A DNA stretch of 64,000 bases, from IMG/VR virus record IMGVR_UViG_3300040856_002293, positions 6,805-70,804 of that record; one strand, given 5' to 3'. Source of the stretch: a virus. A model generated the notes under the pieces. That model did no database searches. It was given only the letters and a program-made list of their open reading frames with translations, and was not told the origin of the DNA. The translations under genes and the position numbers were made by a program. This document shows, piece by piece, positions 1 to 64,000 of this stretch (its first letter is position 1; the number at the start of each line of letters is the position of its first letter).

Positions 1-14
1 ATAAATCTATAGAT

Positions 15-314
15 ATGAATTTATTTTTCTTTTTAGTTGGAGTTGCTACTTCACTTATTATCATTTTGGTTGTCAATACTATCTTATCTAATAGACAGTT
101 AGACAAACTAAAGCAAAGACTTAATAGCTTAGACAATAATTTATTTATTGAGATTGATTCTATGAACAAGATATTTCATCAACTTGAATTACATTTAGAA
201 TCCAAGTTGGACAGATTAGAAAGTGAATTGGATAGAAGATTTGAACATTCTCAAAATAATGTAGATAGAGATATTGAATCTCTACATAATGAATTAAACA
301 AACTATCTAAATAA
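15..314 (+). CDS. membrane-anchored coiled-coil hypothetical protein
   Basis: ORF with N-terminal hydrophobic helix and heptad-like Leu-rich tail. Confidence 0.75.
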   Translation: MNLFFFLVGVATSLIIILVVNTILSNRQLDKLKQRLNSLDNNLFIEIDSMNKIFHQLELHLESKLDRLESELDRRFEHSQNNVDRDIESLHNELNKLSK

Positions 315-379
315 GAATTGGTGTTTCATTTTGGGGTGGGAGGTGTAGGAGTCTCTCACCCTTTTTAAAATTAAATGTT

Positions 380-700
380 ATGAAAGAGAGCGTACACACA
401 TTATTTGATAAAGCAAGTTACACTATATATAGAATTCTTAGAGTTCTTCCTAATAATATGTTTAAGACTGGATGGTCTGCATACAACAATTATAAGGAGA
501 TTATGACTTTGTATGTTTATATTATGCATACACAATTCAAAGTACCTATAGAAGATGTTGCATCTTGTTTAAATATAAAAACACCTACTTGTAATGTTTA
601 TCGAAATAATCTCGATAAGAATCTTATGAAGTTAAAATATCCTAACATACAAACTTATTTTAAAGAATACGATTCTGCTAAAAAGAAAGTTTTTAAATAG
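380..700 (+). CDS. hypothetical protein (possible HTH)
   Basis: ORF; 'IEDVASCLNI..T' segment resembles a helix-turn-helix. Confidence 0.65.
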   Translation: MKESVHTLFDKASYTIYRILRVLPNNMFKTGWSAYNNYKEIMTLYVYIMHTQFKVPIEDVASCLNIKTPTCNVYRNNLDKNLMKLKYPNIQTYFKEYDSAKKKVFK

Positions 701-706
701 TAAAAT

Positions 707-886
707 ATGAATAACGCATTAAAAAAGATTATACTACTCTTATATAGTTTAATGATTACCTACATAACTGCATCTTTAATTGTATGGGATTTAAACATTT
801 CACATTGGAGTACCACGGTAAGATTCATTTGGATAATATTCTCATTCTTGATATTCGTATCTGGGGTTAAAGAACATAAATTATAA
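707..886 (+). CDS. small two-helix membrane protein (59 aa, not in ORF track)
   Basis: ATG 707 to TAA 884-886; MNNALKKIILLLYSLMITYITASLIVWD...; fills the gap between neighbours. Confidence 0.6.
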   Translation: MNNALKKIILLLYSLMITYITASLIVWDLNISHWSTTVRFIWIIFSFLIFVSGVKEHKL

Positions 887-890
887 CAAG

Positions 891-1100
891 ATGAACGTAC
901 ATAAATTAGAACTCCACGAGTCTTGCATAGTAGACTCAAATTTAGAGGTAATAAGAGTACCTGGGGGTTGGATCTATTTGATAAAACATAAACCCTTCAA
1001 CCAAGTAGTATCTGTTTATGTTCCTTATAGCGGAGAGTTCAAAGATGAAAAATCTAAAGAGATATCTGAACTACCTGATAACGAATACACAATAATTTAA
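891..1100 (+). CDS. hypothetical phage protein
   Basis: ORF with VIRVPGGWIY motif, tightly packed with neighbours. Confidence 0.7.
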   Translation: MNVHKLELHESCIVDSNLEVIRVPGGWIYLIKHKPFNQVVSVYVPYSGEFKDEKSKEISELPDNEYTII

Positions 1101-1102
1101 CT

Positions 1103-1753
1103 ATGGCATATACCGGAGGTAAACTAAATTATCTAAACGAAAAAAGAAGAGTTAATACTCATAATAAGACTGTTTCTGTAATGAAACTCATAAGAGAGCA
1201 TAAACCCAAAAGCAGACAAGAATTAGTAGACCTTATAGAATATCATCATAAAAATGAATGTTCTTGTGGTGTAGTTAGTAAAGGCACTATAGAAGATTTC
1301 GGTAGAAATCTATATGAAGCACAACTAAAGGAGTGGGGAGAATACCTATTTACTTTAGAAGAATGTACTACTTGGCAATACAATCTATTTGTAGTTCAAT
1401 CTTTAAAGGGAAGGACATTAGAAATTAAAGCAAGAGATATTTTGCAAAGTCACTTGCCAACGTTCAAAGTAATTGATACCAATCCTTTCCTTGATTTTAG
1501 ATATAGAATAGATCTTCTTATAGAAAATCCAAAGGGTAATGTGGTGGGAGGAATCCAAGTCAAGCCATATAGTTTTAAGTATGTTGATCCAAAGATTAAG
1601 AGTGTTAATCGAGAGTTGAATCAAGACTTTCCATACCCTGTATGGTATATGTATTATGATAGCCAAGAAGAATTTAACCAAGTAGGTATTATAATAAAGG
1701 AAATCAAAGAAATCTATGCCACAAAAAGTGGCAAGAAGAACCAACTACAATAG
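1103..1753 (+). CDS. PD-(D/E)XK restriction-endonuclease-like protein (MjaI-like)
   Basis: 'LEIKA...D.RYRIDLLI...GGIQVKP' fits the D...QxK nuclease motif; family assigned by recognition only. Confidence 0.6.
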   Translation: MAYTGGKLNYLNEKRRVNTHNKTVSVMKLIREHKPKSRQELVDLIEYHHKNECSCGVVSKGTIEDFGRNLYEAQLKEWGEYLFTLEECTTWQYNLFVVQSLKGRTLEIKARDILQSHLPTFKVIDTNPFLDFRYRIDLLIENPKGNVVGGIQVKPYSFKYVDPKIKSVNRELNQDFPYPVWYMYYDSQEEFNQVGIIIKEIKEIYATKSGKKNQLQ

Positions 1754-1779
1754 TTAATTATAAACATAAACATACAGTT

Positions 1780-2049
1780 ATGAATAACAATACTAATAAA
1801 CCCCAATACAAAGTACATAATATATCTACACCCCCAGATATAAATGAACAATGGTATATGGTAAGAGAAACAACCTCAGATAATCCTACAGATAATAACC
1901 TAAAACCAACCAATAACCTAAAGGCTATTACCATAATGGTTACACATAACTTTCGTAAGGAACTTAAAAAAGAACTATCCATAAGAGATATAACTATAAG
2001 AGACTACATAATAAACCTAATAAAAGAAGACTTAGGTATCACAGAATAA
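1780..2049 (+). CDS. small DNA-binding protein (ribbon-helix-helix-like C-terminus)
   Basis: 'ITIMVTHNFRKELKKELSIRDITIRDYIINLIKEDL' strand-helix-helix pattern. Confidence 0.55.
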   Translation: MNNNTNKPQYKVHNISTPPDINEQWYMVRETTSDNPTDNNLKPTNNLKAITIMVTHNFRKELKKELSIRDITIRDYIINLIKEDLGITE

Positions 2050-2442
2050 ATATTAAAGTGTCTATCAATCAATTAAGTTAATCAAACAACACTACACAGC
2101 ACCAGCTCCTCCCCCCTAACAGGAGGGGATGGAGCATTGTTCATAACATATAAAGATAAGCCTAAACCCCACTATATACAAAGGTATATACCATAGGGAA
2201 AGGAAGCAAATGTAGTTATGTGTAACTATGTGGAGATATGTGGAAAAGAGTGTCTATCAAGATTGACATATGATCGTTGGGGAGGGTAGGTGTATTTGGG
2301 ACTTTTTCATTCACAGACTTATTTTTTCTGGAGGAAAATTAATCCCTTCCTCCCTTCCCCCAAATAATATTTGGCAAGGGGTATAGGTTAAGACAAATTA
2401 AATTTGGTTAGGTAAATTATTTAAAAAAAAGTACAGACAGAG

Positions 2443-2474
2443 TTTGGATAATTGGGGAGGATGGTGTATATTTG
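2443..2474 (+). promoter_or_regulatory. Bacteroidota-type promoter upstream of a non-coding structured region
   Basis: TTTG at 2443 and TATATTTG at 2467-2474. Confidence 0.55.
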
Positions 2475-2785
2475 TGTTGTCAATGGGAGGGGATGATAAC
2501 CTTCCCGAACGAAAAGCGAAAACCGATTAAAGAGCCGTTTACCCTGGAGGGGGGTCTGTTTACTTCAGTCTCCAACAAAGAAGTTTCCTATTCTCCCCCT
2601 CCGTTCTATTACTCGTTGGGGGGGGAGTGTTATAATCTGATACCTTAAGGATTGTGGCAACTTAGCTCTCCTCCCTATTTTAGTTGGCACATCTTGTACG
2701 CCAGTACAGTCTGCATATTTTAAGTTTTATAGTTAACAATGATTGGTAAAGGGAGGGCAATAGCTCTCCCTTTCTTTTTAGAGGA

Positions 2786-2832
2786 CTTATAAGGATGTTA
2801 CTCGCCCGGTAATATGATTTCGTGTTTGACCC
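2786..2832. repeat. 47-bp bipartite element, copy 1
   Basis: CTTATAAGGAT-gttactcgCCCGGtaatatg-ATTTCGTGTTTGACCC. Confidence 0.95.
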
Positions 2833-2899
2833 CCTCTCCCTAATTGGGGTAGGTAGGATTGGCAGGATTGATAGGTGGGTTACAAACTTATATAGAGGA

Positions 2900-2946
2900 C
2901 TTATAAGGATGTTACTCACCCGGCAATATGATTTCGTGTTTGACCC
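2900..2946. repeat. 47-bp bipartite element, copy 2
   Basis: CTTATAAGGAT-gttactcaCCCGGcaatatg-ATTTCGTGTTTGACCC. Confidence 0.95.
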
Positions 2947-3106
2947 CCTGGGGGTGGGTGGGGTTAGATCCCCACCGGTGTTTCCCTTTTCGAGAGTATT
3001 TTTTCTTTGATCTATGAGTCTTTGCTGTCATCTTTTTTGATGTATGATGATGTGCTTCTCCCATAGATATGTTGTCAAATTTGTACTTTCTTTTGCTTGT
3101 TTTCAT
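2912..3106 (-). CDS. small basic protein
   Basis: K/H/R-rich ORF (KKKYSRKGKH); minus-strand promoter TTTG..TAAATTTG at about 3129-3162; C-terminus runs into element copy 2. Confidence 0.6.
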   Translation of the reverse strand: MKTSKRKYKFDNISMGEAHHHTSKKMTAKTHRSKKKYSRKGKHRWGSNPTHPQGVKHEIILPGE

Positions 3107-3200
3107 ATCTCTTGTTTTAAATAACTATGCAAATTTAATACTTATTTTTTATTTACCAAATTTTTATAGATATTTTTTTTAAAAAAAAGTTGGGAAGATG

Positions 3201-3232
3201 TTTGAATAATATTTCAGATCGTTGTATACTTG
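3201..3232 (+). promoter_or_regulatory. early promoter (Bacteroidota type, one mismatch)
   Basis: TTTG 3201 and TATACTTG 3225-3232. Confidence 0.6.
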
Positions 3233-3261
3233 CACCATCGTTAACAACAAAATCAAAAATT

Positions 3262-3549
3262 ATGACAAAGACAGAGATGTGTTCATTGGTAGATTTAAAC
3301 AAACTTATCTACAATTTTACCGAGATTATTCCTTCCCTAAAGGAGCAGTACCTTCACTTCCATTATGATATATCTACGGATACGATATCTCTTTTGGAGA
3401 TTAATGGTGGAAAGCCTATGGAGGGGGATGATATGTCTATAAGGTTTTCCGAGGAGGGTGATTTATATGAGATTACTGTAACTGGGGATAAGTCCTTTTG
3501 TAATACGGTAGGTGATGTATTGAATCATATAGAGAATTGGTTTGCATAA
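3262..3549 (+). CDS. early hypothetical protein
   Basis: in-frame ATG at 3262 after promoter and A-rich leader (the track's 3190 start overlaps the promoter). Confidence 0.75.
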   Translation: MTKTEMCSLVDLNKLIYNFTEIIPSLKEQYLHFHYDISTDTISLLEINGGKPMEGDDMSIRFSEEGDLYEITVTGDKSFCNTVGDVLNHIENWFA

Positions 3550-3617
3550 TAACTTGTTTTATATCTGGAATTGGTGATGAACCTCTCCCCAGCTTTTGGT
3601 GGAGGGGTTCTTTTTTA

Positions 3618-3664
3618 CTTATAAGGATATAGTATACCCGGAAATGTGATTTCGTGTTTGCCCC
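3618..3664. repeat. 47-bp bipartite element, copy 3
   Basis: CTTATAAGGAT-atagtataCCCGGaaatgtg-ATTTCGTGTTTG; follows a terminator-like hairpin and T-tract. Confidence 0.95.
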
Positions 3665-3790
3665 CCCCCCCTGGGGGTGGGGTGGGGTTAAATCCCCACC
3701 GGTGTCCCTGTTGACAGATCTTCCCCTACTATCAAAGTTATTATACTATATATAAGGTGTAACTTTTTCACTAAAAAAGTTATGGTAGGA

Positions 3791-3822
3791 TTTGGATAAT
3801 TAGGAAAGTCGTTTTATATTTG
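3791..3822 (+). promoter_or_regulatory. early promoter
   Basis: TTTG 3791 and TATATTTG 3815-3822. Confidence 0.75.
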
Positions 3823-3852
3823 CATCATTGTTAAACTTAAAAACTTAAGATT

Positions 3853-4236
3853 ATGGGATTTTTTTCTTGGAAAACACAAGACACAGACAAAAGCATTGCA
3901 AATGCTTATTCAGTAGAAAATACCTTTACAGTATGTATGGTAGATGACAAAGGTAACATTTGGAAGGAAAGGAATTATGAGGGGTATGGTGAGTTTGGAG
4001 GGAAGGATTACTATGAGTTACTTGCTGAAATGAATGGGGTAACTATGGATAAGTCTTTGAAGAATTACACAGAGTTGATGAGAAGTAAGGGTATTAATAT
4101 GGCTTTCAAAGATAATAGTAGTGGGGAGTATTCAAAAGATATTAAGTATCCTAATTTAGTTGAGAATCCACAGAATTGGGAATATGAAGAATCATCTCCA
4201 AAGATTTGTGAATGTCAAGGTTACTTTTACGAGTAG
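3853..4236 (+). CDS. early hypothetical protein (MGFFSW type)
   Basis: ORF after promoter and leader; YEGYGEFGGKDYY motif. Confidence 0.85.
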   Translation: MGFFSWKTQDTDKSIANAYSVENTFTVCMVDDKGNIWKERNYEGYGEFGGKDYYELLAEMNGVTMDKSLKNYTELMRSKGINMAFKDNSSGEYSKDIKYPNLVENPQNWEYEESSPKICECQGYFYE

Positions 4237-4262
4237 AATAGTTTCGGACAGAGTTGTTAGAG

Positions 4263-4294
4263 CCTCTCCCCAGAAATCTGGGGAGGGGGTTTTT
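4263..4294 (+). terminator. rho-independent terminator (repeated at 5184 and 10399)
   Basis: CCTCTCCCCAGA-AA-TCTGGGGAGGGGG followed by a T-tract. Confidence 0.8.
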
Positions 4295-4295
4295 A

Positions 4296-4342
4296 CTTAT
4301 AAGGATATAGTATACCCGGAAATGTGATTTCGTGTTTGACCC
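4296..4342. repeat. 47-bp bipartite element, copy 4
   Basis: identical to copy 5. Confidence 0.95.
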
Positions 4343-4457
4343 CCTTCCTCCACCTAATCCCCCCCAAGATCTCCCAGATCAAACAGATCGTAGGATCTTC
4401 TCAAGGTTTTAACACAATTTGTTTATAAAAAAACTTTAAAAAAATATTAAAATATAT

Positions 4458-4489
4458 TTTGAATTGTGATAGATATTATATTATCTTTG
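4458..4489 (+). promoter_or_regulatory. early promoter
   Basis: TTTG 4458 and TATCTTTG 4482-4489. Confidence 0.75.
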
Positions 4490-4517
4490 ACCTATTGTTA
4501 ATAAAAAACTTAAAATT

Positions 4518-4781
4518 ATGAAAACTTTTGTAGTATTAATCCCGGCCGAAGGTTCATTAGTAGAGCCAAGAAATGTTTGTGAGTTCCTTGAAGGAACTAA
4601 ATATGACATAGGAGGTTCAGTTCAAGCCACCTCTACTGACGTACTGAAAGAGGTTCTGTCTGAATTCGATTTAAATGATTCGGATGGCATAGGAGTTCAT
4701 TCCCTTTCAACTTTTATGGATATGCTTAATAATGATGAATTCGATTTGAATGATTATTATTTTTCGTATGTATATGCTTAA
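4518..4781 (+). CDS. early hypothetical protein
   Basis: ORF after promoter. Confidence 0.8.
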   Translation: MKTFVVLIPAEGSLVEPRNVCEFLEGTKYDIGGSVQATSTDVLKEVLSEFDLNDSDGIGVHSLSTFMDMLNNDEFDLNDYYFSYVYA

Positions 4782-4790
4782 TAAAAACTT

Positions 4791-4814
4791 GGGGAGAGGT
4801 TAACACTTCTCCCC
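4791..4814 (+). repeat. intergenic hairpin type B (also 7040-7063, 7331-7354, 12113-12136)
   Basis: GGGGAGAGG(C/T)TAA....TTCTCCCC between co-transcribed genes, followed by an AAAAACTTAAAA leader. Confidence 0.8.
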
Positions 4815-4848
4815 TCATATTAAATTGTTAAACTTAAAAACTTAAAAA

Positions 4849-5151
4849 ATGGGATATTACACCAAATTTGAATTAGAAGTAGCCAATGGAGATGACCACA
4901 AGACTGATTACGAGCAGGAAATAAGAGAACTTTCTGATTACGAGTATTTGTTCGATGACGTAGTCAAATGGTATAACTTTGAAGAAGATATGAGAGCTTA
5001 CAGTAAGAACCACCCCAATACTGTCTTTGAATTAAGTGGGGAAGGAGAAGAAAGTGGTGACTTATGGAAAGCATATTTCCAAAATGGGAAAATGCAAATG
5101 TGTAGAGCCAAAGTTATTTACGATGAATTTGATGAGTCAAAATTATGCTAA
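4849..5151 (+). CDS. early hypothetical protein (MGYYT...FELSGEGEE type)
   Basis: ORF with motif seen commonly in phage early genes. Confidence 0.85.
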   Translation: MGYYTKFELEVANGDDHKTDYEQEIRELSDYEYLFDDVVKWYNFEEDMRAYSKNHPNTVFELSGEGEESGDLWKAYFQNGKMQMCRAKVIYDEFDESKLC

Positions 5152-5183
5152 TAAGTATAGTATTATTTTGGTAGAAGTTGATT

Positions 5184-5215
5184 CCTCTCCCCAGAAATCT
5201 GGGGAGGGGTTTTTT
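5184..5215 (+). terminator. rho-independent terminator
   Basis: same hairpin as at 4263, plus T-tract. Confidence 0.8.
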
Positions 5216-5216
5216 A

Positions 5217-5263
5217 CTTATAAGGATATAGTATACCCGGAAATGTGATTTCGTGTTTGACCC
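5217..5263. repeat. 47-bp bipartite element, copy 5
   Basis: followed by CCCACC..GGTGGG and GGGAC..GTCCC hairpins and CAGATC repeats. Confidence 0.95.
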
Positions 5264-5375
5264 ACCACCTCCGGTGGGGACCTGGGTCCCTGTACCATCC
5301 CCCCCCAACAGATCAGATCAGGTATTAGGGTGTATTTTCCGGGAATAACTTATTTTAAAAAAATATCAAAATAAA

Positions 5376-5408
5376 TTTGGAAATTTGATACATATTATAT
5401 TATCTTTG
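5376..5408 (+). promoter_or_regulatory. early promoter
   Basis: TTTG 5376 and TATCTTTG 5401-5408. Confidence 0.75.
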
Positions 5409-5438
5409 ACCCATTGTTAAACTTAAAAACTTTTTATT

Positions 5439-6095
5439 ATGCCAAATTGGTGCAGTAACACAGTCAAAATCGGTTGCACTAAAACCGAAACCCTTGAGGA
5501 GATTAAAAACTTAATATCTTCTCGCAAGGAAGACCAAGGAATATTCCAAGCAACAGTTGGATTGTTTCCAAAGGAATACTTATACGACAAGAGTATACCA
5601 TTTCAAAGCGATACTATCATTGATGAAAAGTATTTTGATTGGTATAACCACAACGTAAATGAGTATGGAACAAAGTGGGATGTTAATGAACAAGAACTTT
5701 CTATTACAGAAGGTCACGATTGCATTTATTTGTATTTTGATTCTGCTTGGAGTCCTCCAGTAGAATGGGCAAGTAAACTATCTTTTAAATTCGCTTGTCA
5801 AGTTGAAATAGAATTCTCCGAGCCGGGATGTGACTTTGGAGGAAAAAATTTCTACGATTGTGGGGATTTGGTGATGGAGGAAAATTATTCATACCTTGTG
5901 TGGTTGTTAAAGAGTGATAGAGATAAGTTTTGGAATGAGATAGAATATATTACTGAAGACTACGACAAGGAGCAATTTGAGGAGTATAGAAGTGGGGTAT
6001 TAGATGATATATCAGATTCTATTTCTACGGAAGATGCTAACTTTGCAGTCGGTGTTTTCAATGAAATCTACAATAATATGTTTGTAGAAGAGTAA
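5439..6095 (+). CDS. DUF1281/YubB (Api92-like) ferredoxin-fold protein
   Basis: MPNWCSN start; 'WY..NV.EYGTKWD', 'FDSAWSPP' and 'FSEPGCDFGG' motifs. Confidence 0.8.
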   Translation: MPNWCSNTVKIGCTKTETLEEIKNLISSRKEDQGIFQATVGLFPKEYLYDKSIPFQSDTIIDEKYFDWYNHNVNEYGTKWDVNEQELSITEGHDCIYLYFDSAWSPPVEWASKLSFKFACQVEIEFSEPGCDFGGKNFYDCGDLVMEENYSYLVWLLKSDRDKFWNEIEYITEDYDKEQFEEYRSGVLDDISDSISTEDANFAVGVFNEIYNNMFVEE

Positions 6096-6172
6096 ATTAA
6101 TATGGGGATATGTTTGTAAATTTCATACATATCCCTTATCTTTGATCCAATGTTAATTTAAACCATAAAATA

Positions 6173-6550
6173 ATGAAAAAATTATTAATAATAGCATTAG
6201 CAATATTTGGTCTTCAGACCGGGTATTCGCAAACAACATTAAAGAACCACAGAAATGGAGTTCTTTTAAAAGAACAGAGTAAATCTGTAAAAAAAGCAAA
6301 TTTGTTAACTTTTAAAAACTTTAAAGTTATGGAAACATTTAGAGCTGAAGTATTAGGAGTCGGAGAAAACGTATGGTCTTCTAATTCTATGGAATTTAAA
6401 ACCGAACAGGAAGCCAAAGATTGGCTGATCGGATTGAGCAGAAGATGGTTTGGTTGTGATGCCGGGAGAATTGTTAAAAACTCAACGGAAAGAAACCAAG
6501 AAGTAAATTGGGATACCGATACGTTTACTTTTAATTTCCGAAATCGGTAA
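6173..6550 (+). CDS. hypothetical protein with signal peptide; possible internal start at 6329
   Basis: MKKLLIIALAIFG signal-like N-terminus; promoter TATCTTTG at 6137. Confidence 0.7.
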   Translation: MKKLLIIALAIFGLQTGYSQTTLKNHRNGVLLKEQSKSVKKANLLTFKNFKVMETFRAEVLGVGENVWSSNSMEFKTEQEAKDWLIGLSRRWFGCDAGRIVKNSTERNQEVNWDTDTFTFNFRNR

Positions 6551-6555
6551 AAAAA

Positions 6556-6620
6556 TTGGGGAAAGTAAAAAAAAACTTTCCCCAAAATTTGGAATTGTCA
6601 GAGATATTATATTATATTTG
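6556..6620 (+). promoter_or_regulatory. stem-loop plus early promoter cassette, type A (also 7771-7832, 11087-11148, 11765-11826)
   Basis: GGGGAAAGT-An-CTTTCCCC hairpin abutting TTTGGAA.TGTCA.AGAT...TAT(A/C)TTTG. Confidence 0.85.
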
Positions 6621-6656
6621 TGTCATAATTATTTGATTAACTAAAAAACAAAAAAA

Positions 6657-6866
6657 ATGCAAGAGAGAGAAGAAATCATCCCAACAATGGAAACTGCAAT
6701 AGATAAATTGTTTTCTGGCGTAGTTGTACTATGTTTTGGATTTATGTTATTCATTATCGATTGGGTGGATATCCCGGTCCATATGAAATTAACATTATCT
6801 TTATTCCCAACAGTTGGGATAATCACTATTTTTTACTCATTACTAAAAACAGTTTTAAGAAGATGA
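6657..6866 (+). CDS. small two-helix membrane protein
   Basis: ORF after promoter; two hydrophobic segments. Confidence 0.75.
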   Translation: MQEREEIIPTMETAIDKLFSGVVVLCFGFMLFIIDWVDIPVHMKLTLSLFPTVGIITIFYSLLKTVLRR

Positions 6867-7033
6867 ACACTTTAGAAATGGCTTCAGATATGGCTGAAGA
6901 GAAAGTAAAAGAAGAATTTCCAAATCCATATACCCAGGGTCCAAATGGGGATTGGAGATTCACAGAAGAGGCTCAAGACCTCTTCAATTTTTGGTATGAG
7001 ATTTATTTGGATGAATTAACTTGTGCCGACTAA
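6863..7033 (+). CDS. early hypothetical protein
   Basis: ATG at 6863 overlaps the previous stop (ATGA); MNTLEMASDMAEE... Confidence 0.7.
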   Translation: MNTLEMASDMAEEKVKEEFPNPYTQGPNGDWRFTEEAQDLFNFWYEIYLDELTCAD

Positions 7034-7090
7034 AAATCCGGGGAGAGGCTAATGCTTCTCCCCAAATTTAAAAACTTAAAAACAAATAAT

Positions 7091-7324
7091 ATGAAAAATA
7101 AAATAAAAGAAAGTAAATTTTTGGAATGGTATTTCCAAAACCGGGATGACTTGATGATTTTTGCAGAAAGTATCCTATTTGAATTAAAGAAGTATGGCAA
7201 ATCTTCTTTAACTACAAAAAAATTATTTGATAAATGTGGATATATACCCTCCCACATTTGTGAGGATACCTCTGTGATTACGGAGTACGATCCCTCCGAG
7301 GTATACTTTTTAGAAAGGGTATAA
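7091..7324 (+). CDS. early hypothetical protein
   Basis: in-frame ATG 7091 after type-B hairpin and leader. Confidence 0.7.
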   Translation: MKNKIKESKFLEWYFQNRDDLMIFAESILFELKKYGKSSLTTKKLFDKCGYIPSHICEDTSVITEYDPSEVYFLERV

Positions 7325-7384
7325 AAAGCCGGGGAGAGGCTAATACTTCTCCCCAATATTAATAACTTAAAAAAACTTAAAATT

Positions 7385-7750
7385 ATGAACTTATTTAAAA
7401 GCACAATAAAGGAATTGACCTTTGAAAAAGACCCGGACAATAGGTGGTATATTGTACTGCCAGAATGGGAGGGAGATAGAGAGGATTTAGAAATGGTATC
7501 TGGAGCAGATACATTATTAGACCATTTATCAGAGGGTAAAGATTTGGTAACTTTAACAGTTGCAAAAATACCTTTGGAGATACCCAGACCAAGGGTAGTA
7601 TTAACTTACGACCATGAATATATGGGTGGAGCAGTCTATAGGACTCATCATATAGGTGGTGGCTCTTTGGATAATATGTCTGTATGGTTATGTAAGGTAA
7701 CCAAATTTGTATATGGTGGAGTAATGCCTCGAACACTATCCATACAATAA
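7385..7750 (+). CDS. DUF6717-like protein
   Basis: 'RWYIVLPEWEG...LEMVSGADTLLD...WLC.VT.FVYG' motif. Confidence 0.7.
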   Translation: MNLFKSTIKELTFEKDPDNRWYIVLPEWEGDREDLEMVSGADTLLDHLSEGKDLVTLTVAKIPLEIPRPRVVLTYDHEYMGGAVYRTHHIGGGSLDNMSVWLCKVTKFVYGGVMPRTLSIQ

Positions 7751-7864
7751 CCCGGTCTGATCAAAAATTAGGGGAAAGTAAAAAAAACTTTCCCCAATAT
7801 TTGGAAATGTCATAGATATTTTATTATCTTTGACCTATTGTTAAACATTTAAAAACTTAAAAAA

Positions 7865-8701
7865 ATGAGACAATTATCAATGCAAGAAATGATCACTTCT
7901 GCACCCGCAATAAATGCAGAAGCAAAACAAGAGACTTTAACCAAGAGGTTTAAGTTTGTTTCAACAAAAGACGTTATAGAAGACGTTACAAAATTAGGGT
8001 GGACTCCTGTCTCTGCAAAGCAGAGAAAGAACAAAGACGTAAACCCACTATATGCACAACATATGGTGGAGTTTAGAATAGACCATCCAATTGCGATATC
8101 CCACAAGGATGATTTAATCTATCCCCAGATTAGTCTTGTTAATGCCCATAATGGCAAATCTTCTTTTAGATTCTATGCCGGGTTATTTAGACTTGTTTGT
8201 TCTAATGGACTTGTTGTCCCGGTCCAAGTAGGTGGAGAATCTTTAGGGGATGGATTCAGAATTCGTCACGACTCCTATGATATCAAAGAGGTTAAATCTA
8301 CGATAGAAAAGTTAGTAAAAGGTATTCAAAAGAGTATGAAACCTATTTATGCTTTAAACGATAGAACCCTAACTGATAAAGAAAAGAGAAATCTTGCAAA
8401 AAGAGGACTCTCTATCAGAAATGAAATCAAGAGTAGTGATTTAAGGGAATTCTTAAATTCTATCCCAGATGAGACAGTTGATTCCATCCTAACCCCAAAA
8501 AGAGGTATGGACACAGGAAACAACGCTTGGAGAGTATTTAATACTGTTCAGGAGAGTTTAGTGGGTGGAGATTTCCAAAACTTTTTATTCGATAAAGAAT
8601 CAAATTTAAAGTTTAGGTCTGCAAGACCCTTGAGTGATATGTTTAAAACGCAGAAATTTAATATCAATTTATTAAAAGAAGCACAGTTATTGTTAAATTA
8701 G
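7865..8701 (+). CDS. DUF932/DUF945-family protein
   Basis: 'H.VEFR...LVNAHNG.SSF...AGLFRLVCSNGLVV...RH' and 'W.VFNTVQE' motifs. Confidence 0.85.
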   Translation: MRQLSMQEMITSAPAINAEAKQETLTKRFKFVSTKDVIEDVTKLGWTPVSAKQRKNKDVNPLYAQHMVEFRIDHPIAISHKDDLIYPQISLVNAHNGKSSFRFYAGLFRLVCSNGLVVPVQVGGESLGDGFRIRHDSYDIKEVKSTIEKLVKGIQKSMKPIYALNDRTLTDKEKRNLAKRGLSIRNEIKSSDLREFLNSIPDETVDSILTPKRGMDTGNNAWRVFNTVQESLVGGDFQNFLFDKESNLKFRSARPLSDMFKTQKFNINLLKEAQLLLN

Positions 8702-8752
8702 GTTATGTTGCCTCTCCCCAGATTTCCGGGGGGAGGCTTAAAAACAAATAAT

Positions 8753-8947
8753 ATGAAAGATAAAATAAAAGAAATAGTAGATAAGTATGGGGTATCTGAA
8801 CAGGATGCTAAATCTATCCTAAAGGAAAATTACGAGTTAGCATTAGACGTAGAGGATGGTATGTCAGATCACGCTTTAGAGATACTTTTAACTTATGAAT
8901 ATATGATATCAATTTTAGAAAACGAAAAAGATAATAACAATGGATGA
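8753..8947 (+). CDS. early hypothetical protein
   Basis: in-frame ATG 8753 after hairpin and leader. Confidence 0.7.
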   Translation: MKDKIKEIVDKYGVSEQDAKSILKENYELALDVEDGMSDHALEILLTYEYMISILENEKDNNNG

Positions 8948-9137
8948 TAGTAAAACTTTGAACGAACACATTCAGATGACTATGGAACAGTACGGTTTAG
9001 ATAAATTGACTGCTATTAATTTATTAATAGATAGATTCAATTTTGTATTAGACTTTTGTGCTGATTCTTACGATGACCCTAATTTAAAAAAGGAATTGGA
9101 AGATTCATTAAAAAAGTTAGAAGAACCCGGTAAATAG
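8940..9137 (+). CDS. early hypothetical protein
   Basis: ORF overlapping the end of the previous gene. Confidence 0.7.
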   Translation: MDDSKTLNEHIQMTMEQYGLDKLTAINLLIDRFNFVLDFCADSYDDPNLKKELEDSLKKLEEPGK

Positions 9138-9210
9138 TTAATTACTAAATTTGGAAATGTCAGAGATATTATATTATCTTTGACTCATTGTTAATAAAAA
9201 ACTTAAAGTT

Positions 9211-9462
9211 ATGGAAACTGAAAACGTAATCACATTAAAGCATCGTCTTGGGTTTATCCAATATACCCACGATGAGTTGTCAAAGGAATTGGATGACCTT
9301 GCATTTTTAAGAGATTCTTTTTTAGTTCTCTTAAATGAGGATTTAGCAAGAAGATCTGATCTACCTTTTGATAAAGAGACAGTCCTAAAATATACAAGAG
9401 AAATGTATAGAGAAGGCAATTGGAATCAAGAGTTAATAGATAAATTCTTTGACTTAAAATAG
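9211..9462 (+). CDS. early hypothetical protein
   Basis: ORF after promoter (TATCTTTG 9175-9182). Confidence 0.75.
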   Translation: METENVITLKHRLGFIQYTHDELSKELDDLAFLRDSFLVLLNEDLARRSDLPFDKETVLKYTREMYREGNWNQELIDKFFDLK

Positions 9463-9515
9463 AAAAATAGGGGTGGGTTTACCCATCCCTTATTTAAAAA
9501 CTAAAAAACAAAATA

Positions 9516-10370
9516 ATGATGAATGTATTATCCCTTTTTGATGGCATATCTGTAGGACAATATGCTTTAAACAAAACTAACCATACAATAGAAAATTATT
9601 ATGCATCTGAAATAGATTCATATGCACAATCAATAACCCGGTTTAACTTTCCCAATACAAAATTTTTGGGAGACGTAACCAAAGTATCTATGAAAGATAC
9701 ACCAATAGATTTATTAATAGGTGGCTCTCCTTGTCAAGGATTCAGTTTTGTTGGTAAACAATTAAACTTTGAGGATGATAGAAGTAAGTTATTCTTTGAG
9801 TTTGTTAGACTCTTGGAAGAGACCAACCCTAAATACTTTTTCCTTGAAAACGTAGTAATGAATAAAGATTCAATACAAGTCATATCTAATGCTTTAGGAG
9901 TTAATCCTATTAAACTCAATAGTGCTGATTTTTCAGCACAAAATAGACCAAGACTATATTGGACTAACATACCGTACAAAAACCCGGCAGAAGCCAATAC
10001 AGAGGTAATTAAAGATATATTGGATGAGGATGCAACGTTCTCAAATAAGTATCCTAATTTTATTGACCTACATTGGGGAGGAGAACCAAGAAAAAATAAA
10101 CTTAAATATTCTGATCAAAAAGCAAGGACATTAACTGCTACTATGTGGAAAGGACAGGTATGTACATTTGTCAGAAATAGACAAGAAGAGGTACATAAAT
10201 TTACACCAACAGAATGTGAAAGGTTACAAGGACTCCCAACCAACTATACTCAAAGAGGTATTGTAGATAATAAAGTAGTAGACATATCTAATACTCAACG
10301 ATATAAGACTTTAGGTAATAGTTGGAATGCTCCAACAGTAGAACAGTTCTTTAAGAACATAAAGATATAA
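9516..10370 (+). CDS. DNA (cytosine-5)-methyltransferase
   Basis: motif I SLFDGI, IV GGSPCQGFS, VI FFLENV, VIII QNRPR, IX TPTECERLQG, X LGNSW. Confidence 0.95.
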   Translation: MMNVLSLFDGISVGQYALNKTNHTIENYYASEIDSYAQSITRFNFPNTKFLGDVTKVSMKDTPIDLLIGGSPCQGFSFVGKQLNFEDDRSKLFFEFVRLLEETNPKYFFLENVVMNKDSIQVISNALGVNPIKLNSADFSAQNRPRLYWTNIPYKNPAEANTEVIKDILDEDATFSNKYPNFIDLHWGGEPRKNKLKYSDQKARTLTATMWKGQVCTFVRNRQEEVHKFTPTECERLQGLPTNYTQRGIVDNKVVDISNTQRYKTLGNSWNAPTVEQFFKNIKI

Positions 10371-10398
10371 TTTGCATTCTCATTGTTTTTGTTAATCA

Positions 10399-10430
10399 CC
10401 TCTCCCCAGATTTCTGGGGAGGGGTTTTTT
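10399..10430 (+). terminator. rho-independent terminator (loop inverted relative to 4263/5184)
   Basis: CCTCTCCCCAGATTTCTGGGGAGGGG plus T-tract. Confidence 0.8.
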
Positions 10431-10431
10431 A

Positions 10432-10478
10432 CTTATAAGGATATACATACAACATACCACTCATTTCGTGTTTGACCC
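10432..10478. repeat. 47-bp bipartite element, copy 6 (divergent spacer lacking CCCGG)
   Basis: CTTATAAGGAT-atacatacaacataccactc-ATTTCGTGTTTGACCC; spacer still 20 nt. Confidence 0.95.
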
Positions 10479-10656
10479 ACCACCACCGGAGGTGGGACCA
10501 GGGTCCCTGTGGTATGACTCCAACAGATCAGATCAGATCAGGTATTAGGGTGTATTTTCCGGGAATAAATTACTTTAAAAAAACATTAAAATATATTTGG
10601 AATTGTCAGAGATATTATATTATCTTTGACCCATTGTTAAACTTAAAAACAAAAAA

Positions 10657-11079
10657 ATGAGAAACAAATTTGAACAATCAGATAAAGCAATCGAATTTAT
10701 TAAAGGTGGTAATGCCACCTTTACAATCTGTTCAGCAAAGAACAGATATACCTATAAAGTTATTAAGACTCATTTCGATGAGTCAAAATACTTTGTTATG
10801 CTCTTAACCGGGAGTGATAACAATAATGATTTCTCTTATGTTGGGATGCTATTTCCTAACAGAGATAAAATCACTCTAACTAAGAAAAGTGTAATGACAG
10901 ATCAGTCATTGCCTGTAGTTGCATTCAACTACACATATAAAAGACTCCTAAATGGGTTTATACCTAAAGGAGTGTCTATATACCACGAGGGTCGTTGTGG
11001 CTCTTGTGGTAGAAAGTTAACAGTACCTGAATCTATTGAAAGTGGGTTCGGACCACATTGTTTATCGAAGTTAGGATAA
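10657..11079 (+). CDS. DUF6011-like zinc-finger protein
   Basis: C-terminal 'HEGRCGSCGRKLTVPESIESGFGPHC'; promoter TATCTTTG at 10621. Confidence 0.8.
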   Translation: MRNKFEQSDKAIEFIKGGNATFTICSAKNRYTYKVIKTHFDESKYFVMLLTGSDNNNDFSYVGMLFPNRDKITLTKKSVMTDQSLPVVAFNYTYKRLLNGFIPKGVSIYHEGRCGSCGRKLTVPESIESGFGPHCLSKLG

Positions 11080-11175
11080 AAAAATTGGGGAAAGTAAAAA
11101 AAACTTTCCCCGAAATTTGGAATTGTCAGAGATAATATATTATCTTTGTGTCATCATTCACTAAAAAACAAAAAA

Positions 11176-11757
11176 ATGAGAGAAAAAGAATTTAAGAAAA
11201 TTACAGTAGAAGAGCTCAAGGAGTTCTTAAAAACTGTAAAGCATTACAGAAGAGTTGAGTTGCTAACAACAACTCCACTAAAACCAAAAATGGTCGTTAA
11301 GGACCGGAAAACAAAAGAGCCTAATCCGTTATTAAACGGATATGTAAAAACTCTCTTAAATGTAGCCTCTTTAGGCACAACCAAAGAGGGTACAACGGCT
11401 TACAGAGTCCGTTCTGAAAACAACGGACACGGGGCAGAAGAAAGTGCTTTCAAAGGCACATATGTAACGTACATTTCCCCGGTTTTGGCGAAGCATAAAA
11501 CCAAAGAACAGTATTATTTTTCCTATGAGGTAAAACTCAATGACGATGATGGAAAAGTAGAAAATGTAAACGTAAAGGAGAAGACATATCTTCTCCCAGA
11601 TTTCACCAAATTTGCCGGGAAAATCGGTGACGTTTGGAACAAAGTCTCTAAAAATCCAAGAGGAGTTGATATGCGAAGAGTTAAATTAGAGAACATTAAT
11701 AGAATATCTATTGATAATCACAGATTTCAGATTATTGATTCTGTGAATGCTATCTAA
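11176..11757 (+). CDS. early hypothetical protein
   Basis: in-frame ATG 11176 after type-A promoter cassette. Confidence 0.8.
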   Translation: MREKEFKKITVEELKEFLKTVKHYRRVELLTTTPLKPKMVVKDRKTKEPNPLLNGYVKTLLNVASLGTTKEGTTAYRVRSENNGHGAEESAFKGTYVTYISPVLAKHKTKEQYYFSYEVKLNDDDGKVENVNVKEKTYLLPDFTKFAGKIGDVWNKVSKNPRGVDMRRVKLENINRISIDNHRFQIIDSVNAI

Positions 11758-11860
11758 AAAAATTGGGGAAAGTAAAAAAAACTTTCCCCTAAATTTGGAA
11801 TTGTCAGAGATATTATATTATCTTTGTGTCATCATTGATTAATTAACTAAAACAAAAAAA

Positions 11861-12106
11861 ATGAGTGTAATAGCGAAAGATTGGGTGTGGTTCGAACACC
11901 CAGAGACAAACGAGTATATCGAATTCGAGGTTGAATTTGAGTATGATTTCGGACAATATGCATCTTATGATTCGCCTTCAACGGCTGATCAAGTCTACAT
12001 TGTGAAAGTACATTGTGACAATATCCCAGAATGGATAACAGAGGAGATGATATATGAGAAAACAACAGATATTGCAGTTGACTATGTCAACTCAATGTAC
12101 GACTAA
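11861..12106 (+). CDS. early acidic hypothetical protein
   Basis: ORF after type-A promoter cassette. Confidence 0.8.
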   Translation: MSVIAKDWVWFEHPETNEYIEFEVEFEYDFGQYASYDSPSTADQVYIVKVHCDNIPEWITEEMIYEKTTDIAVDYVNSMYD

Positions 12107-12166
12107 AAAGCCGGGGAGAGGCTAATGCTTCTCCCCAAATTTAAAAACTTAAAAACTTAAAAAAAA

Positions 12167-12595
12167 ATGAAAAAAGTAAAAACTTATATTATCGACCAAG
12201 TGGTCAGAGGAAGAAACAATGATAGGGAAATAAATTTCAGATTCCCTATAATAGTAAAGTCAAATAACATTGGTGGAAACGGAGAACCAATGTATTACCA
12301 CCTAACCGGGTGGCAATGTGATCAAATAGATTATAAAGTACAACAAGTAGCCAATAAGATTAAAGAATTAATTGGCGAAGATATGTATGTTCAGTCTGAT
12401 CTCCTAATCGCTCAAGACCCAATCTGGGAGATTGAGCCAGACAGATTAGAACAAGTATTAGAGGAGTATGGTAAAGGAGGTAAGTTTAATGAATTCTACT
12501 GTCTTACCCTATGGGATGGAGGTAGTTCTGGAGGATGGGTGATCCCCAGAAATAAAATTATTGACATTATAAAAGAGTCAATAATAGAAATATAA
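12167..12595 (+). CDS. early hypothetical protein
   Basis: ORF after type-B hairpin and leader. Confidence 0.8.
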   Translation: MKKVKTYIIDQVVRGRNNDREINFRFPIIVKSNNIGGNGEPMYYHLTGWQCDQIDYKVQQVANKIKELIGEDMYVQSDLLIAQDPIWEIEPDRLEQVLEEYGKGGKFNEFYCLTLWDGGSSGGWVIPRNKIIDIIKESIIEI

Positions 12596-12622
12596 AAAAA
12601 GGGACTATATGTCCCTTTTTTT
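12595..12622. terminator. bidirectional-type terminator
   Basis: AAAAAAGGGAC-tatat-GTCCCTTTTTTT. Confidence 0.8.
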
Positions 12623-12626
12623 ATTC

Positions 12627-12673
12627 CTTATAAGGATACTATATACCCGGCAATATGGTTTCGTGTTTGACCC
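12627..12673. repeat. 47-bp bipartite element, copy 7
   Basis: CTTATAAGGAT-actatataCCCGGcaatatg-GTTTCGTGTTTGACCC plus the same hairpins as copy 5. Confidence 0.95.
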
Positions 12674-12859
12674 ACCACCTCCGGTGGGGACCTGGGTCCC
12701 ACCCACAGCAGATCAAACAGATCGTTTTATTATCCCAGAATAATAAACAATTTGTTTATAAAAAAAACTTTAAAAAAATATTAAAATATCTTTGGAAATT
12801 TGATACATAATATATTATCTTTGTGTCATCATTATTTGATTAACTAAAAACAATAAAAT

Positions 12860-13594
12860 ATGCAAGCTCAAAAAGTAGTTTTTCTTTCTGATGACAGAAA
12901 AGTCCTAAACGTTGTACGTTTAGGCGATACGACAAATTCAAAAATCGCTTCGCCTAAAGAGGTGATTTTGCAAACATATCATTTCGATATGTCACAAATC
13001 AAATTTGTTGCCAATGGTGGCAAAGGCACTAACTTAAAAACCGGGTTTCTTAGTCCTCAATTTACTTCTAATAATTGTATGTCTTGTCCAATGAGGTTTA
13101 AAGGTTGCTATACTTTTCATCCTGATCAAAGTAAAGGTAATTTGTCTATGATCCGTTCAATCGTCCGAGTTAACCCAAATTTAGAATTTAGTACATACAA
13201 TAGTGAGATTGAAAGTAAACTCATTGAGTTTATTAACCATAAGAAATTTACAAAGAAGTATATAAGGTTCGGCACATATGGTTGCCCTACAAATATGCCT
13301 ATTCAAGCGGTAGAACTTTTGGCTACAAAAGTAGGCAAGTGGACCGGGTATAGCCACGAGTGGCACAACCCGGCCAAATCTGAATATTTTAAATATTTTA
13401 TGGCTTCGAGCCATAGCGACAAAAGTATGTTTAATTCAAGTTTAGCAAATGCCTACGGTTTCCGTACTTTTGAAACCGATAGCACTAACGGTATCTATTG
13501 CCCTTCATATAGGGGAGTCACCTGTGCCAATTGTGGACTATGCTCCGGGACTGTCGGCAAAGGTAAAACCAACATAGTAATTAACAAGCACTAA
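12860..13594 (+). CDS. GP88-like Cys-cluster (radical-SAM-like) protein
   Basis: 'CMSCP....GCY', 'IRFGTYG', 'WTGYSH', 'FMAS', C-terminal 'CP...TCANCGLC'; promoter TATCTTTG at 12816. Confidence 0.65.
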   Translation: MQAQKVVFLSDDRKVLNVVRLGDTTNSKIASPKEVILQTYHFDMSQIKFVANGGKGTNLKTGFLSPQFTSNNCMSCPMRFKGCYTFHPDQSKGNLSMIRSIVRVNPNLEFSTYNSEIESKLIEFINHKKFTKKYIRFGTYGCPTNMPIQAVELLATKVGKWTGYSHEWHNPAKSEYFKYFMASSHSDKSMFNSSLANAYGFRTFETDSTNGIYCPSYRGVTCANCGLCSGTVGKGKTNIVINKH

Positions 13595-13808
13595 AATAGT
13601 ATTGGGGGTCGGATCAACCGATCCCCGATTATTATTTTGTTAGGGGGGGGGGGTTTCTTGGCGATAGGGCAAAGCCACCGGAGAAAATCACCCACACCTG
13701 TTTTCATATCGAGGTCAATTTTTTTACCCATAGAAGAGTGTCTGTTAACAGTATCAAAAAGTTTGGGAGAGGGGAGTACACTTATGAATTCATTTCCCAA
13801 ATCCAGAC

Positions 13809-13816
13809 TATTTATA
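13809..13816 (+). promoter_or_regulatory. putative late-promoter motif TATTTATA (also 14443, 19755, 21810, 26020, 27020, 36524, 38823, 49112, 60272; minus strand 32282)
   Basis: 8-mer recurring shortly upstream of starts of structural and leader-bearing genes. Confidence 0.7.
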
Positions 13817-13876
13817 GAAAACACAACGCACTAAAAAATTCCGGAGAAAAAATTTTTTTACCAAGAAAGTAGTATT

Positions 13877-14440
13877 ATGCCAGCCCCACGAAAGAACATT
13901 GACCCATTATTAACTAAAACAAGAGCTGCTAAACCTATCGTAGATGCTATTTTAAATCTAAATCAGATAGAGTTTTATTATTCAGGACCAACCAAGCCTT
14001 CCACTTTTGTAAAAGGACAGAGAAAGCCTGTTAAAAGGGGTAGAAGGGTAAAGGGTAAACCTGTTGCCATAGGGATATCAAAAAGGGATAGACTTTTAAT
14101 TAGAATACATGTTGAACCACCCTCAGTATCGTTAAGAGGTTTTGCAGACCATGGATGGAGAACCTTTATGTTAAGTCGTATGAGTAGTGTAAAGGTATTA
14201 AAGGACAAAAATTTCTCTTTATCTATACCAAGATATAATGGAGGAGGTCCTGATGAAGCCTTTAAAAGAACTTTACTATTTATAACACCAGAGTCGGTTA
14301 AGGAGAATTCTAAAACAGCATTTGAGATGAGAAGGGAAGAAATTCTTCGCAAGAAGCAAGAGAAAGAATTTAAGAAAATTGCAAAGCAAAGAAAAGAGAA
14401 GGCTCGAAAAGATTTGCGGGAGAAGAACAGAAAACTTTAG
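13877..14440 (+). CDS. WYL-domain-like protein
   Basis: 'IEFYY...GRR...PVAIG...LIR...GWRTFMLSRM' resembles a WYL (SH3-like) fold; basic C-terminal helix. Confidence 0.6.
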   Translation: MPAPRKNIDPLLTKTRAAKPIVDAILNLNQIEFYYSGPTKPSTFVKGQRKPVKRGRRVKGKPVAIGISKRDRLLIRIHVEPPSVSLRGFADHGWRTFMLSRMSSVKVLKDKNFSLSIPRYNGGGPDEAFKRTLLFITPESVKENSKTAFEMRREEILRKKQEKEFKKIAKQRKEKARKDLREKNRKL

Positions 14441-14463
14441 TATATTTATATAAAACATTTACA

Positions 14464-14727
14464 ATGAATATAGAAGAAAGTATCTTATCCAATTTAAAGA
14501 ATTTTTATTCGGATAATGATGATATCAATAGTGCTATATCGGATGAAGATTTTGAAAGTGATATGGCACAGTCTCAACTAAAGAGTATTGTCAAGAATGC
14601 GTATATGATTCATAAGATGATACAGGGTAGGAAGGATTTACCTTCCTGGGTTCAGTCTAAGTTGACAAAGGCTTCGGACTATATGACAGCAGTTAATGAT
14701 TATTTGGATGGTGAAAAAGGTTTATAA
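14464..14727 (+). CDS. conserved large-phage hypothetical protein
   Basis: 'MAQSQL...DLPSWVQSKLTKASDY' motif; TATTTATA upstream. Confidence 0.8.
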   Translation: MNIEESILSNLKNFYSDNDDINSAISDEDFESDMAQSQLKSIVKNAYMIHKMIQGRKDLPSWVQSKLTKASDYMTAVNDYLDGEKGL

Positions 14728-15089
14728 TGAAACTATCTAAATTGGCTAAAAAAATTTTGGGGGAGGCTATAGAAATAAGAAAGGATTGGTATGATGCAAC
14801 TCAATATTTAGAGCAGTATCTAATTGGAGATGACATTAAACAGAAAACTACTAACTTAGATAGTATCTCAGATGATGCTTATGCGGATATAGTATTGGAT
14901 AATGATGGATATACAGGTGAATTTGAAGGACCTTTAAAAAAATGGTTAGTTGTAAACATTATACGAAACAATAAGTATCCAGAATACATTGAAGATATAC
15001 CTTCCAAATTTAGAAGAGAAGTATTATCAGAATTAGAAGATATAATAGGTAGTGCATTTTTGGCTAAAGATGCAGAACAATTGCAGTAA
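14727..15089 (+). CDS. hypothetical protein with putative head-targeting leader
   Basis: MKLSKLAKKILGE N-terminus. Confidence 0.75.
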   Translation: MKLSKLAKKILGEAIEIRKDWYDATQYLEQYLIGDDIKQKTTNLDSISDDAYADIVLDNDGYTGEFEGPLKKWLVVNIIRNNKYPEYIEDIPSKFRREVLSELEDIIGSAFLAKDAEQLQ

Positions 15090-15093
15090 TATT

Positions 15094-15927
15094 ATGACAA
15101 AATCAGACAAAGAACTTTCAACACCAGAAAAGCGGGAGAAGAAACTAAAGGATTACTATAAAAAGTTGCCTTTATTTAAGGTTAAGGATATTTTATTAGG
15201 TATAAAAAGAAAGTCTCAAATATATAAGGATATGGGGCAAAAAGTACCTAAAAATCTAATAAGTATTCAAAGATCTCTATATTATATCATTAAAAAAAAG
15301 GAAGAAGAACAAATGAAAAAGGCTAAACAAACTGCTAATACTGTTAATGAATCAATAAAATTGGCAGGACTTGCAAGAGGATTCATTAAACAAGGAACTT
15401 TAGAATATAAAGATAATTATAACAATTTAAAATTAGTTGAACAACTATTAAATGAATTTGGAACAGGAACTCCATATTCTTATGATACGAGAATTCAAAT
15501 CTGTGGAAGAGAAGATGCATTATCTCAATATACCTTTTCAACAGATGGTAAGGAAACCAATGGTGTCATCTATAATTTTTTTGTTACTTTACGCAATGAG
15601 GAAACTAATTCAATTAATGTTTCTTTTAGTACAGAAGAAAAAGCTATGGATGCACTAAATGTTGGACTCAAGGAACTTATAAAAATAATGAGTACCGTAG
15701 CAATAATATGTAAAGATCATATAGTAAATTGTAAACAGAAAGGACATCTTATAAATACTATAGAATTTTTTCCAGTCCGAAAGGATAGTGAATGGGGAAA
15801 AGGATATTCACACGAACCTGCAAGAGAAAAAATATATAAAAGAGTCATATTACAGCATATACCAAATGCTGAATTCCGTAAGATGGCTGGAACAGTCTAC
15901 GCAACATTTGACCCTAATGAATTGTAA
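15094..15927 (+). CDS. hypothetical protein; C-terminal domain related to the 21971-23554 paralogs
   Basis: in-frame ATG 15094; 'LLNEFGTGTPYSY...SFST...IMST...DHI..C...R..IY.RV'. Confidence 0.75.
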   Translation: MTKSDKELSTPEKREKKLKDYYKKLPLFKVKDILLGIKRKSQIYKDMGQKVPKNLISIQRSLYYIIKKKEEEQMKKAKQTANTVNESIKLAGLARGFIKQGTLEYKDNYNNLKLVEQLLNEFGTGTPYSYDTRIQICGREDALSQYTFSTDGKETNGVIYNFFVTLRNEETNSINVSFSTEEKAMDALNVGLKELIKIMSTVAIICKDHIVNCKQKGHLINTIEFFPVRKDSEWGKGYSHEPAREKIYKRVILQHIPNAEFRKMAGTVYATFDPNEL

Positions 15928-15944
15928 TTGTTATATCTAAAAAA

Positions 15945-16769
15945 ATGAAAAAACAAAACACTTTTTACAAATTATATGATAGGTTAATCTTAGAGAGTAT
16001 AAGAATTCTATCAGAATCTCAGTTAGACCAATTAAAGGCAACTTTTGTTGGGGAAGGAGAATTAGACAAGCCTGTTAAGATAGGAGGTAAAAAAGAGAAA
16101 GGTAAAAAAATGTCGGAAGATGTTTGGAACGAAATCTCTAATTTAACTGTATCTCGTGCTAATAAGGATAATACCAAATTAAAAGATTTACCTCAATATT
16201 TTATATGGTTGTTAAAAATGGTGGCAGCAGAAAAACTCCCAAAGGAAGATATAGACCAGTTTGGAGATTCCAGTTTTGGAAAAGGTCTTATATCCAGGTT
16301 TGTTAGTAAAAAGATAGCAAAATATCTCAAAGAAAAAGATATAACAAAATACACTAATGTAGAAGATTTAAGGACTAATATAGCAGATGCAGAAGACAAA
16401 CTACCCTACGAGTATGAACAAGGAGAAAACTTAGTACCTAAAGAGGGTATAGATGAGTTAAAACAAGTAGGTGTAGAATTATTAGGTGTTGTGGCAGGGT
16501 ATCAATGCTTTAAAGTATCTCAAGGAAATGATAGTGAAGAGACTTTTAAAGTATACACTAAATATTTGGCAAAATGTGCAAGTGGAGATATCACTTTAGA
16601 TATTTGTACTATGAGAAACTATGATAGTTTTAAAAAGTACATAAAAGACGAAGACTATTATATATTCTTTAACACTAATGATAGAAAAGCACCTTACCAG
16701 TTTGGATATGGTAGTCAGCAGTTTCACGATGTAGGAAATAGAAATGTTATTGCTTCTGATTACGAATAA
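15945..16769 (+). CDS. hypothetical protein
   Basis: long ORF; C-terminal 'CT....F..Y....YYIF...PYQF......F.D..N' pattern. Confidence 0.8.
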   Translation: MKKQNTFYKLYDRLILESIRILSESQLDQLKATFVGEGELDKPVKIGGKKEKGKKMSEDVWNEISNLTVSRANKDNTKLKDLPQYFIWLLKMVAAEKLPKEDIDQFGDSSFGKGLISRFVSKKIAKYLKEKDITKYTNVEDLRTNIADAEDKLPYEYEQGENLVPKEGIDELKQVGVELLGVVAGYQCFKVSQGNDSEETFKVYTKYLAKCASGDITLDICTMRNYDSFKKYIKDEDYYIFFNTNDRKAPYQFGYGSQQFHDVGNRNVIASDYE

Positions 16770-16780
16770 AGTGTAGGATA

Positions 16781-17455
16781 ATGAAAAAACATATAGCACA
16801 GTTCTTTAAATTTTTAGAGGAAAAAGGAGAGCAAAATATTCCGTTAAGGCTTAAGCTCTTAAATCCTAACGTCTTTAAACTTACGAAAGAAGATTTAAAC
16901 GTTAAAGGTGATTTGGAGTTGAGTAAAACCGATATAAAAGAACTTCCACAAGGTCTTGAGGTAGAGTGGAATTTAAGTTTAGATGATTGCACATCACTCA
17001 AAGAACTGCCTCAAGGACTTCAGGTGGGTGATAATTTATCTTTAAGAGGTTGCACATCTCTTGAAAAACTACCACAAGGACTTAAGGTAGGATGGAATTT
17101 AAATTTAAAAGGTTGCACATCGCTAAAAGAACTTCCACAAGGACTTCAGGTGGGTAGGAGTTTATGGTTAGAAGGTTGTACATCGCTAAAAGAACTTCCA
17201 CAAGGTCTTGAGGTAGAGTGGAATTTAAGTTTAGATGATTGCACATCACTCAAAGAACTGCCTCAAGGACTTCAGGTGGGTGAGAATTTAAATTTATGGG
17301 ATTGCACATCCCTTGAAAAACTACCCCAAGGTCTTAAGGTAATCGGTAATTTACATTTGGGAAACACACCAATTGCAAAAAAGTATTCAGAAGAACAGAT
17401 ACGTTCTATGATAGAAAATGGTGGAGGATTTGTTAAAGGTAAAATTTATACATAA
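16781..17455 (+). CDS. leucine-rich-repeat protein (21-aa repeats)
   Basis: about 7 units of (KE/EK)LPQGLxVxxxLxLxxCTSL. Confidence 0.9.
   Translation: MKKHIAQFFKFLEEKGEQNIPLRLKLLNPNVFKLTKEDLNVKGDLELSKTDIKELPQGLEVEWNLSLDDCTSLKELPQGLQVGDNLSLRGCTSLEKLPQGLKVGWNLNLKGCTSLKELPQGLQVGRSLWLEGCTSLKELPQGLEVEWNLSLDDCTSLKELPQGLQVGENLNLWDCTSLEKLPQGLKVIGNLHLGNTPIAKKYSEEQIRSMIENGGGFVKGKIYT
16936..17345 (+). repeat. 63-bp tandem coding repeat
   Basis: about 95 bp at 16936 recurs exactly 252 bp (4 x 63) downstream at 17188. Confidence 0.9.
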
Positions 17456-17471
17456 TGAAAAAACACAAAAT

Positions 17472-18104
17472 ATGAAAACTATACTAACAACCCTTGCATT
17501 CTTATTAGTAATTACAATGTACTCACAAACAGGATGCTATACTTTTCCTTCAAGTGCAAGATCATCGGTAGGTGTTTTAAAACTTGGAGCAGGTATTATG
17601 CCTTTTATGATGCAAGACAACGACCAGCTTCCTATTAGGATGTTTATGATGGAGATGGAGTATAAAACTTGGGGAGGAGGAGTTCAAGTTGACGTTAGGT
17701 CAGGGGATACTTACCTAACAAAAACATTTCCTTATGCTCCTTCCATATCTATGGATTCAAGACTATACGGCTATCATAATATGAATGATAATATATCTAT
17801 AGGAGGATACGGACAGATTAACTCTACAAGTATGTGGGTGGATGGATGTGCTTTGGGAGGACTCTTACGATACTCACAAGACTTTAAGAACGTTGGTATG
17901 TTTGGACAAGTACAACTACCTTTCTTTAGTATGCAAAGAAGACCTCCCTCAACGGTAGCAAATGGGATGGAGCATCAAAAACTATATTGGTTTGGTATTC
18001 CTGAAAATTTTGGGCAAGATGACTTTCACAAAACAAGACCATCCGAATATAGATTTACAGTTGGCGTATATATAAGAATAAACAGTAGAATATATCCATA
18101 TTAA
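17472..18104 (+). CDS. secreted or outer-membrane beta-barrel-like protein
   Basis: signal peptide MKTILTTLAFLLVITMYSQ; alternating beta-strand pattern; paralog of 19134. Confidence 0.65.
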   Translation: MKTILTTLAFLLVITMYSQTGCYTFPSSARSSVGVLKLGAGIMPFMMQDNDQLPIRMFMMEMEYKTWGGGVQVDVRSGDTYLTKTFPYAPSISMDSRLYGYHNMNDNISIGGYGQINSTSMWVDGCALGGLLRYSQDFKNVGMFGQVQLPFFSMQRRPPSTVANGMEHQKLYWFGIPENFGQDDFHKTRPSEYRFTVGVYIRINSRIYPY

Positions 18105-18117
18105 TAGACCCAGCCTT

Positions 18118-18696
18118 ATGATTAAACTAAAGCCACTTGTAGAAGGTATTTTAAAAGAAAGATATGATATTTCCAAATACGACAATATGTTAAAACAAAA
18201 ATATGATATAGATTATTCAGACTTAAATTATTTAGGAAGGGGAGACTTTGGTGAAGCATATTCTGATGATGAGGGGAAGGTCTTTAAGTTTACAAGTTCT
18301 AAAAGCGAGGCATCATTAGCAAAAGAAATAATGAAAAGTAACTCAAAGTATAATGCCTTTGCAGATATCTACGATGTAGTAGATTTAGATAATAGAGTGA
18401 CACTCATAGTACAAGAAGAATTAGAAGAAGACAGTTCTATAGAAGATATGTACTATGAAGTAGATAATATATTAGATAATCAAGAACTTCCTATACAGTA
18501 TATACATAATTTAGATTATGATGAATTAGACGAAGAAATTGATTCAGAGTTAGAAAAATTTATTAACGATTTAGAAGATATAGTTAGGTCGTATAGAATG
18601 TTAGGTATAGAAGCCTCTGATATACGCCCAGAAAATATGGGATATGACAAATCAGGTAAATTGAAAGCATTCGATATAGATGATAAAAATAAGTAA
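18118..18696 (+). CDS. protein-kinase-like enzyme with putative head-targeting leader
   Basis: Gly loop LGRGDFGEAY, VFKFT lysine, catalytic DIRPEN, AFDID; leader MIKLKPLVE. Confidence 0.8.
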   Translation: MIKLKPLVEGILKERYDISKYDNMLKQKYDIDYSDLNYLGRGDFGEAYSDDEGKVFKFTSSKSEASLAKEIMKSNSKYNAFADIYDVVDLDNRVTLIVQEELEEDSSIEDMYYEVDNILDNQELPIQYIHNLDYDELDEEIDSELEKFINDLEDIVRSYRMLGIEASDIRPENMGYDKSGKLKAFDIDDKNK

Positions 18697-18697
18697 G

Positions 18698-19129
18698 ATG
18701 ATTAAACTAAGACAACTATTAAAAGAAGCCAAGAAGAAACTCTATCCTTGTCCTAAACCAACAAAGGATTTAAAACTTAATACAAAGAATAGAAACAAGG
18801 CTATTAAAGCAGACCACATTAAGTATGGTCCTTTAAACGTAGATAAGCCAGGAAACTTTTGGAAACAAATAGCAAAGTTTTGGAACACAGAAGAAGATGC
18901 AGCAAAGTCTTCTTTATGTGGTAACTGTGCTGCATTTGATGTATCTCCAAGAATGAAGCAGTGTATGCCTGGAGAACTACAAGATGATGATGGAGTATTA
19001 GGATACTGCTGGATGCATCACTTTAAGTGCCACTCTGCAAGAACCTGTAGAACGTGGGTGAAGGGTGGACCTATAAAAACAGATGATGTATCTGAAACTT
19101 GGCAGAATCAATCAGATAATAAAGAATAA
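18698..19129 (+). CDS. Cys/His-rich conserved phage protein with leader
   Basis: MIKLRQLLKE; CGNC...GYCWMHHFKCHSARTCRTW. Confidence 0.8.
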   Translation: MIKLRQLLKEAKKKLYPCPKPTKDLKLNTKNRNKAIKADHIKYGPLNVDKPGNFWKQIAKFWNTEEDAAKSSLCGNCAAFDVSPRMKQCMPGELQDDDGVLGYCWMHHFKCHSARTCRTWVKGGPIKTDDVSETWQNQSDNKE

Positions 19130-19133
19130 TACT

Positions 19134-19742
19134 ATGAAAAAGGCTTTTTTAACTGTTTTATTAGGAATATTGGTAGCGTGGAGTGCATCTTGCCAACAAA
19201 AAAGCCTTATTTACGCATTTGGAGCGTATTTAAGTCCCTCTTTTGATGCGGATGGTAGATTACCCCTCCCATTAGAAATAGGGGCAAATATGGGCAATAC
19301 TTGGGTATTATTCCAATCAGAAGTGCGTAGAGGCAACACATATGCCACTTTAATCTCAAATAATGTACCTGATATCTCTATAGATACACGATATAGCGTT
19401 ATAAGTAGGCTAAAAAGGAGTATAGATAGGGATATTGAAGGTAGTTTGGGGGGATACAATCATTTTTTGGGTGGGTACTTTCAATTTACAACTACTTCAA
19501 TGGTGGTGGATGGTGCTACTATAGGATTGTATTATCGTTATGTAAATCGGCCTCACAAGAAAATCGGCTTCTTCGCAGATTTTTTATTCCCGGTGCTTGG
19601 CTATAATAAGATATTAAAGTGGAATCCTGTAGAACAGCACGTTAATTCTATTGTCTTTGGTCATAATCTAAATAGACAGTATAGAGCAAGAAATACAGAG
19701 ATACGATTTAAGGTTGGATTGATTATTCAAAACTTTTTTTAA
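19134..19742 (+). CDS. secreted or outer-membrane beta-barrel-like protein
   Basis: signal peptide; shares 'VRxGxTY', 'PxISxDxR' and 'GGYxQxxxTSMxVDG' with 17472; C-terminal Phe. Confidence 0.65.
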   Translation: MKKAFLTVLLGILVAWSASCQQKSLIYAFGAYLSPSFDADGRLPLPLEIGANMGNTWVLFQSEVRRGNTYATLISNNVPDISIDTRYSVISRLKRSIDRDIEGSLGGYNHFLGGYFQFTTTSMVVDGATIGLYYRYVNRPHKKIGFFADFLFPVLGYNKILKWNPVEQHVNSIVFGHNLNRQYRARNTEIRFKVGLIIQNFF

Positions 19743-19779
19743 ACTATTTTAGTATATTTATAATAAATAACTAATTAAT

Positions 19780-20166
19780 ATGAAAACTCATAAACTAAAA
19801 GTAACTCTTAACGAGATTAAAAGAATGCAAGAATTGGCGGGAATCTTAAAAGAGGGAAGTTCATATCAGTATGTAAGTAGTAAGATGGACAATGATATTG
19901 ACCTTGAAGATCAAATTATTGATTTGATAAAACACTATAATTTAGGAAGTGGGAGACCTGGAGGGAATAACGCAGATTGGGGTGGAACTGTATGGTCAAT
20001 ACAAGATCCAAATATCTATTTATATCTCGGAGATGATGAATTAGTAGTAGTCAAAAGAGAAATAGTAGATGAAGATAAATATGATGATACAATAATAGCA
20101 TCCATTACTTCTGATGAAGAATTAGAAGATATTCTTAAGAAAGCAAAATCAAATAAATTAAAATGA
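19780..20166 (+). CDS. hypothetical protein with shared leader MKTHKLKVTLNEIKRMxxLAGI
   Basis: first about 60 nt nearly identical to 20163 and 20645. Confidence 0.85.
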   Translation: MKTHKLKVTLNEIKRMQELAGILKEGSSYQYVSSKMDNDIDLEDQIIDLIKHYNLGSGRPGGNNADWGGTVWSIQDPNIYLYLGDDELVVVKREIVDEDKYDDTIIASITSDEELEDILKKAKSNKLK

Positions 20167-20639
20167 AAACTCATAAACTAAAAGTAACTCTTAACGAGAT
20201 TAAAAGAATGAAACAATTGGCTGGTATTTTAAATGAAGCTCTAAACAAAGATATGAAATTGTTTGGAAAAGATTTGGCTAAGTATTTAGAAAAAGAAAAA
20301 TTTCAAGTTAAATTTGTTAGTGGTAGACTATCTAATGAAGATTATGCTAAGGTAAAAAATACTATGGGTATTGTAGCTTTAGGTTTGGTTGAAAACCCTG
20401 AGTATCAGATGTTAACTTTATACTACAACCCTAAAGAAGTTAAAAAAATAGATAAAATAGTTAAAAAATTCCAATTATCCCCATACGAAGGGAGGGAATT
20501 TAAGGTTGATGGAGGTTGGGGAATTAAGAAAGTTATTGGAGCATTAAATCCCGGAGATATTTATCAATATGCTAAAGAGTCTGGTATTTATTATTTTATG
20601 AGAACAAAGACTGTATCCACAAAAATAGATAAAAAATAA
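20163..20639 (+). CDS. hypothetical protein with shared leader
   Basis: same leader, unrelated body. Confidence 0.85.
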   Translation: MKTHKLKVTLNEIKRMKQLAGILNEALNKDMKLFGKDLAKYLEKEKFQVKFVSGRLSNEDYAKVKNTMGIVALGLVENPEYQMLTLYYNPKEVKKIDKIVKKFQLSPYEGREFKVDGGWGIKKVIGALNPGDIYQYAKESGIYYFMRTKTVSTKIDKK

Positions 20640-20644
20640 TTAAA

Positions 20645-21004
20645 ATGAAAACTCACAAATTAAAAGTAACTCTTAACGAGATTAAGAGAATGCAACAATT
20701 GGCAGGTATTTCTGCTTTGAATGAAGGAGATTCTGTAAGAGTTAAAGTATCAAAAGATGACCTTGTTGATTTTACTATACCAGATTGGGCTTTACCTACT
20801 TTAATTAATGCTGATCATAGTCATTTAACAGATGAAGAAGAGATAGAACTTGATAATTTTGTGAAAGAAACAGTATCTAAATATGGAAATGCTAATTTTT
20901 TATTAGGAGATGAAAATGATGACGATTTAGGATTTCAAACAAGAAATAGTATTAATAATATGGGAGGAGATTGCCATAGATTATATATTATGCCCTCTAA
21001 ATAA
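20645..21004 (+). CDS. hypothetical protein with shared leader
   Basis: same leader; body contains 'IPDWALPTLINAD.S.L...E'. Confidence 0.85.
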   Translation: MKTHKLKVTLNEIKRMQQLAGISALNEGDSVRVKVSKDDLVDFTIPDWALPTLINADHSHLTDEEEIELDNFVKETVSKYGNANFLLGDENDDDLGFQTRNSINNMGGDCHRLYIMPSK

Positions 21005-21007
21005 AAA

Positions 21008-21050
21008 CAAAAGCCCCTTCCTTCTTAATCATTTGGTTGGGGCTTTTTTG
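21008..21050 (+). terminator. putative terminator
   Basis: AAAAGCCCC...GGGGCTTTTTT. Confidence 0.55.
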
Positions 21051-21131
21051 TTTATAGACTATATTTATTTTTAGAAAGATAAATTAATATAAAAACTACA
21101 TACTTATACACAAACAAACAATTTAAACATT

Positions 21132-21731
21132 ATGAAATTACACAGTTTATTTTTTATTTTAATGTTATCTCTTTTCAGTTGTTCAACTGGGGGAGATGTA
21201 GACACAACGGAACAGGAAGGAACAGATACAGTAGATACAGTAATTGTAGATGCTCCTACAGGGGGTGTGGTTGATGCTCCTGTTGTTACTGCTCCCACGA
21301 AAAAAAACAAACCTTTGTTGGTAGAGAAGGATTTGCCTAAATCTCCAGATGGAACTGTCGTTGAGATGACAACCGAAGAAGAAGAGCAACCCTTAGTAAC
21401 TGCTCCTATCTTCTTTGACTGTGAAATCAAAAAGAGAGCAAAAGCTCAAATGAGATGTTCTGAGAAATCTTTACAAACTTATGTAGAAGAACACATTGAG
21501 TTTGTAGGAGAAGAGAAATCAGAACACTATGCTTCTGTTAGAATTGTCATTAGACCAAACGGGTCTACAGGAACAGTAACTGTTCTTGGAACAAGTGATG
21601 AACAATTTGGTGCAGCAGTTGTTAAAACTATTAGAAACTTAAATGTAGATGGTCTTATGTGGACACCAGCTTATAAAGATAGTGTTGCTGTTGCATTTGA
21701 CTACTACACAGAGTTTGAGATTAATTATTAG
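21132..21731 (+). CDS. lipoprotein with TonB C-terminal-like domain
   Basis: lipobox LFSC; T/P/E linker; 'VRIVIRPNG...V.VL...FGAAVVKTI..L...WTPA..D..AV'. Confidence 0.7.
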   Translation: MKLHSLFFILMLSLFSCSTGGDVDTTEQEGTDTVDTVIVDAPTGGVVDAPVVTAPTKKNKPLLVEKDLPKSPDGTVVEMTTEEEEQPLVTAPIFFDCEIKKRAKAQMRCSEKSLQTYVEEHIEFVGEEKSEHYASVRIVIRPNGSTGTVTVLGTSDEQFGAAVVKTIRNLNVDGLMWTPAYKDSVAVAFDYYTEFEINY

Positions 21732-21830
21732 TATTCAATCATTAATTTTTTAATAAATAGGAGACTTACATAAATGTTTGTCTCCTTTTTTTTTTAATAT
21801 TTATGTATATATTTATATAAAATAAGTATT

Positions 21831-21971
21831 ATGTTTATAGAGAGTCCCTATCCAATTATTTTGCTATATACTATCACATTTGTAATTGTAGCTTACGGTA
21901 TAAAATATCACCAGGATGGAGTTACCTTTAAAGATTTATATACCATAATTAAAAACAAAATAAAACAGTAA
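21831..21971 (+). CDS. small membrane protein (46 aa, not in track)
   Basis: MFIESPYPIILLYTITFVIVAYG...; TATTTATA at 21810; stop overlaps the next ATG. Confidence 0.55.
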   Translation: MFIESPYPIILLYTITFVIVAYGIKYHQDGVTFKDLYTIIKNKIKQ

Positions 21972-22495
21972 TGAATTTAACAGATTTACTAATAGAATCG
22001 TTACTATTAGAGTTTAGTGGAGGTGAACCTTATGATTATACACTTAGGGGATTTAAAGATTGTCAATCTGTAAGTAGATATACTTTTGAAATAAAAGATA
22101 TTCCTAATACGCATACTTTAACTTATAAAGTAATGTTATCTTATTTAGACTTTTCTGAAAGAAAACGCTTAGGTATTACTTTCAGTACATTAGAAAAAGG
22201 ATATGAAGAAATACAAGGTATACCAGTAAGAATTCTTATGAATTTAATGGCTACTATTTCTAAAATAGTAAAAGACCATATAAAGGGTTGTTATAATAAA
22301 GAGACTTTACCTTTGGAAGCTCTTAGTTTCTATGCTTTAGAAAGTGCAAAAGATGATCCAATGTCAGGAGACCATAATAGAAGAGCTAAATTTTATATTA
22401 GAGTTCTTGTACAACAATTAAACATAGACCAATCAAAAATACAAAGAAGAGGATCCGATTATATTATCCCAATAGATTTAGACGATTTTAAATAA
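21971..22495 (+). CDS. tandem paralog 1 with leader (MNLTDLLIESLLLE)
   Basis: high identity to 22502. Confidence 0.85.
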   Translation: MNLTDLLIESLLLEFSGGEPYDYTLRGFKDCQSVSRYTFEIKDIPNTHTLTYKVMLSYLDFSERKRLGITFSTLEKGYEEIQGIPVRILMNLMATISKIVKDHIKGCYNKETLPLEALSFYALESAKDDPMSGDHNRRAKFYIRVLVQQLNIDQSKIQRRGSDYIIPIDLDDFK

Positions 22496-22501
22496 AAAAA
22501 A

Positions 22502-23020
22502 ATGATAAAACTAACAGATTTACTATTAGAATCACTTCTCTTAGAATTTAGTAATGGCGATCCTTATGAGTTTACAACATACCATAAAACTTGTGAAGGT
22601 GATAGTAGATATAAATTTCAAATAAAAGATATTCCAAATATAGGTACTTTAACTTATAAAGTAGAATTAGAGTATTATAGGTATAATAAAAGTTTGGGTA
22701 TCAGTTTCAGTACAGAAGAATCACATTATTCAGAAATACAAGGTATACCAGTAAGAATTCTTATGAATTTAATGGCTACTATTTCACAAATAGTAAGAGA
22801 ACATATAAAGGGTTGTTATAATAAAGAGACTTTACCTCTTGAAAATCTCAGTTTTCTTGCTTTAGGAAGTGCAAAAGATGACCCATCTTCAGAAGATCAT
22901 AATAAAAGAGCTAAATTTTATATTAGAGTTCTTGTACAACAATTAAATATTGATAAGTCGACAATAAAAAGACAAGGAAATAACTATATTATCCCAATAG
23001 ATTTAGACGATTTTAAATAA
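22502..23020 (+). CDS. tandem paralog 2 with leader (MIKLTDLLLESLLLE)
   Basis: paralog of both neighbours. Confidence 0.85.
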   Translation: MIKLTDLLLESLLLEFSNGDPYEFTTYHKTCEGDSRYKFQIKDIPNIGTLTYKVELEYYRYNKSLGISFSTEESHYSEIQGIPVRILMNLMATISQIVREHIKGCYNKETLPLENLSFLALGSAKDDPSSEDHNKRAKFYIRVLVQQLNIDKSTIKRQGNNYIIPIDLDDFK

Positions 23021-23026
23021 AAAAAA

Positions 23027-23554
23027 ATGATAAAACTAACAGATTTACTATTAGAATCCTTACTTTTAGAATTTAGTAATGGTGATCCCTATGATTATAA
23101 ACTTCAGGGACCAAAAGATTGCAAGTATGATACCGAATATACATTTGAAACAGAAGATATTGAAAATGTAGGTATTCTTAATTATATAGTAAGTTTAAGA
23201 AATTATTCATGGACAAAAAGATTAAGCATATCCTTTAGTACAGTAAAAAAAGGGTATGACGATATTGGGAATATACCTACAAGTATATTAAAAAATATTA
23301 TGGCTACTATAACAGATATAGTAAAAAAACATATATTGTATTGTAATGATTCAGATTCTGATTATAATGTAAAAGAATTAACTTTTACACCATTATCAAG
23401 TTCAAAAGATTATGCAAGAAATTCTGAACATAATAGAAGAGCAATATTATATATTAGGGTAATAACTCAACAATTAGGAATACCAGCCTCCCAAATTAAA
23501 AAAGAAGGAGGCTCATACATAGTTCCCATAAATATTGAAGACTTAAGAAAGTAG
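23027..23554 (+). CDS. tandem paralog 3 with leader
   Basis: paralog of the two upstream genes. Confidence 0.85.
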   Translation: MIKLTDLLLESLLLEFSNGDPYDYKLQGPKDCKYDTEYTFETEDIENVGILNYIVSLRNYSWTKRLSISFSTVKKGYDDIGNIPTSILKNIMATITDIVKKHILYCNDSDSDYNVKELTFTPLSSSKDYARNSEHNRRAILYIRVITQQLGIPASQIKKEGGSYIVPINIEDLRK

Positions 23555-23681
23555 ATAAAGAATATATAGTTCCTATAGATATGGAAGAACTATTAAAACT
23601 TAAGTAGTAATAGTTTTGTCAATATATTAAAGATTACATAAATTTTTATTAAATTTACATTTTTAAACCAAATTCATAATT

Positions 23682-23861
23682 ATGAAAGTTTTAATCATTG
23701 CTTTTGGAGTGATTTTAGTAGGTGTGGGTCTTTATTTTTCTATTAAGAATTATCTTAATGAACAAGGAAATGAAGGTTCTAAAGAAGTTAAAAATCTTAC
23801 TGTTAGTGGTAAGAATAAGAAAACTACTGCTACACCTCGTAAAAAAACTTCAAAAAAATAG
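23682..23861 (+). CDS. small membrane protein with basic tail (59 aa, not in track)
   Basis: MKVLIIAFGVILVGVGLYF...TPRKKTSKK; preferred over the track's 23722 ORF. Confidence 0.6.
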   Translation: MKVLIIAFGVILVGVGLYFSIKNYLNEQGNEGSKEVKNLTVSGKNKKTTATPRKKTSKK

Positions 23862-23939
23862 TGTATCTATATTAGATTTACTATATTTGCATCTCCCCAC
23901 AATTAGTGGGGGGATTTTTTAATTTAAAAATAATAAGTT

Positions 23940-24029
23940 ATGACTATTTTAGGAATCATTGGAATTTTTTCTATGTTATTTGGAATTTCCCTAATTAAGG
24001 AAGCATTAGAAGAATTAAAGTTATTTTAA
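23940..24029 (+). CDS. tiny membrane peptide (29 aa)
   Basis: MTILGIIGIFSMLFGISLIKEALEELKLF after promoter-like TATATTTG at 23882. Confidence 0.4.
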   Translation: MTILGIIGIFSMLFGISLIKEALEELKLF

Positions 24030-24033
24030 GATT

Positions 24034-24654
24034 ATGAACGTATTAGAATTATTTGCAGGTTCTCGTAGCATTGGAAAAGTTGCGGAGAAGTTAGGACACA
24101 ATGTATTCTCAGTAGATTGGGAAAACTATGATGGAATTGACTTAGTAAAAGATATAAGTCAATTAACAAAAGATGATATACCATTTGTACCTAATATGAT
24201 ATGGGCATCACCTGATTGTACAACTTATAGTATTGCTGCTTGTTCTACACATAGAGAAAATACTGTGAATCCAAAAACAGAGTACGCTAAACAATGTGAT
24301 TCTACTAATATTCATTTTATAAATCTTATAAAAGAATATCTAAAGATAAATCCCAATCTTGTTTACTTTATAGAGAATCCAAGAGGAATGATGAGAAAAA
24401 TGCCTTGGATGCAAGAATTCAATAGGCATACTGTTTGGTACTGTAAGTATGGTGATATAAGAGCAAAGCCAACAGATATTTGGACAAACAGTACAACTTG
24501 GATACCGAGACCTATTTGTAAGAATGGTAATAAAGATTGCCATCATCAACCTGCCCCAAGAGGTAGTAGAACAGGAACTCAAGGATTAAGTAAATCCTAC
24601 GATAAGTCTAAAATACCACAACAGTTATGCGAAGAAATAGTAAAAAGTTTATAG
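24034..24654 (+). CDS. short DNA (cytosine-5)-methyltransferase-like protein
   Basis: VLELFAGSRS (motif I), WASPDC (IV variant), FIENP (VI), KPTDIW. Confidence 0.8.
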   Translation: MNVLELFAGSRSIGKVAEKLGHNVFSVDWENYDGIDLVKDISQLTKDDIPFVPNMIWASPDCTTYSIAACSTHRENTVNPKTEYAKQCDSTNIHFINLIKEYLKINPNLVYFIENPRGMMRKMPWMQEFNRHTVWYCKYGDIRAKPTDIWTNSTTWIPRPICKNGNKDCHHQPAPRGSRTGTQGLSKSYDKSKIPQQLCEEIVKSL

Positions 24655-24655
24655 T

Positions 24656-26014
24656 ATGAATCATGGTTCTTTATTTTCAGGTATAGGAGGATTCGACTTA
24701 GCATCTCAATGGATGGGTTGGAATAATATATTCCATTGCGAGATAGAAGAATTTCCAAGAAAGATTTTAGAGTATTATTGGCCTAAAGCAATATCTTATG
24801 AAGACATCAAAAAAACAACTTTCTCTGTTCACAGAGAAAACATCGACATCTTATCCGGTGGATTCCCTTGTCAACCTTATTCAACAGCAGGAAAAAGACA
24901 AGGAAAAAACGACAGTAGACATCTCTGGCCAGAAATGCTTAGAGCGATACAAGAAATCAGACCACGGTGGGTTGTTGGAGAAAATGTTCGTGGAATTATT
25001 AGTTGGAACGAAGGATTGGTTTTCGATGAGGTGTGTACTGAATTGGAAAATGAAGGTTACCAAGTCATCCCGTTTATACTTCCAGCTGCAGGCATCAACG
25101 CCCCGCACAAAAGAGAAAGAGTCTTCTTTATCGCAAGGAAAACTCTTGAAGACTCCAACAAGTGCAGACAGTTACACAGAAAACTTGTCGAAGAAGGAGC
25201 AAGTGTTTGGGAACAGCGGGACTTTAGCGCAGGAAGTAGTAACGGGGTTTATATATCAGAGGGGTCTGCTACAAACTCCAACCTCAACGAATATAGAGGG
25301 AAGGAGCATAGAGGCTTACCAGAGACGAAAGGAATACAGAGAGAGTATAGGAAGGACAACAGTTCCTCCAGGAAATTTGGGGGAGCAGATTCAAATTCTT
25401 ATGATGAACAAAGATCTACTTCCAACCCCCACAACACAAGAAGTGGAGACTCCTTGCGAACTAACAAAAAGTGGGAGAAGGAAACTCAAGAAAGGGGAAG
25501 ACAGTCGCAGTTTGAATATAGGCAGAATGGCAAGTATGGGGATGCTACCAACCCCAGTAGCATCGGACATAGAGGGGGGGATATCGGATCCTCGTCAGAT
25601 AAAAAACAAGAATGGGAGATGGATAAGAGTATCGGACAACACAGGAACGGAGTTTGGAGCGAAGTTGAGGGATGTAGCACAGATGCTACCAACTCCAATA
25701 GCGGGAGATTGGAAGGGTCAGTTGAGGAAAGATGGAACAGCCTCGATGTTGAGTGGGAAGGCTACATTAGGAGAATTACCAACCCCCAATACACAGCATC
25801 AGAACTCTACGGATACGCAAATACAGGATGGGAAGCCTTCCCAACTCAATCCCCTGTTTGTGGCAGAAATGATGGGATTTCCACCAGATTGGACAATATT
25901 ACCTTTCCAAAATGGAGAAGAGAATCAATCAAAGGATACGGAAACGCAATAGTTCCTCAGTTAGTTTTAAGAATATTTAAAGCTATAGAGGATTTCGATA
26001 CTTTTATGAAATAA
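24656..26014 (+). CDS. DNA (cytosine-5)-methyltransferase, alpha chain
   Basis: SLFSGIGG, GGFPCQPYS, GENV, PHKRERVF and motif X GNAIVP; motif IX absent from this frame. Confidence 0.92.
   Translation: MNHGSLFSGIGGFDLASQWMGWNNIFHCEIEEFPRKILEYYWPKAISYEDIKKTTFSVHRENIDILSGGFPCQPYSTAGKRQGKNDSRHLWPEMLRAIQEIRPRWVVGENVRGIISWNEGLVFDEVCTELENEGYQVIPFILPAAGINAPHKRERVFFIARKTLEDSNKCRQLHRKLVEEGASVWEQRDFSAGSSNGVYISEGSATNSNLNEYRGKEHRGLPETKGIQREYRKDNSSSRKFGGADSNSYDEQRSTSNPHNTRSGDSLRTNKKWEKETQERGRQSQFEYRQNGKYGDATNPSSIGHRGGDIGSSSDKKQEWEMDKSIGQHRNGVWSEVEGCSTDATNSNSGRLEGSVEERWNSLDVEWEGYIRRITNPQYTASELYGYANTGWEAFPTQSPVCGRNDGISTRLDNITFPKWRRESIKGYGNAIVPQLVLRIFKAIEDFDTFMK
24798..25952 (+). CDS. overlapping +1-frame beta chain of the C5 methyltransferase
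   Basis: 384-codon nested ORF ending in motif IX-like QLNPLFVAEMMGFPPDWT; six LxTP repeats. Confidence 0.75.
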   Translation: MKTSKKQLSLFTEKTSTSYPVDSLVNLIQQQEKDKEKTTVDISGQKCLERYKKSDHGGLLEKMFVELLVGTKDWFSMRCVLNWKMKVTKSSRLYFQLQASTPRTKEKESSLSQGKLLKTPTSADSYTENLSKKEQVFGNSGTLAQEVVTGFIYQRGLLQTPTSTNIEGRSIEAYQRRKEYRESIGRTTVPPGNLGEQIQILMMNKDLLPTPTTQEVETPCELTKSGRRKLKKGEDSRSLNIGRMASMGMLPTPVASDIEGGISDPRQIKNKNGRWIRVSDNTGTEFGAKLRDVAQMLPTPIAGDWKGQLRKDGTASMLSGKATLGELPTPNTQHQNSTDTQIQDGKPSQLNPLFVAEMMGFPPDWTILPFQNGEENQSKDTETQ

Positions 26015-26039
26015 TATCATATTTATATTAAAAAGAAAT

Positions 26040-26618
26040 ATGGATAGTCAAAAAAAACTTGGAAAAAGTGATATAAAAAACGTTGAAAAATACGCAGACA
26101 AAAAATTTGATCCTTTTAATATAGATTTCCATGGTCATTTCTTCGACCAATTAAACAATAAAAGAAATGTTAAACCTATATCTATACCTGAACTAACAGG
26201 TTTCTTTAAAAGATTATATAGACAAAAAGATAAGTTTATAGATTTTTTGAAAAAATATAGAGAAATAGTAGTTAGTGACGAAAGGTATAATCTTAATATA
26301 CCTTTTATGAAAATAGCAAATAATATAATTGCTAAAACCATAATGAGGAAAAAAGACTTCCAAACTTCTAATCAAGTTATTTATATTGAAGAATCTATTG
26401 TAAAAGAAAAAGATAAATGGGTTGTATATTCAAGTGATGGTAGTAAAAAACTTGGAATTCATAATACTAAAAAAGATGCTTTAAGTCAACTTTCTGCTAT
26501 AGAAATCAGTAAGAAAAAAAGGCTTAAAGTTAAAGAAACTTTTTATAAAGTATTAGAAAGTAAATCTATAGAAGAAAAAAAGTATTTATTAGAAAAAATT
26601 ATAAAATTAATTAAATAA
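26040..26618 (+). CDS. conserved large-phage protein (two domains)
   Basis: 'VEKYAD..F....DF..HFFD..N..RN...I...EL..FF' domain plus 'KWVVYSSDGSKKLG.H.TK..A..QL.AIE' domain. Confidence 0.8.
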   Translation: MDSQKKLGKSDIKNVEKYADKKFDPFNIDFHGHFFDQLNNKRNVKPISIPELTGFFKRLYRQKDKFIDFLKKYREIVVSDERYNLNIPFMKIANNIIAKTIMRKKDFQTSNQVIYIEESIVKEKDKWVVYSSDGSKKLGIHNTKKDALSQLSAIEISKKKRLKVKETFYKVLESKSIEEKKYLLEKIIKLIK

Positions 26619-26623
26619 AGTTT

Positions 26624-27019
26624 ATGGATTTAAAGACAAAGTTAACAGATCATATGTCTAATGAATTGTTTATTTTTATAAATAGCGAAGACTATAAAAA
26701 CTCATCTCCTGACAGTCAAAAAGAAAGTCTAAAACTAATTTTTGATAATTTATATAGTGGTTTAGAGGAATATTCAGAGAATTTTATGGATAATTTATTA
26801 CAAGGGGGTAGTGATGAAAGTTACCGAGAATATCTTGATAAAGATAGGAGAAATTGGCTATCTGCTTTACTTTTTATAATTATTTTATCATTTTCTTCCT
26901 ATACTCTTAATACTATTTTTAACATCTTGCCAAGATTTTCTTTCTTTGAAGCATTTGGATTTATTCTATTAGGTATTAACATTTATTCTATATCTTCATC
27001 TTATATTTCAAGAAATTGA
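26624..27019 (+). CDS. membrane protein
   Basis: two C-terminal hydrophobic helices. Confidence 0.75.
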   Translation: MDLKTKLTDHMSNELFIFINSEDYKNSSPDSQKESLKLIFDNLYSGLEEYSENFMDNLLQGGSDESYREYLDKDRRNWLSALLFIIILSFSSYTLNTIFNILPRFSFFEAFGFILLGINIYSISSSYISRN

Positions 27020-27039
27020 TATTTATAGTAAAACTATAG

Positions 27040-28896
27040 ATGTGGAATCTGTTTAAAGCACAGTTAATAGCAGAATATACACCAACTACATATAACTTTG
27101 CAGATTTAAATAAAGTAGGTAAGCACGGTATATATACAGAACAACTGTATAGAAGACATTTTGATATAACATCGGGTGGTAGAATATTACCAAGACCCGA
27201 TGTTCCTATCGTATTTCAAGCAGCTTCCTTAATCTATTCCTCTCAAAACAGATTCAACGTAAATGCAAATAGTCCTTTATTATCAAGTCAATTAAGATTT
27301 GATCATACCTTCTATTGGACAGCAAGAATTATAGATAGTCCAACCGCTATAATTATAACTCTTTTTCCAGGAATATGGACAGATATATTCTTTTCTCCAA
27401 ATTTTGGAGTAGGAGCAAGAAATTGGGTAGATGCAGTATCTATGTCTATGTACTTACAAAAGACTACAGTAATTGGTATAAGAATAAGTAAACTACCACC
27501 TTATCTTGTAACTCCTTGGTCAGGATTTTGCTTTAAAACCTTTGATTCAGGACTATCAGCAGCAAGTCTTTTAAGTTCAATTACAAGCGTAGTAAACGCA
27601 GAAATAAGCCTTATGAGTGCTATCATATATCAAGGCAATACTTCTGCTTTAGATTCATTCAAAGATGCATATTCTCAAATATATTCAGCAGTAATTACAC
27701 AAGACTTGGTAGATGCCGCTAATAATATACCGCCTATATATGGATCAGATTTTAGAGGCATAGATTTAACCAATCAAGCGGGAGAAGCAGATAAAAAAGT
27801 ATTAGACGCTATAACAGGACTTTGTAATCAATTTATAAGTAATTATCAGAATGCATTCCCTGGGGGACAATTTGTCCCCGGAGAGAATAGATTAATTCCA
27901 AACTTAACTATATTAGTGGGAGTTATGGGATTAGAGAATGAAAAGAAAGAGTGGATAGAAAAGTATAGAAAAGGAGTTGTAGTGATTGATTACAATGAAT
28001 TAAGATATCCTATTGCAAAAGAGTATTATGAAAGAGTAAGACCAGGTTATAGAGGTCCTTATCAAATAAGATTTCCTTATGATGAGGAATATGCAGAGTA
28101 TGAATTTTTTTATGGAGAAGATATTACATACTCATATACTTCACGAAGGTATGGTATAGGTATATCTTTTTCAGATTACATAAGAAAAAGAGATGACATA
28201 TTTCCTTTAGTTATGAAAAGAGCAGAGGATTTAATATACGACTTACTTATTCAAGGAGTACCCGTTGTATTCAATGCAAGAAATTTGGAAAGAGAAGATA
28301 GAAATCAATTACAAGCTGCTTTACAAAGAAGAATAGAATCGAAAATACAATCTGATTTCTTAAATGAATACAATTTATTAATTGAAGATAGATATTATAA
28401 TCAAAGCCAATGGACAGAAGAGCAAAGGGAAGAGTATCGTAGTAGGATACAAGCATTACTTGGAGTGACATTCTCTATGAAAATTTTTGATTATCAAGAT
28501 ATATTACCAAAAGAAATAGATTTTTCAAATGATTTAGAAGTTCAGGAATCTTTAATATTAGACCAATCTATAATAAATAAATTAGTCGATGATGATAGAA
28601 TAAACTTCTTCTTTAGGTTTGATTCCATTAATGAAGACAATGAAAAATTAATAAGACAAGATACAAGTGATAAAAATAGAATAGAATATTTAAAAGAAAT
28701 ATTGTACTATAAAATAATTGAAAATTACGATACTGAATATTTAAAAGAAGAGGGTATTAATGAAAGTTATGACCCAAGATTACTTAGAAGAATAGTTGAT
28801 ACTCAAATAAGGAGATTTGAAGATGATAAAAGGGAAAGAGAAAGAAGCACTCAAAATTCATTTTATAAAGACAATTACACAATACTATTAAATTAA
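27040..28896 (+). CDS. large hypothetical protein with degenerate P-loop kinase-like domain
   Basis: 'LTILVGVMG...VVIDYNELR...GVPVVFNARNL...R' resembles polynucleotide-kinase/AAA_33 fold. Confidence 0.75.
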   Translation: MWNLFKAQLIAEYTPTTYNFADLNKVGKHGIYTEQLYRRHFDITSGGRILPRPDVPIVFQAASLIYSSQNRFNVNANSPLLSSQLRFDHTFYWTARIIDSPTAIIITLFPGIWTDIFFSPNFGVGARNWVDAVSMSMYLQKTTVIGIRISKLPPYLVTPWSGFCFKTFDSGLSAASLLSSITSVVNAEISLMSAIIYQGNTSALDSFKDAYSQIYSAVITQDLVDAANNIPPIYGSDFRGIDLTNQAGEADKKVLDAITGLCNQFISNYQNAFPGGQFVPGENRLIPNLTILVGVMGLENEKKEWIEKYRKGVVVIDYNELRYPIAKEYYERVRPGYRGPYQIRFPYDEEYAEYEFFYGEDITYSYTSRRYGIGISFSDYIRKRDDIFPLVMKRAEDLIYDLLIQGVPVVFNARNLEREDRNQLQAALQRRIESKIQSDFLNEYNLLIEDRYYNQSQWTEEQREEYRSRIQALLGVTFSMKIFDYQDILPKEIDFSNDLEVQESLILDQSIINKLVDDDRINFFFRFDSINEDNEKLIRQDTSDKNRIEYLKEILYYKIIENYDTEYLKEEGINESYDPRLLRRIVDTQIRRFEDDKRERERSTQNSFYKDNYTILLN

Positions 28897-28901
28897 AAAA
28901 T

Positions 28902-29792
28902 ATGTACTATCGTTTTGGAAATAAAGGAGATACTGTTAGGAAGATTCAATTAGCATTAGATATAGAACCTATAGATGGTATCTATGGAAGAATGACAGAA
29001 GCTGCTGTTAAAAACTATCAGATAAAAAATAATATGCACCCTGATGGAGTTGTTACACCGGAGTTGCTGTCAAAATTGTTGGATGAGGAATATACAACTG
29101 ACTTAAATGAATCCAAAGGAGAAGAATTTAACTTTACAAGATATTGGCTCAAAGAAGATGAATACAGTAAGTCTACAACGGTAAAAGGATACTTATTTCT
29201 TCATCACACAGCAGGTAGTCATAACCCCTACAACACTATTGATATTTGGGAGAGAGATAAAAGAGGAGCAATAGCAACTGAATTTGTGATAGGAGGTATT
29301 GGTTTAAACGGTGATACTCAATACGATGGGGAAGTATTACAAGCATTTCCAGAAGGTCATTGGGGATATCATTTAGGCAATGTTGATCGACATATGCACT
29401 ATCATTCAGTAGGCATAGAATTATGCAACTATGGTCCTCTAAAAGAGAAGAGAGGCTCTTTTTACACAATCTACGGACAAAAAGTAGAGCCTGAGTATGT
29501 CACAGATTTAGGATACAAATTTCGTGGGAACAGATTCTACCACAGTTACACCGATAATCAAATAGAATCTTGCAAGAATTTAATAAAATATCTACAAGAA
29601 AGAGACAAGTTCGATGTTAACAAAGGATTGAAAGACTATCTATCCAAATTTGATGCTGATATAGCCTTTGAATATTTTAATGAGGCTGTGGAGGGGAAAA
29701 TACCTGGTATATTATCACATACTAATGTGAGGAAGGATAAATCTGATGTTTATCCTCACCCCAAATTAATAGATATGATTATGTCACTATAA
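28902..29792 (+). CDS. N-acetylmuramoyl-L-alanine amidase (endolysin) with peptidoglycan-binding domain
   Basis: DGIYGRMTEAAVKNYQ binding domain; LHHTAG, SVGIELCN, SHTNVRKDKSD Zn-amidase motifs. Confidence 0.9.
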   Translation: MYYRFGNKGDTVRKIQLALDIEPIDGIYGRMTEAAVKNYQIKNNMHPDGVVTPELLSKLLDEEYTTDLNESKGEEFNFTRYWLKEDEYSKSTTVKGYLFLHHTAGSHNPYNTIDIWERDKRGAIATEFVIGGIGLNGDTQYDGEVLQAFPEGHWGYHLGNVDRHMHYHSVGIELCNYGPLKEKRGSFYTIYGQKVEPEYVTDLGYKFRGNRFYHSYTDNQIESCKNLIKYLQERDKFDVNKGLKDYLSKFDADIAFEYFNEAVEGKIPGILSHTNVRKDKSDVYPHPKLIDMIMSL

Positions 29793-31313
29793 TTAATGTT
29801 CTAATAAATAAGAAGTTCTTACATTTTTTCGGGAAGCTGCCAAATCTCCATCCGCATTAGGCACAATAACAACGTTAAACCTTTCATTAGGATTATCTAT
29901 TTTATCTAATCTATGATTATTATACCAATCATCATATTTTAGTATGGTATTTATATTTATACCTTCTTCTCTGCTTAATTCCTTTCTGAAATCCTCCCAA
30001 TCTTTCTTTGTTTTCCACATAAGAAACTGTTTCTTTTTGACTTTTTTTCCTTTATTATTTATCGTAGAAAAGTCCATAGGTTCTTTTATGTCAGATACAT
30101 AGTCATAATCCGCAAAATCTTCAGGTACATACTTCATTCTTTTTATAAACATATTTTTTGGAACTATTTTAGCAGTTTTAGCGGAATCTACATCTACCTG
30201 TCTTAAATTGGCTGGATTTGATTCTTTTGAGAAATTAGTTACAAAATTATCTAACTTACCCAATCTATTGTATGAAGATGCATTTTTAGTGTAAGCATAG
30301 AATAGTACATTTGGAAATTTTAAAGCAACATTTTCAGCAATATCTTCATATTCTTTACTAAAGAAATCACCAGCATCATGCCATCTAATATATAATTGCT
30401 TATTTTTTCTTATAGCATCTGATTCTTTAGACTCTATAGCTTTTATAATAGTATTTTCAAAGTCTTTTGGATCATTAACTAAATGATTTAATAATCTGGT
30501 AGCTCTTAGAAAAGATCCATTATATTGGACATACCCTCCTTTCATAGCGTAACAAGAGAATATACATGCACCTGCCCCTGGACAAGTATTTACAAACATA
30601 AAATTTTTATCTGGATCACTTTCGTCAACTACTAATCCTTTTAAAGCAGGTAGTCCAATTTGCCAAATAACATCATTTTCGCTATCCGATTTTAAGGCTT
30701 TTGCATTTTGTTTTAGTATATCTTGTGAACTATATCGTTTAGTTATTAGTGACCTTAATTTATCTAAATCAAATTCTTTTTTATTAGTATCTACTATACC
30801 TTTATAGGTATCTACCGTACCTTTTTCTCTATCTGATATTGTTATATCTTTTATAGTTCCACTATGTATTCTTGGAATACCCGTTTTAAGTTTCTTCTTT
30901 CTTGGATCTTTAGATTTTTTATAATCAGATTGGGAATTAAAATCTACTAACTGTCGTAATAAATCATTTAACTGTTCATCCGAAGCAATAATACTTCTTT
31001 GATAAAAATCTTTAATTTTTTTAGAGTTAGAATCTTCATTTATAGATACTATTGTATCAATTGCTTTTTTAGTATTATATCCTTTATTAAACATATCTTC
31101 GAGTTCTTGAAACTCTAAATAAGGTATGTTTATCTTTCTTAAAGATATATATTTAGATAAATCTATTAATAACTTTTTAATCCAATTTTCTAACTTTAAA
31201 GGTACTTTTTGCTCATTAATTCTATTGGGTAATAGATTAACTAATTTAGAAGATTCTTTAGTATTTAATTCTTCTAATAATATTTTATATAATTTAGCAC
31301 TTAAAAAATTCAT
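29793..31313 (-). CDS. GP88-family (radical-SAM-like) protein with N-terminal extension
   Basis: TCPGAGACIFSCYA, IRWHDAGDFFS and FYAYTK motifs. Confidence 0.8.
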   Translation of the reverse strand: MNFLSAKLYKILLEELNTKESSKLVNLLPNRINEQKVPLKLENWIKKLLIDLSKYISLRKINIPYLEFQELEDMFNKGYNTKKAIDTIVSINEDSNSKKIKDFYQRSIIASDEQLNDLLRQLVDFNSQSDYKKSKDPRKKKLKTGIPRIHSGTIKDITISDREKGTVDTYKGIVDTNKKEFDLDKLRSLITKRYSSQDILKQNAKALKSDSENDVIWQIGLPALKGLVVDESDPDKNFMFVNTCPGAGACIFSCYAMKGGYVQYNGSFLRATRLLNHLVNDPKDFENTIIKAIESKESDAIRKNKQLYIRWHDAGDFFSKEYEDIAENVALKFPNVLFYAYTKNASSYNRLGKLDNFVTNFSKESNPANLRQVDVDSAKTAKIVPKNMFIKRMKYVPEDFADYDYVSDIKEPMDFSTINNKGKKVKKKQFLMWKTKKDWEDFRKELSREEGININTILKYDDWYNNHRLDKIDNPNERFNVVIVPNADGDLAASRKNVRTSYLLEH

Positions 31314-31337
31314 AATTTATGTTATTGATTATTATAA

Positions 31338-31754
31338 TTATTTTATTAAACTATCTTCCATATACTTTATAATCATTTTTATATCTTTTACAGAATAAAA
31401 CTCTCCTATTATCTCACCATCAGCGTATAATAGATAGGTTTTCTTATTGTTTCTAAGTAAACCTTCTGCAATTCTTAAATCTACACCATTTATATTCTTT
31501 TGGGCGATAGGGTTGTCATAGTTGAACGCCTTCTGTCTAATATCGTCTTTTCTTCTCCCAAAAAAATTAGACACATCTCCATCAACATAGTTTGATTCTA
31601 TCTCTTTTTTAAGCTCTTCAACTTCTTTTTTATCTAAAAACTTCCCCTTTACCGTATTGTCTAAAGCTGGTAATGCTATATTTTTTAATTGTTCAATTTT
31701 ATTTTCTGTTAGAAGAATTTTTATGTTGGTAGGAAGTAGTTCTTTTAGTTTCAT
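31338..31754 (-). CDS. hypothetical protein with leader (MKLKELL...LLTE)
   Basis: ORF in minus-strand block. Confidence 0.8.
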   Translation of the reverse strand: MKLKELLPTNIKILLTENKIEQLKNIALPALDNTVKGKFLDKKEVEELKKEIESNYVDGDVSNFFGRRKDDIRQKAFNYDNPIAQKNINGVDLRIAEGLLRNNKKTYLLYADGEIIGEFYSVKDIKMIIKYMEDSLIK

Positions 31755-31793
31755 AAATTTTTAAAGATTTTTAAGATATCCGAGACTTTGTGT

Positions 31794-32216
31794 TTACTCA
31801 GACTTTATACTTATTTGTTTGGGTTGCTGACTTTCTTTGTAAGGTATAGCAATACTAAGAATACCTTTAGATAGTTTAGCCTCTAATTTTTCTAAATCGT
31901 ATCTTGCAGATATTTTATACCCTAAATCAAAAGAACGTTGGGCAATAGACCTTACGATATAATTTACATCTTCCCCAATTTTTGGTTTATCGTATTTTAT
32001 ACGCAAAGTATCTGCTGTTACTGTAATTGTAATATCCTCTAACTCTGCTCCAACACATGCAAGTTGAATTTGTAATCCTTCCTCAGATTGGATTAAGTCT
32101 AAAGGATAGTTAATGGTTTTGTCCTGTACGGATGAATAATCAGTTTTTGTATCAAAGTAATTTTTTAAAAATACATCAACTGAACTAAATGGAATTGAAC
32201 TTACTTTCCTAATCAT
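31794..32216 (-). CDS. small heat-shock protein (Hsp20 / alpha-crystallin)
   Basis: YPLDL...I.I.V..DTL.I...RSIAQRSF...A.L.KGIL.I.IP motifs. Confidence 0.9.
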   Translation of the reverse strand: MIRKVSSIPFSSVDVFLKNYFDTKTDYSSVQDKTINYPLDLIQSEEGLQIQLACVGAELEDITITVTADTLRIKYDKPKIGEDVNYIVRSIAQRSFDLGYKISARYDLEKLEAKLSKGILSIAIPYKESQQPKQISIKSE

Positions 32217-32293
32217 TTTTAATAGTTTTGTGCCTCCTAAGATGGCGATTAATAAATAAAATGCTCGGCTATCTTATTTTATATAAATATATG

Positions 32294-32773
32294 CTAATTG
32301 TAGCAAATGTCTTGCTCTAACTGACCTAATATGTCTATACATTGATATTCTTGGTAATCATTAGTTTCTCTATTACTTGTATCCTCATTTTTTATAAAAA
32401 ACATACCCTTTAAGAATAAGTTTTCATAAATAAATCTGTTTATTTCTTTTGTGTTATCTGAATATATATGAACTTGATTTTTATCTAAGTCCATAACCAC
32501 ATATACAGGACTATTTCCTGATGAATCTTCCTTCTTCTTAAGCCCGAATATACCTTCCAGGTTTTCAGGTACTTCTCCCCCAAAATCTGATTCATCAAAA
32601 GTCTCTTCGGATTGGAAATATTCCTCTATAGTTCCGAAAAGATTATCCTCTAAAACTTTATTCACTTCCTCTAAAGTATTAGAAAATATTGTATTAGAGA
32701 AATGAATCTTGGATTCATCTGTTAACTGCTCAAAATAATCAAATAATTCTGAATAGTTATTAGTTGTATTCAT
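32294..32773 (-). CDS. acidic hypothetical protein
   Basis: ORF in minus-strand block. Confidence 0.75.
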   Translation of the reverse strand: MNTTNNYSELFDYFEQLTDESKIHFSNTIFSNTLEEVNKVLEDNLFGTIEEYFQSEETFDESDFGGEVPENLEGIFGLKKKEDSSGNSPVYVVMDLDKNQVHIYSDNTKEINRFIYENLFLKGMFFIKNEDTSNRETNDYQEYQCIDILGQLEQDICYN

Positions 32774-32774
32774 A

Positions 32775-33050
32775 TTATATCTCTATTTTTAAAATATTAG
32801 GTAAATAATCTGTACTTTTGTAATTACCTTGAGTTTCTTTAGATAGATTTGTTTCTATTTTAGAAGCAATATTTTTCGTATATTTTTCATTAATGTAACC
32901 TTTTTTTCGTATATTTGTAGATAATGCTGGGTGATACACTCCCTTTTCAGATATGATGTCATATTTTTTAATTTTATTAACACTATATGACTTAACTACT
33001 ATACCCAGTTCAAATTTTTGGGAAATTGGATTCTTAAAAATTACTTTCAT
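32775..33050 (-). CDS. hypothetical protein
   Basis: first ORF of minus-strand block. Confidence 0.7.
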   Translation of the reverse strand: MKVIFKNPISQKFELGIVVKSYSVNKIKKYDIISEKGVYHPALSTNIRKKGYINEKYTKNIASKIETNLSKETQGNYKSTDYLPNILKIEI

Positions 33051-33084
33051 ATGTTAAATTTTTGTTAATTTTTTAAATAACTAT

Positions 33085-33250
33085 TGACTTTGTCAAAAAA
33101 ATCCTGTAACTTTGCATATTATATTAATATTATTATATAATAATTACTATATAAATATTTTATATACTATATTATATATTTATTTTATAGTTTTTATATA
33201 GATATAATTATATATCTATTTATATATAAATATATTTTAAAAACAATATT
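33085..33250. promoter_or_regulatory. divergent intergenic region with promoter and extreme AT tract
   Basis: TAACTTTG at 33106-33113; 33115-33250 almost entirely A/T; gene orientation diverges here. Confidence 0.55.
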
Positions 33251-33252
33251 AA

Positions 33253-33432
33253 ATGATAAAAGATACATACAAGGGTAATGCTGAAAGTAAACTATTAGAG
33301 ATAAAAGATATGATTTCTAATATTGAAAAGAGCATTGATAAGAAACAAATGACTGAAGCTATACTTATAGAAAGATTATCATATCTTAAGAAAGATTTAG
33401 AAGAAGTAATATTTTTATTGTCATTATGCTAA
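33253..33432 (+). CDS. small hypothetical protein (59 aa, not in track)
   Basis: MIKDTYKGNAESKLLEIKDMI...; stop overlaps the next start. Confidence 0.6.
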   Translation: MIKDTYKGNAESKLLEIKDMISNIEKSIDKKQMTEAILIERLSYLKKDLEEVIFLLSLC

Positions 33433-34517
33433 AAGAAAGATTTGTATTAGTATTAGTAATATTATCTGCATTACTTATATCCGCATCTGCTGCGTTTTTT
33501 TCAGTATACGGATTAAGTAAAGTTTTTGCAGGAGCAGGTATATCTGTAATCATAATGGCTTCAGTATTAGAAGGATCTAAACTGATTGCTGCTTATGCTT
33601 TGCATCAGAACAAGAAAGTATTTCCACCCTTATTAAGAATTTACTTATCCATTGCTGTAATAGTATTAATGATAATAACCTCAGCTGGTATTTATGGATT
33701 TCTATCAAATGCTTATCAGATTACAGCAAATACTAATACAATAGTTGAAAAAGAAATTGGAATTGTCCAAGCAAAAGTAGATAATCTTTCAGTTAGATTG
33801 GAAGATTTACAAACTGAAAGAGAATCTATTGTTTCGGATATAACAGAGTTGAGAAATGGATTATCTACAGGTACTACTATTAGTTATATTGATAAAGAAA
33901 GTGGCGAGAGAATTACCACTACATCTTCAGCCACAAGAACTTCTTTAGAAAGACAACTTACTGATGCTATTGAAAGAAGAAACAAATTAGATTTCTCAAT
34001 CGAAGATTTATCAACACAAATAGATAGTTTTAAGATAGAAATTCTAACTATGGAAACTGGTAATGATGCTGCAGCTGAACTTGGACCCATTATATATCTC
34101 AGTAAGATTACTGAAGTTCCTATGGATATTCTTATGAATTATTTTATATTAATGATTATTTTTGTGTTTGACCCTTTAGCAATTACTTTAGTTATTTCTA
34201 TAAGTTATTTAATAAACGACATAGCATCAAAGAAAACATCTCCCAAGAAAATTGAGGTGTCTCCTAAACTTTTAGGAGTTTATAAGTCAGACAATCAGGT
34301 TATAGAAGACGAAAAGATTGAAGAGGCTTATAAATCAGTAGTAGAGAAGAGTCCAACAAGAAGGAAGATTAAAAAAACAAATACTAAAAAAAGTAATTTA
34401 ACAACAAGTAGAACTAAGAGAAAACCAAGTACACCAAAGAAACCAATTAGAAATAGAAAACCTACAAACGTTACTGAAGAAAAAAAAAAGACTCAGCAGA
34501 GGACAGTAAAGAAGTAA
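33426..34517 (+). CDS. membrane protein with coiled coil; probable -1 frameshift extension to 34747
   Basis: three N-terminal helices, coiled coil, IFVFDPLAI helix; A10 run with in-frame A_AAA_AAG near the end. Confidence 0.85.
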   Translation: MLKERFVLVLVILSALLISASAAFFSVYGLSKVFAGAGISVIIMASVLEGSKLIAAYALHQNKKVFPPLLRIYLSIAVIVLMIITSAGIYGFLSNAYQITANTNTIVEKEIGIVQAKVDNLSVRLEDLQTERESIVSDITELRNGLSTGTTISYIDKESGERITTTSSATRTSLERQLTDAIERRNKLDFSIEDLSTQIDSFKIEILTMETGNDAAAELGPIIYLSKITEVPMDILMNYFILMIIFVFDPLAITLVISISYLINDIASKKTSPKKIEVSPKLLGVYKSDNQVIEDEKIEEAYKSVVEKSPTRRKIKKTNTKKSNLTTSRTKRKPSTPKKPIRNRKPTNVTEEKKKTQQRTVKK

Positions 34518-34759
34518 AAAACTATAAAGTATCTGTTATAGAAAAACCTGTTCCAAAATTTCAAATAGTTGACAATGGGAACAAAGTTTTAAGAAAGGAA
34601 AATGTTGAAGAAGTAATCATAGAGCCAATTTATGATGATAGCATAGTTCAGAATCCTAAAGGAGATTATGCTCTTCTAACTCCAGATGAATTTAATTCTA
34701 TGACAGATGATGAAATAAAAAAGTGGTATAAAAATAGTAAACAATAAAATTAATTAGTT

Positions 34760-35515
34760 ATGGAAAACAAGTCTAAGGAACATTATTTAAAGTTTATGGG
34801 TTATATTGATGAATATCTACCCGAAAGAGCTGAGTCTTTAAAGGCAATGTATGAAGCATTTGGTAAAAGACTTCTATTAGCACCTGCGAGTGCAGTAGAG
34901 CATTATCATAACGCTTTCCCTGGTGGGTATATTGACCATGTGTTGAGAGTTGTTGATTATGCCCTTAAACTTTATGACTTTTATGAGGAAAATGAAATGG
35001 ATTTGTCAGGTTTCACAAAAGGAAACTTGGTATTCGTAGCATTAAACCACGATTTAGGTAAGTTAGGATATGTTGGTGAAGGAAGAGAGAAATACATTCC
35101 TAATGATAGTGAGTGGCATAGAAAGAATATGGGTAAGATTTACAATTACAATGATAAAATTCCATTTGCTATAACTTCAGATTTAAGTTTGTACACTTTA
35201 CAAAAATTTGGAGTTCCAGTACAATGGGAAGAATACTTAGGGATAAAGATACACGATGGATTATATGAAGAGGGTAACAAGCCTTACTTCATTTCAAGGA
35301 GTGACAGTTCTTCCCTTAGAACAAATCTTCAATATATTATGCATATTGCGGATTTAATGGCTTCAAAGCACGAGTATAGAACTTGGAAGAATGAGAAGGA
35401 AGGAAAAGTTGTTACTAAACAAAACAACTCTGAAAGTGTTGATAACTCTAATAATAAAGATAAAGAATCTAAAAAAACTTTGGAAGAATTTAAACAAATG
35501 TTTAATCCTTCTTAA
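34760..35515 (+). CDS. HD-domain phosphohydrolase
   Basis: HNAFPGGYIDH, NHDLGK, IHDG and HIAD motifs. Confidence 0.88.
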   Translation: MENKSKEHYLKFMGYIDEYLPERAESLKAMYEAFGKRLLLAPASAVEHYHNAFPGGYIDHVLRVVDYALKLYDFYEENEMDLSGFTKGNLVFVALNHDLGKLGYVGEGREKYIPNDSEWHRKNMGKIYNYNDKIPFAITSDLSLYTLQKFGVPVQWEEYLGIKIHDGLYEEGNKPYFISRSDSSSLRTNLQYIMHIADLMASKHEYRTWKNEKEGKVVTKQNNSESVDNSNNKDKESKKTLEEFKQMFNPS

Positions 35516-35527
35516 ATTAAGTAAATT

Positions 35528-35863
35528 ATGATTTACGCTGTTACAATATCAATAGTTATTATATTAATATTACTTTATTTATTGTATGTAAATGTTCGTA
35601 AATTAGATACAATCGAAAGTATAGCCTCTGATCTCCAAGATGAAAATGAAAATCTTATTGGATTTATTGGGGAGATTAACGAGAGGCTATACAACGATTA
35701 TGAACATATTAAAGAAATAGATAGAAGAGGTTCTTTTGAGTCAGATGATGAGGTGGGATTCGTTTTTGTTACACTAAAAAGTATAATCGAAGATTCTTTT
35801 GTATTCGTAAATAATTTTTTGAATACCCAAGAATTTAATGAAGAAGAAAAAGAAAGCGGATAG
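35528..35863 (+). CDS. membrane-anchored hypothetical protein
   Basis: N-terminal helix; 'GSFESDDEVGF' motif. Confidence 0.8.
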   Translation: MIYAVTISIVIILILLYLLYVNVRKLDTIESIASDLQDENENLIGFIGEINERLYNDYEHIKEIDRRGSFESDDEVGFVFVTLKSIIEDSFVFVNNFLNTQEFNEEEKESG

Positions 35864-36515
35864 AAATTACTTTACTTTAGATGTAGATAATGCTATTATT
35901 AGATATAATAGTTCAATAAGCAGAAAAGATAGAGAACTAATCTATTCAAAAGAAATTTATCCATCTTTGGATAAACTTGCTGAAAATCTGATAAATACCT
36001 ATAAGTGTCCTTATATAGATTTATCATTTGAAGATTTAAAGCACGATTTGGTGTCTTTCCTTACAGAAAAACTACCTAACTTTTCCCAAGAAGCTGGAAA
36101 GGCTTACTCCTATTACACAGTTGCAGGTAGAAACTACCTAATTGCTCTTAACAACAAAAACTACTCTAAAAGAAAGCAAATTGTAGATTTAGATGTTGTG
36201 GATGAGGAGAGAGATTTAATGAATGAAGTACATACCAAAGAGTATAGAGAGTCATTATCTTGTTTTATAGATGAATGGGTAGATAAGATGGATTCCCAAA
36301 TATACGATATATTTTCTTCGGAAGAGGATATTTCTATAGCAGATTCTATCTTAGAGTTATTTAAAATAAGAGGAACTATAGATACTTTTAATAAGAAGGC
36401 TATGTATTTCTTAATAAGAGAGAGAACCAATATCAAAACTCAAAAAATTACTAAAGTATTGAATGTCCTAAAGGAAGATTTTAACGAATCTATTAACTAT
36501 TATTTAAAAAAATAA
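35838..36515 (+). CDS. phage late-transcription sigma factor (T4 gp55-like)
   Basis: 'NYF...AI..Y...KLAENLI...EDL.......L..F.....KAYSYYT....NYL' sigma region-2 pattern; precedes the structural block. Confidence 0.7.
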   Translation: MKKKKKADRNYFTLDVDNAIIRYNSSISRKDRELIYSKEIYPSLDKLAENLINTYKCPYIDLSFEDLKHDLVSFLTEKLPNFSQEAGKAYSYYTVAGRNYLIALNNKNYSKRKQIVDLDVVDEERDLMNEVHTKEYRESLSCFIDEWVDKMDSQIYDIFSSEEDISIADSILELFKIRGTIDTFNKKAMYFLIRERTNIKTQKITKVLNVLKEDFNESINYYLKK

Positions 36516-36552
36516 TATTAAAATATTTATAGTAAACAACATTTTATAAGAT

Positions 36553-36906
36553 ATGAATGAGGATGATATAATTTTCGATAATGTTTCTTTTTCAGATTTA
36601 ATGAAGGATATCTATGTTACTACTAAAGAAAAAGAAAAAAAGATAAATAGGCTGATAGACCAACTTGAACCTATGATAAATAATATATCAGATGCTACTA
36701 TTGCAGTTCCTCTAATAAAAGACTATTTAGATATAAGCGTAAAAAATGATGACCACTTACTTAAAATGGCGAGTGTTCTTCAAAGACTTATATCTAATAA
36801 ATCAAAAGGGTCTTTCGGTGGAGATATGCTATTATTGTCGGAAGATGAAAAAATGCAATTGATGGAACTTGCTGAAGTAGAGGTTAAAAAATTAAAAGAA
36901 GGATAG
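36553..36906 (+). CDS. conserved hypothetical protein
   Basis: PLIKDYLDISVKNDDHLLK motif; TATTTATA upstream. Confidence 0.8.
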   Translation: MNEDDIIFDNVSFSDLMKDIYVTTKEKEKKINRLIDQLEPMINNISDATIAVPLIKDYLDISVKNDDHLLKMASVLQRLISNKSKGSFGGDMLLLSEDEKMQLMELAEVEVKKLKEG

Positions 36907-38817
36907 ATGTCATTATACTCCATAGGACAGGTAATAGAGACAGGCGATTTAACGTATAACATTAATCCTAAATCAGAAGAAGATAAAACACTTCCTTTAG
37001 GAACTATAAAAGTAAAGATAATATCTGATTCCGATTCAGAAAACTTGACTGATGTATATGCAAGACCCCTAAGTCTTAATTTTTCCTTAATGCCTATGAA
37101 TGGCGAACAAGTTATATTGATTAATGCCCCAGCTATAGAGGGTATAGGACCCAAAAACAAAAATGTAGGATTCTATTATTTACCTTTTCCTATAAATTCA
37201 ACAGATGATTCTGTAATAAATCAAATAAATAACTTAACTCAAAGAACTACAAACTCCAAAGGAGGAACTTTAGTAGCAGAGAACCCTTTTAAGCCTGGTA
37301 GAACTTTTCCATTTCCTTGTAGACCAATAGCACCTTTGCAACCCTTTGAAGGAGAGATGATTATGCAAAATAGGTCTGGAGCATCAATAAGGTTAGGTAC
37401 AGGAACATCCAATAATTCTCAATATTACAAAAAACCTCAACATCATAAAGATACAAGAAAAGGAGATCCCACTTTTGCAATGACTTTAGAAAGACCAGGT
37501 GGACCTAAGTTAAGACCTATAAATGAAATTCCTGTTCCTGTTGTAGGAAATAAAAGTCAAAGCGATAAAGACAAAAGCCAAAAATATAGAATAGAGAATT
37601 TATCTAATAATTTAACAGGAATCTTTGCAGGTATTTCTCAAAGATATAGTAAAGTTAGATTAGGTAGAGGAAGAAGATTTGAAACTAAAGCTGTACCTCG
37701 ATTTAATAAACCTCAAATTCTTTTAGATACTTCAAGGATAGTATTGAATGCCAAAAAAGATAATATATTTATTATAGCAAAGAATAAAGTTGTATTAGAA
37801 GGTAGAAAATTTTTCATAGCAACTGATGAGCATAATGTAGATTTTGATGAATTAGTAAACAGAGTTCAAGAGTTAGCCAAAGAATTACATAGACTTACAT
37901 CTGCACAAGCATTTTATTCTACTCCTTTTGGTCCAACAGGACCTGCAAGTAATCTAATACAAGTTTTGAGGATACATATACTATGTCAAAAGTTTCAATT
38001 GCTTCCCCCTAATTTATTTCCAGCAGCACCTGAACCAAGAACAGATGTATTTGATTTTGGAGTTAATTCCGTAAAAGGAAACGCTATTACAAGAAAACTA
38101 TTAGGATCAGGGGGAGGAGGAGGTTTTCCTGGAGGAGGTGGTGGAGCAGATGGAACTCAAGGAAACACAAGTGTTGGTACTGGTGGTAATGTTAATTTAA
38201 CATCTAATTCAGGTGTAGGAAATGGAAATAATCCCGAAGTGCAAACTCGAAGAGATTTTATATCTCTTATAAATTCATTGTCTTCTAAAGATATAGAGTT
38301 AGGTTTTAATCCTGAACTTGATATAACTGATGCTATAAATCCTTCTTGTGGATTGCCTCAATCTCAATTAGGATACCAAGTAGATTCCAATGGAAATCCT
38401 ATAGTACAAGAAGGAGATGGATTAACATTTAAACCTATAATACCTGAAGTAGAACCTGAAGGGACTTTAGAACCTACTATAGAAGAAGTGAAATTAGTTG
38501 ATTTTGATGATTCCTGTAAAGGAGTGGTATATAACTTTAGTGCAGATCTATTTAGCGGATTGACAGGAGCAGTTAAAAGAGTTAATCATAAGTTAGCTTT
38601 AGTATTAGGAGATAATGAGTCTTGCGCAGGGTGGTACATTATGGATTCTAAAGATGGAAATTCTTTTATTTTAGACAATAGCACTAAGTTGACTTCCAAT
38701 ATATTGGCTGATAACGAGTGTATATCTGACAATATTTTATCAAATAGATGTTTACCTGATGATTCTTTTAGAAATGTAAGATTAATATTGCTAAATTCTT
38801 TATTAAAATTTAATTAA
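36907..38817 (+). CDS. baseplate hub/spike (gp5-like) protein
   Basis: OB-fold-like N-terminus (ARPL...P..GE.V), 'PFEGE...R.GASIRLG', 'QILL...RIVLNAK' beta repeats; lies upstream of gp25. Confidence 0.6.
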   Translation: MSLYSIGQVIETGDLTYNINPKSEEDKTLPLGTIKVKIISDSDSENLTDVYARPLSLNFSLMPMNGEQVILINAPAIEGIGPKNKNVGFYYLPFPINSTDDSVINQINNLTQRTTNSKGGTLVAENPFKPGRTFPFPCRPIAPLQPFEGEMIMQNRSGASIRLGTGTSNNSQYYKKPQHHKDTRKGDPTFAMTLERPGGPKLRPINEIPVPVVGNKSQSDKDKSQKYRIENLSNNLTGIFAGISQRYSKVRLGRGRRFETKAVPRFNKPQILLDTSRIVLNAKKDNIFIIAKNKVVLEGRKFFIATDEHNVDFDELVNRVQELAKELHRLTSAQAFYSTPFGPTGPASNLIQVLRIHILCQKFQLLPPNLFPAAPEPRTDVFDFGVNSVKGNAITRKLLGSGGGGGFPGGGGGADGTQGNTSVGTGGNVNLTSNSGVGNGNNPEVQTRRDFISLINSLSSKDIELGFNPELDITDAINPSCGLPQSQLGYQVDSNGNPIVQEGDGLTFKPIIPEVEPEGTLEPTIEEVKLVDFDDSCKGVVYNFSADLFSGLTGAVKRVNHKLALVLGDNESCAGWYIMDSKDGNSFILDNSTKLTSNILADNECISDNILSNRCLPDDSFRNVRLILLNSLLKFN

Positions 38818-38846
38818 ATACCTATTTATATAAAACCGTTATACTT

Positions 38847-39209
38847 ATGGGAACTACAACTGAATCAAAATTAAGAAGGATAATTCGTGAAGAGTTAGAT
38901 TATTATTTTGATAGATTAGAAAAAACTTTAACAGAATCTAAATCTACAACTACAGTAAGAGAGGCTGTTAGTAAACCATCTAAAGTATCATCATCAGCAG
39001 ATGAGGAGAGACAGAAATTTAGAAAAAAGTTTGGAGGATTGATGGGAAAGATTACCGAAGATATGGATACAAGCGATTTAGAAGAAAAGTCTAACTCAAT
39101 ATTAGATAATACTATATTAGAATCATTAGAATCAAATTCTAAAACTCAAGCTGTACATAGAGCTCTTACAAAAGATTACTCTGCTCTTTTAAAGAAAATG
39201 AATAAATAA
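38847..39209 (+). CDS. hypothetical protein (KLRRIIREE; ALTKDYSALLK)
   Basis: ORF after TATTTATA. Confidence 0.8.
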   Translation: MGTTTESKLRRIIREELDYYFDRLEKTLTESKSTTTVREAVSKPSKVSSSADEERQKFRKKFGGLMGKITEDMDTSDLEEKSNSILDNTILESLESNSKTQAVHRALTKDYSALLKKMNK

Positions 39210-39212
39210 TAT

Positions 39213-39728
39213 ATGTCTATACCAACGGTATTTAGGTCTTATGAAACCGATAACTTTCCTGATAAAGCTGTTGGGGTATTATTGCCCTTTAATGGGGATT
39301 CTGTATTAGTAGATATAAAATATCCAAAGGAGATAAATAGGTTGCAAGATACTAAAGCATTCAGACTATCTTACTCCACCGAAGAACAGGCTATAACTAA
39401 TTTAGTTAATCTGTTACTTACAAGAAAAGGAGAAAGACTTATGCAACCTAATTTTGGTTCAAGAATTCCAGAGTTTTTATTTGAACCTAATAGTGCTTTA
39501 AACAGAGACAATTTAAGAGATTCTGTTATATTAGATATAGAATATTGGTTGCCTTATATTCTATTAGATTCCGTTGAAGTAGTTTCTCAATCAGATATAG
39601 CATTTCCTGATAGTTACTCAGAACATAATGTTCAAATTCAAATTTCGTTTAGGGTAACTAATATAGGAGCAAATAGAACTGTGACTATTTTCTTAGATTC
39701 TGGAATAGTAAATTTTGAAATAGCTTAA
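39213..39728 (+). CDS. baseplate wedge protein, gp25-like
   Basis: NLLLTRKGERLMQPNFGS..LFEP motif. Confidence 0.9.
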   Translation: MSIPTVFRSYETDNFPDKAVGVLLPFNGDSVLVDIKYPKEINRLQDTKAFRLSYSTEEQAITNLVNLLLTRKGERLMQPNFGSRIPEFLFEPNSALNRDNLRDSVILDIEYWLPYILLDSVEVVSQSDIAFPDSYSEHNVQIQISFRVTNIGANRTVTIFLDSGIVNFEIA

Positions 39729-39729
39729 G

Positions 39730-41619
39730 ATGAGTTCAAGACTGATAACTAATAATATAAGAAAAGAGGTCAAATATCTTAATAAAGATTTTGGGGAACT
39801 GCGAAGGCAACTAATAGACTTCACTAAAAATTATTTTCCTGATACTTACAATGATTTCAATGAGTCATCTCCAGGGATGATGTTTATGGAACTTGCTGCT
39901 GCTACAGGAGATATATTATCTTACTATACTGATGTTCAATTAAGAGAGTCGTTATTAGTAACAGTAGAAGAGAATCTAAATCTTTTTAATATTGCTCATT
40001 CTTTAGGTTACAAACCTAAATTTAGAACTCCTGCATCTGTAGATTTAGATGTATTTCAATTACTTCCATCCATAAATAATGGAACTTCAGTAGTTCCTGA
40101 TTTTAGATACTGTTTACAGATTGAGTCTGGAATGATAGTTACTTCTGAAAACAATAGAAGTTTCAGAACCATAGATTCAGTAGATTTTAATTATAGTTCA
40201 TCATTAAGTCCTACAGAAATAACTGTGTATTCTTTGGATACTTCAGGTGAAGTTGAGTATTTTCTGCTAAGAAAGCAAGTTAAGGCAGTATCTGGAGAAA
40301 TCAGAACTGCTTCATATAGTTTTACTTCTCCAAAACCTTATGATAAAATTGTTTTAGATGAAAATAATGTTTTAGAAGTTATAGATATTTATGATTCTGA
40401 TAACAACAGATGGTATGAAACTCCATATCTTGCACAAGATTTAATTCCTATATCAGTACCTAATTTACCCTATAATGACCCTCATTTATATAAATTTAGG
40501 TCTTCTGCACCTTACCTTATACAATTCAAGCAAACTGAGAGAAGATTTGTTACTCGATTAAGAGAAAACAATTTTTTTGAGATACAATTTGGATCAGGGG
40601 TTAGTGCTGAATATGATGAAGAAATTATACCTAATCCTTTTAATGTTGGATTTGGGTTAGATTATTTTGAAAGAGTAGTAGATTTGAGCATTGACCCAAA
40701 AAACTTTTTATATACAAAAACTTACGGTAAAGCACCTTCTGATACTTCATTAACTGTTAGATATACAGTTGGTGGTAGTGTTGAAGATAATGTAGGAGCT
40801 AACTCTATATCCCAAATATCTTCTATAAATATTACAACTCCTCAATCCAATTTAGATTCAGCCGTATTTAATTCTATTGTGGATAGTGTTGCTATTAATA
40901 ATCCTAAACCTGCTTGTGGAGCATTGTCAAGAAGGAATATCGAAGATGTAAGAAGAGATGCTTTAGCCAATTTTGCTTCACAAAATAGAGCAGTAACAAA
41001 GGATGACTATGTGGTAAGAGCGTATAGTATGCCTGTTAAATATGGAGCAATCTCTAAAGTTTGCGTAGAATTGGATGACCAAATTGTAGATTCATATTCA
41101 GATCCAAAAGATATAAATTACTTTGGTATTAATCTATATTGTTTAGGATATGATGAAAATAAGAATTTCACACCTTTAAATGATGCTGTTAAATTTAATC
41201 TATTAAATTATCTTAAACAGTATCGTATGATGACTGATTCGGTTTCTATAAGAGATGCTTTCATAATTAATATAGGTATAGATTTTGAGATAATTGTAAA
41301 TGAAATTTACAATAGTAATGAAGTTTTAGTAAGATGTATTAATACATTAAAAGAATACTTCGATAATGAGAAGATGGACATAGGTAAGCCTATATTTAAG
41401 AATACTGTATTAAAAGAAATAGCTCAAGTAGAGGGAGTATTATCTGTTACGAACTTAAGTATTTTTAATCTATATGATACAAACTTAGGATATTCAGGGA
41501 ATGTTTATGATATAGAGGGAGCTACTAAAAGAAATATCATTTATACTTCTATAGATCAATCAATTTTTGAAGTCAAATATCCTAATAAGGATATTAGAGG
41601 AAGAGTAGTAAACTATTAA
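39730..41619 (+). CDS. baseplate wedge protein, gp6/J-like
   Basis: DF..LR..L, LSYY.D, A.SLGY.P, IQFG.G, Y.VGG and QNRAVT.DDY motifs. Confidence 0.9.
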   Translation: MSSRLITNNIRKEVKYLNKDFGELRRQLIDFTKNYFPDTYNDFNESSPGMMFMELAAATGDILSYYTDVQLRESLLVTVEENLNLFNIAHSLGYKPKFRTPASVDLDVFQLLPSINNGTSVVPDFRYCLQIESGMIVTSENNRSFRTIDSVDFNYSSSLSPTEITVYSLDTSGEVEYFLLRKQVKAVSGEIRTASYSFTSPKPYDKIVLDENNVLEVIDIYDSDNNRWYETPYLAQDLIPISVPNLPYNDPHLYKFRSSAPYLIQFKQTERRFVTRLRENNFFEIQFGSGVSAEYDEEIIPNPFNVGFGLDYFERVVDLSIDPKNFLYTKTYGKAPSDTSLTVRYTVGGSVEDNVGANSISQISSINITTPQSNLDSAVFNSIVDSVAINNPKPACGALSRRNIEDVRRDALANFASQNRAVTKDDYVVRAYSMPVKYGAISKVCVELDDQIVDSYSDPKDINYFGINLYCLGYDENKNFTPLNDAVKFNLLNYLKQYRMMTDSVSIRDAFIINIGIDFEIIVNEIYNSNEVLVRCINTLKEYFDNEKMDIGKPIFKNTVLKEIAQVEGVLSVTNLSIFNLYDTNLGYSGNVYDIEGATKRNIIYTSIDQSIFEVKYPNKDIRGRVVNY

Positions 41620-41621
41620 AT

Positions 41622-42749
41622 ATGTATTATTCTATATATCCTACATACGATACAACCATTTACGAAAAGGATTTTCGTAGAAATTCTGGTATAGACCAAA
41701 TATTAGAGTTAATTAAATTTGTATCTAATTCTCCTGATAAAAATGGCTTTTACTATGATGGTATTTATAACTCAAGAATATTAATAAAGTTTGATATAAA
41801 CAATTTATCATCATTAGTTAATTCGGGAAGAGTATCTAAAACATCTAAGTATTATTTATCTTTAAAAGCAACGGAAGCATCTGATTTGCCTTTATTATAT
41901 GATATTGATGTTTATGCTGTTTCTCAATCTTGGGATAATGGTGTAGGTCATTATAATGATTATCCTGAAATAACTGAAGGAGCAAGTTGGGTTTATAGAA
42001 ATGGATACTATTTAGGAACAGGAACTCCTTGGATTTCCTCATCGTATTCTGCAGGAACTACGGGTTCGTATGCCACTACCCAAGGAGGAGGAACTTGGTA
42101 CACCGGTTCTAATTATTATGCTACTAAGAATTTTGACAATGTTGATATCCCTGATATAAGAATAGAAGTTACTAATATAGTACACCAATGGTTAAGTGGA
42201 AGTATAGAAAATAATGGATTTATAGTTAAAAGAACTGAAGCAGATGAATTAAGTTCTGATTACAAAGGAGAATTAAAGTTTTTTGGAAGAGATACCCATA
42301 CTATTTACGTTCCTAAATTAGAAGCAGTATGGGATGATAGTAATTTGTCAGGAACAGGAAGTTTAGATGAAGTTGGTGAGGATTTTGCTTTATTTGTTAG
42401 TAATATAAAGAAAAGTTATAGAACTAATTCCAAATATAGGTTTAGAGTAAAAGCAAGAGATAGATATCCTACACTAACATATTCTAACACAAATAATTAT
42501 TTAGATTTTAAAAGATTACCTACATCATCATTTTATGCTATCCAAGATAGCACTACTGATGACTTTATTATTCCATTTGACACAGGATCTACAAGACTTA
42601 GTGTTGATGCGAATGGTAATTATTTTAATGTTGATATGAATACATTTCTTCCTGAAAGATTTTACAAAATCGTATTTAAAATACAAAAAGATGGAGGGTT
42701 TACTGAGCATATAGTTGATGATGGATTTTATTTTAAAGTGGTTAGATAA
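41622..42749 (+). CDS. structural protein (DNRLRE-like domain)
   Basis: DTTIYE...SRILIKFD...W..G.G...W...N.GFI...PKL pattern. Confidence 0.7.
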   Translation: MYYSIYPTYDTTIYEKDFRRNSGIDQILELIKFVSNSPDKNGFYYDGIYNSRILIKFDINNLSSLVNSGRVSKTSKYYLSLKATEASDLPLLYDIDVYAVSQSWDNGVGHYNDYPEITEGASWVYRNGYYLGTGTPWISSSYSAGTTGSYATTQGGGTWYTGSNYYATKNFDNVDIPDIRIEVTNIVHQWLSGSIENNGFIVKRTEADELSSDYKGELKFFGRDTHTIYVPKLEAVWDDSNLSGTGSLDEVGEDFALFVSNIKKSYRTNSKYRFRVKARDRYPTLTYSNTNNYLDFKRLPTSSFYAIQDSTTDDFIIPFDTGSTRLSVDANGNYFNVDMNTFLPERFYKIVFKIQKDGGFTEHIVDDGFYFKVVR

Positions 42750-44821
42750 TGAATGATATTAATTTAGAGGTATTAGATAATTGTCCAGGAGGTTGTGATG
42801 ATAATACTACATCATCTACCTCCAATATGGAAAGAAGAATGAGTCCTGGATTTGAGGTAGACCCCCTTACAGGGGAAAGATTATACTATCCTTTAGATTT
42901 ATTAAGAAGTGATGTTGTAGATTTAGATATAAAGTATACTTACTTAAGTAATATTTTTTCAGGAAATACATCATATTACAAGACTGATTTACAAAAAAGA
43001 AAACCTATATCAAAAAGTTCGGTAGATGCCACAACAGGTATACCTAAAGAAGCCAATAACTTAGGGGATAAATATACTGAAGAGGATTTAAAAGATTTAA
43101 ATAGAGAATTTGTTACAAAAAATAATGTAGGAACAAATATAGTTTCTATGACTTATACTAAAGTAGATGAGAATACTTTAGAAATAAATCCCTTACATTA
43201 CAGAATAATGCCTCAAAAAAGAGTAGTATCTGATTCTGATTTATGTTCTCAAATTGATTGCAGTTTTACATTCTTTGTTGAAGATGAAGTTGCTCCTCCT
43301 GAAACTATTTATCCTCCAGGTACATTCTTTAGAATTGCTTACGATACTCAAGCACAAAGTCTTTCTAAGACACCTTGCGAACAGCAGATTTACTTTGTCA
43401 AGAGTGGTAATTGTGTTTGTCCTATACCTAATAAGCAAACTTTACAAGTTATGCTTGTTGAAAGAAACAAAGTTATACAAAGCGTATTCGTTATAGAACC
43501 ATCTCAATTTGAACCTTTTGAAGTAATAGAGCCTTGTCCAGATAGAACATCAGAATGGATTGAAGATTATGAAGTAAGTTCTGGATGTAAAGCACCTACT
43601 TTAGATGTAGATTTAAGTGCTTTAGATAGAATAAATATACCTGAATTACCTGAAGTAATACAAGGACCTCCGGGTACACCAGGCGCACCAGGCGCACCGG
43701 GTGTTCCAGGATCCGCTGGTGCAGCAGGACCTCCAGGTGCAGCAGGACCCGCAGGAGCAGTTGGTTCACCAGGCGCAGCAGGACCTGCAGGACAATCTGG
43801 ACCTGAAGGACCACAGGGACCACAAGGACCGCAAGGACCCGCTGGTGGTGGCGGTGGAGATTCAGGAGGAGATGGAGGAAGTGGTGTAGATAGTGGTGAT
43901 GGAGGCACAGGAATTGCAAGTTCTTTTGGAGAATGTAAGCAATACAATATACAAAGTAGACCTCCTAATTTAACTAAACCAGCACCCGGTAAGATATTAA
44001 TTATAGACTCAAGTACCAAAGAAGCAGGATTGTATACAATTCCACCTACTGGAGGTTTCTCTGATAGAGTAAGTTCTGCAATCAAACCTATTTTTATTAA
44101 TCGTTCAAATAGACAAGAACTCATTGATGTGATGTCGAGATTGATTGATGAAAATCCAAGTTCAAATAATTCAGAAATTCTAAATTCATTATTTACTAAT
44201 AAATTATATGTACCAGCAAGGTCTCCTATTGTAGAACTGTTTGGAGATTGTGGGTCTTCTCAACCTATTGATGTTATACCTACAGATAATTTTACAGTAT
44301 CTATATCTCATAATATACCAAATAGGGTATTCAACATATCTTTTGCCTCTGGAGAATCTTATGGTATTGGATTCAATAATCCATATGAAGAAACAGGAGA
44401 GCAAAACGTATTTGTTCCTGAGTTTGAATATTCTTTGGGAGATGTAGTAACTATGCAAAATGATAGAGGAGATGATGAAGAGTATGTATTGACAGATGTT
44501 AGAGAATCTTCACCAACAGGAGATGTAAGATTGTCTAATATAGGACAAAGAACTTCGGATTTCCAATCAGTAGGAAGATCTGTGGCATCTAATATAAAGT
44601 ATGTGTTCACTTTCACTAAAGTTGAAGGAGACTTAACTGATGAAGAACCTATAGATTCTGATTTAACTTCAGGAGATAATGGTAATACCTCTAATGTTAG
44701 AGGTGGAGGTGGAGGTGTACCAGTAGGATTTAATGGAGGTGGAGGTGTACCAGTAGGATTTAATGGAGGAGGAGGTATTCCTACAGGAGGAGGGGGCAAT
44801 AATGGATTCAGAATACGGTAG
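42749..44821 (+). CDS. structural protein with collagen-like Gly-X-Y segment
   Basis: 20 consecutive GXY triplets; Gly-rich C-terminus. Confidence 0.85.
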   Translation: MNDINLEVLDNCPGGCDDNTTSSTSNMERRMSPGFEVDPLTGERLYYPLDLLRSDVVDLDIKYTYLSNIFSGNTSYYKTDLQKRKPISKSSVDATTGIPKEANNLGDKYTEEDLKDLNREFVTKNNVGTNIVSMTYTKVDENTLEINPLHYRIMPQKRVVSDSDLCSQIDCSFTFFVEDEVAPPETIYPPGTFFRIAYDTQAQSLSKTPCEQQIYFVKSGNCVCPIPNKQTLQVMLVERNKVIQSVFVIEPSQFEPFEVIEPCPDRTSEWIEDYEVSSGCKAPTLDVDLSALDRINIPELPEVIQGPPGTPGAPGAPGVPGSAGAAGPPGAAGPAGAVGSPGAAGPAGQSGPEGPQGPQGPQGPAGGGGGDSGGDGGSGVDSGDGGTGIASSFGECKQYNIQSRPPNLTKPAPGKILIIDSSTKEAGLYTIPPTGGFSDRVSSAIKPIFINRSNRQELIDVMSRLIDENPSSNNSEILNSLFTNKLYVPARSPIVELFGDCGSSQPIDVIPTDNFTVSISHNIPNRVFNISFASGESYGIGFNNPYEETGEQNVFVPEFEYSLGDVVTMQNDRGDDEEYVLTDVRESSPTGDVRLSNIGQRTSDFQSVGRSVASNIKYVFTFTKVEGDLTDEEPIDSDLTSGDNGNTSNVRGGGGGVPVGFNGGGGVPVGFNGGGGIPTGGGGNNGFRIR
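43664..43843 (+). repeat. collagen-like coding repeat
   Basis: GPPGTPGAPGAPGVPG...GPQGPQGPQGPA. Confidence 0.9.
44704..44778 (+). repeat. 30-bp tandem coding repeat (GGGGVPVGFN)
   Basis: GGAGGTGGAGGTGTACCAGTAGGATTTAAT, about 2.5 copies. Confidence 0.8.
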
Positions 44822-44847
44822 TATATATAATTATATTAAAGTAGTAT

Positions 44848-47800
44848 ATGTCATTAGATAGATTTGTAAATAATATAGAAATACTTAATTCTAACTCTAA
44901 GTTAGAAGGATTTGTACTTAATACTGATGACATAAATTCATTAAATCAAGAGGTAACAGTTCTAACTGATATATCTGACAATCCTAAGTATAGATTGTCA
45001 GTAGAATCTCATATATATAATTCGTCTGGTGAATACATACTGTCTGAATACAATACTCCTTTTGAGCATTCCACCAAGTATTCAGATTTTACTTTTGATA
45101 TTTCATCCTTACTTTACAATAATTCTTTATTATCAGGTCAATTAAAGATTAGTATGTCTTTCCTAATTAATATATTAGGAACGCATGGTAGTTCTCCATT
45201 TACTTTACAAGAAGTAAGTCCTGATAGAACTGAAATAAAATTAATTGTAAAAGAGTCCTATTTAAGCAAATATCCTTCAATTAGAGAAGAGGTAGAGTAT
45301 TTTAAAAAGTTTGCGGGAAGATTAAAGTCAAAAGGATTATTAAATAATTTAGTATTAAATTTCTCTCAAAATAATATAGTACAAGTAGTAAACATAAAAG
45401 TAGATTGTCAAGATGATTTGATAATATACTGTAAACTTTACTCACCTCTATTAGATAATATTATTGAGAAGAGTGTAGCCTACATATCCTATAAAGTGTT
45501 AGAGGATTACATTGATGTCTTTACGATAAGACCATCAGAAATACGGCAAACTTTTAATGTACTAAAGGGTCCAAACTACAGAACTTGTTCAGATGTAGAA
45601 GCAAGTAATGAAACGGAAGTAAAAACTTGGAATTCTTTATTGGATACAGATTCTGATACATCTAATAGATTATTAAGAGATATATTTTCAGGTTCTAAAG
45701 AAGTTGATTTAAACATAGATTTTACTGATTTTAAAAACTTTGTGCAATACGGCTCTGCAACAGAGAGAGTTAAAAATTATGATTATAAGTTAAGACTCAT
45801 TGAGTATTATGATTCTCAGTATAAACAGGCACTTAACTCCACTTCAGGTTCTTCTACCTATATTATAGAAGCCTCTAATAACTATTTAAATAGAATTAAT
45901 AAGGTAAGAGATAATTTTGATAGGTTTGAGAATTTTTTATTTAATACAACAGGTAGTCTATTTACTCACGATATTACAGGAAGTATACAGCCTAACCCTA
46001 AATATATTTCTGAAAATAAGGTTTTAAACTATCCAACTACAAGTTCTCAATATAACAGATGGTATAATACCTTTTTATCATCTTCCATAGAATACGATAG
46101 AACTAATTATAGTAGTTTTTTCTACAATACCCCTGACCATATTTTAAGGGATGAAAGAAATAGTCAATATGTTACTTTCCTTCATATGATAGGACAGCAT
46201 TTTGACAATATTTATACTTTTGTAAGAAAACTGACAAGTATACATCAAAGAGATGAACACCCTCAAAGAGGTATACCTAATGAACTATTGCCTTATTATG
46301 CCAAATCTTTAGGTTGGAAAATTCAAAATACAAGGAATTTAAGTGATTTATGGCTATACAAATTAGGAACAGATGCTACTGGTAGTTATTCCAACCCTTC
46401 TGGAGAACTTTTAAGTAAATCTCACGAGAACTTATCTCATCAAATTTGGAGAAGAATCGTAAATAATCTTCCTCATTTACTAAAAACAAAAGGGTCTACA
46501 AGATCTGTAAGAGCCTTATTTTCTATATATGGTATACCTTTTACTCTCATAAGCGTAAAAGAGTATGGTGGACCTCAAATGGATGAAGAAAATCCTCCTA
46601 TTCTTTCCGAGGATAAGTTTCAATATCTTTTAAATTTTGGGCAAGAAGAATATATAGAAATACCAAGAAGATTATACTCATCGTCTTTAGATTTAATTCC
46701 ACAAATTCCACAAACTACAGAGTTTAGATTTAGAACAGACTATACTGGAAGTGCAAGTATGAGTTTGTGGGCAGTAGAAGACTATAATGATAGGTCTAAT
46801 ATACTACAAAATCTTGAATTAGTATATCACACAGCTTCTTTATATGGAAAGAGAACGTATGGATATCTTAAATATACAGTACAAACAGGCTCTTTAGGTA
46901 GTTTAACTCCTATTGAATCCACAAGTAGTCTTTTACCCTTATTTGATAATGATATATGGACAGTAAGACTCTATAGTGATTATCCATTGTATTCAGGATC
47001 TTTATTTAATGGAAAGTTAAGTATTGATGTAGCAAAATCAAGTGATTTTGTTGACAATAGGATATCCATCTCTTCAAGTTTCTATGTATCTTCAAGTGCT
47101 GAGTCCTTGTATTACTCTTTGGGAATTGATGATACTATCATTCCAACAGGACATACTGCTGTTTTGGGAGGAACTACGGGAAGTAATTCCGTAAGATTTA
47201 GTGGTTCTATGCATTCTTATAGAGAATTTTTGGCAGGATTTCCTAAAAAAGTTTTCGATGAGCATGTGCTTAACCCTTCAAGTTATCATACTAATGCTTA
47301 TAGTTCATCTTATGATGAATTGTTTAGATATTATCCTTTAGGCTTGGATAACTTAAGATATGACCATTCTTCCTATTCTTACGTTAGCTCAAGTCACCCT
47401 AATCAAACTTTCTATGGAACTAATCCTGCAACGTTTTATAACTTTACAGGAGGTCAAGAAGACCAATATTCTTCAAGAATAGAGACTCATTATAGGTATT
47501 TCCCTTCTTTAGGAGCAAATAATCCAAAGTCTAATAAGATTAAATTTGAGTCTACTAAATTAATATCTGAGTTATCTCCTGAAAGAAAAGCTACTCAAAA
47601 TAGATATGATAAAGAGCAGAAAGATAGCAATAGATTAGCTATTGTATTCTCTCCAACAGACCAAGTTAATAAGGATATTTCTAACCAATTTGGTCCTTAT
47701 AACTTTGAGAATCTTGTAGGAGACCCTAAAGATGGAGTTAAGCCTATATATCCTTCTTTGGAACAAGCAAGAGATGAATATTTCAAGAAGTTTACAAGAG

Positions 47801-49086
47801 CCAATGATATTGGTAAATTCATAGAAATATTTAGTTTATATGATTATTCTGTATTTGAACAAGTAAAGCAATTAGTTCCTGCAAGAGCAAACTTAATAAC
47901 AGGTGTTCTTATAGAACCTTCTTTATTAGAAAGACCTAAAATAGAAAGGAAGTTTCCATCTATCTCTGTATTAAACAAAGAGACTATATTAAAAGGTGCA
48001 GAATTAAATATAGATTCTAATTATGTACCTACTTTACAAACTACCCTAACACCTCCTTTAGAGATAGAAGTTGAAAGAGAAAAGAGAAGAGTAAATATAG
48101 AGTTCTCCCCAACTTTAGAAATGGAGCGAACTAAGTATAGTGGAAGGACAGATGTTACTGTTGAAATAGAAGTAGATCGTACTAAACTAAAAGTTGAACA
48201 ATCTTTTAATACTTTATCCTTTGATAAAGAACAATCAGGAGTTCCTGTTTATGATGCTTCTATCAATTTATCCAATATATATGAACGTACTCCTTATGCT
48301 ATTGAAAATGCTGATGTTACTGAGGAGACTATAACTTATACTTATAAAGATGCTAACGGAAACAATAAAACAAGAACTATTGTTGATAAGGTATATAAAC
48401 CCTTTGTTGCTAATACTACTGTTATTAAAAGAAACTTAACAACAAATGATGTTTTAGATATAGAGAAGTATGGAGTTGGTTCTTTTTATGTGTATGATAT
48501 AACTTCTACTGAAGTTCCTTTTGTAAGTTCTCAGTTAGATGATTCAAGTTATACATTTTATTTTACGACTATAGAACCTGATATTGCAACTGTAACATCT
48601 TTAACAGGACCTAACTTCAAAGAGTTTATAGAGAAGTATGATTTCCAAGTATATGATGGTATGACCACCATATTTAAGAAACAAAATTTTGGAGGAATAT
48701 TTAATGTACATATATCAAGTTCAAGATTATACAATAATTACTCAACCACAGAATATTTCTATTCAAGTTCAGGAGATTTTGTTTTAGGGCAAACTTCTCC
48801 TAATATGTTGAAATCTCCTGTTTATTTTAAAACATATACAGGAAGAATAAGTGATTATGAAAGAGAAAAAAATTATGCTATAAATAAAGAATACAATGCA
48901 TTTTATTCATCTTCCCAAAAACCTGCGAATTATCAATTCTCTGAAGATAGTAGTGCTATGTCTTCAAGATTCAAAGGTTCAAAATTGGTGGGAGCAGGAA
49001 TAAATATAGATTCAACTGCTACAGTAACAGGAGGTCCTGTTGTAACTGTAACTATAGTAAATGAAAATGATATAATTGTACAGTAA
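44848..49086 (+). CDS. large baseplate/tail structural protein
   Basis: 'LLKTKGSTRSVRAL..IYG' baseplate-wedge motif; central LamG-like domain; 'QLVPARA' motif. Confidence 0.75.
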   Translation: MSLDRFVNNIEILNSNSKLEGFVLNTDDINSLNQEVTVLTDISDNPKYRLSVESHIYNSSGEYILSEYNTPFEHSTKYSDFTFDISSLLYNNSLLSGQLKISMSFLINILGTHGSSPFTLQEVSPDRTEIKLIVKESYLSKYPSIREEVEYFKKFAGRLKSKGLLNNLVLNFSQNNIVQVVNIKVDCQDDLIIYCKLYSPLLDNIIEKSVAYISYKVLEDYIDVFTIRPSEIRQTFNVLKGPNYRTCSDVEASNETEVKTWNSLLDTDSDTSNRLLRDIFSGSKEVDLNIDFTDFKNFVQYGSATERVKNYDYKLRLIEYYDSQYKQALNSTSGSSTYIIEASNNYLNRINKVRDNFDRFENFLFNTTGSLFTHDITGSIQPNPKYISENKVLNYPTTSSQYNRWYNTFLSSSIEYDRTNYSSFFYNTPDHILRDERNSQYVTFLHMIGQHFDNIYTFVRKLTSIHQRDEHPQRGIPNELLPYYAKSLGWKIQNTRNLSDLWLYKLGTDATGSYSNPSGELLSKSHENLSHQIWRRIVNNLPHLLKTKGSTRSVRALFSIYGIPFTLISVKEYGGPQMDEENPPILSEDKFQYLLNFGQEEYIEIPRRLYSSSLDLIPQIPQTTEFRFRTDYTGSASMSLWAVEDYNDRSNILQNLELVYHTASLYGKRTYGYLKYTVQTGSLGSLTPIESTSSLLPLFDNDIWTVRLYSDYPLYSGSLFNGKLSIDVAKSSDFVDNRISISSSFYVSSSAESLYYSLGIDDTIIPTGHTAVLGGTTGSNSVRFSGSMHSYREFLAGFPKKVFDEHVLNPSSYHTNAYSSSYDELFRYYPLGLDNLRYDHSSYSYVSSSHPNQTFYGTNPATFYNFTGGQEDQYSSRIETHYRYFPSLGANNPKSNKIKFESTKLISELSPERKATQNRYDKEQKDSNRLAIVFSPTDQVNKDISNQFGPYNFENLVGDPKDGVKPIYPSLEQARDEYFKKFTRANDIGKFIEIFSLYDYSVFEQVKQLVPARANLITGVLIEPSLLERPKIERKFPSISVLNKETILKGAELNIDSNYVPTLQTTLTPPLEIEVEREKRRVNIEFSPTLEMERTKYSGRTDVTVEIEVDRTKLKVEQSFNTLSFDKEQSGVPVYDASINLSNIYERTPYAIENADVTEETITYTYKDANGNNKTRTIVDKVYKPFVANTTVIKRNLTTNDVLDIEKYGVGSFYVYDITSTEVPFVSSQLDDSSYTFYFTTIEPDIATVTSLTGPNFKEFIEKYDFQVYDGMTTIFKKQNFGGIFNVHISSSRLYNNYSTTEYFYSSSGDFVLGQTSPNMLKSPVYFKTYTGRISDYEREKNYAINKEYNAFYSSSQKPANYQFSEDSSAMSSRFKGSKLVGAGINIDSTATVTGGPVVTVTIVNENDIIVQ

Positions 49087-49138
49087 AACAAAATAAAATA
49101 AACAAAGTATATATTTATAATAAAAAACAACTTACATT

Positions 49139-49825
49139 ATGGGATATTTGAATAATTCATCAATTGTTATTGATGCTGTTCTTACAAAAAAAGGAAGAGA
49201 ACTCTTGGCGAGAGGTCAAAATGAATTTAGAGTTTCATATTTTGCTCTTGCTGATGATGAAATAGACTATTCATTATGGAATAGTGACCACCCATTAGGT
49301 AGTGCTTATTATGGTAGAACCATTGAAAATTTACCTATTACTGAAGCAGTTACTGATGAAACTCAAGTAATGAAGTATCCTTTAGTAACTTTACCCAAAA
49401 ATACTATTAGAATCCCTGTAATATCAGTTGCTCAAAACGCTTATACTTTTAAAGCAACTTCAGATAGGATTACAATTACTCCCAATACTATCAATTTTGA
49501 GGATGGAAACAGAACTTTAGGATATACAGCAGTATTAAGTGATAGTGATGTTGCTGAATTCGTTACTGTAACTCCTTCCCCTGCACAGTCTACTGGTCAA
49601 GATGCTGCTGCATCTATTCCACCTCCTATTAGTGATTTAGAATCTTCTCAGACTATTACTGTTAGTGGAACTTCTTTTGTGTTAAGAGGTAAGTTCTCTA
49701 CTCTAAGGTCTAAGAAAGCAACTCTTACTTTAATTGGAAACGAAACAGGAGGAAGAGTAACCATAGAGTTAAATGTAAATAGATTGACTCAAACCAACTC
49801 CCCAGGCTCTAACATTACAGTATAA
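49139..49825 (+). CDS. conserved virion structural protein
   Basis: MGYL....IDAVLTKKGRELLA...FALADDEIDY motif. Confidence 0.8.
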   Translation: MGYLNNSSIVIDAVLTKKGRELLARGQNEFRVSYFALADDEIDYSLWNSDHPLGSAYYGRTIENLPITEAVTDETQVMKYPLVTLPKNTIRIPVISVAQNAYTFKATSDRITITPNTINFEDGNRTLGYTAVLSDSDVAEFVTVTPSPAQSTGQDAAASIPPPISDLESSQTITVSGTSFVLRGKFSTLRSKKATLTLIGNETGGRVTIELNVNRLTQTNSPGSNITV

Positions 49826-49845
49826 CAAAAATTAAATAGATAAAT

Positions 49846-50928
49846 ATGTTTGTACGATTTCAAGCCGATGATGTTGTTCCTAATCAACAGGAAACTGTTA
49901 CAAGAGCAATGTTCTCTAATAATGTAGGTAATTTAGTTACCTTCTTCTCTTCATCTGCTCAAACAGCTACCCAAAAAACTTATTATTACGAGGTATTCAA
50001 TAGTGCATCAACTGCTCCTACAGCAGAAGCTCAATTTTCTGTTGCTTTTGGGCATAGATTTGGTTCAGGATCTGCTGGAGAGGGTGGCCAAGTTGACGAT
50101 ACTCCATCAAGAGCTCTTTACTCACAGTATAGGCAACTTTGTTTAGATGCAGGAGTGCAATCATTTACTAATAATGGTGTAAACTCTGACTATATCTATG
50201 TGATTAATTTTAATAGAGCAAGATTAAAAGATGGAATTGACGAGGGAAACATCGAGTTGAATCTACATCATTTGTCAGGTTCTCAATTTTTGGCAGGAGG
50301 TGGAATCCTAAATGAATATACAGGTTCAAAAGTTACTTTAGGAGCATCTACTGCTTTAAGATTAGTAGATGATAGTAAGATTGCTTCTGCCACAGTAACT
50401 TCTGCGGGAGAAGTATATAATATTGTATCAGGAACTATTGAGGATGGGGTGTATAACTCAACTGCTCCTCACTACTATGGAAAACTATTCCCTAAATTAG
50501 GAGTAGCCATATTAGATGGTGCTAAATTAGACCTATCTGCTTCTTTTGGAACTGTTACTGGTTCTGATGTTGCAGGAGATAACGCATATAAATTCTTCAC
50601 ATCCTTATCAGGATCTGCTGCTTTATTAACAGATGCAAGTGGAGATGCTTTAGGATTGTCGGCAAGAAGTAAAGAGTATGTAAAATCAACTCATTACTTT
50701 GTAAGAGCAAGAGCGTCTCAATTTAACTTTTCAAATAACCCAACTTTCGTCACAGGTTCAGATGGTGATTTAGCAATATCTGATTTCATAAATGATCCTA
50801 AAGTATATATAACTACTGTAGGTTTGTACGATGAGAATAAAAACTTGTTAGCTGTTGCTAAAACAAGTAAGCCTATTCAAAAAACGTTTAGAAAAGAAAC
50901 ATTAATAGAGGTTAAGTTGGATTATTAA
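49846..50928 (+). CDS. virion structural protein (YITTVGLY family)
   Basis: FNFSNNPT...YITTVGLYD...LLAVAK.S.P...KLDY. Confidence 0.8.
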   Translation: MFVRFQADDVVPNQQETVTRAMFSNNVGNLVTFFSSSAQTATQKTYYYEVFNSASTAPTAEAQFSVAFGHRFGSGSAGEGGQVDDTPSRALYSQYRQLCLDAGVQSFTNNGVNSDYIYVINFNRARLKDGIDEGNIELNLHHLSGSQFLAGGGILNEYTGSKVTLGASTALRLVDDSKIASATVTSAGEVYNIVSGTIEDGVYNSTAPHYYGKLFPKLGVAILDGAKLDLSASFGTVTGSDVAGDNAYKFFTSLSGSAALLTDASGDALGLSARSKEYVKSTHYFVRARASQFNFSNNPTFVTGSDGDLAISDFINDPKVYITTVGLYDENKNLLAVAKTSKPIQKTFRKETLIEVKLDY

Positions 50929-50951
50929 TATAGGATTATTAAATATTATTT

Positions 50952-53705
50952 ATGGCTTGTAAGAGGTATAACGTATCGGTACAACCGGGTAGGTTTTCAG
51001 GATTTATTCAATATTTACAATGTAATACACTAAATCGTATAGATAGACCGGTTTCCCCACAGTCTCCAATACTTCTTACGGATGTTGAAACTATACTTAA
51101 CACAGTTTCAGTTATAGTAGAAGAATTACAGTCAACACCCACACCAACACCTCCTCCACAAACTACTCGATACTACGAATTAGTTCCTTGTAATAATCAA
51201 CTTGTTTCACTATACACAACAAGACCTCCTTCTGTAATAGGAGAGAGAGTGTCTGTTAGCAATGGTTCTGATGTTGGTGTTTCATCATCTATTTCTTGGA
51301 TATATAATGGAATAACAGAAAGTGCTACAATCCCTGGAACACTTGCAACTGCTGTTATTGGTACAGGAAGGAGTGGATGTGTAGATACACCACCCCCTAC
51401 TCCAACACCGACTCCACCACCACCTCCAGACTTTACTGGTGATTTATATGAAATAGCTTCCTGTAATACAGGACAAAGACTGTTTACTTCAAGACCTCCC
51501 GCTATACCTTCAGAAAGAGCTACCATAGCTACAGCAAATAGTGGATTTTGGGTATATACTGGGGAAATACTAAGAGGAAGAGTACCTGTAGGACTTGAAA
51601 TAGCTACAGGAGTTCAAGGAACAGGGAGAGTAGGTTGTAGTGATACATTACCTACTCCAACACCAACACCTACTCCTACAAGAAGAGTTGATTTCTTCTA
51701 TACTATACAATCTTGTACTAATTCTACTGATAGGAGATCAACTACACGATTTCCAAGATTCACAAACGAGAGAGTCTTATTAGGTTCAGCAACCTATAGA
51801 TATACAGGAGAAACTACTACAAGAGTTAGGGGAGGTAGTATACTAACAGAAAGAGATTTAAGTGATACAGGTGCTGTAGGATGTCCTTCTATTTCTGTTA
51901 CACCAACCCCTACACCGACAGGTGGCGGTGGAGGAGGAGGTGGAATTTTAATAACCCCACCCCCAACACCTACTACCGTAGATTGCTCTATAGCACAAGT
52001 AATCTCACCTAATCTACAATCTTTATATAATGAACTTTGTAGTTCAAGCAATTTTAGACAATCTGATTTTGTTCCCGGTGAGATTTTGTTGGATGGGGTA
52101 GTAATTGGAAGAGGAAATGTAACAAGAACTTTAAGATTAGGTCAAGCCTATACTATTGAGTTTAGGAAGCCATCTCACCCACTTTTCACTTTTAGTAGTG
52201 GAAGTCCTACGAAGTATGAGTTTACTGCTACTTTATCAACAACTCGTTTTGAAAGTGTATTTAGACCATCTTTTGTAGCAAACACAGGAACATTAACTGT
52301 TAACACATCCTACAATCCATCTATAGCAGGTTCTACTAAGCCTTTAAGTATTTATATAGAAGGAAAAGGAAAGATTGGAGAAGGTTCTGTAGAGAACTAT
52401 GAATTAGAACCTGGACAGTATACGGTTTACTTTGAAGCAGCGAAAGTACCTGGAATGGTATTTATTACTCCTCCAAAGCAAAAAGTTACTATTAGGGTAT
52501 GTGAAACAACAGAAGTAGATGTATCTTATGATGGATTGCCATTACCTACTAATTATTGGTTAAAGCCTATAGATGATGCTGAAAAAACTCAGTATAATGC
52601 AGTTTTAACCAAAGGAATGTTTTCAAATAATATAGCAAATTTAGTTAGATTTTATACTTCAAGTATTAGCGACTCCTTAGATAATCATTATACTCACGTT
52701 TATCACGAACCTATCTCTTATCCTACTTCCTCTATTCAATTTAGTGTAGCGTATGGAAACGTTAATGGGTCAGGATCTAATGATGAAGGAGGACAGTACA
52801 ATGATACCCCTACAAGAGCCATTTATGGACAGTATAGGAATATTATATTAGGTAGTGCTACAGATAAGCTAAATCTTTCGGGAACTCCAACAGACCACTT
52901 CTATCTAATATCCTATCAAAAAGATAGAAGAGATACAAGAGCAGATTACAATGCTTTAGAAATAAATTTAGCACACTTATCAGGTTCTGAATTTACAAAT
53001 GGCGAAGGGTTTATGGCTGCTCATACAGGGTCTAATGTAAAACTTGGGGGAGAGGGTAAAGTGCTAAGACTGATTTCAGATTATAAGATAAATGATAATC
53101 CTCAAAGAGCAGTACCTTCTGCTCCGTTAGAATATAATATAGTATCAGGTTCTATAGAAGATGGAGTATACAATTCAGATGCTCCTCATTATTATGGAAA
53201 ATTATATCCAAGTTTAGGAGTTGTTCTTTTAGATGCAAATAAGACTGATATATCTGCTTCTTTTGGTACTGTAACAAGTAGAGAGATTGATGGAAAGAAC
53301 CAATTGAAGTTATTTACAGCAATATCAGGAGCAGCACAATATACGGATGTAAGTGGTGATTTCTTAGGTATGAAAGCAAGAGCCACTAAAGAAGAGTTGA
53401 TATATTATTATTATATAAATGTTAATAATAAGGAGTTCAACTATTCAAACAATCCTACTATTTACAATACAGGGGGATTAAAATATCTTCAGTACGGAAT
53501 TCCTTCTAATATAAGAATATCTTCTGATATTTTAGATAATACTGCGGTAATTAATGAGGATTTAAGAGCCAACCCAAAAACATATATAACAACTATAGGA
53601 TTATATGATGACAATAGAAATCTTATAGCTGTAGCAAAGGTTAGTCAAGCAGAACTGAAAAGTTTTACAGATGAAGTGATGTTTACTGTTAAATTAAAGT
53701 TCTAA
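50952..53705 (+). CDS. virion protein: Cys-bounded repeats with PT linkers, PEGA-like domains, C-terminal paralog of 49846
   Basis: three 'Y....C...G..GC' units; C-terminal about 370 aa clearly homologous to 49846. Confidence 0.8.
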   Translation: MACKRYNVSVQPGRFSGFIQYLQCNTLNRIDRPVSPQSPILLTDVETILNTVSVIVEELQSTPTPTPPPQTTRYYELVPCNNQLVSLYTTRPPSVIGERVSVSNGSDVGVSSSISWIYNGITESATIPGTLATAVIGTGRSGCVDTPPPTPTPTPPPPPDFTGDLYEIASCNTGQRLFTSRPPAIPSERATIATANSGFWVYTGEILRGRVPVGLEIATGVQGTGRVGCSDTLPTPTPTPTPTRRVDFFYTIQSCTNSTDRRSTTRFPRFTNERVLLGSATYRYTGETTTRVRGGSILTERDLSDTGAVGCPSISVTPTPTPTGGGGGGGGILITPPPTPTTVDCSIAQVISPNLQSLYNELCSSSNFRQSDFVPGEILLDGVVIGRGNVTRTLRLGQAYTIEFRKPSHPLFTFSSGSPTKYEFTATLSTTRFESVFRPSFVANTGTLTVNTSYNPSIAGSTKPLSIYIEGKGKIGEGSVENYELEPGQYTVYFEAAKVPGMVFITPPKQKVTIRVCETTEVDVSYDGLPLPTNYWLKPIDDAEKTQYNAVLTKGMFSNNIANLVRFYTSSISDSLDNHYTHVYHEPISYPTSSIQFSVAYGNVNGSGSNDEGGQYNDTPTRAIYGQYRNIILGSATDKLNLSGTPTDHFYLISYQKDRRDTRADYNALEINLAHLSGSEFTNGEGFMAAHTGSNVKLGGEGKVLRLISDYKINDNPQRAVPSAPLEYNIVSGSIEDGVYNSDAPHYYGKLYPSLGVVLLDANKTDISASFGTVTSREIDGKNQLKLFTAISGAAQYTDVSGDFLGMKARATKEELIYYYYINVNNKEFNYSNNPTIYNTGGLKYLQYGIPSNIRISSDILDNTAVINEDLRANPKTYITTIGLYDDNRNLIAVAKVSQAELKSFTDEVMFTVKLKF

Positions 53706-53709
53706 ATTT

Positions 53710-55380
53710 ATGTATGAACTTTCAGTATTTGAGAAAGTAAAAAGAGGAGATTACTCGGTAATACCTTATGAAGCAAATAAGTCTTACTATATAGATAGTA
53801 TAAATTTAGATAAGTTAGGATATTCCTATAAGAAAGCATTTTTTTATAGGGATTCCTTGGCTATCAGTTCTTCTAAGTATATTGCTGTTAATGCACCCAC
53901 AAGTTCAGATGGGTCTTATAATTACTTAAATTGGAGAAGTATAAATCATTTATATTATAAGAATCCTTACAATCCTTATGATTCTTTGGAGGGGTATAGA
54001 AGAGATTATACTGATAAGTTTTTATATTTAACAGCAAGTGTAGTGTCTGCTCCTTATTTAGATATGGGGGATGGATTTAAAAAAGGCTCTGTGTTCATTA
54101 CGAGTTCTAATTTAAATTTAAGGGATGATTCCTATAATAATTTATATGATTACTCAATTGATTCCTCAAGTATTGTAGACTCATCTTATTTGAATGCGTA
54201 CTTTGGATTTCAAGATTTATATGATAAGACTGAGTTAGGGTTTTCAAATTCTATTAATAGGAGCAAAACTTTTTATTCTAATACTATAGGCAATCCTACA
54301 ACATATACTTTAAGAAATGTAGGTATAAGTGAAGGCATAGAGGTAAATGGAACTGGAAGTGGTGCTAAATTAGATTTTAAGACTCAAGGATATGTAGAAA
54401 TACCACACCACGAAGAATTATCTTATGAATTAGATGAGGATTTTACTATATCTTTTTGGGTTAAAGCTCCCATAAGCCAAAGTGATTTAACTTCAGAGTA
54501 TAACTCTATTATAACTAAAAAAAGTTATTCAAATATTCAAAATTTAGGAGAGTTCGATACTCTATCAGATAATGGATATACCTATAAAAGAACGTCTATA
54601 AGTTCAAGTTTACAGTATTCTCCAGTAGATTTCTATCCTTATGAGTTTTCTATATACAATCAAACCTCTTTGAATGAAGGCAAGATGATGTTTAGAAGAT
54701 CAGATGGAGGGAAAAATCTAACATTAACAAGTAGTTTAGCACTTAATGATGGAATAAATCATCATATATGTGTAACTAAACTCAATAATAAGATTTCGTT
54801 ATATGTTGATGGAGTATTCCACACATCAGGTTCTGATGTAAATCTTCAACCTACAAATTCTCACACTATAATTTTTGGGGGAGAAGATAAAAAAGGAACA
54901 AAGCAGTATTCAGGATCTTTAGATGAAGTTAGATTTTATAGTAAAGCAGTAACTTCTACTGAAGTATCACAGTCTTTAGCAAATTCTTCTAATATATTAT
55001 GTTACCAAACTACAAAAGTAGGTAATGTATTTTATAAAAGAGGTGAGGTAATCATAACTTCTCCAATACAAAAATACCATACTTACTTAGATTTAGAACC
55101 TTGGCAGTTAAGATACAAGAATAGGTACACTATTTATGAGTATGAGACTTTAGTTAGACTAAAAAAGGGTATGTTTAATAAGACAATGAACCCAACATCT
55201 ACTCAAAGTCCTAAATCTAATTTATATTTGAATGATTTTACAGGATCTTTATCTCCTTACGCAACTACAGTAGGACTATACAACAAAGATTATCAATTAG
55301 TGGCTGTAGGGAAGTTAGGAAGACCTTTAAAGATGCGGGATGATGTAGATGTTAATATAATTGTGAGATGGGATTATTAA
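53710..55380 (+). CDS. LamG/concanavalin-like virion protein
   Basis: FTISFWVK, HHIC, LYVDG, GSLDEVRFY; C-terminal YATTVGLY...AVGKL. Confidence 0.82.
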   Translation: MYELSVFEKVKRGDYSVIPYEANKSYYIDSINLDKLGYSYKKAFFYRDSLAISSSKYIAVNAPTSSDGSYNYLNWRSINHLYYKNPYNPYDSLEGYRRDYTDKFLYLTASVVSAPYLDMGDGFKKGSVFITSSNLNLRDDSYNNLYDYSIDSSSIVDSSYLNAYFGFQDLYDKTELGFSNSINRSKTFYSNTIGNPTTYTLRNVGISEGIEVNGTGSGAKLDFKTQGYVEIPHHEELSYELDEDFTISFWVKAPISQSDLTSEYNSIITKKSYSNIQNLGEFDTLSDNGYTYKRTSISSSLQYSPVDFYPYEFSIYNQTSLNEGKMMFRRSDGGKNLTLTSSLALNDGINHHICVTKLNNKISLYVDGVFHTSGSDVNLQPTNSHTIIFGGEDKKGTKQYSGSLDEVRFYSKAVTSTEVSQSLANSSNILCYQTTKVGNVFYKRGEVIITSPIQKYHTYLDLEPWQLRYKNRYTIYEYETLVRLKKGMFNKTMNPTSTQSPKSNLYLNDFTGSLSPYATTVGLYNKDYQLVAVGKLGRPLKMRDDVDVNIIVRWDY

Positions 55381-55390
55381 TTTATATTTT

Positions 55391-55990
55391 ATGATAAAAC
55401 TTAAAGAAATTTTGCAAGAGACTAAAAGAGATGCTTCTTTAGTAAAGAACTTTAAGGAGTTTGTGAATGAATCAATTTACTATCATGGGACAACATTACC
55501 TAAATCAAACCCAAAAATTGACTCTTTTAAAACTAAAACTGGATTTAGAAGTAATTCAATGACAGGTTTAAAACGTGTGGTTAATTCTCCTTGGATATTT
55601 TTTACTGATGATTATCATTTAGCACAAAAATTTGGCTCGGCTAAAGCAGATGGTTTATATCACGATAAAGGTGATTTTTCACATAAAACAGTTGTTTTAG
55701 AGTATGATATTGACGAATCTAAATTAAATATATTAGATTTAACAATGGGTGATTTTATTGAAAAAATTGAAAAAATTGTAGATAGCGACATACTAAGTAA
55801 TTATTATGGTAGTATGGTTGCTTTTTATGACATTGAAATTGAAGATACTTGGGAGTTGTTAGATGATAATATCATAAGTAATATTATAATTAAAAAAGGG
55901 TTTGATTCAGTTAAGTTAATTGAAAGTGGTGGTAAATCATTAGCCATACATATAAGCAAAGTTAATACGGTAGTTAAACAAAGACAATAG
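55391..55990 (+). CDS. ADP-ribosyltransferase-like protein (ART-PolyVal type) with leader
   Basis: YHGT...IFFTD...A..F...LDL...GFDSV pattern; leader MIKLKEILQE. Confidence 0.7.
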   Translation: MIKLKEILQETKRDASLVKNFKEFVNESIYYHGTTLPKSNPKIDSFKTKTGFRSNSMTGLKRVVNSPWIFFTDDYHLAQKFGSAKADGLYHDKGDFSHKTVVLEYDIDESKLNILDLTMGDFIEKIEKIVDSDILSNYYGSMVAFYDIEIEDTWELLDDNIISNIIIKKGFDSVKLIESGGKSLAIHISKVNTVVKQRQ

Positions 55991-56045
55991 TGTGTAGTAA
56001 AATTATTTTTTTTCATCACGAAACTCAATTATAAGTACCAATGTA

Positions 56046-56192
56046 GCACTTGTACATAACGGTTGAGAATATAAGTAATAACCGATTTGAAACAAGAAAC
56101 TTAAAGTTAAATATAAATGTTAAACAGAAGTAGTAGCTTAAATGAAACACATAACTCGGTTATTACTTATATTCTTTGTTATGTACAGGTGC
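56046..56192. mobile_element. attC-like imperfect palindrome
   Basis: arms GCACTTGTACATAAC-ggttg-AGAATATAAGTAATAACCGA and TCGGTTATTACTTATATTCT-tt-GTTATGTACAGGTGC; AAC...GTT cores. Confidence 0.55.
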
Positions 56193-56278
56193 GGTGGGTT
56201 TAAGACAAAACTTAATTAGAACCACAGACAAAAAACAAAAATAATTGAGATATACATATAAACTTATTAACTTGTAGT

Positions 56279-56809
56279 ATGATAAAACTTAAAGAAATTT
56301 TGCAAGAGGCTAAAAAAGACGCTTCTTTAGTAAAGAACTTTAAGGAGTTACTTCTTATGTTTCCTAAAGAAGTTAGAGATAAAGTTATGCGTTTAAAATG
56401 TGTTCCTCAAAACCCTAAATGGCATCCAGAGGGCAACACATTAAAACATACTATATTGGTAGTTAGAAGAGCCATAGAACATTCAAAGAATGATGCAGAT
56501 ATGATAATAGCAGCACTATTTCACGATGTTGGAAAATATGATACTCACGATACACATCCCAAGACAGGACAACCAACGGCTTATGGACATGAAAAAGTTT
56601 CTGCACAAGAAGTAGAGAAGTACAGAAATGCCATTGAGGCTATTGGAGGTAATGTAAATAGAATAAAAGCTATTGTAAAAGACCATATGAGAATAAAAAA
56701 ATATGGGGAGATGAGACAGCAAAAAAGAGAGCAAATGGAGGCTATGGAAATATTTGATGATTTACAATTTTTTTGTAATAAATTAGATAAAGGAGGAATA
56801 GACATATGA
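56279..56809 (+). CDS. HD-domain protein (CCA-enzyme HD-like) with leader
   Basis: QNPKWHPEG...HT, AALFHDVGK, GHE, HM and D motifs. Confidence 0.85.
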   Translation: MIKLKEILQEAKKDASLVKNFKELLLMFPKEVRDKVMRLKCVPQNPKWHPEGNTLKHTILVVRRAIEHSKNDADMIIAALFHDVGKYDTHDTHPKTGQPTAYGHEKVSAQEVEKYRNAIEAIGGNVNRIKAIVKDHMRIKKYGEMRQQKREQMEAMEIFDDLQFFCNKLDKGGIDI

Positions 56810-57186
56810 TGAAATTAACTACACTTTTGAAAGAATCAAGAACTTACACAGGAGATTATGTTGCACAACATATAAAAGATATAACGCCTGATGAAGATAT
56901 GATTCCTGATTATTTTATTAGCAAATATATAAAACCTAACGATGGTTGGGAGAGGAAATCTATAAGAATAAAAGATTTATTGAAAACTGATGAATCCTTT
57001 AAAGAGTATTTTGACTCAGGAGAAGATAGATATGAACATTATGATATGGATGAAGATGATTTAAATTTAGAATTAGTAGTTTATAACGGGAATTTATTAG
57101 ATGGTTACAGTAGAGCGACCAAACTTTTAAATAGTGATTTTAATGCAAAAACTAATGCGTTTGTGTTAGATACAGAAACTAAGTAG
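56806..57186 (+). CDS. ParB/Srx-like protein with leader
   Basis: 'LVV...LLDGYSR' ParB-like motif; MMKLTTLLKE. Confidence 0.55.
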   Translation: MMKLTTLLKESRTYTGDYVAQHIKDITPDEDMIPDYFISKYIKPNDGWERKSIRIKDLLKTDESFKEYFDSGEDRYEHYDMDEDDLNLELVVYNGNLLDGYSRATKLLNSDFNAKTNAFVLDTETK

Positions 57187-57188
57187 AT

Positions 57189-57749
57189 ATGATAAAACTT
57201 AAAGAACTACTACCAATATCAGAAGGTCTACAATATCACATAGACAATAAGATACCTTTAATGGAAAACATCTATAGGTATTCTTCTGATAAATTTTTGG
57301 AATTATTTAGAGAATGTCGTACCTTACACAATAAAGGTAAAATACAGTTATGCGAAGAGGACATAAATCTATTAGAAACCACAGATATTGGAGAATACGG
57401 ACTATACGAAGGAAACAAAGTTCCTCTCGATATGCCAATGGTAGAAGCGGAGTATCAAGGAAAAGACGTTCAATTAGGAAAGCCAAAGAGAGGGGGTAGT
57501 AAGAAGTTTTATGTGTATGTAAGAGACCCACAATCCAAGAATATAAAAAAGGTATCTTTTGGTGCTAAAGATGGGGGTGGTAAGTTATCTGTAAAATTAG
57601 ATGACCCAAAGAGAAGAAAAGCATTTGCAGATAGGCACGATTGCAAAAATAAAAAAGATAGAACATCTCCAGGATATTGGTCATGCAGAATCCCAAAATA
57701 TACTCATCTACTCGGTTTAAAAATGTCTCCTAAAAACACATATTGGTAA
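57189..57749 (+). CDS. conserved large-phage protein with leader
   Basis: AEYQGKDV.LGKP.RGG.KKFYVYV...KVSFG...F..RH.C...PGYWSC. Confidence 0.82.
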   Translation: MIKLKELLPISEGLQYHIDNKIPLMENIYRYSSDKFLELFRECRTLHNKGKIQLCEEDINLLETTDIGEYGLYEGNKVPLDMPMVEAEYQGKDVQLGKPKRGGSKKFYVYVRDPQSKNIKKVSFGAKDGGGKLSVKLDDPKRRKAFADRHDCKNKKDRTSPGYWSCRIPKYTHLLGLKMSPKNTYW

Positions 57750-57750
57750 T

Positions 57751-58689
57751 ATGCAAATATATAAAATAACAAATTTAGTTAATAACAAAATTTACATAGG
57801 AAAAGACGAATCTAATAGACCTAATTACTACGGTTCAGGAAAGTTGATAAAAAGGTCTATATCAAAGTATGGAAAGAGTAACCATATAAAAGAAATATTG
57901 GAGGAAACATCCGATAAAAAAGTATTGATTCAGTTAGAAAAATATTGGATTAAAAAGTTTAAATCTTACAATAGAGATATAGGATACAACATTTCTTTAG
58001 GAGGTGATGGAGGAGATACTATGACTAATAATCCAAACTTAGAGGAAATAAAAGATAAAATTTCTAAAACTTTAAAAGGTAGAGTGTTTACTGAAGAACA
58101 TAAAAAAAAATTAAGAAAAAATCACAATTCTAAAAATCCAAAGGTTAGGGAGAAACTATCAAAAGCTTTAAAAGGTAGAAAAAAATCTAAAGAATGGATT
58201 GAAAAACATAGACAAAGTTTAATAGGTAGAAAACTACCTAAAGAGCAAATAGATAAACTTAGGGAATGTATTAAAGAAACTATATGGTATCATAATCCCG
58301 CAACTAACAAAATGGTACGATTAAAAAAAGGGGATAAAATCCCTAAAGGATTTATAAAAGGTAGAGGGGAAAGATTTTCTAAATTAGCAACAAATATGCA
58401 ATTAGGTAGAAAATACAAATTTTATCATAATCCAATAACAAAAGAACAAAAAAGGGTATATAATAATCAAGAGCCTCCAAAAAATTGGGTTGAGGGGATG
58501 TCTAAACGCAAACCATACAAATCCAAAGGAAAAATTGCTCAGTATGATTTGAATGGAAATCTCATTAAAATATACGATGGAGTTTCAGTTGCTTCCAAAG
58601 AATTAGGTATAGGGGATAGTTGTATATCATCAGTATGTACGGGGAAGCAAAAAACAGCAGGAGGTTTTTTTTGGAAAAAAATAAATTAA
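57751..58689 (+). CDS. free-standing GIY-YIG homing endonuclease with NUMOD3 and NUMOD1/HTH domains
   Basis: QIYKITN..NNKIYIG, GYN...GG, repeated basic 'KISK..KG' units, QYDLNG...TAGGF.W. Confidence 0.9.
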   Translation: MQIYKITNLVNNKIYIGKDESNRPNYYGSGKLIKRSISKYGKSNHIKEILEETSDKKVLIQLEKYWIKKFKSYNRDIGYNISLGGDGGDTMTNNPNLEEIKDKISKTLKGRVFTEEHKKKLRKNHNSKNPKVREKLSKALKGRKKSKEWIEKHRQSLIGRKLPKEQIDKLRECIKETIWYHNPATNKMVRLKKGDKIPKGFIKGRGERFSKLATNMQLGRKYKFYHNPITKEQKRVYNNQEPPKNWVEGMSKRKPYKSKGKIAQYDLNGNLIKIYDGVSVASKELGIGDSCISSVCTGKQKTAGGFFWKKIN

Positions 58690-58970
58690 TGACACATAGA
58701 CCTTTTGAAGAGCTGATAGGAACGTATGATAAGTCTGTAAGAGTTTTTAGTAGTGATATAGATGAAGATGATTTAGTGTGGCATAGAGATAGAGAAGATA
58801 GGCTATTACAAATTGTTGGGGAGATGAGCGATTGGCAAATACAATTAGAAAACCAACTACCTCAAAACATAGATGGGGTGTTCATACCTAAAGAAACTTA
58901 CCACAGACTCATAAAGGGAAGTGGTTCTGTTATAATAGAAGTTAGAAAATATGTGGATATACAAGAATAA
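58689..58970 (+). CDS. cupin-like hypothetical protein
   Basis: in-frame ATG 58689 overlapping the stop; LVWHRDREDR...IP...YHRLIKG. Confidence 0.75.
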   Translation: MTHRPFEELIGTYDKSVRVFSSDIDEDDLVWHRDREDRLLQIVGEMSDWQIQLENQLPQNIDGVFIPKETYHRLIKGSGSVIIEVRKYVDIQE

Positions 58971-59355
58971 TCCTGTAGATTCTTTAGAAGATATGCCTAA
59001 AGATGCCATAGGTTTTGTTTATGAGATAACAAATAAAGAAGATGGAACTAAGTATATAGGTAAAAAGATACTTACATCCCATAGAACTTTACCTCCCCTA
59101 AAAGGTAAGAAAAGAAAGAGAAAGGTTATAAAGGAGTCTAATTGGAAAACTTATTACGGCTCTAATGATGTAATAAAAGATTTGGTTAAAAGCGGAAAAA
59201 GTGATATCTTTGACAGAGAGATATTAGAGTATGCTTATTCTAAAGTACAGTTAACTTATTTAGAAACCAAGTATCAGTTTTTAAGAGAAGTTTTAGAAAA
59301 AGATGAATACCTTAATATCAATATATTGGGTAAGTTTTTTAAAGGAAAAGTATGA
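58951..59355 (+). CDS. GIY-YIG nuclease (T4 endonuclease II-like)
   Basis: GFVYEITN....KYIGKK...W..YYGS...F.REIL...E...N.NI. Confidence 0.8.
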   Translation: MWIYKNNPVDSLEDMPKDAIGFVYEITNKEDGTKYIGKKILTSHRTLPPLKGKKRKRKVIKESNWKTYYGSNDVIKDLVKSGKSDIFDREILEYAYSKVQLTYLETKYQFLREVLEKDEYLNINILGKFFKGKV

Positions 59356-60263
59356 ATGATAAACAAGTGCTTTTAAATGCACTTATAAAGCATTTAGGCG
59401 AATCTACTAATAAGAAAGCAGATAATAATGCATTCTATTGCCCTTTTTGTAATCACCACAAAAAGAAGTTAGAAGTAGATTTAGCCACAGGATTGTGGAA
59501 TTGTTGGGTTTGTAAGACGAGTGGTTATAGAGTGTCATCTCTTCTTAAGAAACTAAATGCACCTTACAAGGAGTTAAAAGTAATCTATAAAATAGAAAAC
59601 TATGACCCTAAAGCAAAGTCTTATAGTATAGAACATTTGCAGTTACCTGACAATTATGTAAGTTTTGCTGATGCAGAAGATTCTTTTTTTGTTAGTAGGC
59701 TTAAAAAATATTTGTTTGGGAGAGGCTTAACTGAAGATGATTTAATAAAATACAAGATTGGATATTTGGATGATTCTAAATATAATACAATAGTAGTACC
59801 AAGTTATGATTCAGATTTCAATTTAAATTTCTATGTAACAAAAGATATTATAACAGGAAGATACAATAATCCTGACTACTCAAAGAATCAAATAATATTT
59901 GACTCTTTTATTGATTGGAATACAGATATAGTAATTACCGAAGGTGTATTTGATTCTTTTGCATTTAGGAGAAATGCTATACCTTTATTAGGTAAACTCC
60001 TTAATGAAAAACTTAAGGAGAGGATTCTTAGTTCATCTTCCCAAAAATTTTATATTGCTTTAGATGGGGGAGAATTAGATGATATAATAAGAATAGCTAA
60101 ATATCTATTAGGTATAGGCAAAACCCCTATGTTCGTTAACATCCCGGTAGGAGAAGACCCATCCTCTATAGGTAGATCTAAGGTATGGAATTATATAGAT
60201 TCTTCTCAACCTATAACTGAAAATGATATCTATATGTATGAACTAAAGAGTAAAATATTTTAA
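59352..60263 (+). CDS. DNA primase (zinc finger plus TOPRIM)
   Basis: CPFC...NCWVC; ITEGVFD; PLLG; ALD; EDP. Confidence 0.85.
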   Translation: MNDKQVLLNALIKHLGESTNKKADNNAFYCPFCNHHKKKLEVDLATGLWNCWVCKTSGYRVSSLLKKLNAPYKELKVIYKIENYDPKAKSYSIEHLQLPDNYVSFADAEDSFFVSRLKKYLFGRGLTEDDLIKYKIGYLDDSKYNTIVVPSYDSDFNLNFYVTKDIITGRYNNPDYSKNQIIFDSFIDWNTDIVITEGVFDSFAFRRNAIPLLGKLLNEKLKERILSSSSQKFYIALDGGELDDIIRIAKYLLGIGKTPMFVNIPVGEDPSSIGRSKVWNYIDSSQPITENDIYMYELKSKIF

Positions 60264-60294
60264 TAGTTTGATATTTATAGAAAAGTAACATTTA

Positions 60295-63198
60295 ATGGCT
60301 ATTCAGTCCTTTATAGAAAACGGTGCAAGATTTGATGGAGATACATACTCTTTAAAATATTTTAATGTATCCAAAAATTTCACACTACTAAAGAAAGGTA
60401 AGAATACCATAACTTTAGCACCTGATTTCACAGTAGTTCCTGGATCTAAGATAGAAGTAGAACTTTTAGATAAATTTGGGAATCCTATCAGAGTAGAATA
60501 CCCAAATCAAATAACTCCAAATGGTGATTTAGTATTACATATAACTATTGATGATACTGTTCCAGAGGGTGCTGCAAGGATGTATATAAGGGGTGTTGCT
60601 TATAAAGATGTAGACACCGGACTAAAATTAGATACTTCAAGATTTAATATAATTTGGAGAGGTTTATCTGAAATAAAACTATCCGATGATTCAGATACCC
60701 CTAAAGACCCTGATGACATTGTATTCGATAAGCCTCAAAAGGATATCCGAATAAGAGTAGAGAAGAAAGATTTTTCATATAAGGAAAAGAATTCTGATAG
60801 ACCTACTGACTTGGCAGGAACAGGAGTCTTAACCTACTATCCTGTAGTAGAATCAAGTACGTTCTCCTCTAATGTAGCAAATAAACCTACAACAAGAACT
60901 AAAGAATCAAGCAGACCAATATCTACTATTTCTACTAATAGTTCTACAACTTCTATTGGGAATCCTACTTCTAATTCAGATGGATATCCTACTATAAAAT
61001 CTTCTGTAGAGGAATTTACAGTAGATATGGTAGGAGGTACAATAACAGTTACTCCTATAGTAACAGATAGAGTTCCTCCTCAATATATTAGCAATATAGG
61101 TACTGTACCTGACTATACTGCAACTATATTAGATGTAGTTAATTCTACAACTATTGTTGTAGATACTCATTTTTTACATACTGTTGTTAATCCTACTACT
61201 CCTTTAATTGTAGATTCTTTTACAGCAAGTACCTATTCTATTCACTATAATAAGGATGTACCTACAACAGATGGTCAAAAAGTTACTGGATATGCTCAAT
61301 TATGTTTTGATAATGTAGCCACATCTAATGGAAAGGTTGACAAGGTAAGGGTATCTGCTAAACCTGTGGGAGCGATAGGAGGTGCTATGCTTATAGGAGA
61401 TTATGACGTTATACCTCCTAATAAAATGCAAGATACCGGAAGTTTTAATTTCAATCCAAGAACAGGATTAGGTTATAAAAATGTGGGAGATGTAACATCA
61501 AACGATGACTTAACGACATACTATGATTCCGCTGAATACGTTATAAATAATAATCCTTCATCAACTTTTGATAACTATACCTATGACGAGGTAGTTGGTT
61601 CTACCCCATCCCCAACTCAAAGGGGTTCAAAATTAAGTAATGCTTTTACATTGGATTCTCCTATATCAGAAACTAATGTAGTAGCTATCTCAGTTAAAGA
61701 CCAATATTTAGGTTCTGCAAAAGCAGATACTAAATACACTATATCTTTGAATGCTTATTCAGAAAGAGATAGTACAGGAAAACAACCTATTGCTAAATTA
61801 TTCATAAGTGGTCCTGCTATAAGAGAGGGAGGAGAAACATCAAATCAATTTGGTACTCTTATTGATACCATAGAGGGAGGAAACGGACAGACTCAAAAGA
61901 ACTTAAAGTTTTCATTTACAGCCGATACAGATTCAGATAAAGTAAAACTTTATATTGTATTAGAAACAGGAAAGTGGGATTTTTCTGCTATAAAGTTAGA
62001 ACCTGATTCTACAACTAATAATAGTCCAAATGAATTTTGTGTTTTAGTACCTTTGGATAATCTTCCTATAAATAAGATAGATGAGGAATATGTATTTGTA
62101 GTAGATTTTATTGCACCAAACGGTAATCCTACCAATATTAATCTTACTACTCAAAGTATTACTTTAAATAGTAATACTACTATTGACCAAAATCTACTTA
62201 TAAATACTTTTAATAGTAGCACCATTATTCAAAATGCCATATCTGGATCCTCAAAATGGTATGCAAATGAGGGAGGAACTTGTGCTGAAATAGCAGGTGG
62301 AGATACTTTTAATTTCTCTGAAGGTAGTGTTATAGATATGTCTATGGATGCTCCATCCAAAACTCTTACAATATGTCATGGTTCTGTGTCTGCTGCGAGT
62401 AGTATTACTGCTACACCAAATTATTTTATAGATAGTGTTACTTTAGATTCTTTTGGTCACGTTACAGGATTAACTACCAATTGTGTTGCAGGTGGAGGTT
62501 ATTTTTGGAATGCTTCTGATGATAGCGGTGCTACTTGCACCCAAATAGATTGCAATGAAACTGTTTCTATTATTGGGGGAGGATGTACTACTGTAAGTTT
62601 GAATTGTACTACTAATACATTTACAATATCAAGTCCTACCGTTAATAATTGCACAATATGTATTGAAGCAGGAACAGGATTGAGTGGGGGAGGTTCTTTT
62701 AGTCTTAATCAATCTTCTAATAATACTATAACTTTAAATTCAACGGGAGGGGGAGTAACTATAAATAATAATACCGATAATTATGTTATAACAGCAACTG
62801 GAACTGCGAATACTATAAATGGAGAGTCTACTTTAACATATAATGATTCTACAGGAACTTTATGTGCAACAGGAGCAGGAGGTGTATGTGTAACTAATTG
62901 TGTTACTGCTGATAACTTTATTACTACTTCTGATATAAGATTAAAGTCGGATATAAAAGAGTTAAAATGTAGTATAGATGTGTTGAAGAAGTTTAAGTCA
63001 TATGCATATATTAAGGGAGGCTATGAAGATGCAGGATTTATTGCTCAAGAAGTTTGTGAAGCAATTCCTTATACGGTAACTACTAATACGGAAGGGTATC
63101 TAACAATGAGGGATAGACCTATTTTGGCATATATGCATAATGCTATAGTTGAACTTAACAATAGAATTGATTGTTTAGAATCAAAAATAGGTAAGTAG
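60295..63198 (+). CDS. tail fibre/spike protein with C-terminal intramolecular chaperone (peptidase S74)
   Basis: [10 protein letters not shown]...GFIAQEV...A..EL...I..LE. Confidence 0.85.
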
Positions 63199-64000
63199 TG
63201 GCAGTACCTACGTCAGGTGATTTCGATATGTTTGGTTTAGGAGATAGTACCACCATCCAAGGTGCTATTGAATCTCATGGAGGAGCAGTCTCATCTGTAG
63301 CAGATTTCCAAGGATTAATAGCAGAGTCTGTATATTATTATTTTGATCCTACATATGCAGCTAACGTTACAGACCCACCCACAGATGTTTCAGGTTCAGA
63401 GCAGTTTAGAGGATATCCAAAAGGACCTTTTTTTTATGTTGCTAAAGATTGTCAAGGAGTTCAATCTGATATAATTTTGAGGTTTTCCACACCAAGATAT
63501 CCTTTAGGAGTTGGAACTATTAGTTATAAATTTAATGGTGTTTGCTATTATTTAAATAGTGCTACACCTACATCATCTACTAATCAATCAACACAAAGTT
63601 ATAGTGATTGTACTTTATGTGTTTCTACGTTGTCAACACCAACTCCTACACCAACAATAACTCCTACTCCTACTTCAACACCAACAATAACTCCTACTCC
63701 TACTTCAACACCAACAATTACTCCTACTCCTACTTCAACACCAACAATTACTCCTACTCCTACTTCAACACCAACAATTACTCCTACACCAGTACCTCCT
63801 ACACCAACACCAACAATTACTCCTACTCCTACTTCAACACCAACAATTACTCCTACACCAGTACCTCCTACACCAACACCAACAATTACTCCTACTCCTA
63901 CTTCAACACCAACAATTACTCCTACTCCTACTTCAACACCAACAATTACTCCTACACCAGTACCTCCTACACCAACACCAACAATTACTCCTACTCCTAC
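63198..64000 (+). CDS. Pro/Thr-repeat structural protein (partial, runs off the window)
   Basis: GTG overlapping the previous TAG; frame open to the window end; MAVPTSGDF...([10 protein letters not shown])n. Confidence 0.8.
63636..64000 (+). repeat. 30-bp tandem repeat encoding [10 protein letters not shown], interspersed with PVPP units
   Basis: ACACCAACAAT(A/T)ACTCCTACTCCTACTTCA repeated. Confidence 0.95.

Follow-up and report, generated by a model that had tools for sequence, protein, structure and literature searches.

A repeated two-box DNA element, possibly a promoter dependent on a phage factor, in the early region of a Bacteroidota-type myophage

Our results show that seven copies of a 47-bp element, in which two conserved boxes enclose a spacer of variable sequence and fixed length, are present in the early region of an uncultured phage of Bacteroidota type. 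Comparison with a related phage makes it most likely that this unit is under selection as a directional DNA signal at the head of early transcription units. The element may well be a putative promoter that depends on a phage factor and would form, with the terminator before it, a cassette similar to the PeSL/PmSL cassettes of T4-type phages, an assignment that we make tentatively. Probably, it belongs to a familiar type of phage control elements, and what is new is its sequence.

The element and its surroundings

The window, i.e. the whole stretch of 64,000 nucleotides that was analysed, represents the early region of a myophage of low genomic GC content (31%) that is distant kin of Flavobacterium phage immuto. 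Searching it for CTTATAAGGAT-N20-RTTTCGTGTTTGMCCC with up to three mismatches gave seven matches, on the plus strand only, where none is expected (100 shuffles gave no match). Six of these copies match exactly; a single change occurs in copy 3, where box 2 ends in GCCCC. The full 70,804-base record contained the same seven forward matches, no reverse match and no match to the reversed-pattern control. A sequence profile was built from 16 copies, namely these seven and nine from the related phage record G001. The 16 copies scored 40.7–52.2 bits, and there are no hidden degenerate copies, because the best other match in the window and its flanks reached only 13.7 bits. The observation of the sequence-only reading, that seven dispersed copies lie in one orientation and none elsewhere, is therefore real and confirmed, as is the spacer of exactly 20 nt in all seven, including copy 6.

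The copies lie inside 10 kb, among ORFs of 50–280 amino acids, most of which have no known function. Copy 1 (2786..2832, plus strand like all others; no mismatches; 47.0 bits) consists of box 1 CTTATAAGGAT, a spacer with CCCGG and box 2 ATTTCGTGTTTGACCC. Copy 2 (2900..2946; 48.9 bits) starts 114 nt after copy 1. They are followed by copy 3 (3618..3664), copy 4 (4296..4342), copy 5 (5217..5263; 52.2 bits), copy 6 (10432..10478) and copy 7 (12627..12673), in which the first base of box 2 is G. Copy 6 has a variant spacer without CCCGG, and the same spacer, with two changes, is present in strain contig L099.

A hairpin with a T-tract stands just before copy 1 and copies 3–7, at a distance of 1–12 nt, and copy 2 is without one. 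The terminator scan detected a terminator-like hairpin and T-run before copy 1 (2748..2778, plus strand), and intrinsic terminators with T-tracts before copy 4 (4263..4295, 11 pairs), copy 5 (5184..5216, 11 pairs) and copy 6 (10398..10431, 12 pairs), all on the plus strand. Two others on this strand were read by eye: the hairpin cctctcccc..ggagggg with its T-tract before copy 3 (3582..3617), whose imperfect stem was not listed by the scan, and the hairpin gggactatatgtccc with T7 before copy 7 (12601..12626), which the scan gives on the minus strand. The latter hairpin is flanked by A- and T-runs on either side. Of the seven strong plus-strand terminators tallied between positions 2000 and 14000 of the window (five from the scan, and those at 3582 and 12601 by eye), six have an element 1–12 nt downstream; the seventh, at 13601, is the end of the early region.

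Downstream of the element, the first 50 nt have a GC content of 50–68%, versus 31% for the genome, and AGATC occurs one to three times in the 130 nt that follow copies 2–7. After box 2 of copy 5, for instance, comes a GC-rich, variable stretch (5264..5330, plus strand) that contains AGATC repeats as well as short hairpins, and similar stretches follow copies 2–4, 6 and 7. The promoter scan found a host-type promoter, TTTG-N19-21-TAnnTTTG, 117–131 nt past box 2 of copies 3, 4, 5 and 7. These promoters, all on the plus strand, serve gene 3853 (TTTG-N20-TATATTTG, 3791..3822), gene 4518 (4458..4489), gene 5439 (5376..5408) and gene 12860 (12791..12823). The promoter of gene 10657 after copy 6 (10596..10628, plus strand) was recognised by eye and belongs to the same sequence family. 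The long cassettes thus run from terminator through element, GC-rich stretch and AGATC repeats to a host-type promoter, in agreement with the order proposed earlier for copies 3–7. In short intergenic regions the host-type promoter fills the slot of the element, 4 nt past the stem-loop.

At least two promoter classes are present in this phage: the host-type class at 3200–12850, and TATTTATA, which was found 20–36 nt upstream of 13 start codons from position 13809 on. Such a programme is T4-like, and would be expected to include a middle class.

Conservation in a related phage

The related record G001 (85.5 kb) contains its nine copies in the region that matches that of the window. Identity between the two phages is 0.97 in box 1 and 0.81 in box 2, 0.38–0.39 in the flanks and 0.26 in the spacer, which is the random level. 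Hence, the comparison in relatives that the sequence-only reading had called for came out in favour of conserved boxes. Over all 16 copies CTTATAAGG, TT and CGTGTT are invariant, and 15 of them have CGTGTTTG in box 2. Box 1 and CGTGTTTG are 24 nt apart in all seven copies of the window and 23 nt apart in all nine of G001, so that each phage keeps one constant spacing, with a difference of 1 nt between the two. The comparison has a narrow base of two phages, and copies inside one genome are not independent.

The surroundings in G001 have a similar layout, with seven of the nine copies beginning 0–3 nt past a terminator T-tract. A host-type promoter lies 54, 117 and 149 nt past box 2 in the copies for which the scan detected one. 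The repeats between element and promoter differ, consisting of AGATC in the window and a unit of ~31 bp in G001.

CCCGG is found at one shared offset in six of the seven spacers of the window. The exception is copy 6, which starts 62 nt past the stop of a C5-methyltransferase gene (9516–10370), just as had been noted from the sequence. The accompanying suggestion that the element is sensitive to methylation did not hold as a general property, because all nine G001 spacers lack CCCGG. CCGG is absent from the entire 85.5-kb G001 record, and in the window CCSGG is over-represented 11-fold throughout the early region, beyond the elements as well.

Possible functions of the element

If the element is a promoter, RNA polymerase would recognise it with the help of a factor specified by the phage, which would be an alternative sigma factor or else an activator that appropriates sigma. 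In this case box 2 would act as a modified –7 element, with box 1 in place of the host –33 contact. Transcription would restart directly past each strong terminator, from a second, phage-controlled start ~120–190 nt upstream of the host-type early promoter. We infer this role, the factor that reads the site, the time at which the promoter fires, and a start a few nt past box 2, from the copies and their placement after terminators, the conservation of the boxes versus the spacer, the fixed spacing and the mismatch with the host consensus.

According to the available text of PMC6847099, the Bacteroidota host sigma-A (sigma-ABfr) uses –33 TTTG and –7 TAHHTTTG, and in Flavobacterium promoters T–12 and A–11 are nearly invariant while G is almost never found at –9. 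Box 2 has TTTGACCC in common with the host-type –7 regions of the phage (TATCTTTGACCC), and it ends in TTTG followed by ACC, as they do. Its bases at the positions of T–12, A–11 and the G-averse –9 are C, G and G. Box 2 thus looks like a site for RNA polymerase, but one that should be of no use to the host sigma factor, since TTTG is kept and three positions are broken. As a host-type promoter it was rejected, because these three positions are nearly fixed in the host: instead of TAHHTTTG, 15 of the 16 copies show CGTGTTTG, and there is no TTTG or TTG 19–21 nt upstream, where element positions 11–15 are TATAG, TGTTA, TACTA or TATAC. The real host-type promoters of the phage do carry an upstream TTTG.

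The promoter reading is further supported by the orientation of all 16 copies, which point in the direction of the genes, by their placement at the heads of transcription units, and by the two promoter classes that the phage already uses. Two features count against it. A good host-type promoter lies past every copy, so the genes need no second one, and the 50–68% GC just past box 2 is unusual for a start region. It is also doubtful that a single sigma factor spans both boxes, because their centres are 34–35 bp apart versus ~26 bp for the host –33 and –7. Pfam and PHROG scans of 102 ORFs of this phage and 74 of G001, covering less than half of each genome, yielded no sigma factor, MotA/AsiA-like protein or other DNA-binding candidate. 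Among the options offered by the sequence-only reading, a two-box site read by a protein, or a promoter for a phage factor, is best supported by the conserved boxes and fixed spacing, without its methylation component. A more far-reaching version, which we consider doubtful, is that the elements are the first class of middle-type promoters in Bacteroidota myophages. The change of the sigma-A-critical TAHH to CGTG would leave the host polymerase blind until a phage factor acts via box 1, and CCCGG with the C5-methyltransferase would add a methylation input that is absent in the relative.

An alternative explanation, less probable but to be weighed seriously, might be that the element is not a promoter but a docking site for a DNA-binding regulator of phage or host, which tunes the downstream promoter or reinforces the unit boundary. 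Either one asymmetric protein with two domains or two proteins acting as a pair would be bound directly past the terminator, and might loop or bend the DNA together with the intervening repeats. The distance of 34–35 bp between the box centres, which exceeds a sigma footprint, and the separate host-type promoter downstream of every copy are consistent with this, while the differing short repeats between element and promoter in both phages suggest a control region for several proteins. Moreover, box 1 holds the 8-bp palindrome CTTATAAG, all seven occurrences of which in the record lie inside elements. However, this palindrome does not extend, and only in copy 7 is the invariant GG mirrored by CC, which gives no indication of a symmetric dimer. 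The geometry is not fixed, since box 2 and the promoter are separated by 117–131 nt in the window and by 54, 117 or 149 nt in G001; an upstream roadblock would be unable to stop transcripts from a promoter below it; and the ORF scans of both phages produced no candidate binding protein.

It is unlikely that the main role of the element is that of a recombination linker for early-gene cassettes, through homologous crossover or a site-specific enzyme. There are some signs of exchange at box 1. Copy 3 and its ortholog in G001 (copy 41389) follow orthologous genes with ~95% identity through gene end, terminator and box 1, and homology is lost from the spacer on, exactly past box 1. One weak, low-depth joint in DNA run X16 begins within box 1 of copy 5, and gene 3853–4236 together with copy 4 is missing from strain contig L096 and from G001. 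Yet, of the 13 joints listed for X6 and X16, only this one touches an element, whereas seven connect promoter or 5'UTR positions up to 61 nt upstream of start codons, and the replacement in L096 is bounded by promoter/5'UTR sequences, without elements at its edges. Gene shuffling thus breaks mostly at host-type promoters and once at box 1, and the earlier option of a site that shuffles early-gene cassettes is only partly supported, by that one orthologous break and the weak joint. The ORF annotation scans showed no recombinase in the region, and a pure crossover linker would leave the invariant boxes, fixed spacing and free spacer unexplained. If the element is a promoter, its conserved boxes may now and then let it double as a crossover point.

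That the element acts as RNA, in a small-RNA or 5'-leader family whose members would join a 20-nt variable segment to a constant scaffold, is very improbable. The variable spacer does sit between constant flanks, and short hairpins occur right past box 2 in five of the seven copies of the window and about four of the nine in G001. These hairpins are missing from copy 4 and from five G001 copies (6 of 16), fold energies of the seven copies are no better than those of shuffles (z-scores from –1.28 to +1.55), Rfam gave no match at gathering scores (and four weak, unrelated ones at E up to 1), and there is no terminator between element and next gene. The likeness of TACTTATA to the late motif, on which this idea had drawn, holds for copies 3–6 but not for copies 1, 2 and 7, which read GACTTATA or TCCTTATA, nor for any G001 copy. 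The proposed search of the spacers against the phage record found nothing within four mismatches and only two matches at five, and the spacers in each phage resemble diverged copies of one ancestor rather than acquired sequence. A CRISPR array or solitary repeat was rejected, as the earlier reading had done, since box 1 is unrelated to box 2, the spacers lack the same repeat on either side and copies lie 114–5200 nt apart. More generally, no structured-RNA, CRISPR, coding or host-genome signals were found for the element. The least probable reading, already disfavoured, is a functionless, passive by-product of duplicated intergenic DNA: whole intergenic cassettes are indeed repeated and homogenised here, copies 3, 4 and 5 sharing the same 47 bp except one base, but the boxes are invariant amid unalignable surroundings (copies 1, 2 and 7, and all nine G001 copies), and identity between the phages is 0.26 in the spacer versus 0.97 in box 1.

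Known systems and implications

T4-type myoviruses carry PeSL/PmSL cassettes, including 'promoter-middle stem-loops', as described in the accessible parts of PMC4122927 and PMC2839356. As far as these descriptions go, the likeness lies in a terminator stem-loop directly before a conserved motif (here in six of seven copies of the window and seven of nine in G001, at 0–12 nt), and in many same-strand copies that lie, in a myovirus, between early genes that are small and accessory. Exchange is frequent, and the insertion, loss or replacement of single gene cassettes between relatives at conserved non-coding edges may be a further point of likeness. The arrangement differs in having three parts, namely the terminator, the non-host bipartite element and a host-type promoter 117–131 nt further on. 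It also differs in that the majority of the exchange points that were mapped fall within the host-type promoter/5'UTR rather than the element, and in that the element, here a putative promoter, is unrelated in sequence to sigma-70, Mot-box and Bacteroidota consensus.

Middle promoters that depend on phage factors are known from T4 (MotA/AsiA-dependent) and SPO1 (gp28). Like the element, they combine a host-like downstream box with a phage-specific upstream box at a fixed distance, in the early region and in many cases ahead of genes that possess an early promoter as well. In contrast, their box sequences are different, the Mot box lies 11–13 nt from its –10-like box where here 23–24 nt separate the upstream box from the –7-like box, and the latter departs from the host consensus. 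A T4 MotA middle promoter, in which the Mot box is TGCTT at about –30 plus a –10 box according to the available text of PMC4122927, was rejected: the element has no TGCTT, and Pfam scans found no MotA or AsiA among the 102 and 74 ORFs, with less than 50% of each genome covered. The intergenic repeats of halovirus HF2 are conserved classes that proved to be promoters, as far as described in PMC8707807. They belong to an archaeal virus with another promoter logic, and show no sequence likeness to the element. Stoperators of Cluster A mycobacteriophages are single asymmetric sites of 13–14 bp at which the prophage repressor of temperate phages binds and blocks elongation. They resemble the element in their many asymmetric copies, co-oriented with transcription in short intergenic spaces by terminators or promoters. 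Yet here two boxes lie 20 nt apart, upstream of the promoter that would have to be blocked, and the scanned ORFs gave no sign of a repressor or lysogeny.

To our knowledge, there is hardly any work on how Bacteroidota phages other than the crAss group programme their transcription, and we know of no middle-class promoter or sigma-reprogramming factor in them. The sharply defined 47-bp site offers a bait for DNA pull-down and a target for 5'-end mapping, which could make the reading factor findable, and in annotation it may serve to delimit the early transcription units of this lineage. On the sequence evidence, the architecture of terminator–promoter cassettes and gene shuffling that is known from enterobacterial and vibrio T4-type phages would extend to a distant, low-GC aquatic phage lineage.

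Placement of the element in the early region

The 47-bp element, in which box 1 and box 2 flank a spacer, occurs only in the early part of the phage record. A pattern search of the window for CTTATAAGGAT-N20-RTTTCGTGTTTGACCC, allowing up to three mismatches, gave exactly seven matches, all on the plus strand; six were exact and one carried a single change, while 100 shuffles of the sequence produced no match. The full IMG/VR record of 70,804 bases, of which the window is positions 6805–70804, contained the identical seven copies only, with none on the opposite strand. These searches agree with the coordinates (2786 to 12627) and the single strand described by the sequence-only reading, which was also right that the spacer is 20 nt long in all seven copies and that six of the seven spacers carry CCCGG at a constant offset, the exception being the copy downstream of a C5-methyltransferase gene. 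A profile built from all known copies scored 40.7–52.2 bits on those copies. The best other score in the window and its upstream flank was 13.7 bits, and no further element was found there. In the record, the exact box 1 11-mer is confined to the elements, and all seven CTTATAAG words lie inside them.

The record is 43% complete (CheckV estimate), has a GC content of 31% and includes baseplate, tail-fibre and GIY-YIG/SegE-like endonuclease genes. Its baseplate wedge protein shares 50% identity with that of 'Microcystis phage Mel-JY01' and 39% with that of Flavobacterium phage immuto. Window positions 3200–12850 hold an array of small genes, each with an upstream Bacteroidota-type promoter, TTTG-N19-21-TAnnTTTG (here called host-type), and an A-rich leader that lacks a Shine-Dalgarno sequence. 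Between 13809 and 60272, 13 start codons are preceded at 20–36 nt by another motif, TATTTATA, always on the gene strand. This motif is probably the late (or middle) promoter of the phage; in form it is comparable to the late promoters of T4-type phages, which have a single box. The host-type promoters in 3200–12850 and the separate motif from 13809 onwards place the elements in an early region driven by the host polymerase. The temporal layout of this phage is thus T4-like. At the far end, ~30-nt tandem repeats (ACACCAACAATTACTCCTAC...) occupy 63630–64000 within the last, open-ended ORF, which probably encodes a repetitive fibre-like protein.

Within the early region, most elements directly follow a terminator. 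There are seven strong plus-strand terminators, five found by a terminator scan (2748, 4263, 5184, 10398 and 13601) and two read by eye (3582 and 12601). Six of them are followed by an element 1–12 nt downstream; the one without an element, at 13601, closes the early region. Downstream of the element comes a stretch of 50–68% GC, then one to three AGATC words, an A/T-rich tract and the host-type promoter, which is located 117–131 nt past box 2. Short intergenic regions are element-free, and their host-type promoter begins 4 nt past a stem-loop. The stem-loop GGGGAAAGT(A)8CTTTCCCC occurs four times in such short regions (6556–6585, 7771–7795, 11087–11111 and 11765–11789); because the T-run falls on the minus strand, it would end antisense transcripts, not sense ones.

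Two further observations concern the surroundings of the copies. About 1.2 kb ahead of the first early gene (2050–3261) contains no convincing gene, but holds copies 1 and 2, 114 nt apart, together with G/C-rich hairpins and T-rich tracts. Possibly, this is a control region at the head of the early block. Poly-C tracts follow box 2 in some copies, with C11 after copy 3 (3665–3676) and C8 after copy 5 (5300–5307), and at copy 5 the length differs among contigs of near-identical strains (C7 in L100, C9 in L096).

Conservation in related phages

The informative relative is G001, an IMG/VR phage record of 85.5 kb that was reached via protein comparison. The baseplate proteins of G001 and the window are 80% identical, and the genes preceding the early region match at 89–100% identity. 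The early region of G001 contains nine same-strand copies of CTTATAAGG(A/G)N-N19-TTTGCGTGTTTG, seven of which begin 0–3 nt past a terminator T-tract. The fixed-spacer pattern with up to three mismatches failed on this genome because the spacing is shifted by 1 nt: counted from box 1, CGTGTTTG is 24 nt away in each of the seven copies of our phage and 23 nt away in each of the nine in G001.

Invariant in all 16 copies, which come from two phages only and are non-independent within each genome, are CTTATAAGG, TT and CGTGTT. Identity between the two phages is 0.97 in box 1 and 0.81 in box 2, against 0.26 in the spacer and 0.38–0.39 in the flanks. Hence, the expectation that the boxes are better conserved than the spacer was borne out by G001, while a constant spacer length holds within each phage but not between them. 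Sequence 3' of box 2 is not conserved between the two phages. About four G001 copies have short hairpins of other sequence there, and at G001 positions 40400–49550 (locus L203) the interval from each element to the host-type promoter that follows contains two to four tandem repeats of ~31 bp. These repeats contain the palindrome ACTTTnAAGT where the window has AGATC words instead, and look like a lineage-specific operator-like array. Elsewhere in G001 (24127–25413, L202:4127–5413), a 428-aa ORF with OrfB_IS605 and Cas12f1-like TNB domains and a matching HTH encodes a TnpB-like protein.

Wider searches added no other lineage. The element is absent from the cultured relatives Mel-JY01 and immuto and from G004 (complete, 178 kb) and G005 (a 77-kb contig), two IMG/VR records that are more distantly related; a k-mer search found no comparable analogous repeats in distant relatives. 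Of 80 loci surrounding homologues of a phosphoesterase gene that lies upstream, the element is present at the one from G001 alone, and a protein-pattern search with gene 7865–8701 found no close relative. In IMG/VR, the exact box 2 15-mer matched 79 loci, none with a box-1-like word upstream (chance or coding matches), and box 1-N21-TTTCGTG matched six loci representing three distinct sequences, none related. An exact-pattern scan of 185,579 prokaryote genomes gave four loci (three in Photobacterium, one in Desulfobacterium), all by chance, and no element in Bacteroidota genomes. A scan of one metagenome collection with gaps of 12–30 nt gave 12 distinct loci. The short contigs L096, L097/L098, L099 and L100 come from near-identical strains (93.7–98.9% identity) and, being picked by exact boxes, provide no evidence on box conservation; the other seven loci are chance matches. 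Another candidate carrier, L221, scored 9.1 bits with the profile, which is likewise a chance match.

Cassette exchange and early-region composition

The early-gene cassettes are clearly shuffled. In the strain contig L096, the gene at 3853–4236 and copy 4 are swapped for another small ORF, with borders in promoter/5'UTR sequence. Of the 13 joints listed for two DNA sequencing runs that contain related strains, 7 join two sites that each lie no more than 61 nt ahead of a start codon, and examples between 3836 and 12810 (3836>4504, 7858>10651, 10650>11861) run from promoter/5'UTR to promoter/5'UTR. One low-depth joint in these runs begins within box 1 of copy 5. At the orthologous site of copy 3 and the G001 copy at 41389, ~95% identity extends over the end of the gene, the terminator and box 1 but stops at the spacer. 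Together, the L096 replacement, the joints and this break indicate that conserved non-coding motifs act as crossover points, as PMC4122927 describes for the PeSLs of T4-type phages. The earlier option of a recombination site that shuffles early-gene cassettes is supported only in part, by one orthologous break and one low-depth joint at box 1; crossovers fall mainly at the host-type promoter/5'UTR and only occasionally at the element.

The spacer CCCGG had been taken as a possible sign of methylation sensitivity. This was not upheld in G001, where none of the nine spacers carries CCCGG and CCGG is missing from all 85.5 kb; CCCGG does not belong to the conserved element. The three C5-methyltransferase genes of the window have no homologue in G001. 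The record of our phage has 42 CCSGG sites, of which 33 fall in the 10.8-kb early region (2786–13600, 15% of record length), where base composition predicts 3.0 (~11-fold enrichment; binomial, 1e-19). The sites occur in all reading frames and in many unrelated genes. Likewise, 39 of the 58 CCGG sites in the record lie in 2786–13600. The spacer CCCGG is part of this wider early-region pattern, separate from the element. The record as a whole avoids several palindromes, with CTAG (0 against 203 expected) and CGCG (0 against 44 expected) missing altogether and GGCC (6), GCGC (7), CATG (25) and GATC (87 of 203) reduced. CCGG and CCWGG are not avoided, which together with the avoided palindromes suggests that protection by the methyltransferases of the phage is limited to CCNGG-type sites.

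A probable protein-read signal heading early transcription units

The results fit a cis-acting DNA signal that is read by a protein in one direction. This is supported by the two invariant boxes at fixed distance with a free spacer and a single orientation, by a position heading every early transcription unit, and by the likeness of box 2 to the -7 regions of the phage (both contain TTTGACCC), from which it departs at the positions required by the host sigma.

The likeliest reading, though held with limited confidence, is a promoter that depends on a factor specified by the phage: an alternative sigma, or else an activator that touches box 1 near -45. Such a promoter would add another start ahead of the host-type one, timed by the phage, in the manner of the middle promoters of T4-type phages and the 'promoter-middle stem-loops' described for phage nt-1. 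Several points argue against a promoter. The box centres are 34–35 bp apart, which is long for one sigma; every unit already has a promoter; in the window, GC is high where transcripts would begin; and no such factor was found among 102 ORFs of our phage and 74 of G001, which cover less than half of each genome (the two records combined span roughly 100 of an estimated 165 kb). Estuary metatranscriptome material (runs X22 and X23) consists of short assembled contigs over coding parts, none spanning an element, and is uninformative either way. The main rival is that the element is a docking site for a regulator and not itself a promoter, which we regard as rather unlikely.

A pure recombination site, an RNA element and a passive duplicate are less likely still. 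The small-RNA family suggested by the sequence-only reading is not supported: Rfam has no family at threshold for the element, the seven copies with 67 nt downstream fold no better than shuffles (z -1.28 to +1.55), the hairpin 3' of box 2 is missing in 6 of the 16 copies, and an RNA starting at the element would have no terminator to end it. The reported resemblance between TACTTATA and the late motif is limited to copies 3–6 of our phage. The spacers gave no matches within four mismatches when searched against the record; among the copies of either phage, they appear to have diverged from a single ancestral sequence and not to have been acquired. As the earlier reading held, the element is not a CRISPR unit, because the sequences of box 1 and box 2 are unrelated.

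Two other candidates were rejected. A small conserved ORF through box 2 is excluded because frames and start codons vary among copies, and the G001 copies are startless. A host-type promoter does not match either. In Flavobacterium johnsoniae, according to PMC6847099, T-12, A-11, T-8, T-7, T-6 and G-5 of the -7 element are nearly invariant and there is virtually no G at -10 or -9; box 2, CGTGTTTG, breaks three of the positions so described and has no TTTG 19–21 nt upstream.

In the literature text, the 10 matches listed of 63 for the box sequences were unrelated primers, none on phages. A terminator–promoter-type cassette in the variable early region of a phage is of a kind already known; what is new here is the sequence of the element, its three-part layout and the lineage in which it occurs.

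What the first reader, a model, noticed from the sequence alone, without database searches (positions are those of the whole stretch)
2805..13845. CCSGG (CCCGG/CCGGG) strongly enriched only in the early cassette region, including inside coding sequences
Seen (manual count, approximate): about 41 CCGG in this 11 kb, of which about 33 are CCSGG. The following 50 kb has about 15 CCGG (about 9 CCSGG), so the density differs more than tenfold in an AT-rich genome. Many sites lie in unrelated ORFs (for example 4541, 5823, 6219, 6462, 6773, 7141, 7432, 8178, 8218, 9126, 9637, 9983, 10808, 11478, 11615, 12306, 13041, 13344, 13369, 13545), so duplicated intergenic DNA does not explain them. They are spaced fairly regularly, a few hundred bp apart. 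Established: phages usually avoid such palindromes, and CCSGG/CCNGG are classical C5-methyltransferase targets. Inference: the motif is selected here, perhaps as a methylation mark, as binding sites that coat or silence the early region, or as decoys for a host defence. A C5 methyltransferase is encoded inside the region.
Basis: partly seen in the sequence, partly recalled or inferred. Interest (0 to 1): 0.76.

Follow-up and report, generated by a model that had tools for sequence, protein, structure and literature searches.

The report
Dense CCSGG array in phage early genes
An 11-kb block of early genes in an uncultured marine phage carries the five-letter DNA word CCCGG/CCGGG about ten times more often than expected, written into unrelated genes by silent codon choices and evenly spaced, which is the opposite of the usual phage habit of avoiding such words and points to an unknown DNA-level function, probably tied to cytosine methylation.

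Summary

- **Not composition.** In the block's 21 called genes a synonymous-codon shuffle expects 3.7 CCSGG and 22 are seen (0 of 1000 shuffles reach that).
- **No rival word.** No other 5-mer comes close: z is 9.9 against 3.7 for the next.
- **Silent recoding.** 22 of 89 silent opportunities are used, against 9 of 720 elsewhere.
- **Anatomy.** Both orientations are equal and all codon frames are used. Spacing is more even than chance. CCCGGG never occurs.
- **Where.** The island coincides with a block of 12 conserved Bacteroidota-type promoters in front of genes.
- **Methylation link.** The link is indirect. An orphan DNMT3-like C5 methyltransferase lies in the block. Elsewhere CCGG is avoided except inside CCSGG.
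- **Relatives.** A 77% (nt) identical copy of the methyltransferase gene and a relative whose 244-aa early protein is 50% identical lack the sites.
- **Analogue.** Cultured pelagiphages HTVC120P and HTVC134P show a similar GGSCC excess.

The function is unresolved. The closest known case is the methyltransferase-linked iterated palindromes of cyanobacteria. Methylation has not been measured.

The parts
2805..13549 (.). CCSGG island: 33 sites (16 CCCGG, 17 CCGGG on the + strand) at 2805, 2919, 3637, 4315, 4541, 5236, 5339, 5823, 6219, 6462, 6773, 7038, 7141, 7329, 7432, 7751, 8178, 8218, 8726, 9126, 9637, 9983, 10559, 10808, 11478, 11615, 12111, 12306, 12646, 13041, 13344, 13369, 13545
   Evidence: Counts are and contexts. 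The shuffle tests are. Silent-opportunity use is.
2443..12823 (+). Early promoter block. There are 14 + strand matches to TTTG-N17-23-TAnnTTTG. Twelve lie 25-45 nt upstream of an ATG, at 2443, 3791, 4458, 5376, 6113, 6588, 7800, 9150, 10596, 11116, 11794 and 12791. Most share the core TTTGGAAWTGTCAGAGATATTATATTATCTTTG.
   Evidence: 14 of the contig's 16 + strand matches lie in this block. The consensus itself (Bacteroidota sigma-A type) is recalled, not taken from a call.
9516..10370 (+). Orphan C5 cytosine methyltransferase, 284 aa, with a DNMT3-like compact architecture. It is the candidate writer of CCSGG and contains two CCSGG itself (9637, 9983).
   Evidence: PF00145 E 1e-40. TIGR00675 E 1e-41. 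It aligns full length to the DNMT3A/3B catalytic domain, E 2.7e-25. Its target-recognition stretch is shared only with L002.
2779..12682 (+). Seven copies of a bipartite intergenic element (CTTATAAGGAT ... TTTCGTGTTTG). Six carry CCCGG at a fixed place in the spacer (2805, 2919, 3637, 4315, 5236, 12646). The copy at 10399-10487 has none.
   Evidence: Families D2 and D3; contexts.
7027..12181 (+). Terminator-like hairpin modules that begin with CCGGGGAGAGG (7038, 7329, 12111). A fourth copy at 4778 lacks the site. The hairpin at 8706-8739 has CCGGGG where its four sister copies have CTGGGG or TTGGTGG.
   Evidence: Families D5 and D7.
12860..13594 (+). Gene for a 244-aa Cys-rich protein, with four CCSGG, three of them at residue pairs identical in the relative L027, which writes them with other codons.
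   Evidence: the window has ACC GGG, ACC GGG, AAC CCG GCC and TCC GGG. L027 has ACT GGA, ACG GGA, AAT CCT and AGC GGA. The AF2 model has pLDDT 92.5 and no PDB fold match at E <= 0.001.
24656..26014 (+). Second C5 methyltransferase, outside the island. It is an alternative candidate writer of CCSGG.
   Evidence: PF00145 E 2.2e-44. Its specificity is unknown.

Best explanation
The block 2443-13845 is the phage's early gene cluster, driven by host-type promoters. Across it the pentamer CCCGG/CCGGG is kept at about 3 per kb by a force that acts on double-stranded DNA. That force ignores strand, reading frame and gene, and rewrites silent codon positions.

I take CCSGG to be the word that this phage protects by cytosine-5 methylation. 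The most likely writer is the DNMT3-like orphan methyltransferase in the middle of the block. I take the array to be a positively maintained set of methylation sites, so that no stretch of the early DNA is more than about 700 bp from a mark.

Shown: the enrichment, its DNA-level nature, the even spacing, the coincidence with the promoter block, and the exemption of CCSGG from CCGG avoidance elsewhere.

Inferred: that the sites are methylated, which enzyme does it, and what the marks do. My guess for their role is a cis-acting epigenetic tag on the DNA that is expressed first, read by a phage or host protein.
For: (1) The enrichment survives a synonymous shuffle: 22 against 3.7, reached by 0 of 1000 shuffles. 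It is unique among all 5-mers.
(2) 22 of 89 silent opportunities are used in the block, against 9 of 720 elsewhere. In the 244-aa gene, three of the four sites lie at residue pairs identical in L027, which encodes them with other codons.
(3) Orientation is 16:17 and frames are 5/10/7, so the target is not RNA or protein.
(4) Spacing is under-dispersed: CV 0.59, largest gap 718 bp, P about 0.0007.
(5) A site replaces CTGGGG in one terminator hairpin.
(6) Outside the block, CCGG not embedded in CCSGG is depleted: 8 against 20.2, and 0 of 300 shuffles are as low. CCSGG itself is not depleted: 9 against 7.4.
(7) A complete C5 methyltransferase lies in the block. Its target-recognition stretch differs from that of homologues in phages that carry another enriched word, GGSCC.
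(8) CCSGG methylation occurs in marine prokaryotes (PMC8919816, passages read).
Against: - No methylation data exist and no call shows the enzyme's specificity. A DNMT3-like enzyme with a very short recognition stretch could target CpG or something else.
- The enzyme acts in trans, yet the other 60 kb of the contig is not enriched: 9 against 7.4.
- L002 has the same recognition-stretch type at 78% protein identity but has no CCGG in its 1 kb.
- Pelagiphage HTVC120P keeps 46 GGSCC but gave no tblastn match (E <= 1e-3) to the window's methyltransferase and has none annotated.
- The complete 66-kb phage record G001 has a GGCC/GATC island and no PF00145 gene.
- The block also differs from the rest in GATC (33 of 35 expected, against 6-13 of 28-33). 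Its separate history, rather than a function, could therefore explain why the island stops where it does.
Confidence: 0.4

Rival explanations
1. The array is a by-product, not a signal. A methylation-coupled repair or gene-conversion bias, like the ratchet proposed for cyanobacterial HIP sequences or very-short-patch repair, converts near-cognate words into CCSGG until a saturating density is reached. The island is limited to the early block because that block is a separately evolving, shuffling pool of cassettes that has lived longer with the methyltransferase than the core genome has.
For: - Elhai's model predicts accumulation in all frames and saturation at a roughly even spacing (PMC4390886, abstract and section 3.4 read).
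- Relatives carry the cassettes in different arrangements: contigs join across 3610-5210, 7858-10651 and 10650-11861.
- The block has its own palindrome profile (GATC, ACGT and TCGA less avoided, AGCT more).
- In HTVC134P the GGSCC excess covers early, replication and structural genes and is missing from one 9.4-kb block. HTVC120P lacks it in a further 5.4 kb. That looks like module history.
- A 77% (nt) identical copy of the methyltransferase gene (L002) and a relative whose 244-aa protein is 50% identical (L027) lack the sites.
Against: - No Vsr (PF03852) is found in the contig, which is only about 43% complete.
- The expected precursor words are not depleted: CCCAG/CTGGG is 13 against 7.8 and CCGAG/CTCGG is 5 against 6.3.
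- Codon usage of the block is not foreign: RSCU r is 0.93-0.96 to the rest, against 0.94-0.99 among the rest.
- The block shares the total absence of CTAG and CGCG with the rest.
- VSP-type bias in E. coli gives only a modest excess (recalled, not from a call), not tenfold.
Confidence: 0.25
2. The sites are an array of binding or cutting sites for a protein other than a methyltransferase. Candidates are a virion-packaged or early phage protein, or a host protein. It would coat, silence, nick or recombine the early block. The methyltransferase is there only to shield these necessary sites from CCGG- or CCSGG-cutting restriction enzymes.
For: - The spacing is even and independent of orientation.
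- The motif sits at a fixed place in 6 of 7 bipartite regulatory elements.
- HTVC120P keeps its GGSCC array although no methyltransferase gene was found in it, while its sister HTVC134P has one. This fits 'array first, methylase as shield'.
- An earlier unchecked note (e1-6195418) proposes packaged, injected proteins in this phage.
Against: - Five base pairs are few for a specific binder.
- No DNA-binding or nuclease family was found among the 20 block proteins scanned.
- No candidate reader is identified.
Confidence: 0.2
3. The motif is a Chi-like or primase-type single-strand signal. An asymmetric pentamer is read on one strand, to stop exonuclease degradation of the entering DNA or to prime lagging-strand synthesis.
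For: - CCCGG and CCGGG are reverse complements, so 'CCSGG' could be one asymmetric word seen on either strand.
- CCCGGG, which would hold both orientations at once, never occurs: 0 of 33 sites have C at -1.
Against: There is no orientation bias in the block (16:17, interleaved) or in HTVC120P (26:20, with no switch along the genome). Both kinds of signal should be polar with respect to the entering end or the replication fork.
Confidence: 0.05
4. The island is chance, local composition, or duplicated DNA.
For: - About 12-13 of the 33 sites are in repeated intergenic modules.
- The block is 3 points richer in GC.
- A maximal-order Markov model, which already contains the enriched 4-mers, gives only 33 against 23.2.
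Against: - Roughly 20 sites have unique coding contexts in unrelated genes.
- 0 of 1000 shuffles reach the observed count.
- No other 5-mer behaves so.
- CpG in general is not the cause: CCGG is 12.7-fold denser in the block, while the other NCGN contexts are 0-2.2-fold.
Confidence: 0.02

Closest known systems
Highly iterated palindromes (HIP1 GCGATCGC and alternate HIPs) of cyanobacteria and their cognate orphan methyltransferases (Elhai 2015, PMC4390886; abstract and section 3.4 read)
   Same: - A short GC-rich palindromic word lies far above expectation, inside genes.
- The density is near one per kb or higher.
- A different word is enriched in different lineages, and the word tracks which methyltransferase is present.
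- It is debated whether the word is selected or is a by-product of repair.
   Different: - HIPs are genome-wide in cellular genomes. This array is confined to 11 kb of a phage and is about three times denser.
- Here the cognate enzyme is only presumed.
- The word is a 5-bp pseudo-palindrome, and its 6-bp full palindrome is absent.
GGSCC excess in T7-like pelagiphages HTVC120P and HTVC134P (GenBank MH598807.1 and OR420744.1; found here, and I found no description of it in print in the searches)
   Same: - It is a GC-only pentamer with central S: 46 and 44 copies against about 11 expected. In HTVC120P genes it is 37 against 5.4 by shuffle.
- Both orientations occur and GGGCCC is absent.
- HTVC134P encodes a homologue of the window's methyltransferase, with a different recognition stretch, next to a distant homologue of the 244-aa protein.
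   Different: - It covers about three quarters of the genome, not only the early genes.
- HTVC120P has the array, but no methyltransferase gene was found in it.
- The host is SAR11, not Bacteroidota.
Restriction-site avoidance in phage genomes (e.g. Rusinov et al. 2018, PMC6286503; passages read)
   Same: The same contig shows classic avoidance: CTAG 0 of about 208 expected, CGCG 0, GGCC 6 of about 46, GATC depleted.
   Different: CCSGG in the early block goes the opposite way. The passages I read in that paper do not report local enrichment.
Dcm/Vsr very-short-patch repair bias towards CCWGG in E. coli (recalled, not read here)
   Same: A methyltransferase-linked repair system can raise the frequency of its own target word.
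   Different: No Vsr gene is found. The precursor words are not depleted. The size of the effect here is far larger.

Membership tests
HIP-type methyltransferase-associated iterated palindrome | A short GC-rich palindromic word is many-fold above expectation, inside coding sequence and in all frames. | tested here: met
   22 against 3.7 in genes, frames 5/10/7. The word is a pseudo-palindrome.
HIP-type methyltransferase-associated iterated palindrome | A methyltransferase specific for the word is encoded in the same genome. | tested here: inconclusive
   Two PF00145 enzymes are present, but the specificity of neither is known. Indirect support comes from the exemption of CCSGG from CCGG avoidance.
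HIP-type methyltransferase-associated iterated palindrome | The word is distributed genome-wide. | tested here: not met
   33 sites lie in 11 kb and 9 in the other 60 kb, which is at expectation.
Recognition word of a CCSGG restriction-modification system (BcnI/NciI type) | The word is identical to the enzyme's site. | tested here: met
   BcnI recognises CCSGG (PMC3203586, abstract seen in the listing). 33 of 41 CCGG in the block are CCSGG.
Recognition word of a CCSGG restriction-modification system (BcnI/NciI type) | The sites are methylated in the virion, or a cognate endonuclease is present. | not testable with these tools
   Only assembled contigs of public runs were available. No endonuclease family was seen among the 20 block proteins scanned.
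Chi-like recombination or anti-exonuclease signal | Orientation bias relative to the DNA end or replication direction. | tested here: not met
   16 CCCGG and 17 CCGGG, interleaved.
Vsr/very-short-patch-repair-driven enrichment | A Vsr endonuclease gene is present and the T-containing precursor words are depleted. | tested here: not met
   No PF03852 match at E <= 1 in the contig, which is about 43% complete. CCCAG/CTGGG is 13 against 7.8 and CCGAG/CTCGG is 5 against 6.3.
C5 cytosine DNA methyltransferase (PF00145), for the gene 9516-10370 | Full-length match to the family, including the catalytic motifs. | tested here: met
   PF00145 E 1e-40 over residues 2-283. DNMT3A catalytic domain, residues 3-283, E 2.7e-25.

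The most novel reading that the evidence does not exclude
Some marine phages write a dense, evenly spaced array of one GC-only pentamer into their DNA by silent recoding: CCSGG here, GGSCC in HTVC120P/134P-type pelagiphages. They use it as a cis-acting epigenetic code. The sites are methylated by a phage DNMT3-like enzyme in the previous host. On the incoming genome they mark the block to be expressed first, or shield it from a host system. This would be a phage counterpart of CpG-island or GATC-cluster logic, and it has not been described.
Probability: 0.25. Interest if true: 0.85.

Novelty: new variant of a known kind. Interest (0 to 1): 0.72.

Why it matters
Phage genomes are known for avoiding restriction-type palindromes. 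A block that instead accumulates one such word, using a quarter of all silent opportunities, implies a strong DNA-level force that has not been described.

- **If the sites are methylation marks with a function**, this would be a new layer of phage gene regulation or counter-defence. It would also give a reason why so many phages carry orphan C5 methyltransferases.
- **If they are a repair by-product**, phages would offer a small, fast-evolving system to test the long-standing question of how iterated palindromes such as HIP1 arise.

The same signal in cultured pelagiphages, with a sister pair in which a methyltransferase gene is annotated in one (HTVC134P) and not found in the other (HTVC120P), makes the question testable at the bench.

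Tried and rejected
- **Near-identical phage records:** megablast of 5400-13800 and 30000-42000 against the phage collection found nothing.
- **The bipartite element as a pattern:** a scan of viral contigs gave 0 matches.
- **DUF932 protein in viral contigs:** no relative was found.
- **Read laying on 1-20000 with four runs:** it showed mosaic relatives. Only 40 of 1,462 differences were printed, so per-site conservation of CCSGG could not be read. I draw no conclusion from it on conservation or habitat.
- **Habitats of the runs:** not used as evidence, except that related DNA exists in several studies.
- **Conservation in L001 and L003:** 6 of 6 coding sites are kept at 94-97% identity. This is too few to be significant; about 0.2 is expected by chance.
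- **CpG methylation in general:** rejected as the cause, because only the CCGG context is strongly enriched.
- **The 244-aa Cys-rich protein as a T:G mismatch glycosylase or Vsr analogue:** the AF2 model is confident (pLDDT 92.5) but has no PDB match at E <= 0.001, so the idea gained no support.
- **A general property of Bacteroidota phages:** rejected. Flavobacterium phage immuto has 14 CCSGG in 50 kb, which is about the expectation.
- **Alternation of orientation in HTVC120P:** 28 runs against 23.6 expected by my hand count, not significant.
- **Maximal-order Markov model:** it gives only 33 against 23.2. It absorbs the enriched 4-mers, so it does not test the enrichment.
- **Literature:** searches for local enrichment of restriction-type words in phages (and passages) found no description. 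They cover only the held library, and supplementary files were not opened.

Full report
**What the window is.** The window is 64 kb of a 70,804-bp virus contig. It is an IMG/VR record, classed as linear, and CheckV estimates it at about 43% complete. GC is 31-34%. Nearly all genes lie on the + strand (95 of 102 crude ORF calls). Few proteins match known phage families; the matches are baseplate wedge and tail fibre. Promoter-like sequences of the Bacteroidota sigma-A type (TTTG ... TAnnTTTG; consensus recalled) point to a Bacteroidota host.

**The observation.**
- The 6.8 kb upstream of the window adds one CCGG and no CCSGG.
- From base composition the block expects 9.5 CCGG and 3.2 CCSGG. The rest expects 36.3 and 11.4 and has 17 and 9.
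- So the contrast is mainly a true tenfold excess of the pentamer in the block, plus a twofold deficit of CCGG elsewhere.

**Is it more than composition?** Yes, by four tests.
- I shuffled synonymous codons within each of 21 called genes in the block. This keeps protein sequence and codon usage. CCSGG is 22 against 3.7 +/- 1.7, and 0 of 1000 shuffles reach it. CCGG is 24 against 8.4.
- In the 79 other genes CCSGG is 9 against 7.4.
- Among all strand-collapsed 5-mers, CCCGG/CCGGG stands alone in the block at z 9.9. The next is z 3.7. The rest of the genome has no such outlier.
- Counting every place where silent changes alone could write CCSGG, the block uses 22 of 89 (24.7%) and the rest 9 of 720 (1.3%).

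CpG in general is not the cause. CCGG is 12.7-fold denser in the block, while the other NCGN contexts are 0-2.2-fold.

One caveat applies to the counts. About 12-13 of the 33 sites lie in repeated intergenic modules, and two of my 22 'coding' sites (8726, 10559) are in modules overlapped by crude ORF calls. Roughly 20 sites have unique contexts in unrelated genes.

**Anatomy of the sites.**
- They occupy all three codon frames (5/10/7). They are built from rare codons such as ACC GGG, GCC GGG, TCC GGG, AAC CCG and ACC CGG.
- In the 244-aa gene, three of the four sites fall at residue pairs (T-G, T-G, S-G) that are identical in the 50%-identical relative L027, and the fourth overlaps a conserved N-P. 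L027 writes these as ACT GGA, ACG GGA, AGC GGA and AAT CCT.
- Orientation is balanced and interleaved (16 CCCGG, 17 CCGGG). This argues against an RNA-level or polar single-strand signal.
- No site is preceded by C, so CCCGGG never occurs. That is 0 of 33, against about 17% C in the background, and 0 in the whole contig.
- Spacing is more even than chance. The mean gap is 336 bp and CV is 0.59 against 0.97. The largest gap is 718 bp against a simulated mean of 1,364. Both have P about 0.0007. With 21 coding sites only, CV is 0.68 and P is 0.04.
- The motif is also part of the regulatory modules. Six of seven bipartite elements carry CCCGG at a fixed place, and three of four terminator modules start with CCGGGG. 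One hairpin has CCGGGG where its four sister copies have CTGGGG or TTGGTGG.

**Where the island lies.** Fourteen of the contig's 16 + strand matches to the promoter pattern lie between 2443 and 12791. Twelve of them sit 25-45 nt upstream of a start codon, and most share one 33-nt core. The first CCSGG is 360 bp after the first promoter. The last is in the last gene of this series. The block's genes include DUF932, DUF6011, a DUF1281_C/Api92-like domain, DUF6717 and a C5 methyltransferase. The island is therefore the host-promoter-driven early block. That it is 'early' is inferred from the promoters and has not been measured.

**The methylation link.**
- The gene 9516-10370 is a complete C5 methyltransferase (PF00145 E 1e-40). 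Over its full length it aligns with the catalytic domain of DNMT3A/3B (E 2.7e-25), so its target-recognition stretch is very short.
- That stretch is shared only with L002 (60-73% identity per 30-residue bin). In 13 other homologues it is 7-47% identical, while the catalytic core is 33-93%.
- No call gives its specificity.
- One indirect argument supports a CCSGG-specific protection acting on the whole genome. In the 79 genes outside the block, CCGG that is not part of CCSGG is 8 against 20.2, and 0 of 300 shuffles are as low. CCSGG itself is 9 against 7.4.
- CCSGG methylation does occur in marine prokaryotes (PMC8919816, passages read).

**Relatives.**
- Near relatives keep the coding sites. 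L001 (94% identity) keeps 4 of 4 and L003 (97%) keeps 2 of 2. The one intergenic site lies in a replaced module. This is not significant.
- L002, a 77%-identical copy of the methyltransferase gene, has neither of its two sites and no CCGG in 1 kb.
- L027 encodes a 50%-identical 244-aa protein. It has 0 CCGG in 20.7 kb, and no PF00145 gene in its 85.5-kb record.
- Of 26 metagenome loci with a homologous methyltransferase, only L001 and L003 (the same lineage) and the GC-richer L022 have more CCSGG than expected.
- Flavobacterium phage immuto shows nothing unusual.
- The array is therefore young and specific to this lineage.

**An unexpected parallel.**
- Loci with a homologous methyltransferase but another recognition stretch (L008, L015, L018, L026, L029, L031) have almost no CCGG. 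They carry GGCC at 1.5- to 6-fold excess, nearly always as GGGCC or GGCCC.
- They belong to T7-like pelagiphages (RNA polymerase 98-99% identical to HTVC120P/134P/309P).
- Complete HTVC120P has 46 GGSCC against 10.9 expected. In annotated genes it has 37 against 5.4 by shuffle (z 14). It has 0 GGWCC, 0 GATC and 0 GGGCCC.
- HTVC134P has 44 GGSCC. HTVC109P, which grows on the same host strain, has 0 GGCC and 0 CCGG.
- HTVC134P encodes the methylase (gp5). HTVC120P has no methylase annotated and gave no tblastn match to the window's enzyme.
- In these phages the array runs through early, replication and structural genes. It is missing from a 9.4-kb block in HTVC134P and from a further 5.4 kb in HTVC120P. 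Spacing is under-dispersed in HTVC134P (CV 0.65, P 0.007) but not in HTVC120P.
- A complete 66-kb phage record without any PF00145 gene also has a 6-kb island rich in GGCC and GATC.

**What it most likely is.** I consider the following settled. A DNA-level force, acting on the duplex, maintains CCSGG across the early block.

I consider the following likely at about 0.4. The word is the phage's methylated word, and the array is kept because marks are needed every few hundred bp on this DNA.

The main rival, at about 0.25, is that the array is a by-product of methylation-coupled biased repair or gene conversion, as Elhai proposed for HIP sequences (PMC4390886). On that view the island's limits reflect the separate history of a shuffling cassette pool.
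- **In favour of that rival:** the block has its own palindrome profile (GATC 33 of 35 expected, against 6-13 of 28-33 elsewhere). Relatives show cassette rearrangements. The block-wise pattern in the pelagiphages also fits.
- **Against it:** no Vsr is found. The precursor words are not depleted. Codon usage of the block is ordinary.

A third reading, at about 0.2, is that the sites serve another protein and the methylase only shields them. HTVC120P, which keeps its array although I found no methylase gene in it, fits this reading best.

Chi-like or primase-like signals are disfavoured by the lack of polarity. Chance or composition is excluded.

**Novelty.** Methyltransferase-linked iterated palindromes are known in cyanobacterial chromosomes. 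I found no description of a dense array of a restriction-type word confined to one region of a phage, or of the pelagiphage GGSCC excess. I rate it a new variant of a known kind. The mechanism is open, and there is a cultured system in which to test it.

Noticed in passing
L033 (MH598807.1, whole genome) and L036 (OR420744.1): Pelagiphages HTVC120P and HTVC134P carry 46 and 44 GGSCC against about 11 expected. In HTVC120P genes it is 37 against 5.4 by shuffle. GGWCC is absent or nearly so (0 and 3), and GATC and GGGCCC are absent. HTVC109P on the same host strain has 0 GGCC and 0 CCGG.
   Followed up: partly
whole contig (window 1-64000 plus 6.8 kb upstream): CTAG is absent (0 against about 208 expected) and so is CGCG (0 against about 46). 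GGCC is 6 against about 46. GATC is threefold depleted outside the early block but at expectation inside it (33 of 35).
   Followed up: partly
window 12860-13594; homologues in L015 2334-3065 and in gp3 of L036 and L033: This 244-aa protein has eight conserved cysteines (weak DUF7227 hit, below Pfam's cut-off). It gives a confident AF2 model (pLDDT 92.5) with no PDB fold match at E <= 0.001. In T7-like pelagiphages a distant homologue lies two genes upstream of the methyltransferase (gp3, gp4, gp5 of HTVC134P).
   Followed up: partly
window 9516-10370: The early-block C5 methyltransferase aligns over its full 284 aa with the catalytic domain of animal DNMT3A/3B (E 2.7e-25). That is better than with M.HhaI or M.HaeIII, which match only the N-terminal half.
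   Followed up: partly
window 2805-13845, coding sequences: Several words are strongly depleted in the block's genes: ACATC/GATGT (4 against 15.9), ACATG/CATGT (0 against 10.8), ACCAG/CTGGT (0 against 9.2) and CTCAG/CTGAG (0 against 9.4).
   Followed up: no
G001 (L038-L041), about 30.6-36.3 kb: This complete 66-kb virus record has no C5 methyltransferase gene. It has a 6-kb island around a divergent gene junction, with 30 GGCC (16 in the densest 3-kb bin against 0-6 per bin outside the island) and, in that same bin, 23 GATC against 1-9 elsewhere.
   Followed up: partly
window 2210-13449, - strand: All 7 - strand matches to the loose promoter pattern TTTG-N17-23-TAnnTTTG in the contig also fall inside or at the edge of the early block. 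They may be chance in T-rich antisense sequence or may be antisense promoters.
   Followed up: no
window 3610-11861 (joints seen in runs X5 and X6): Contigs of related phages join across whole cassettes (3610 to 5210, 7858 to 10651, 10650 to 11861). The early block therefore differs in gene content between close relatives.
   Followed up: no
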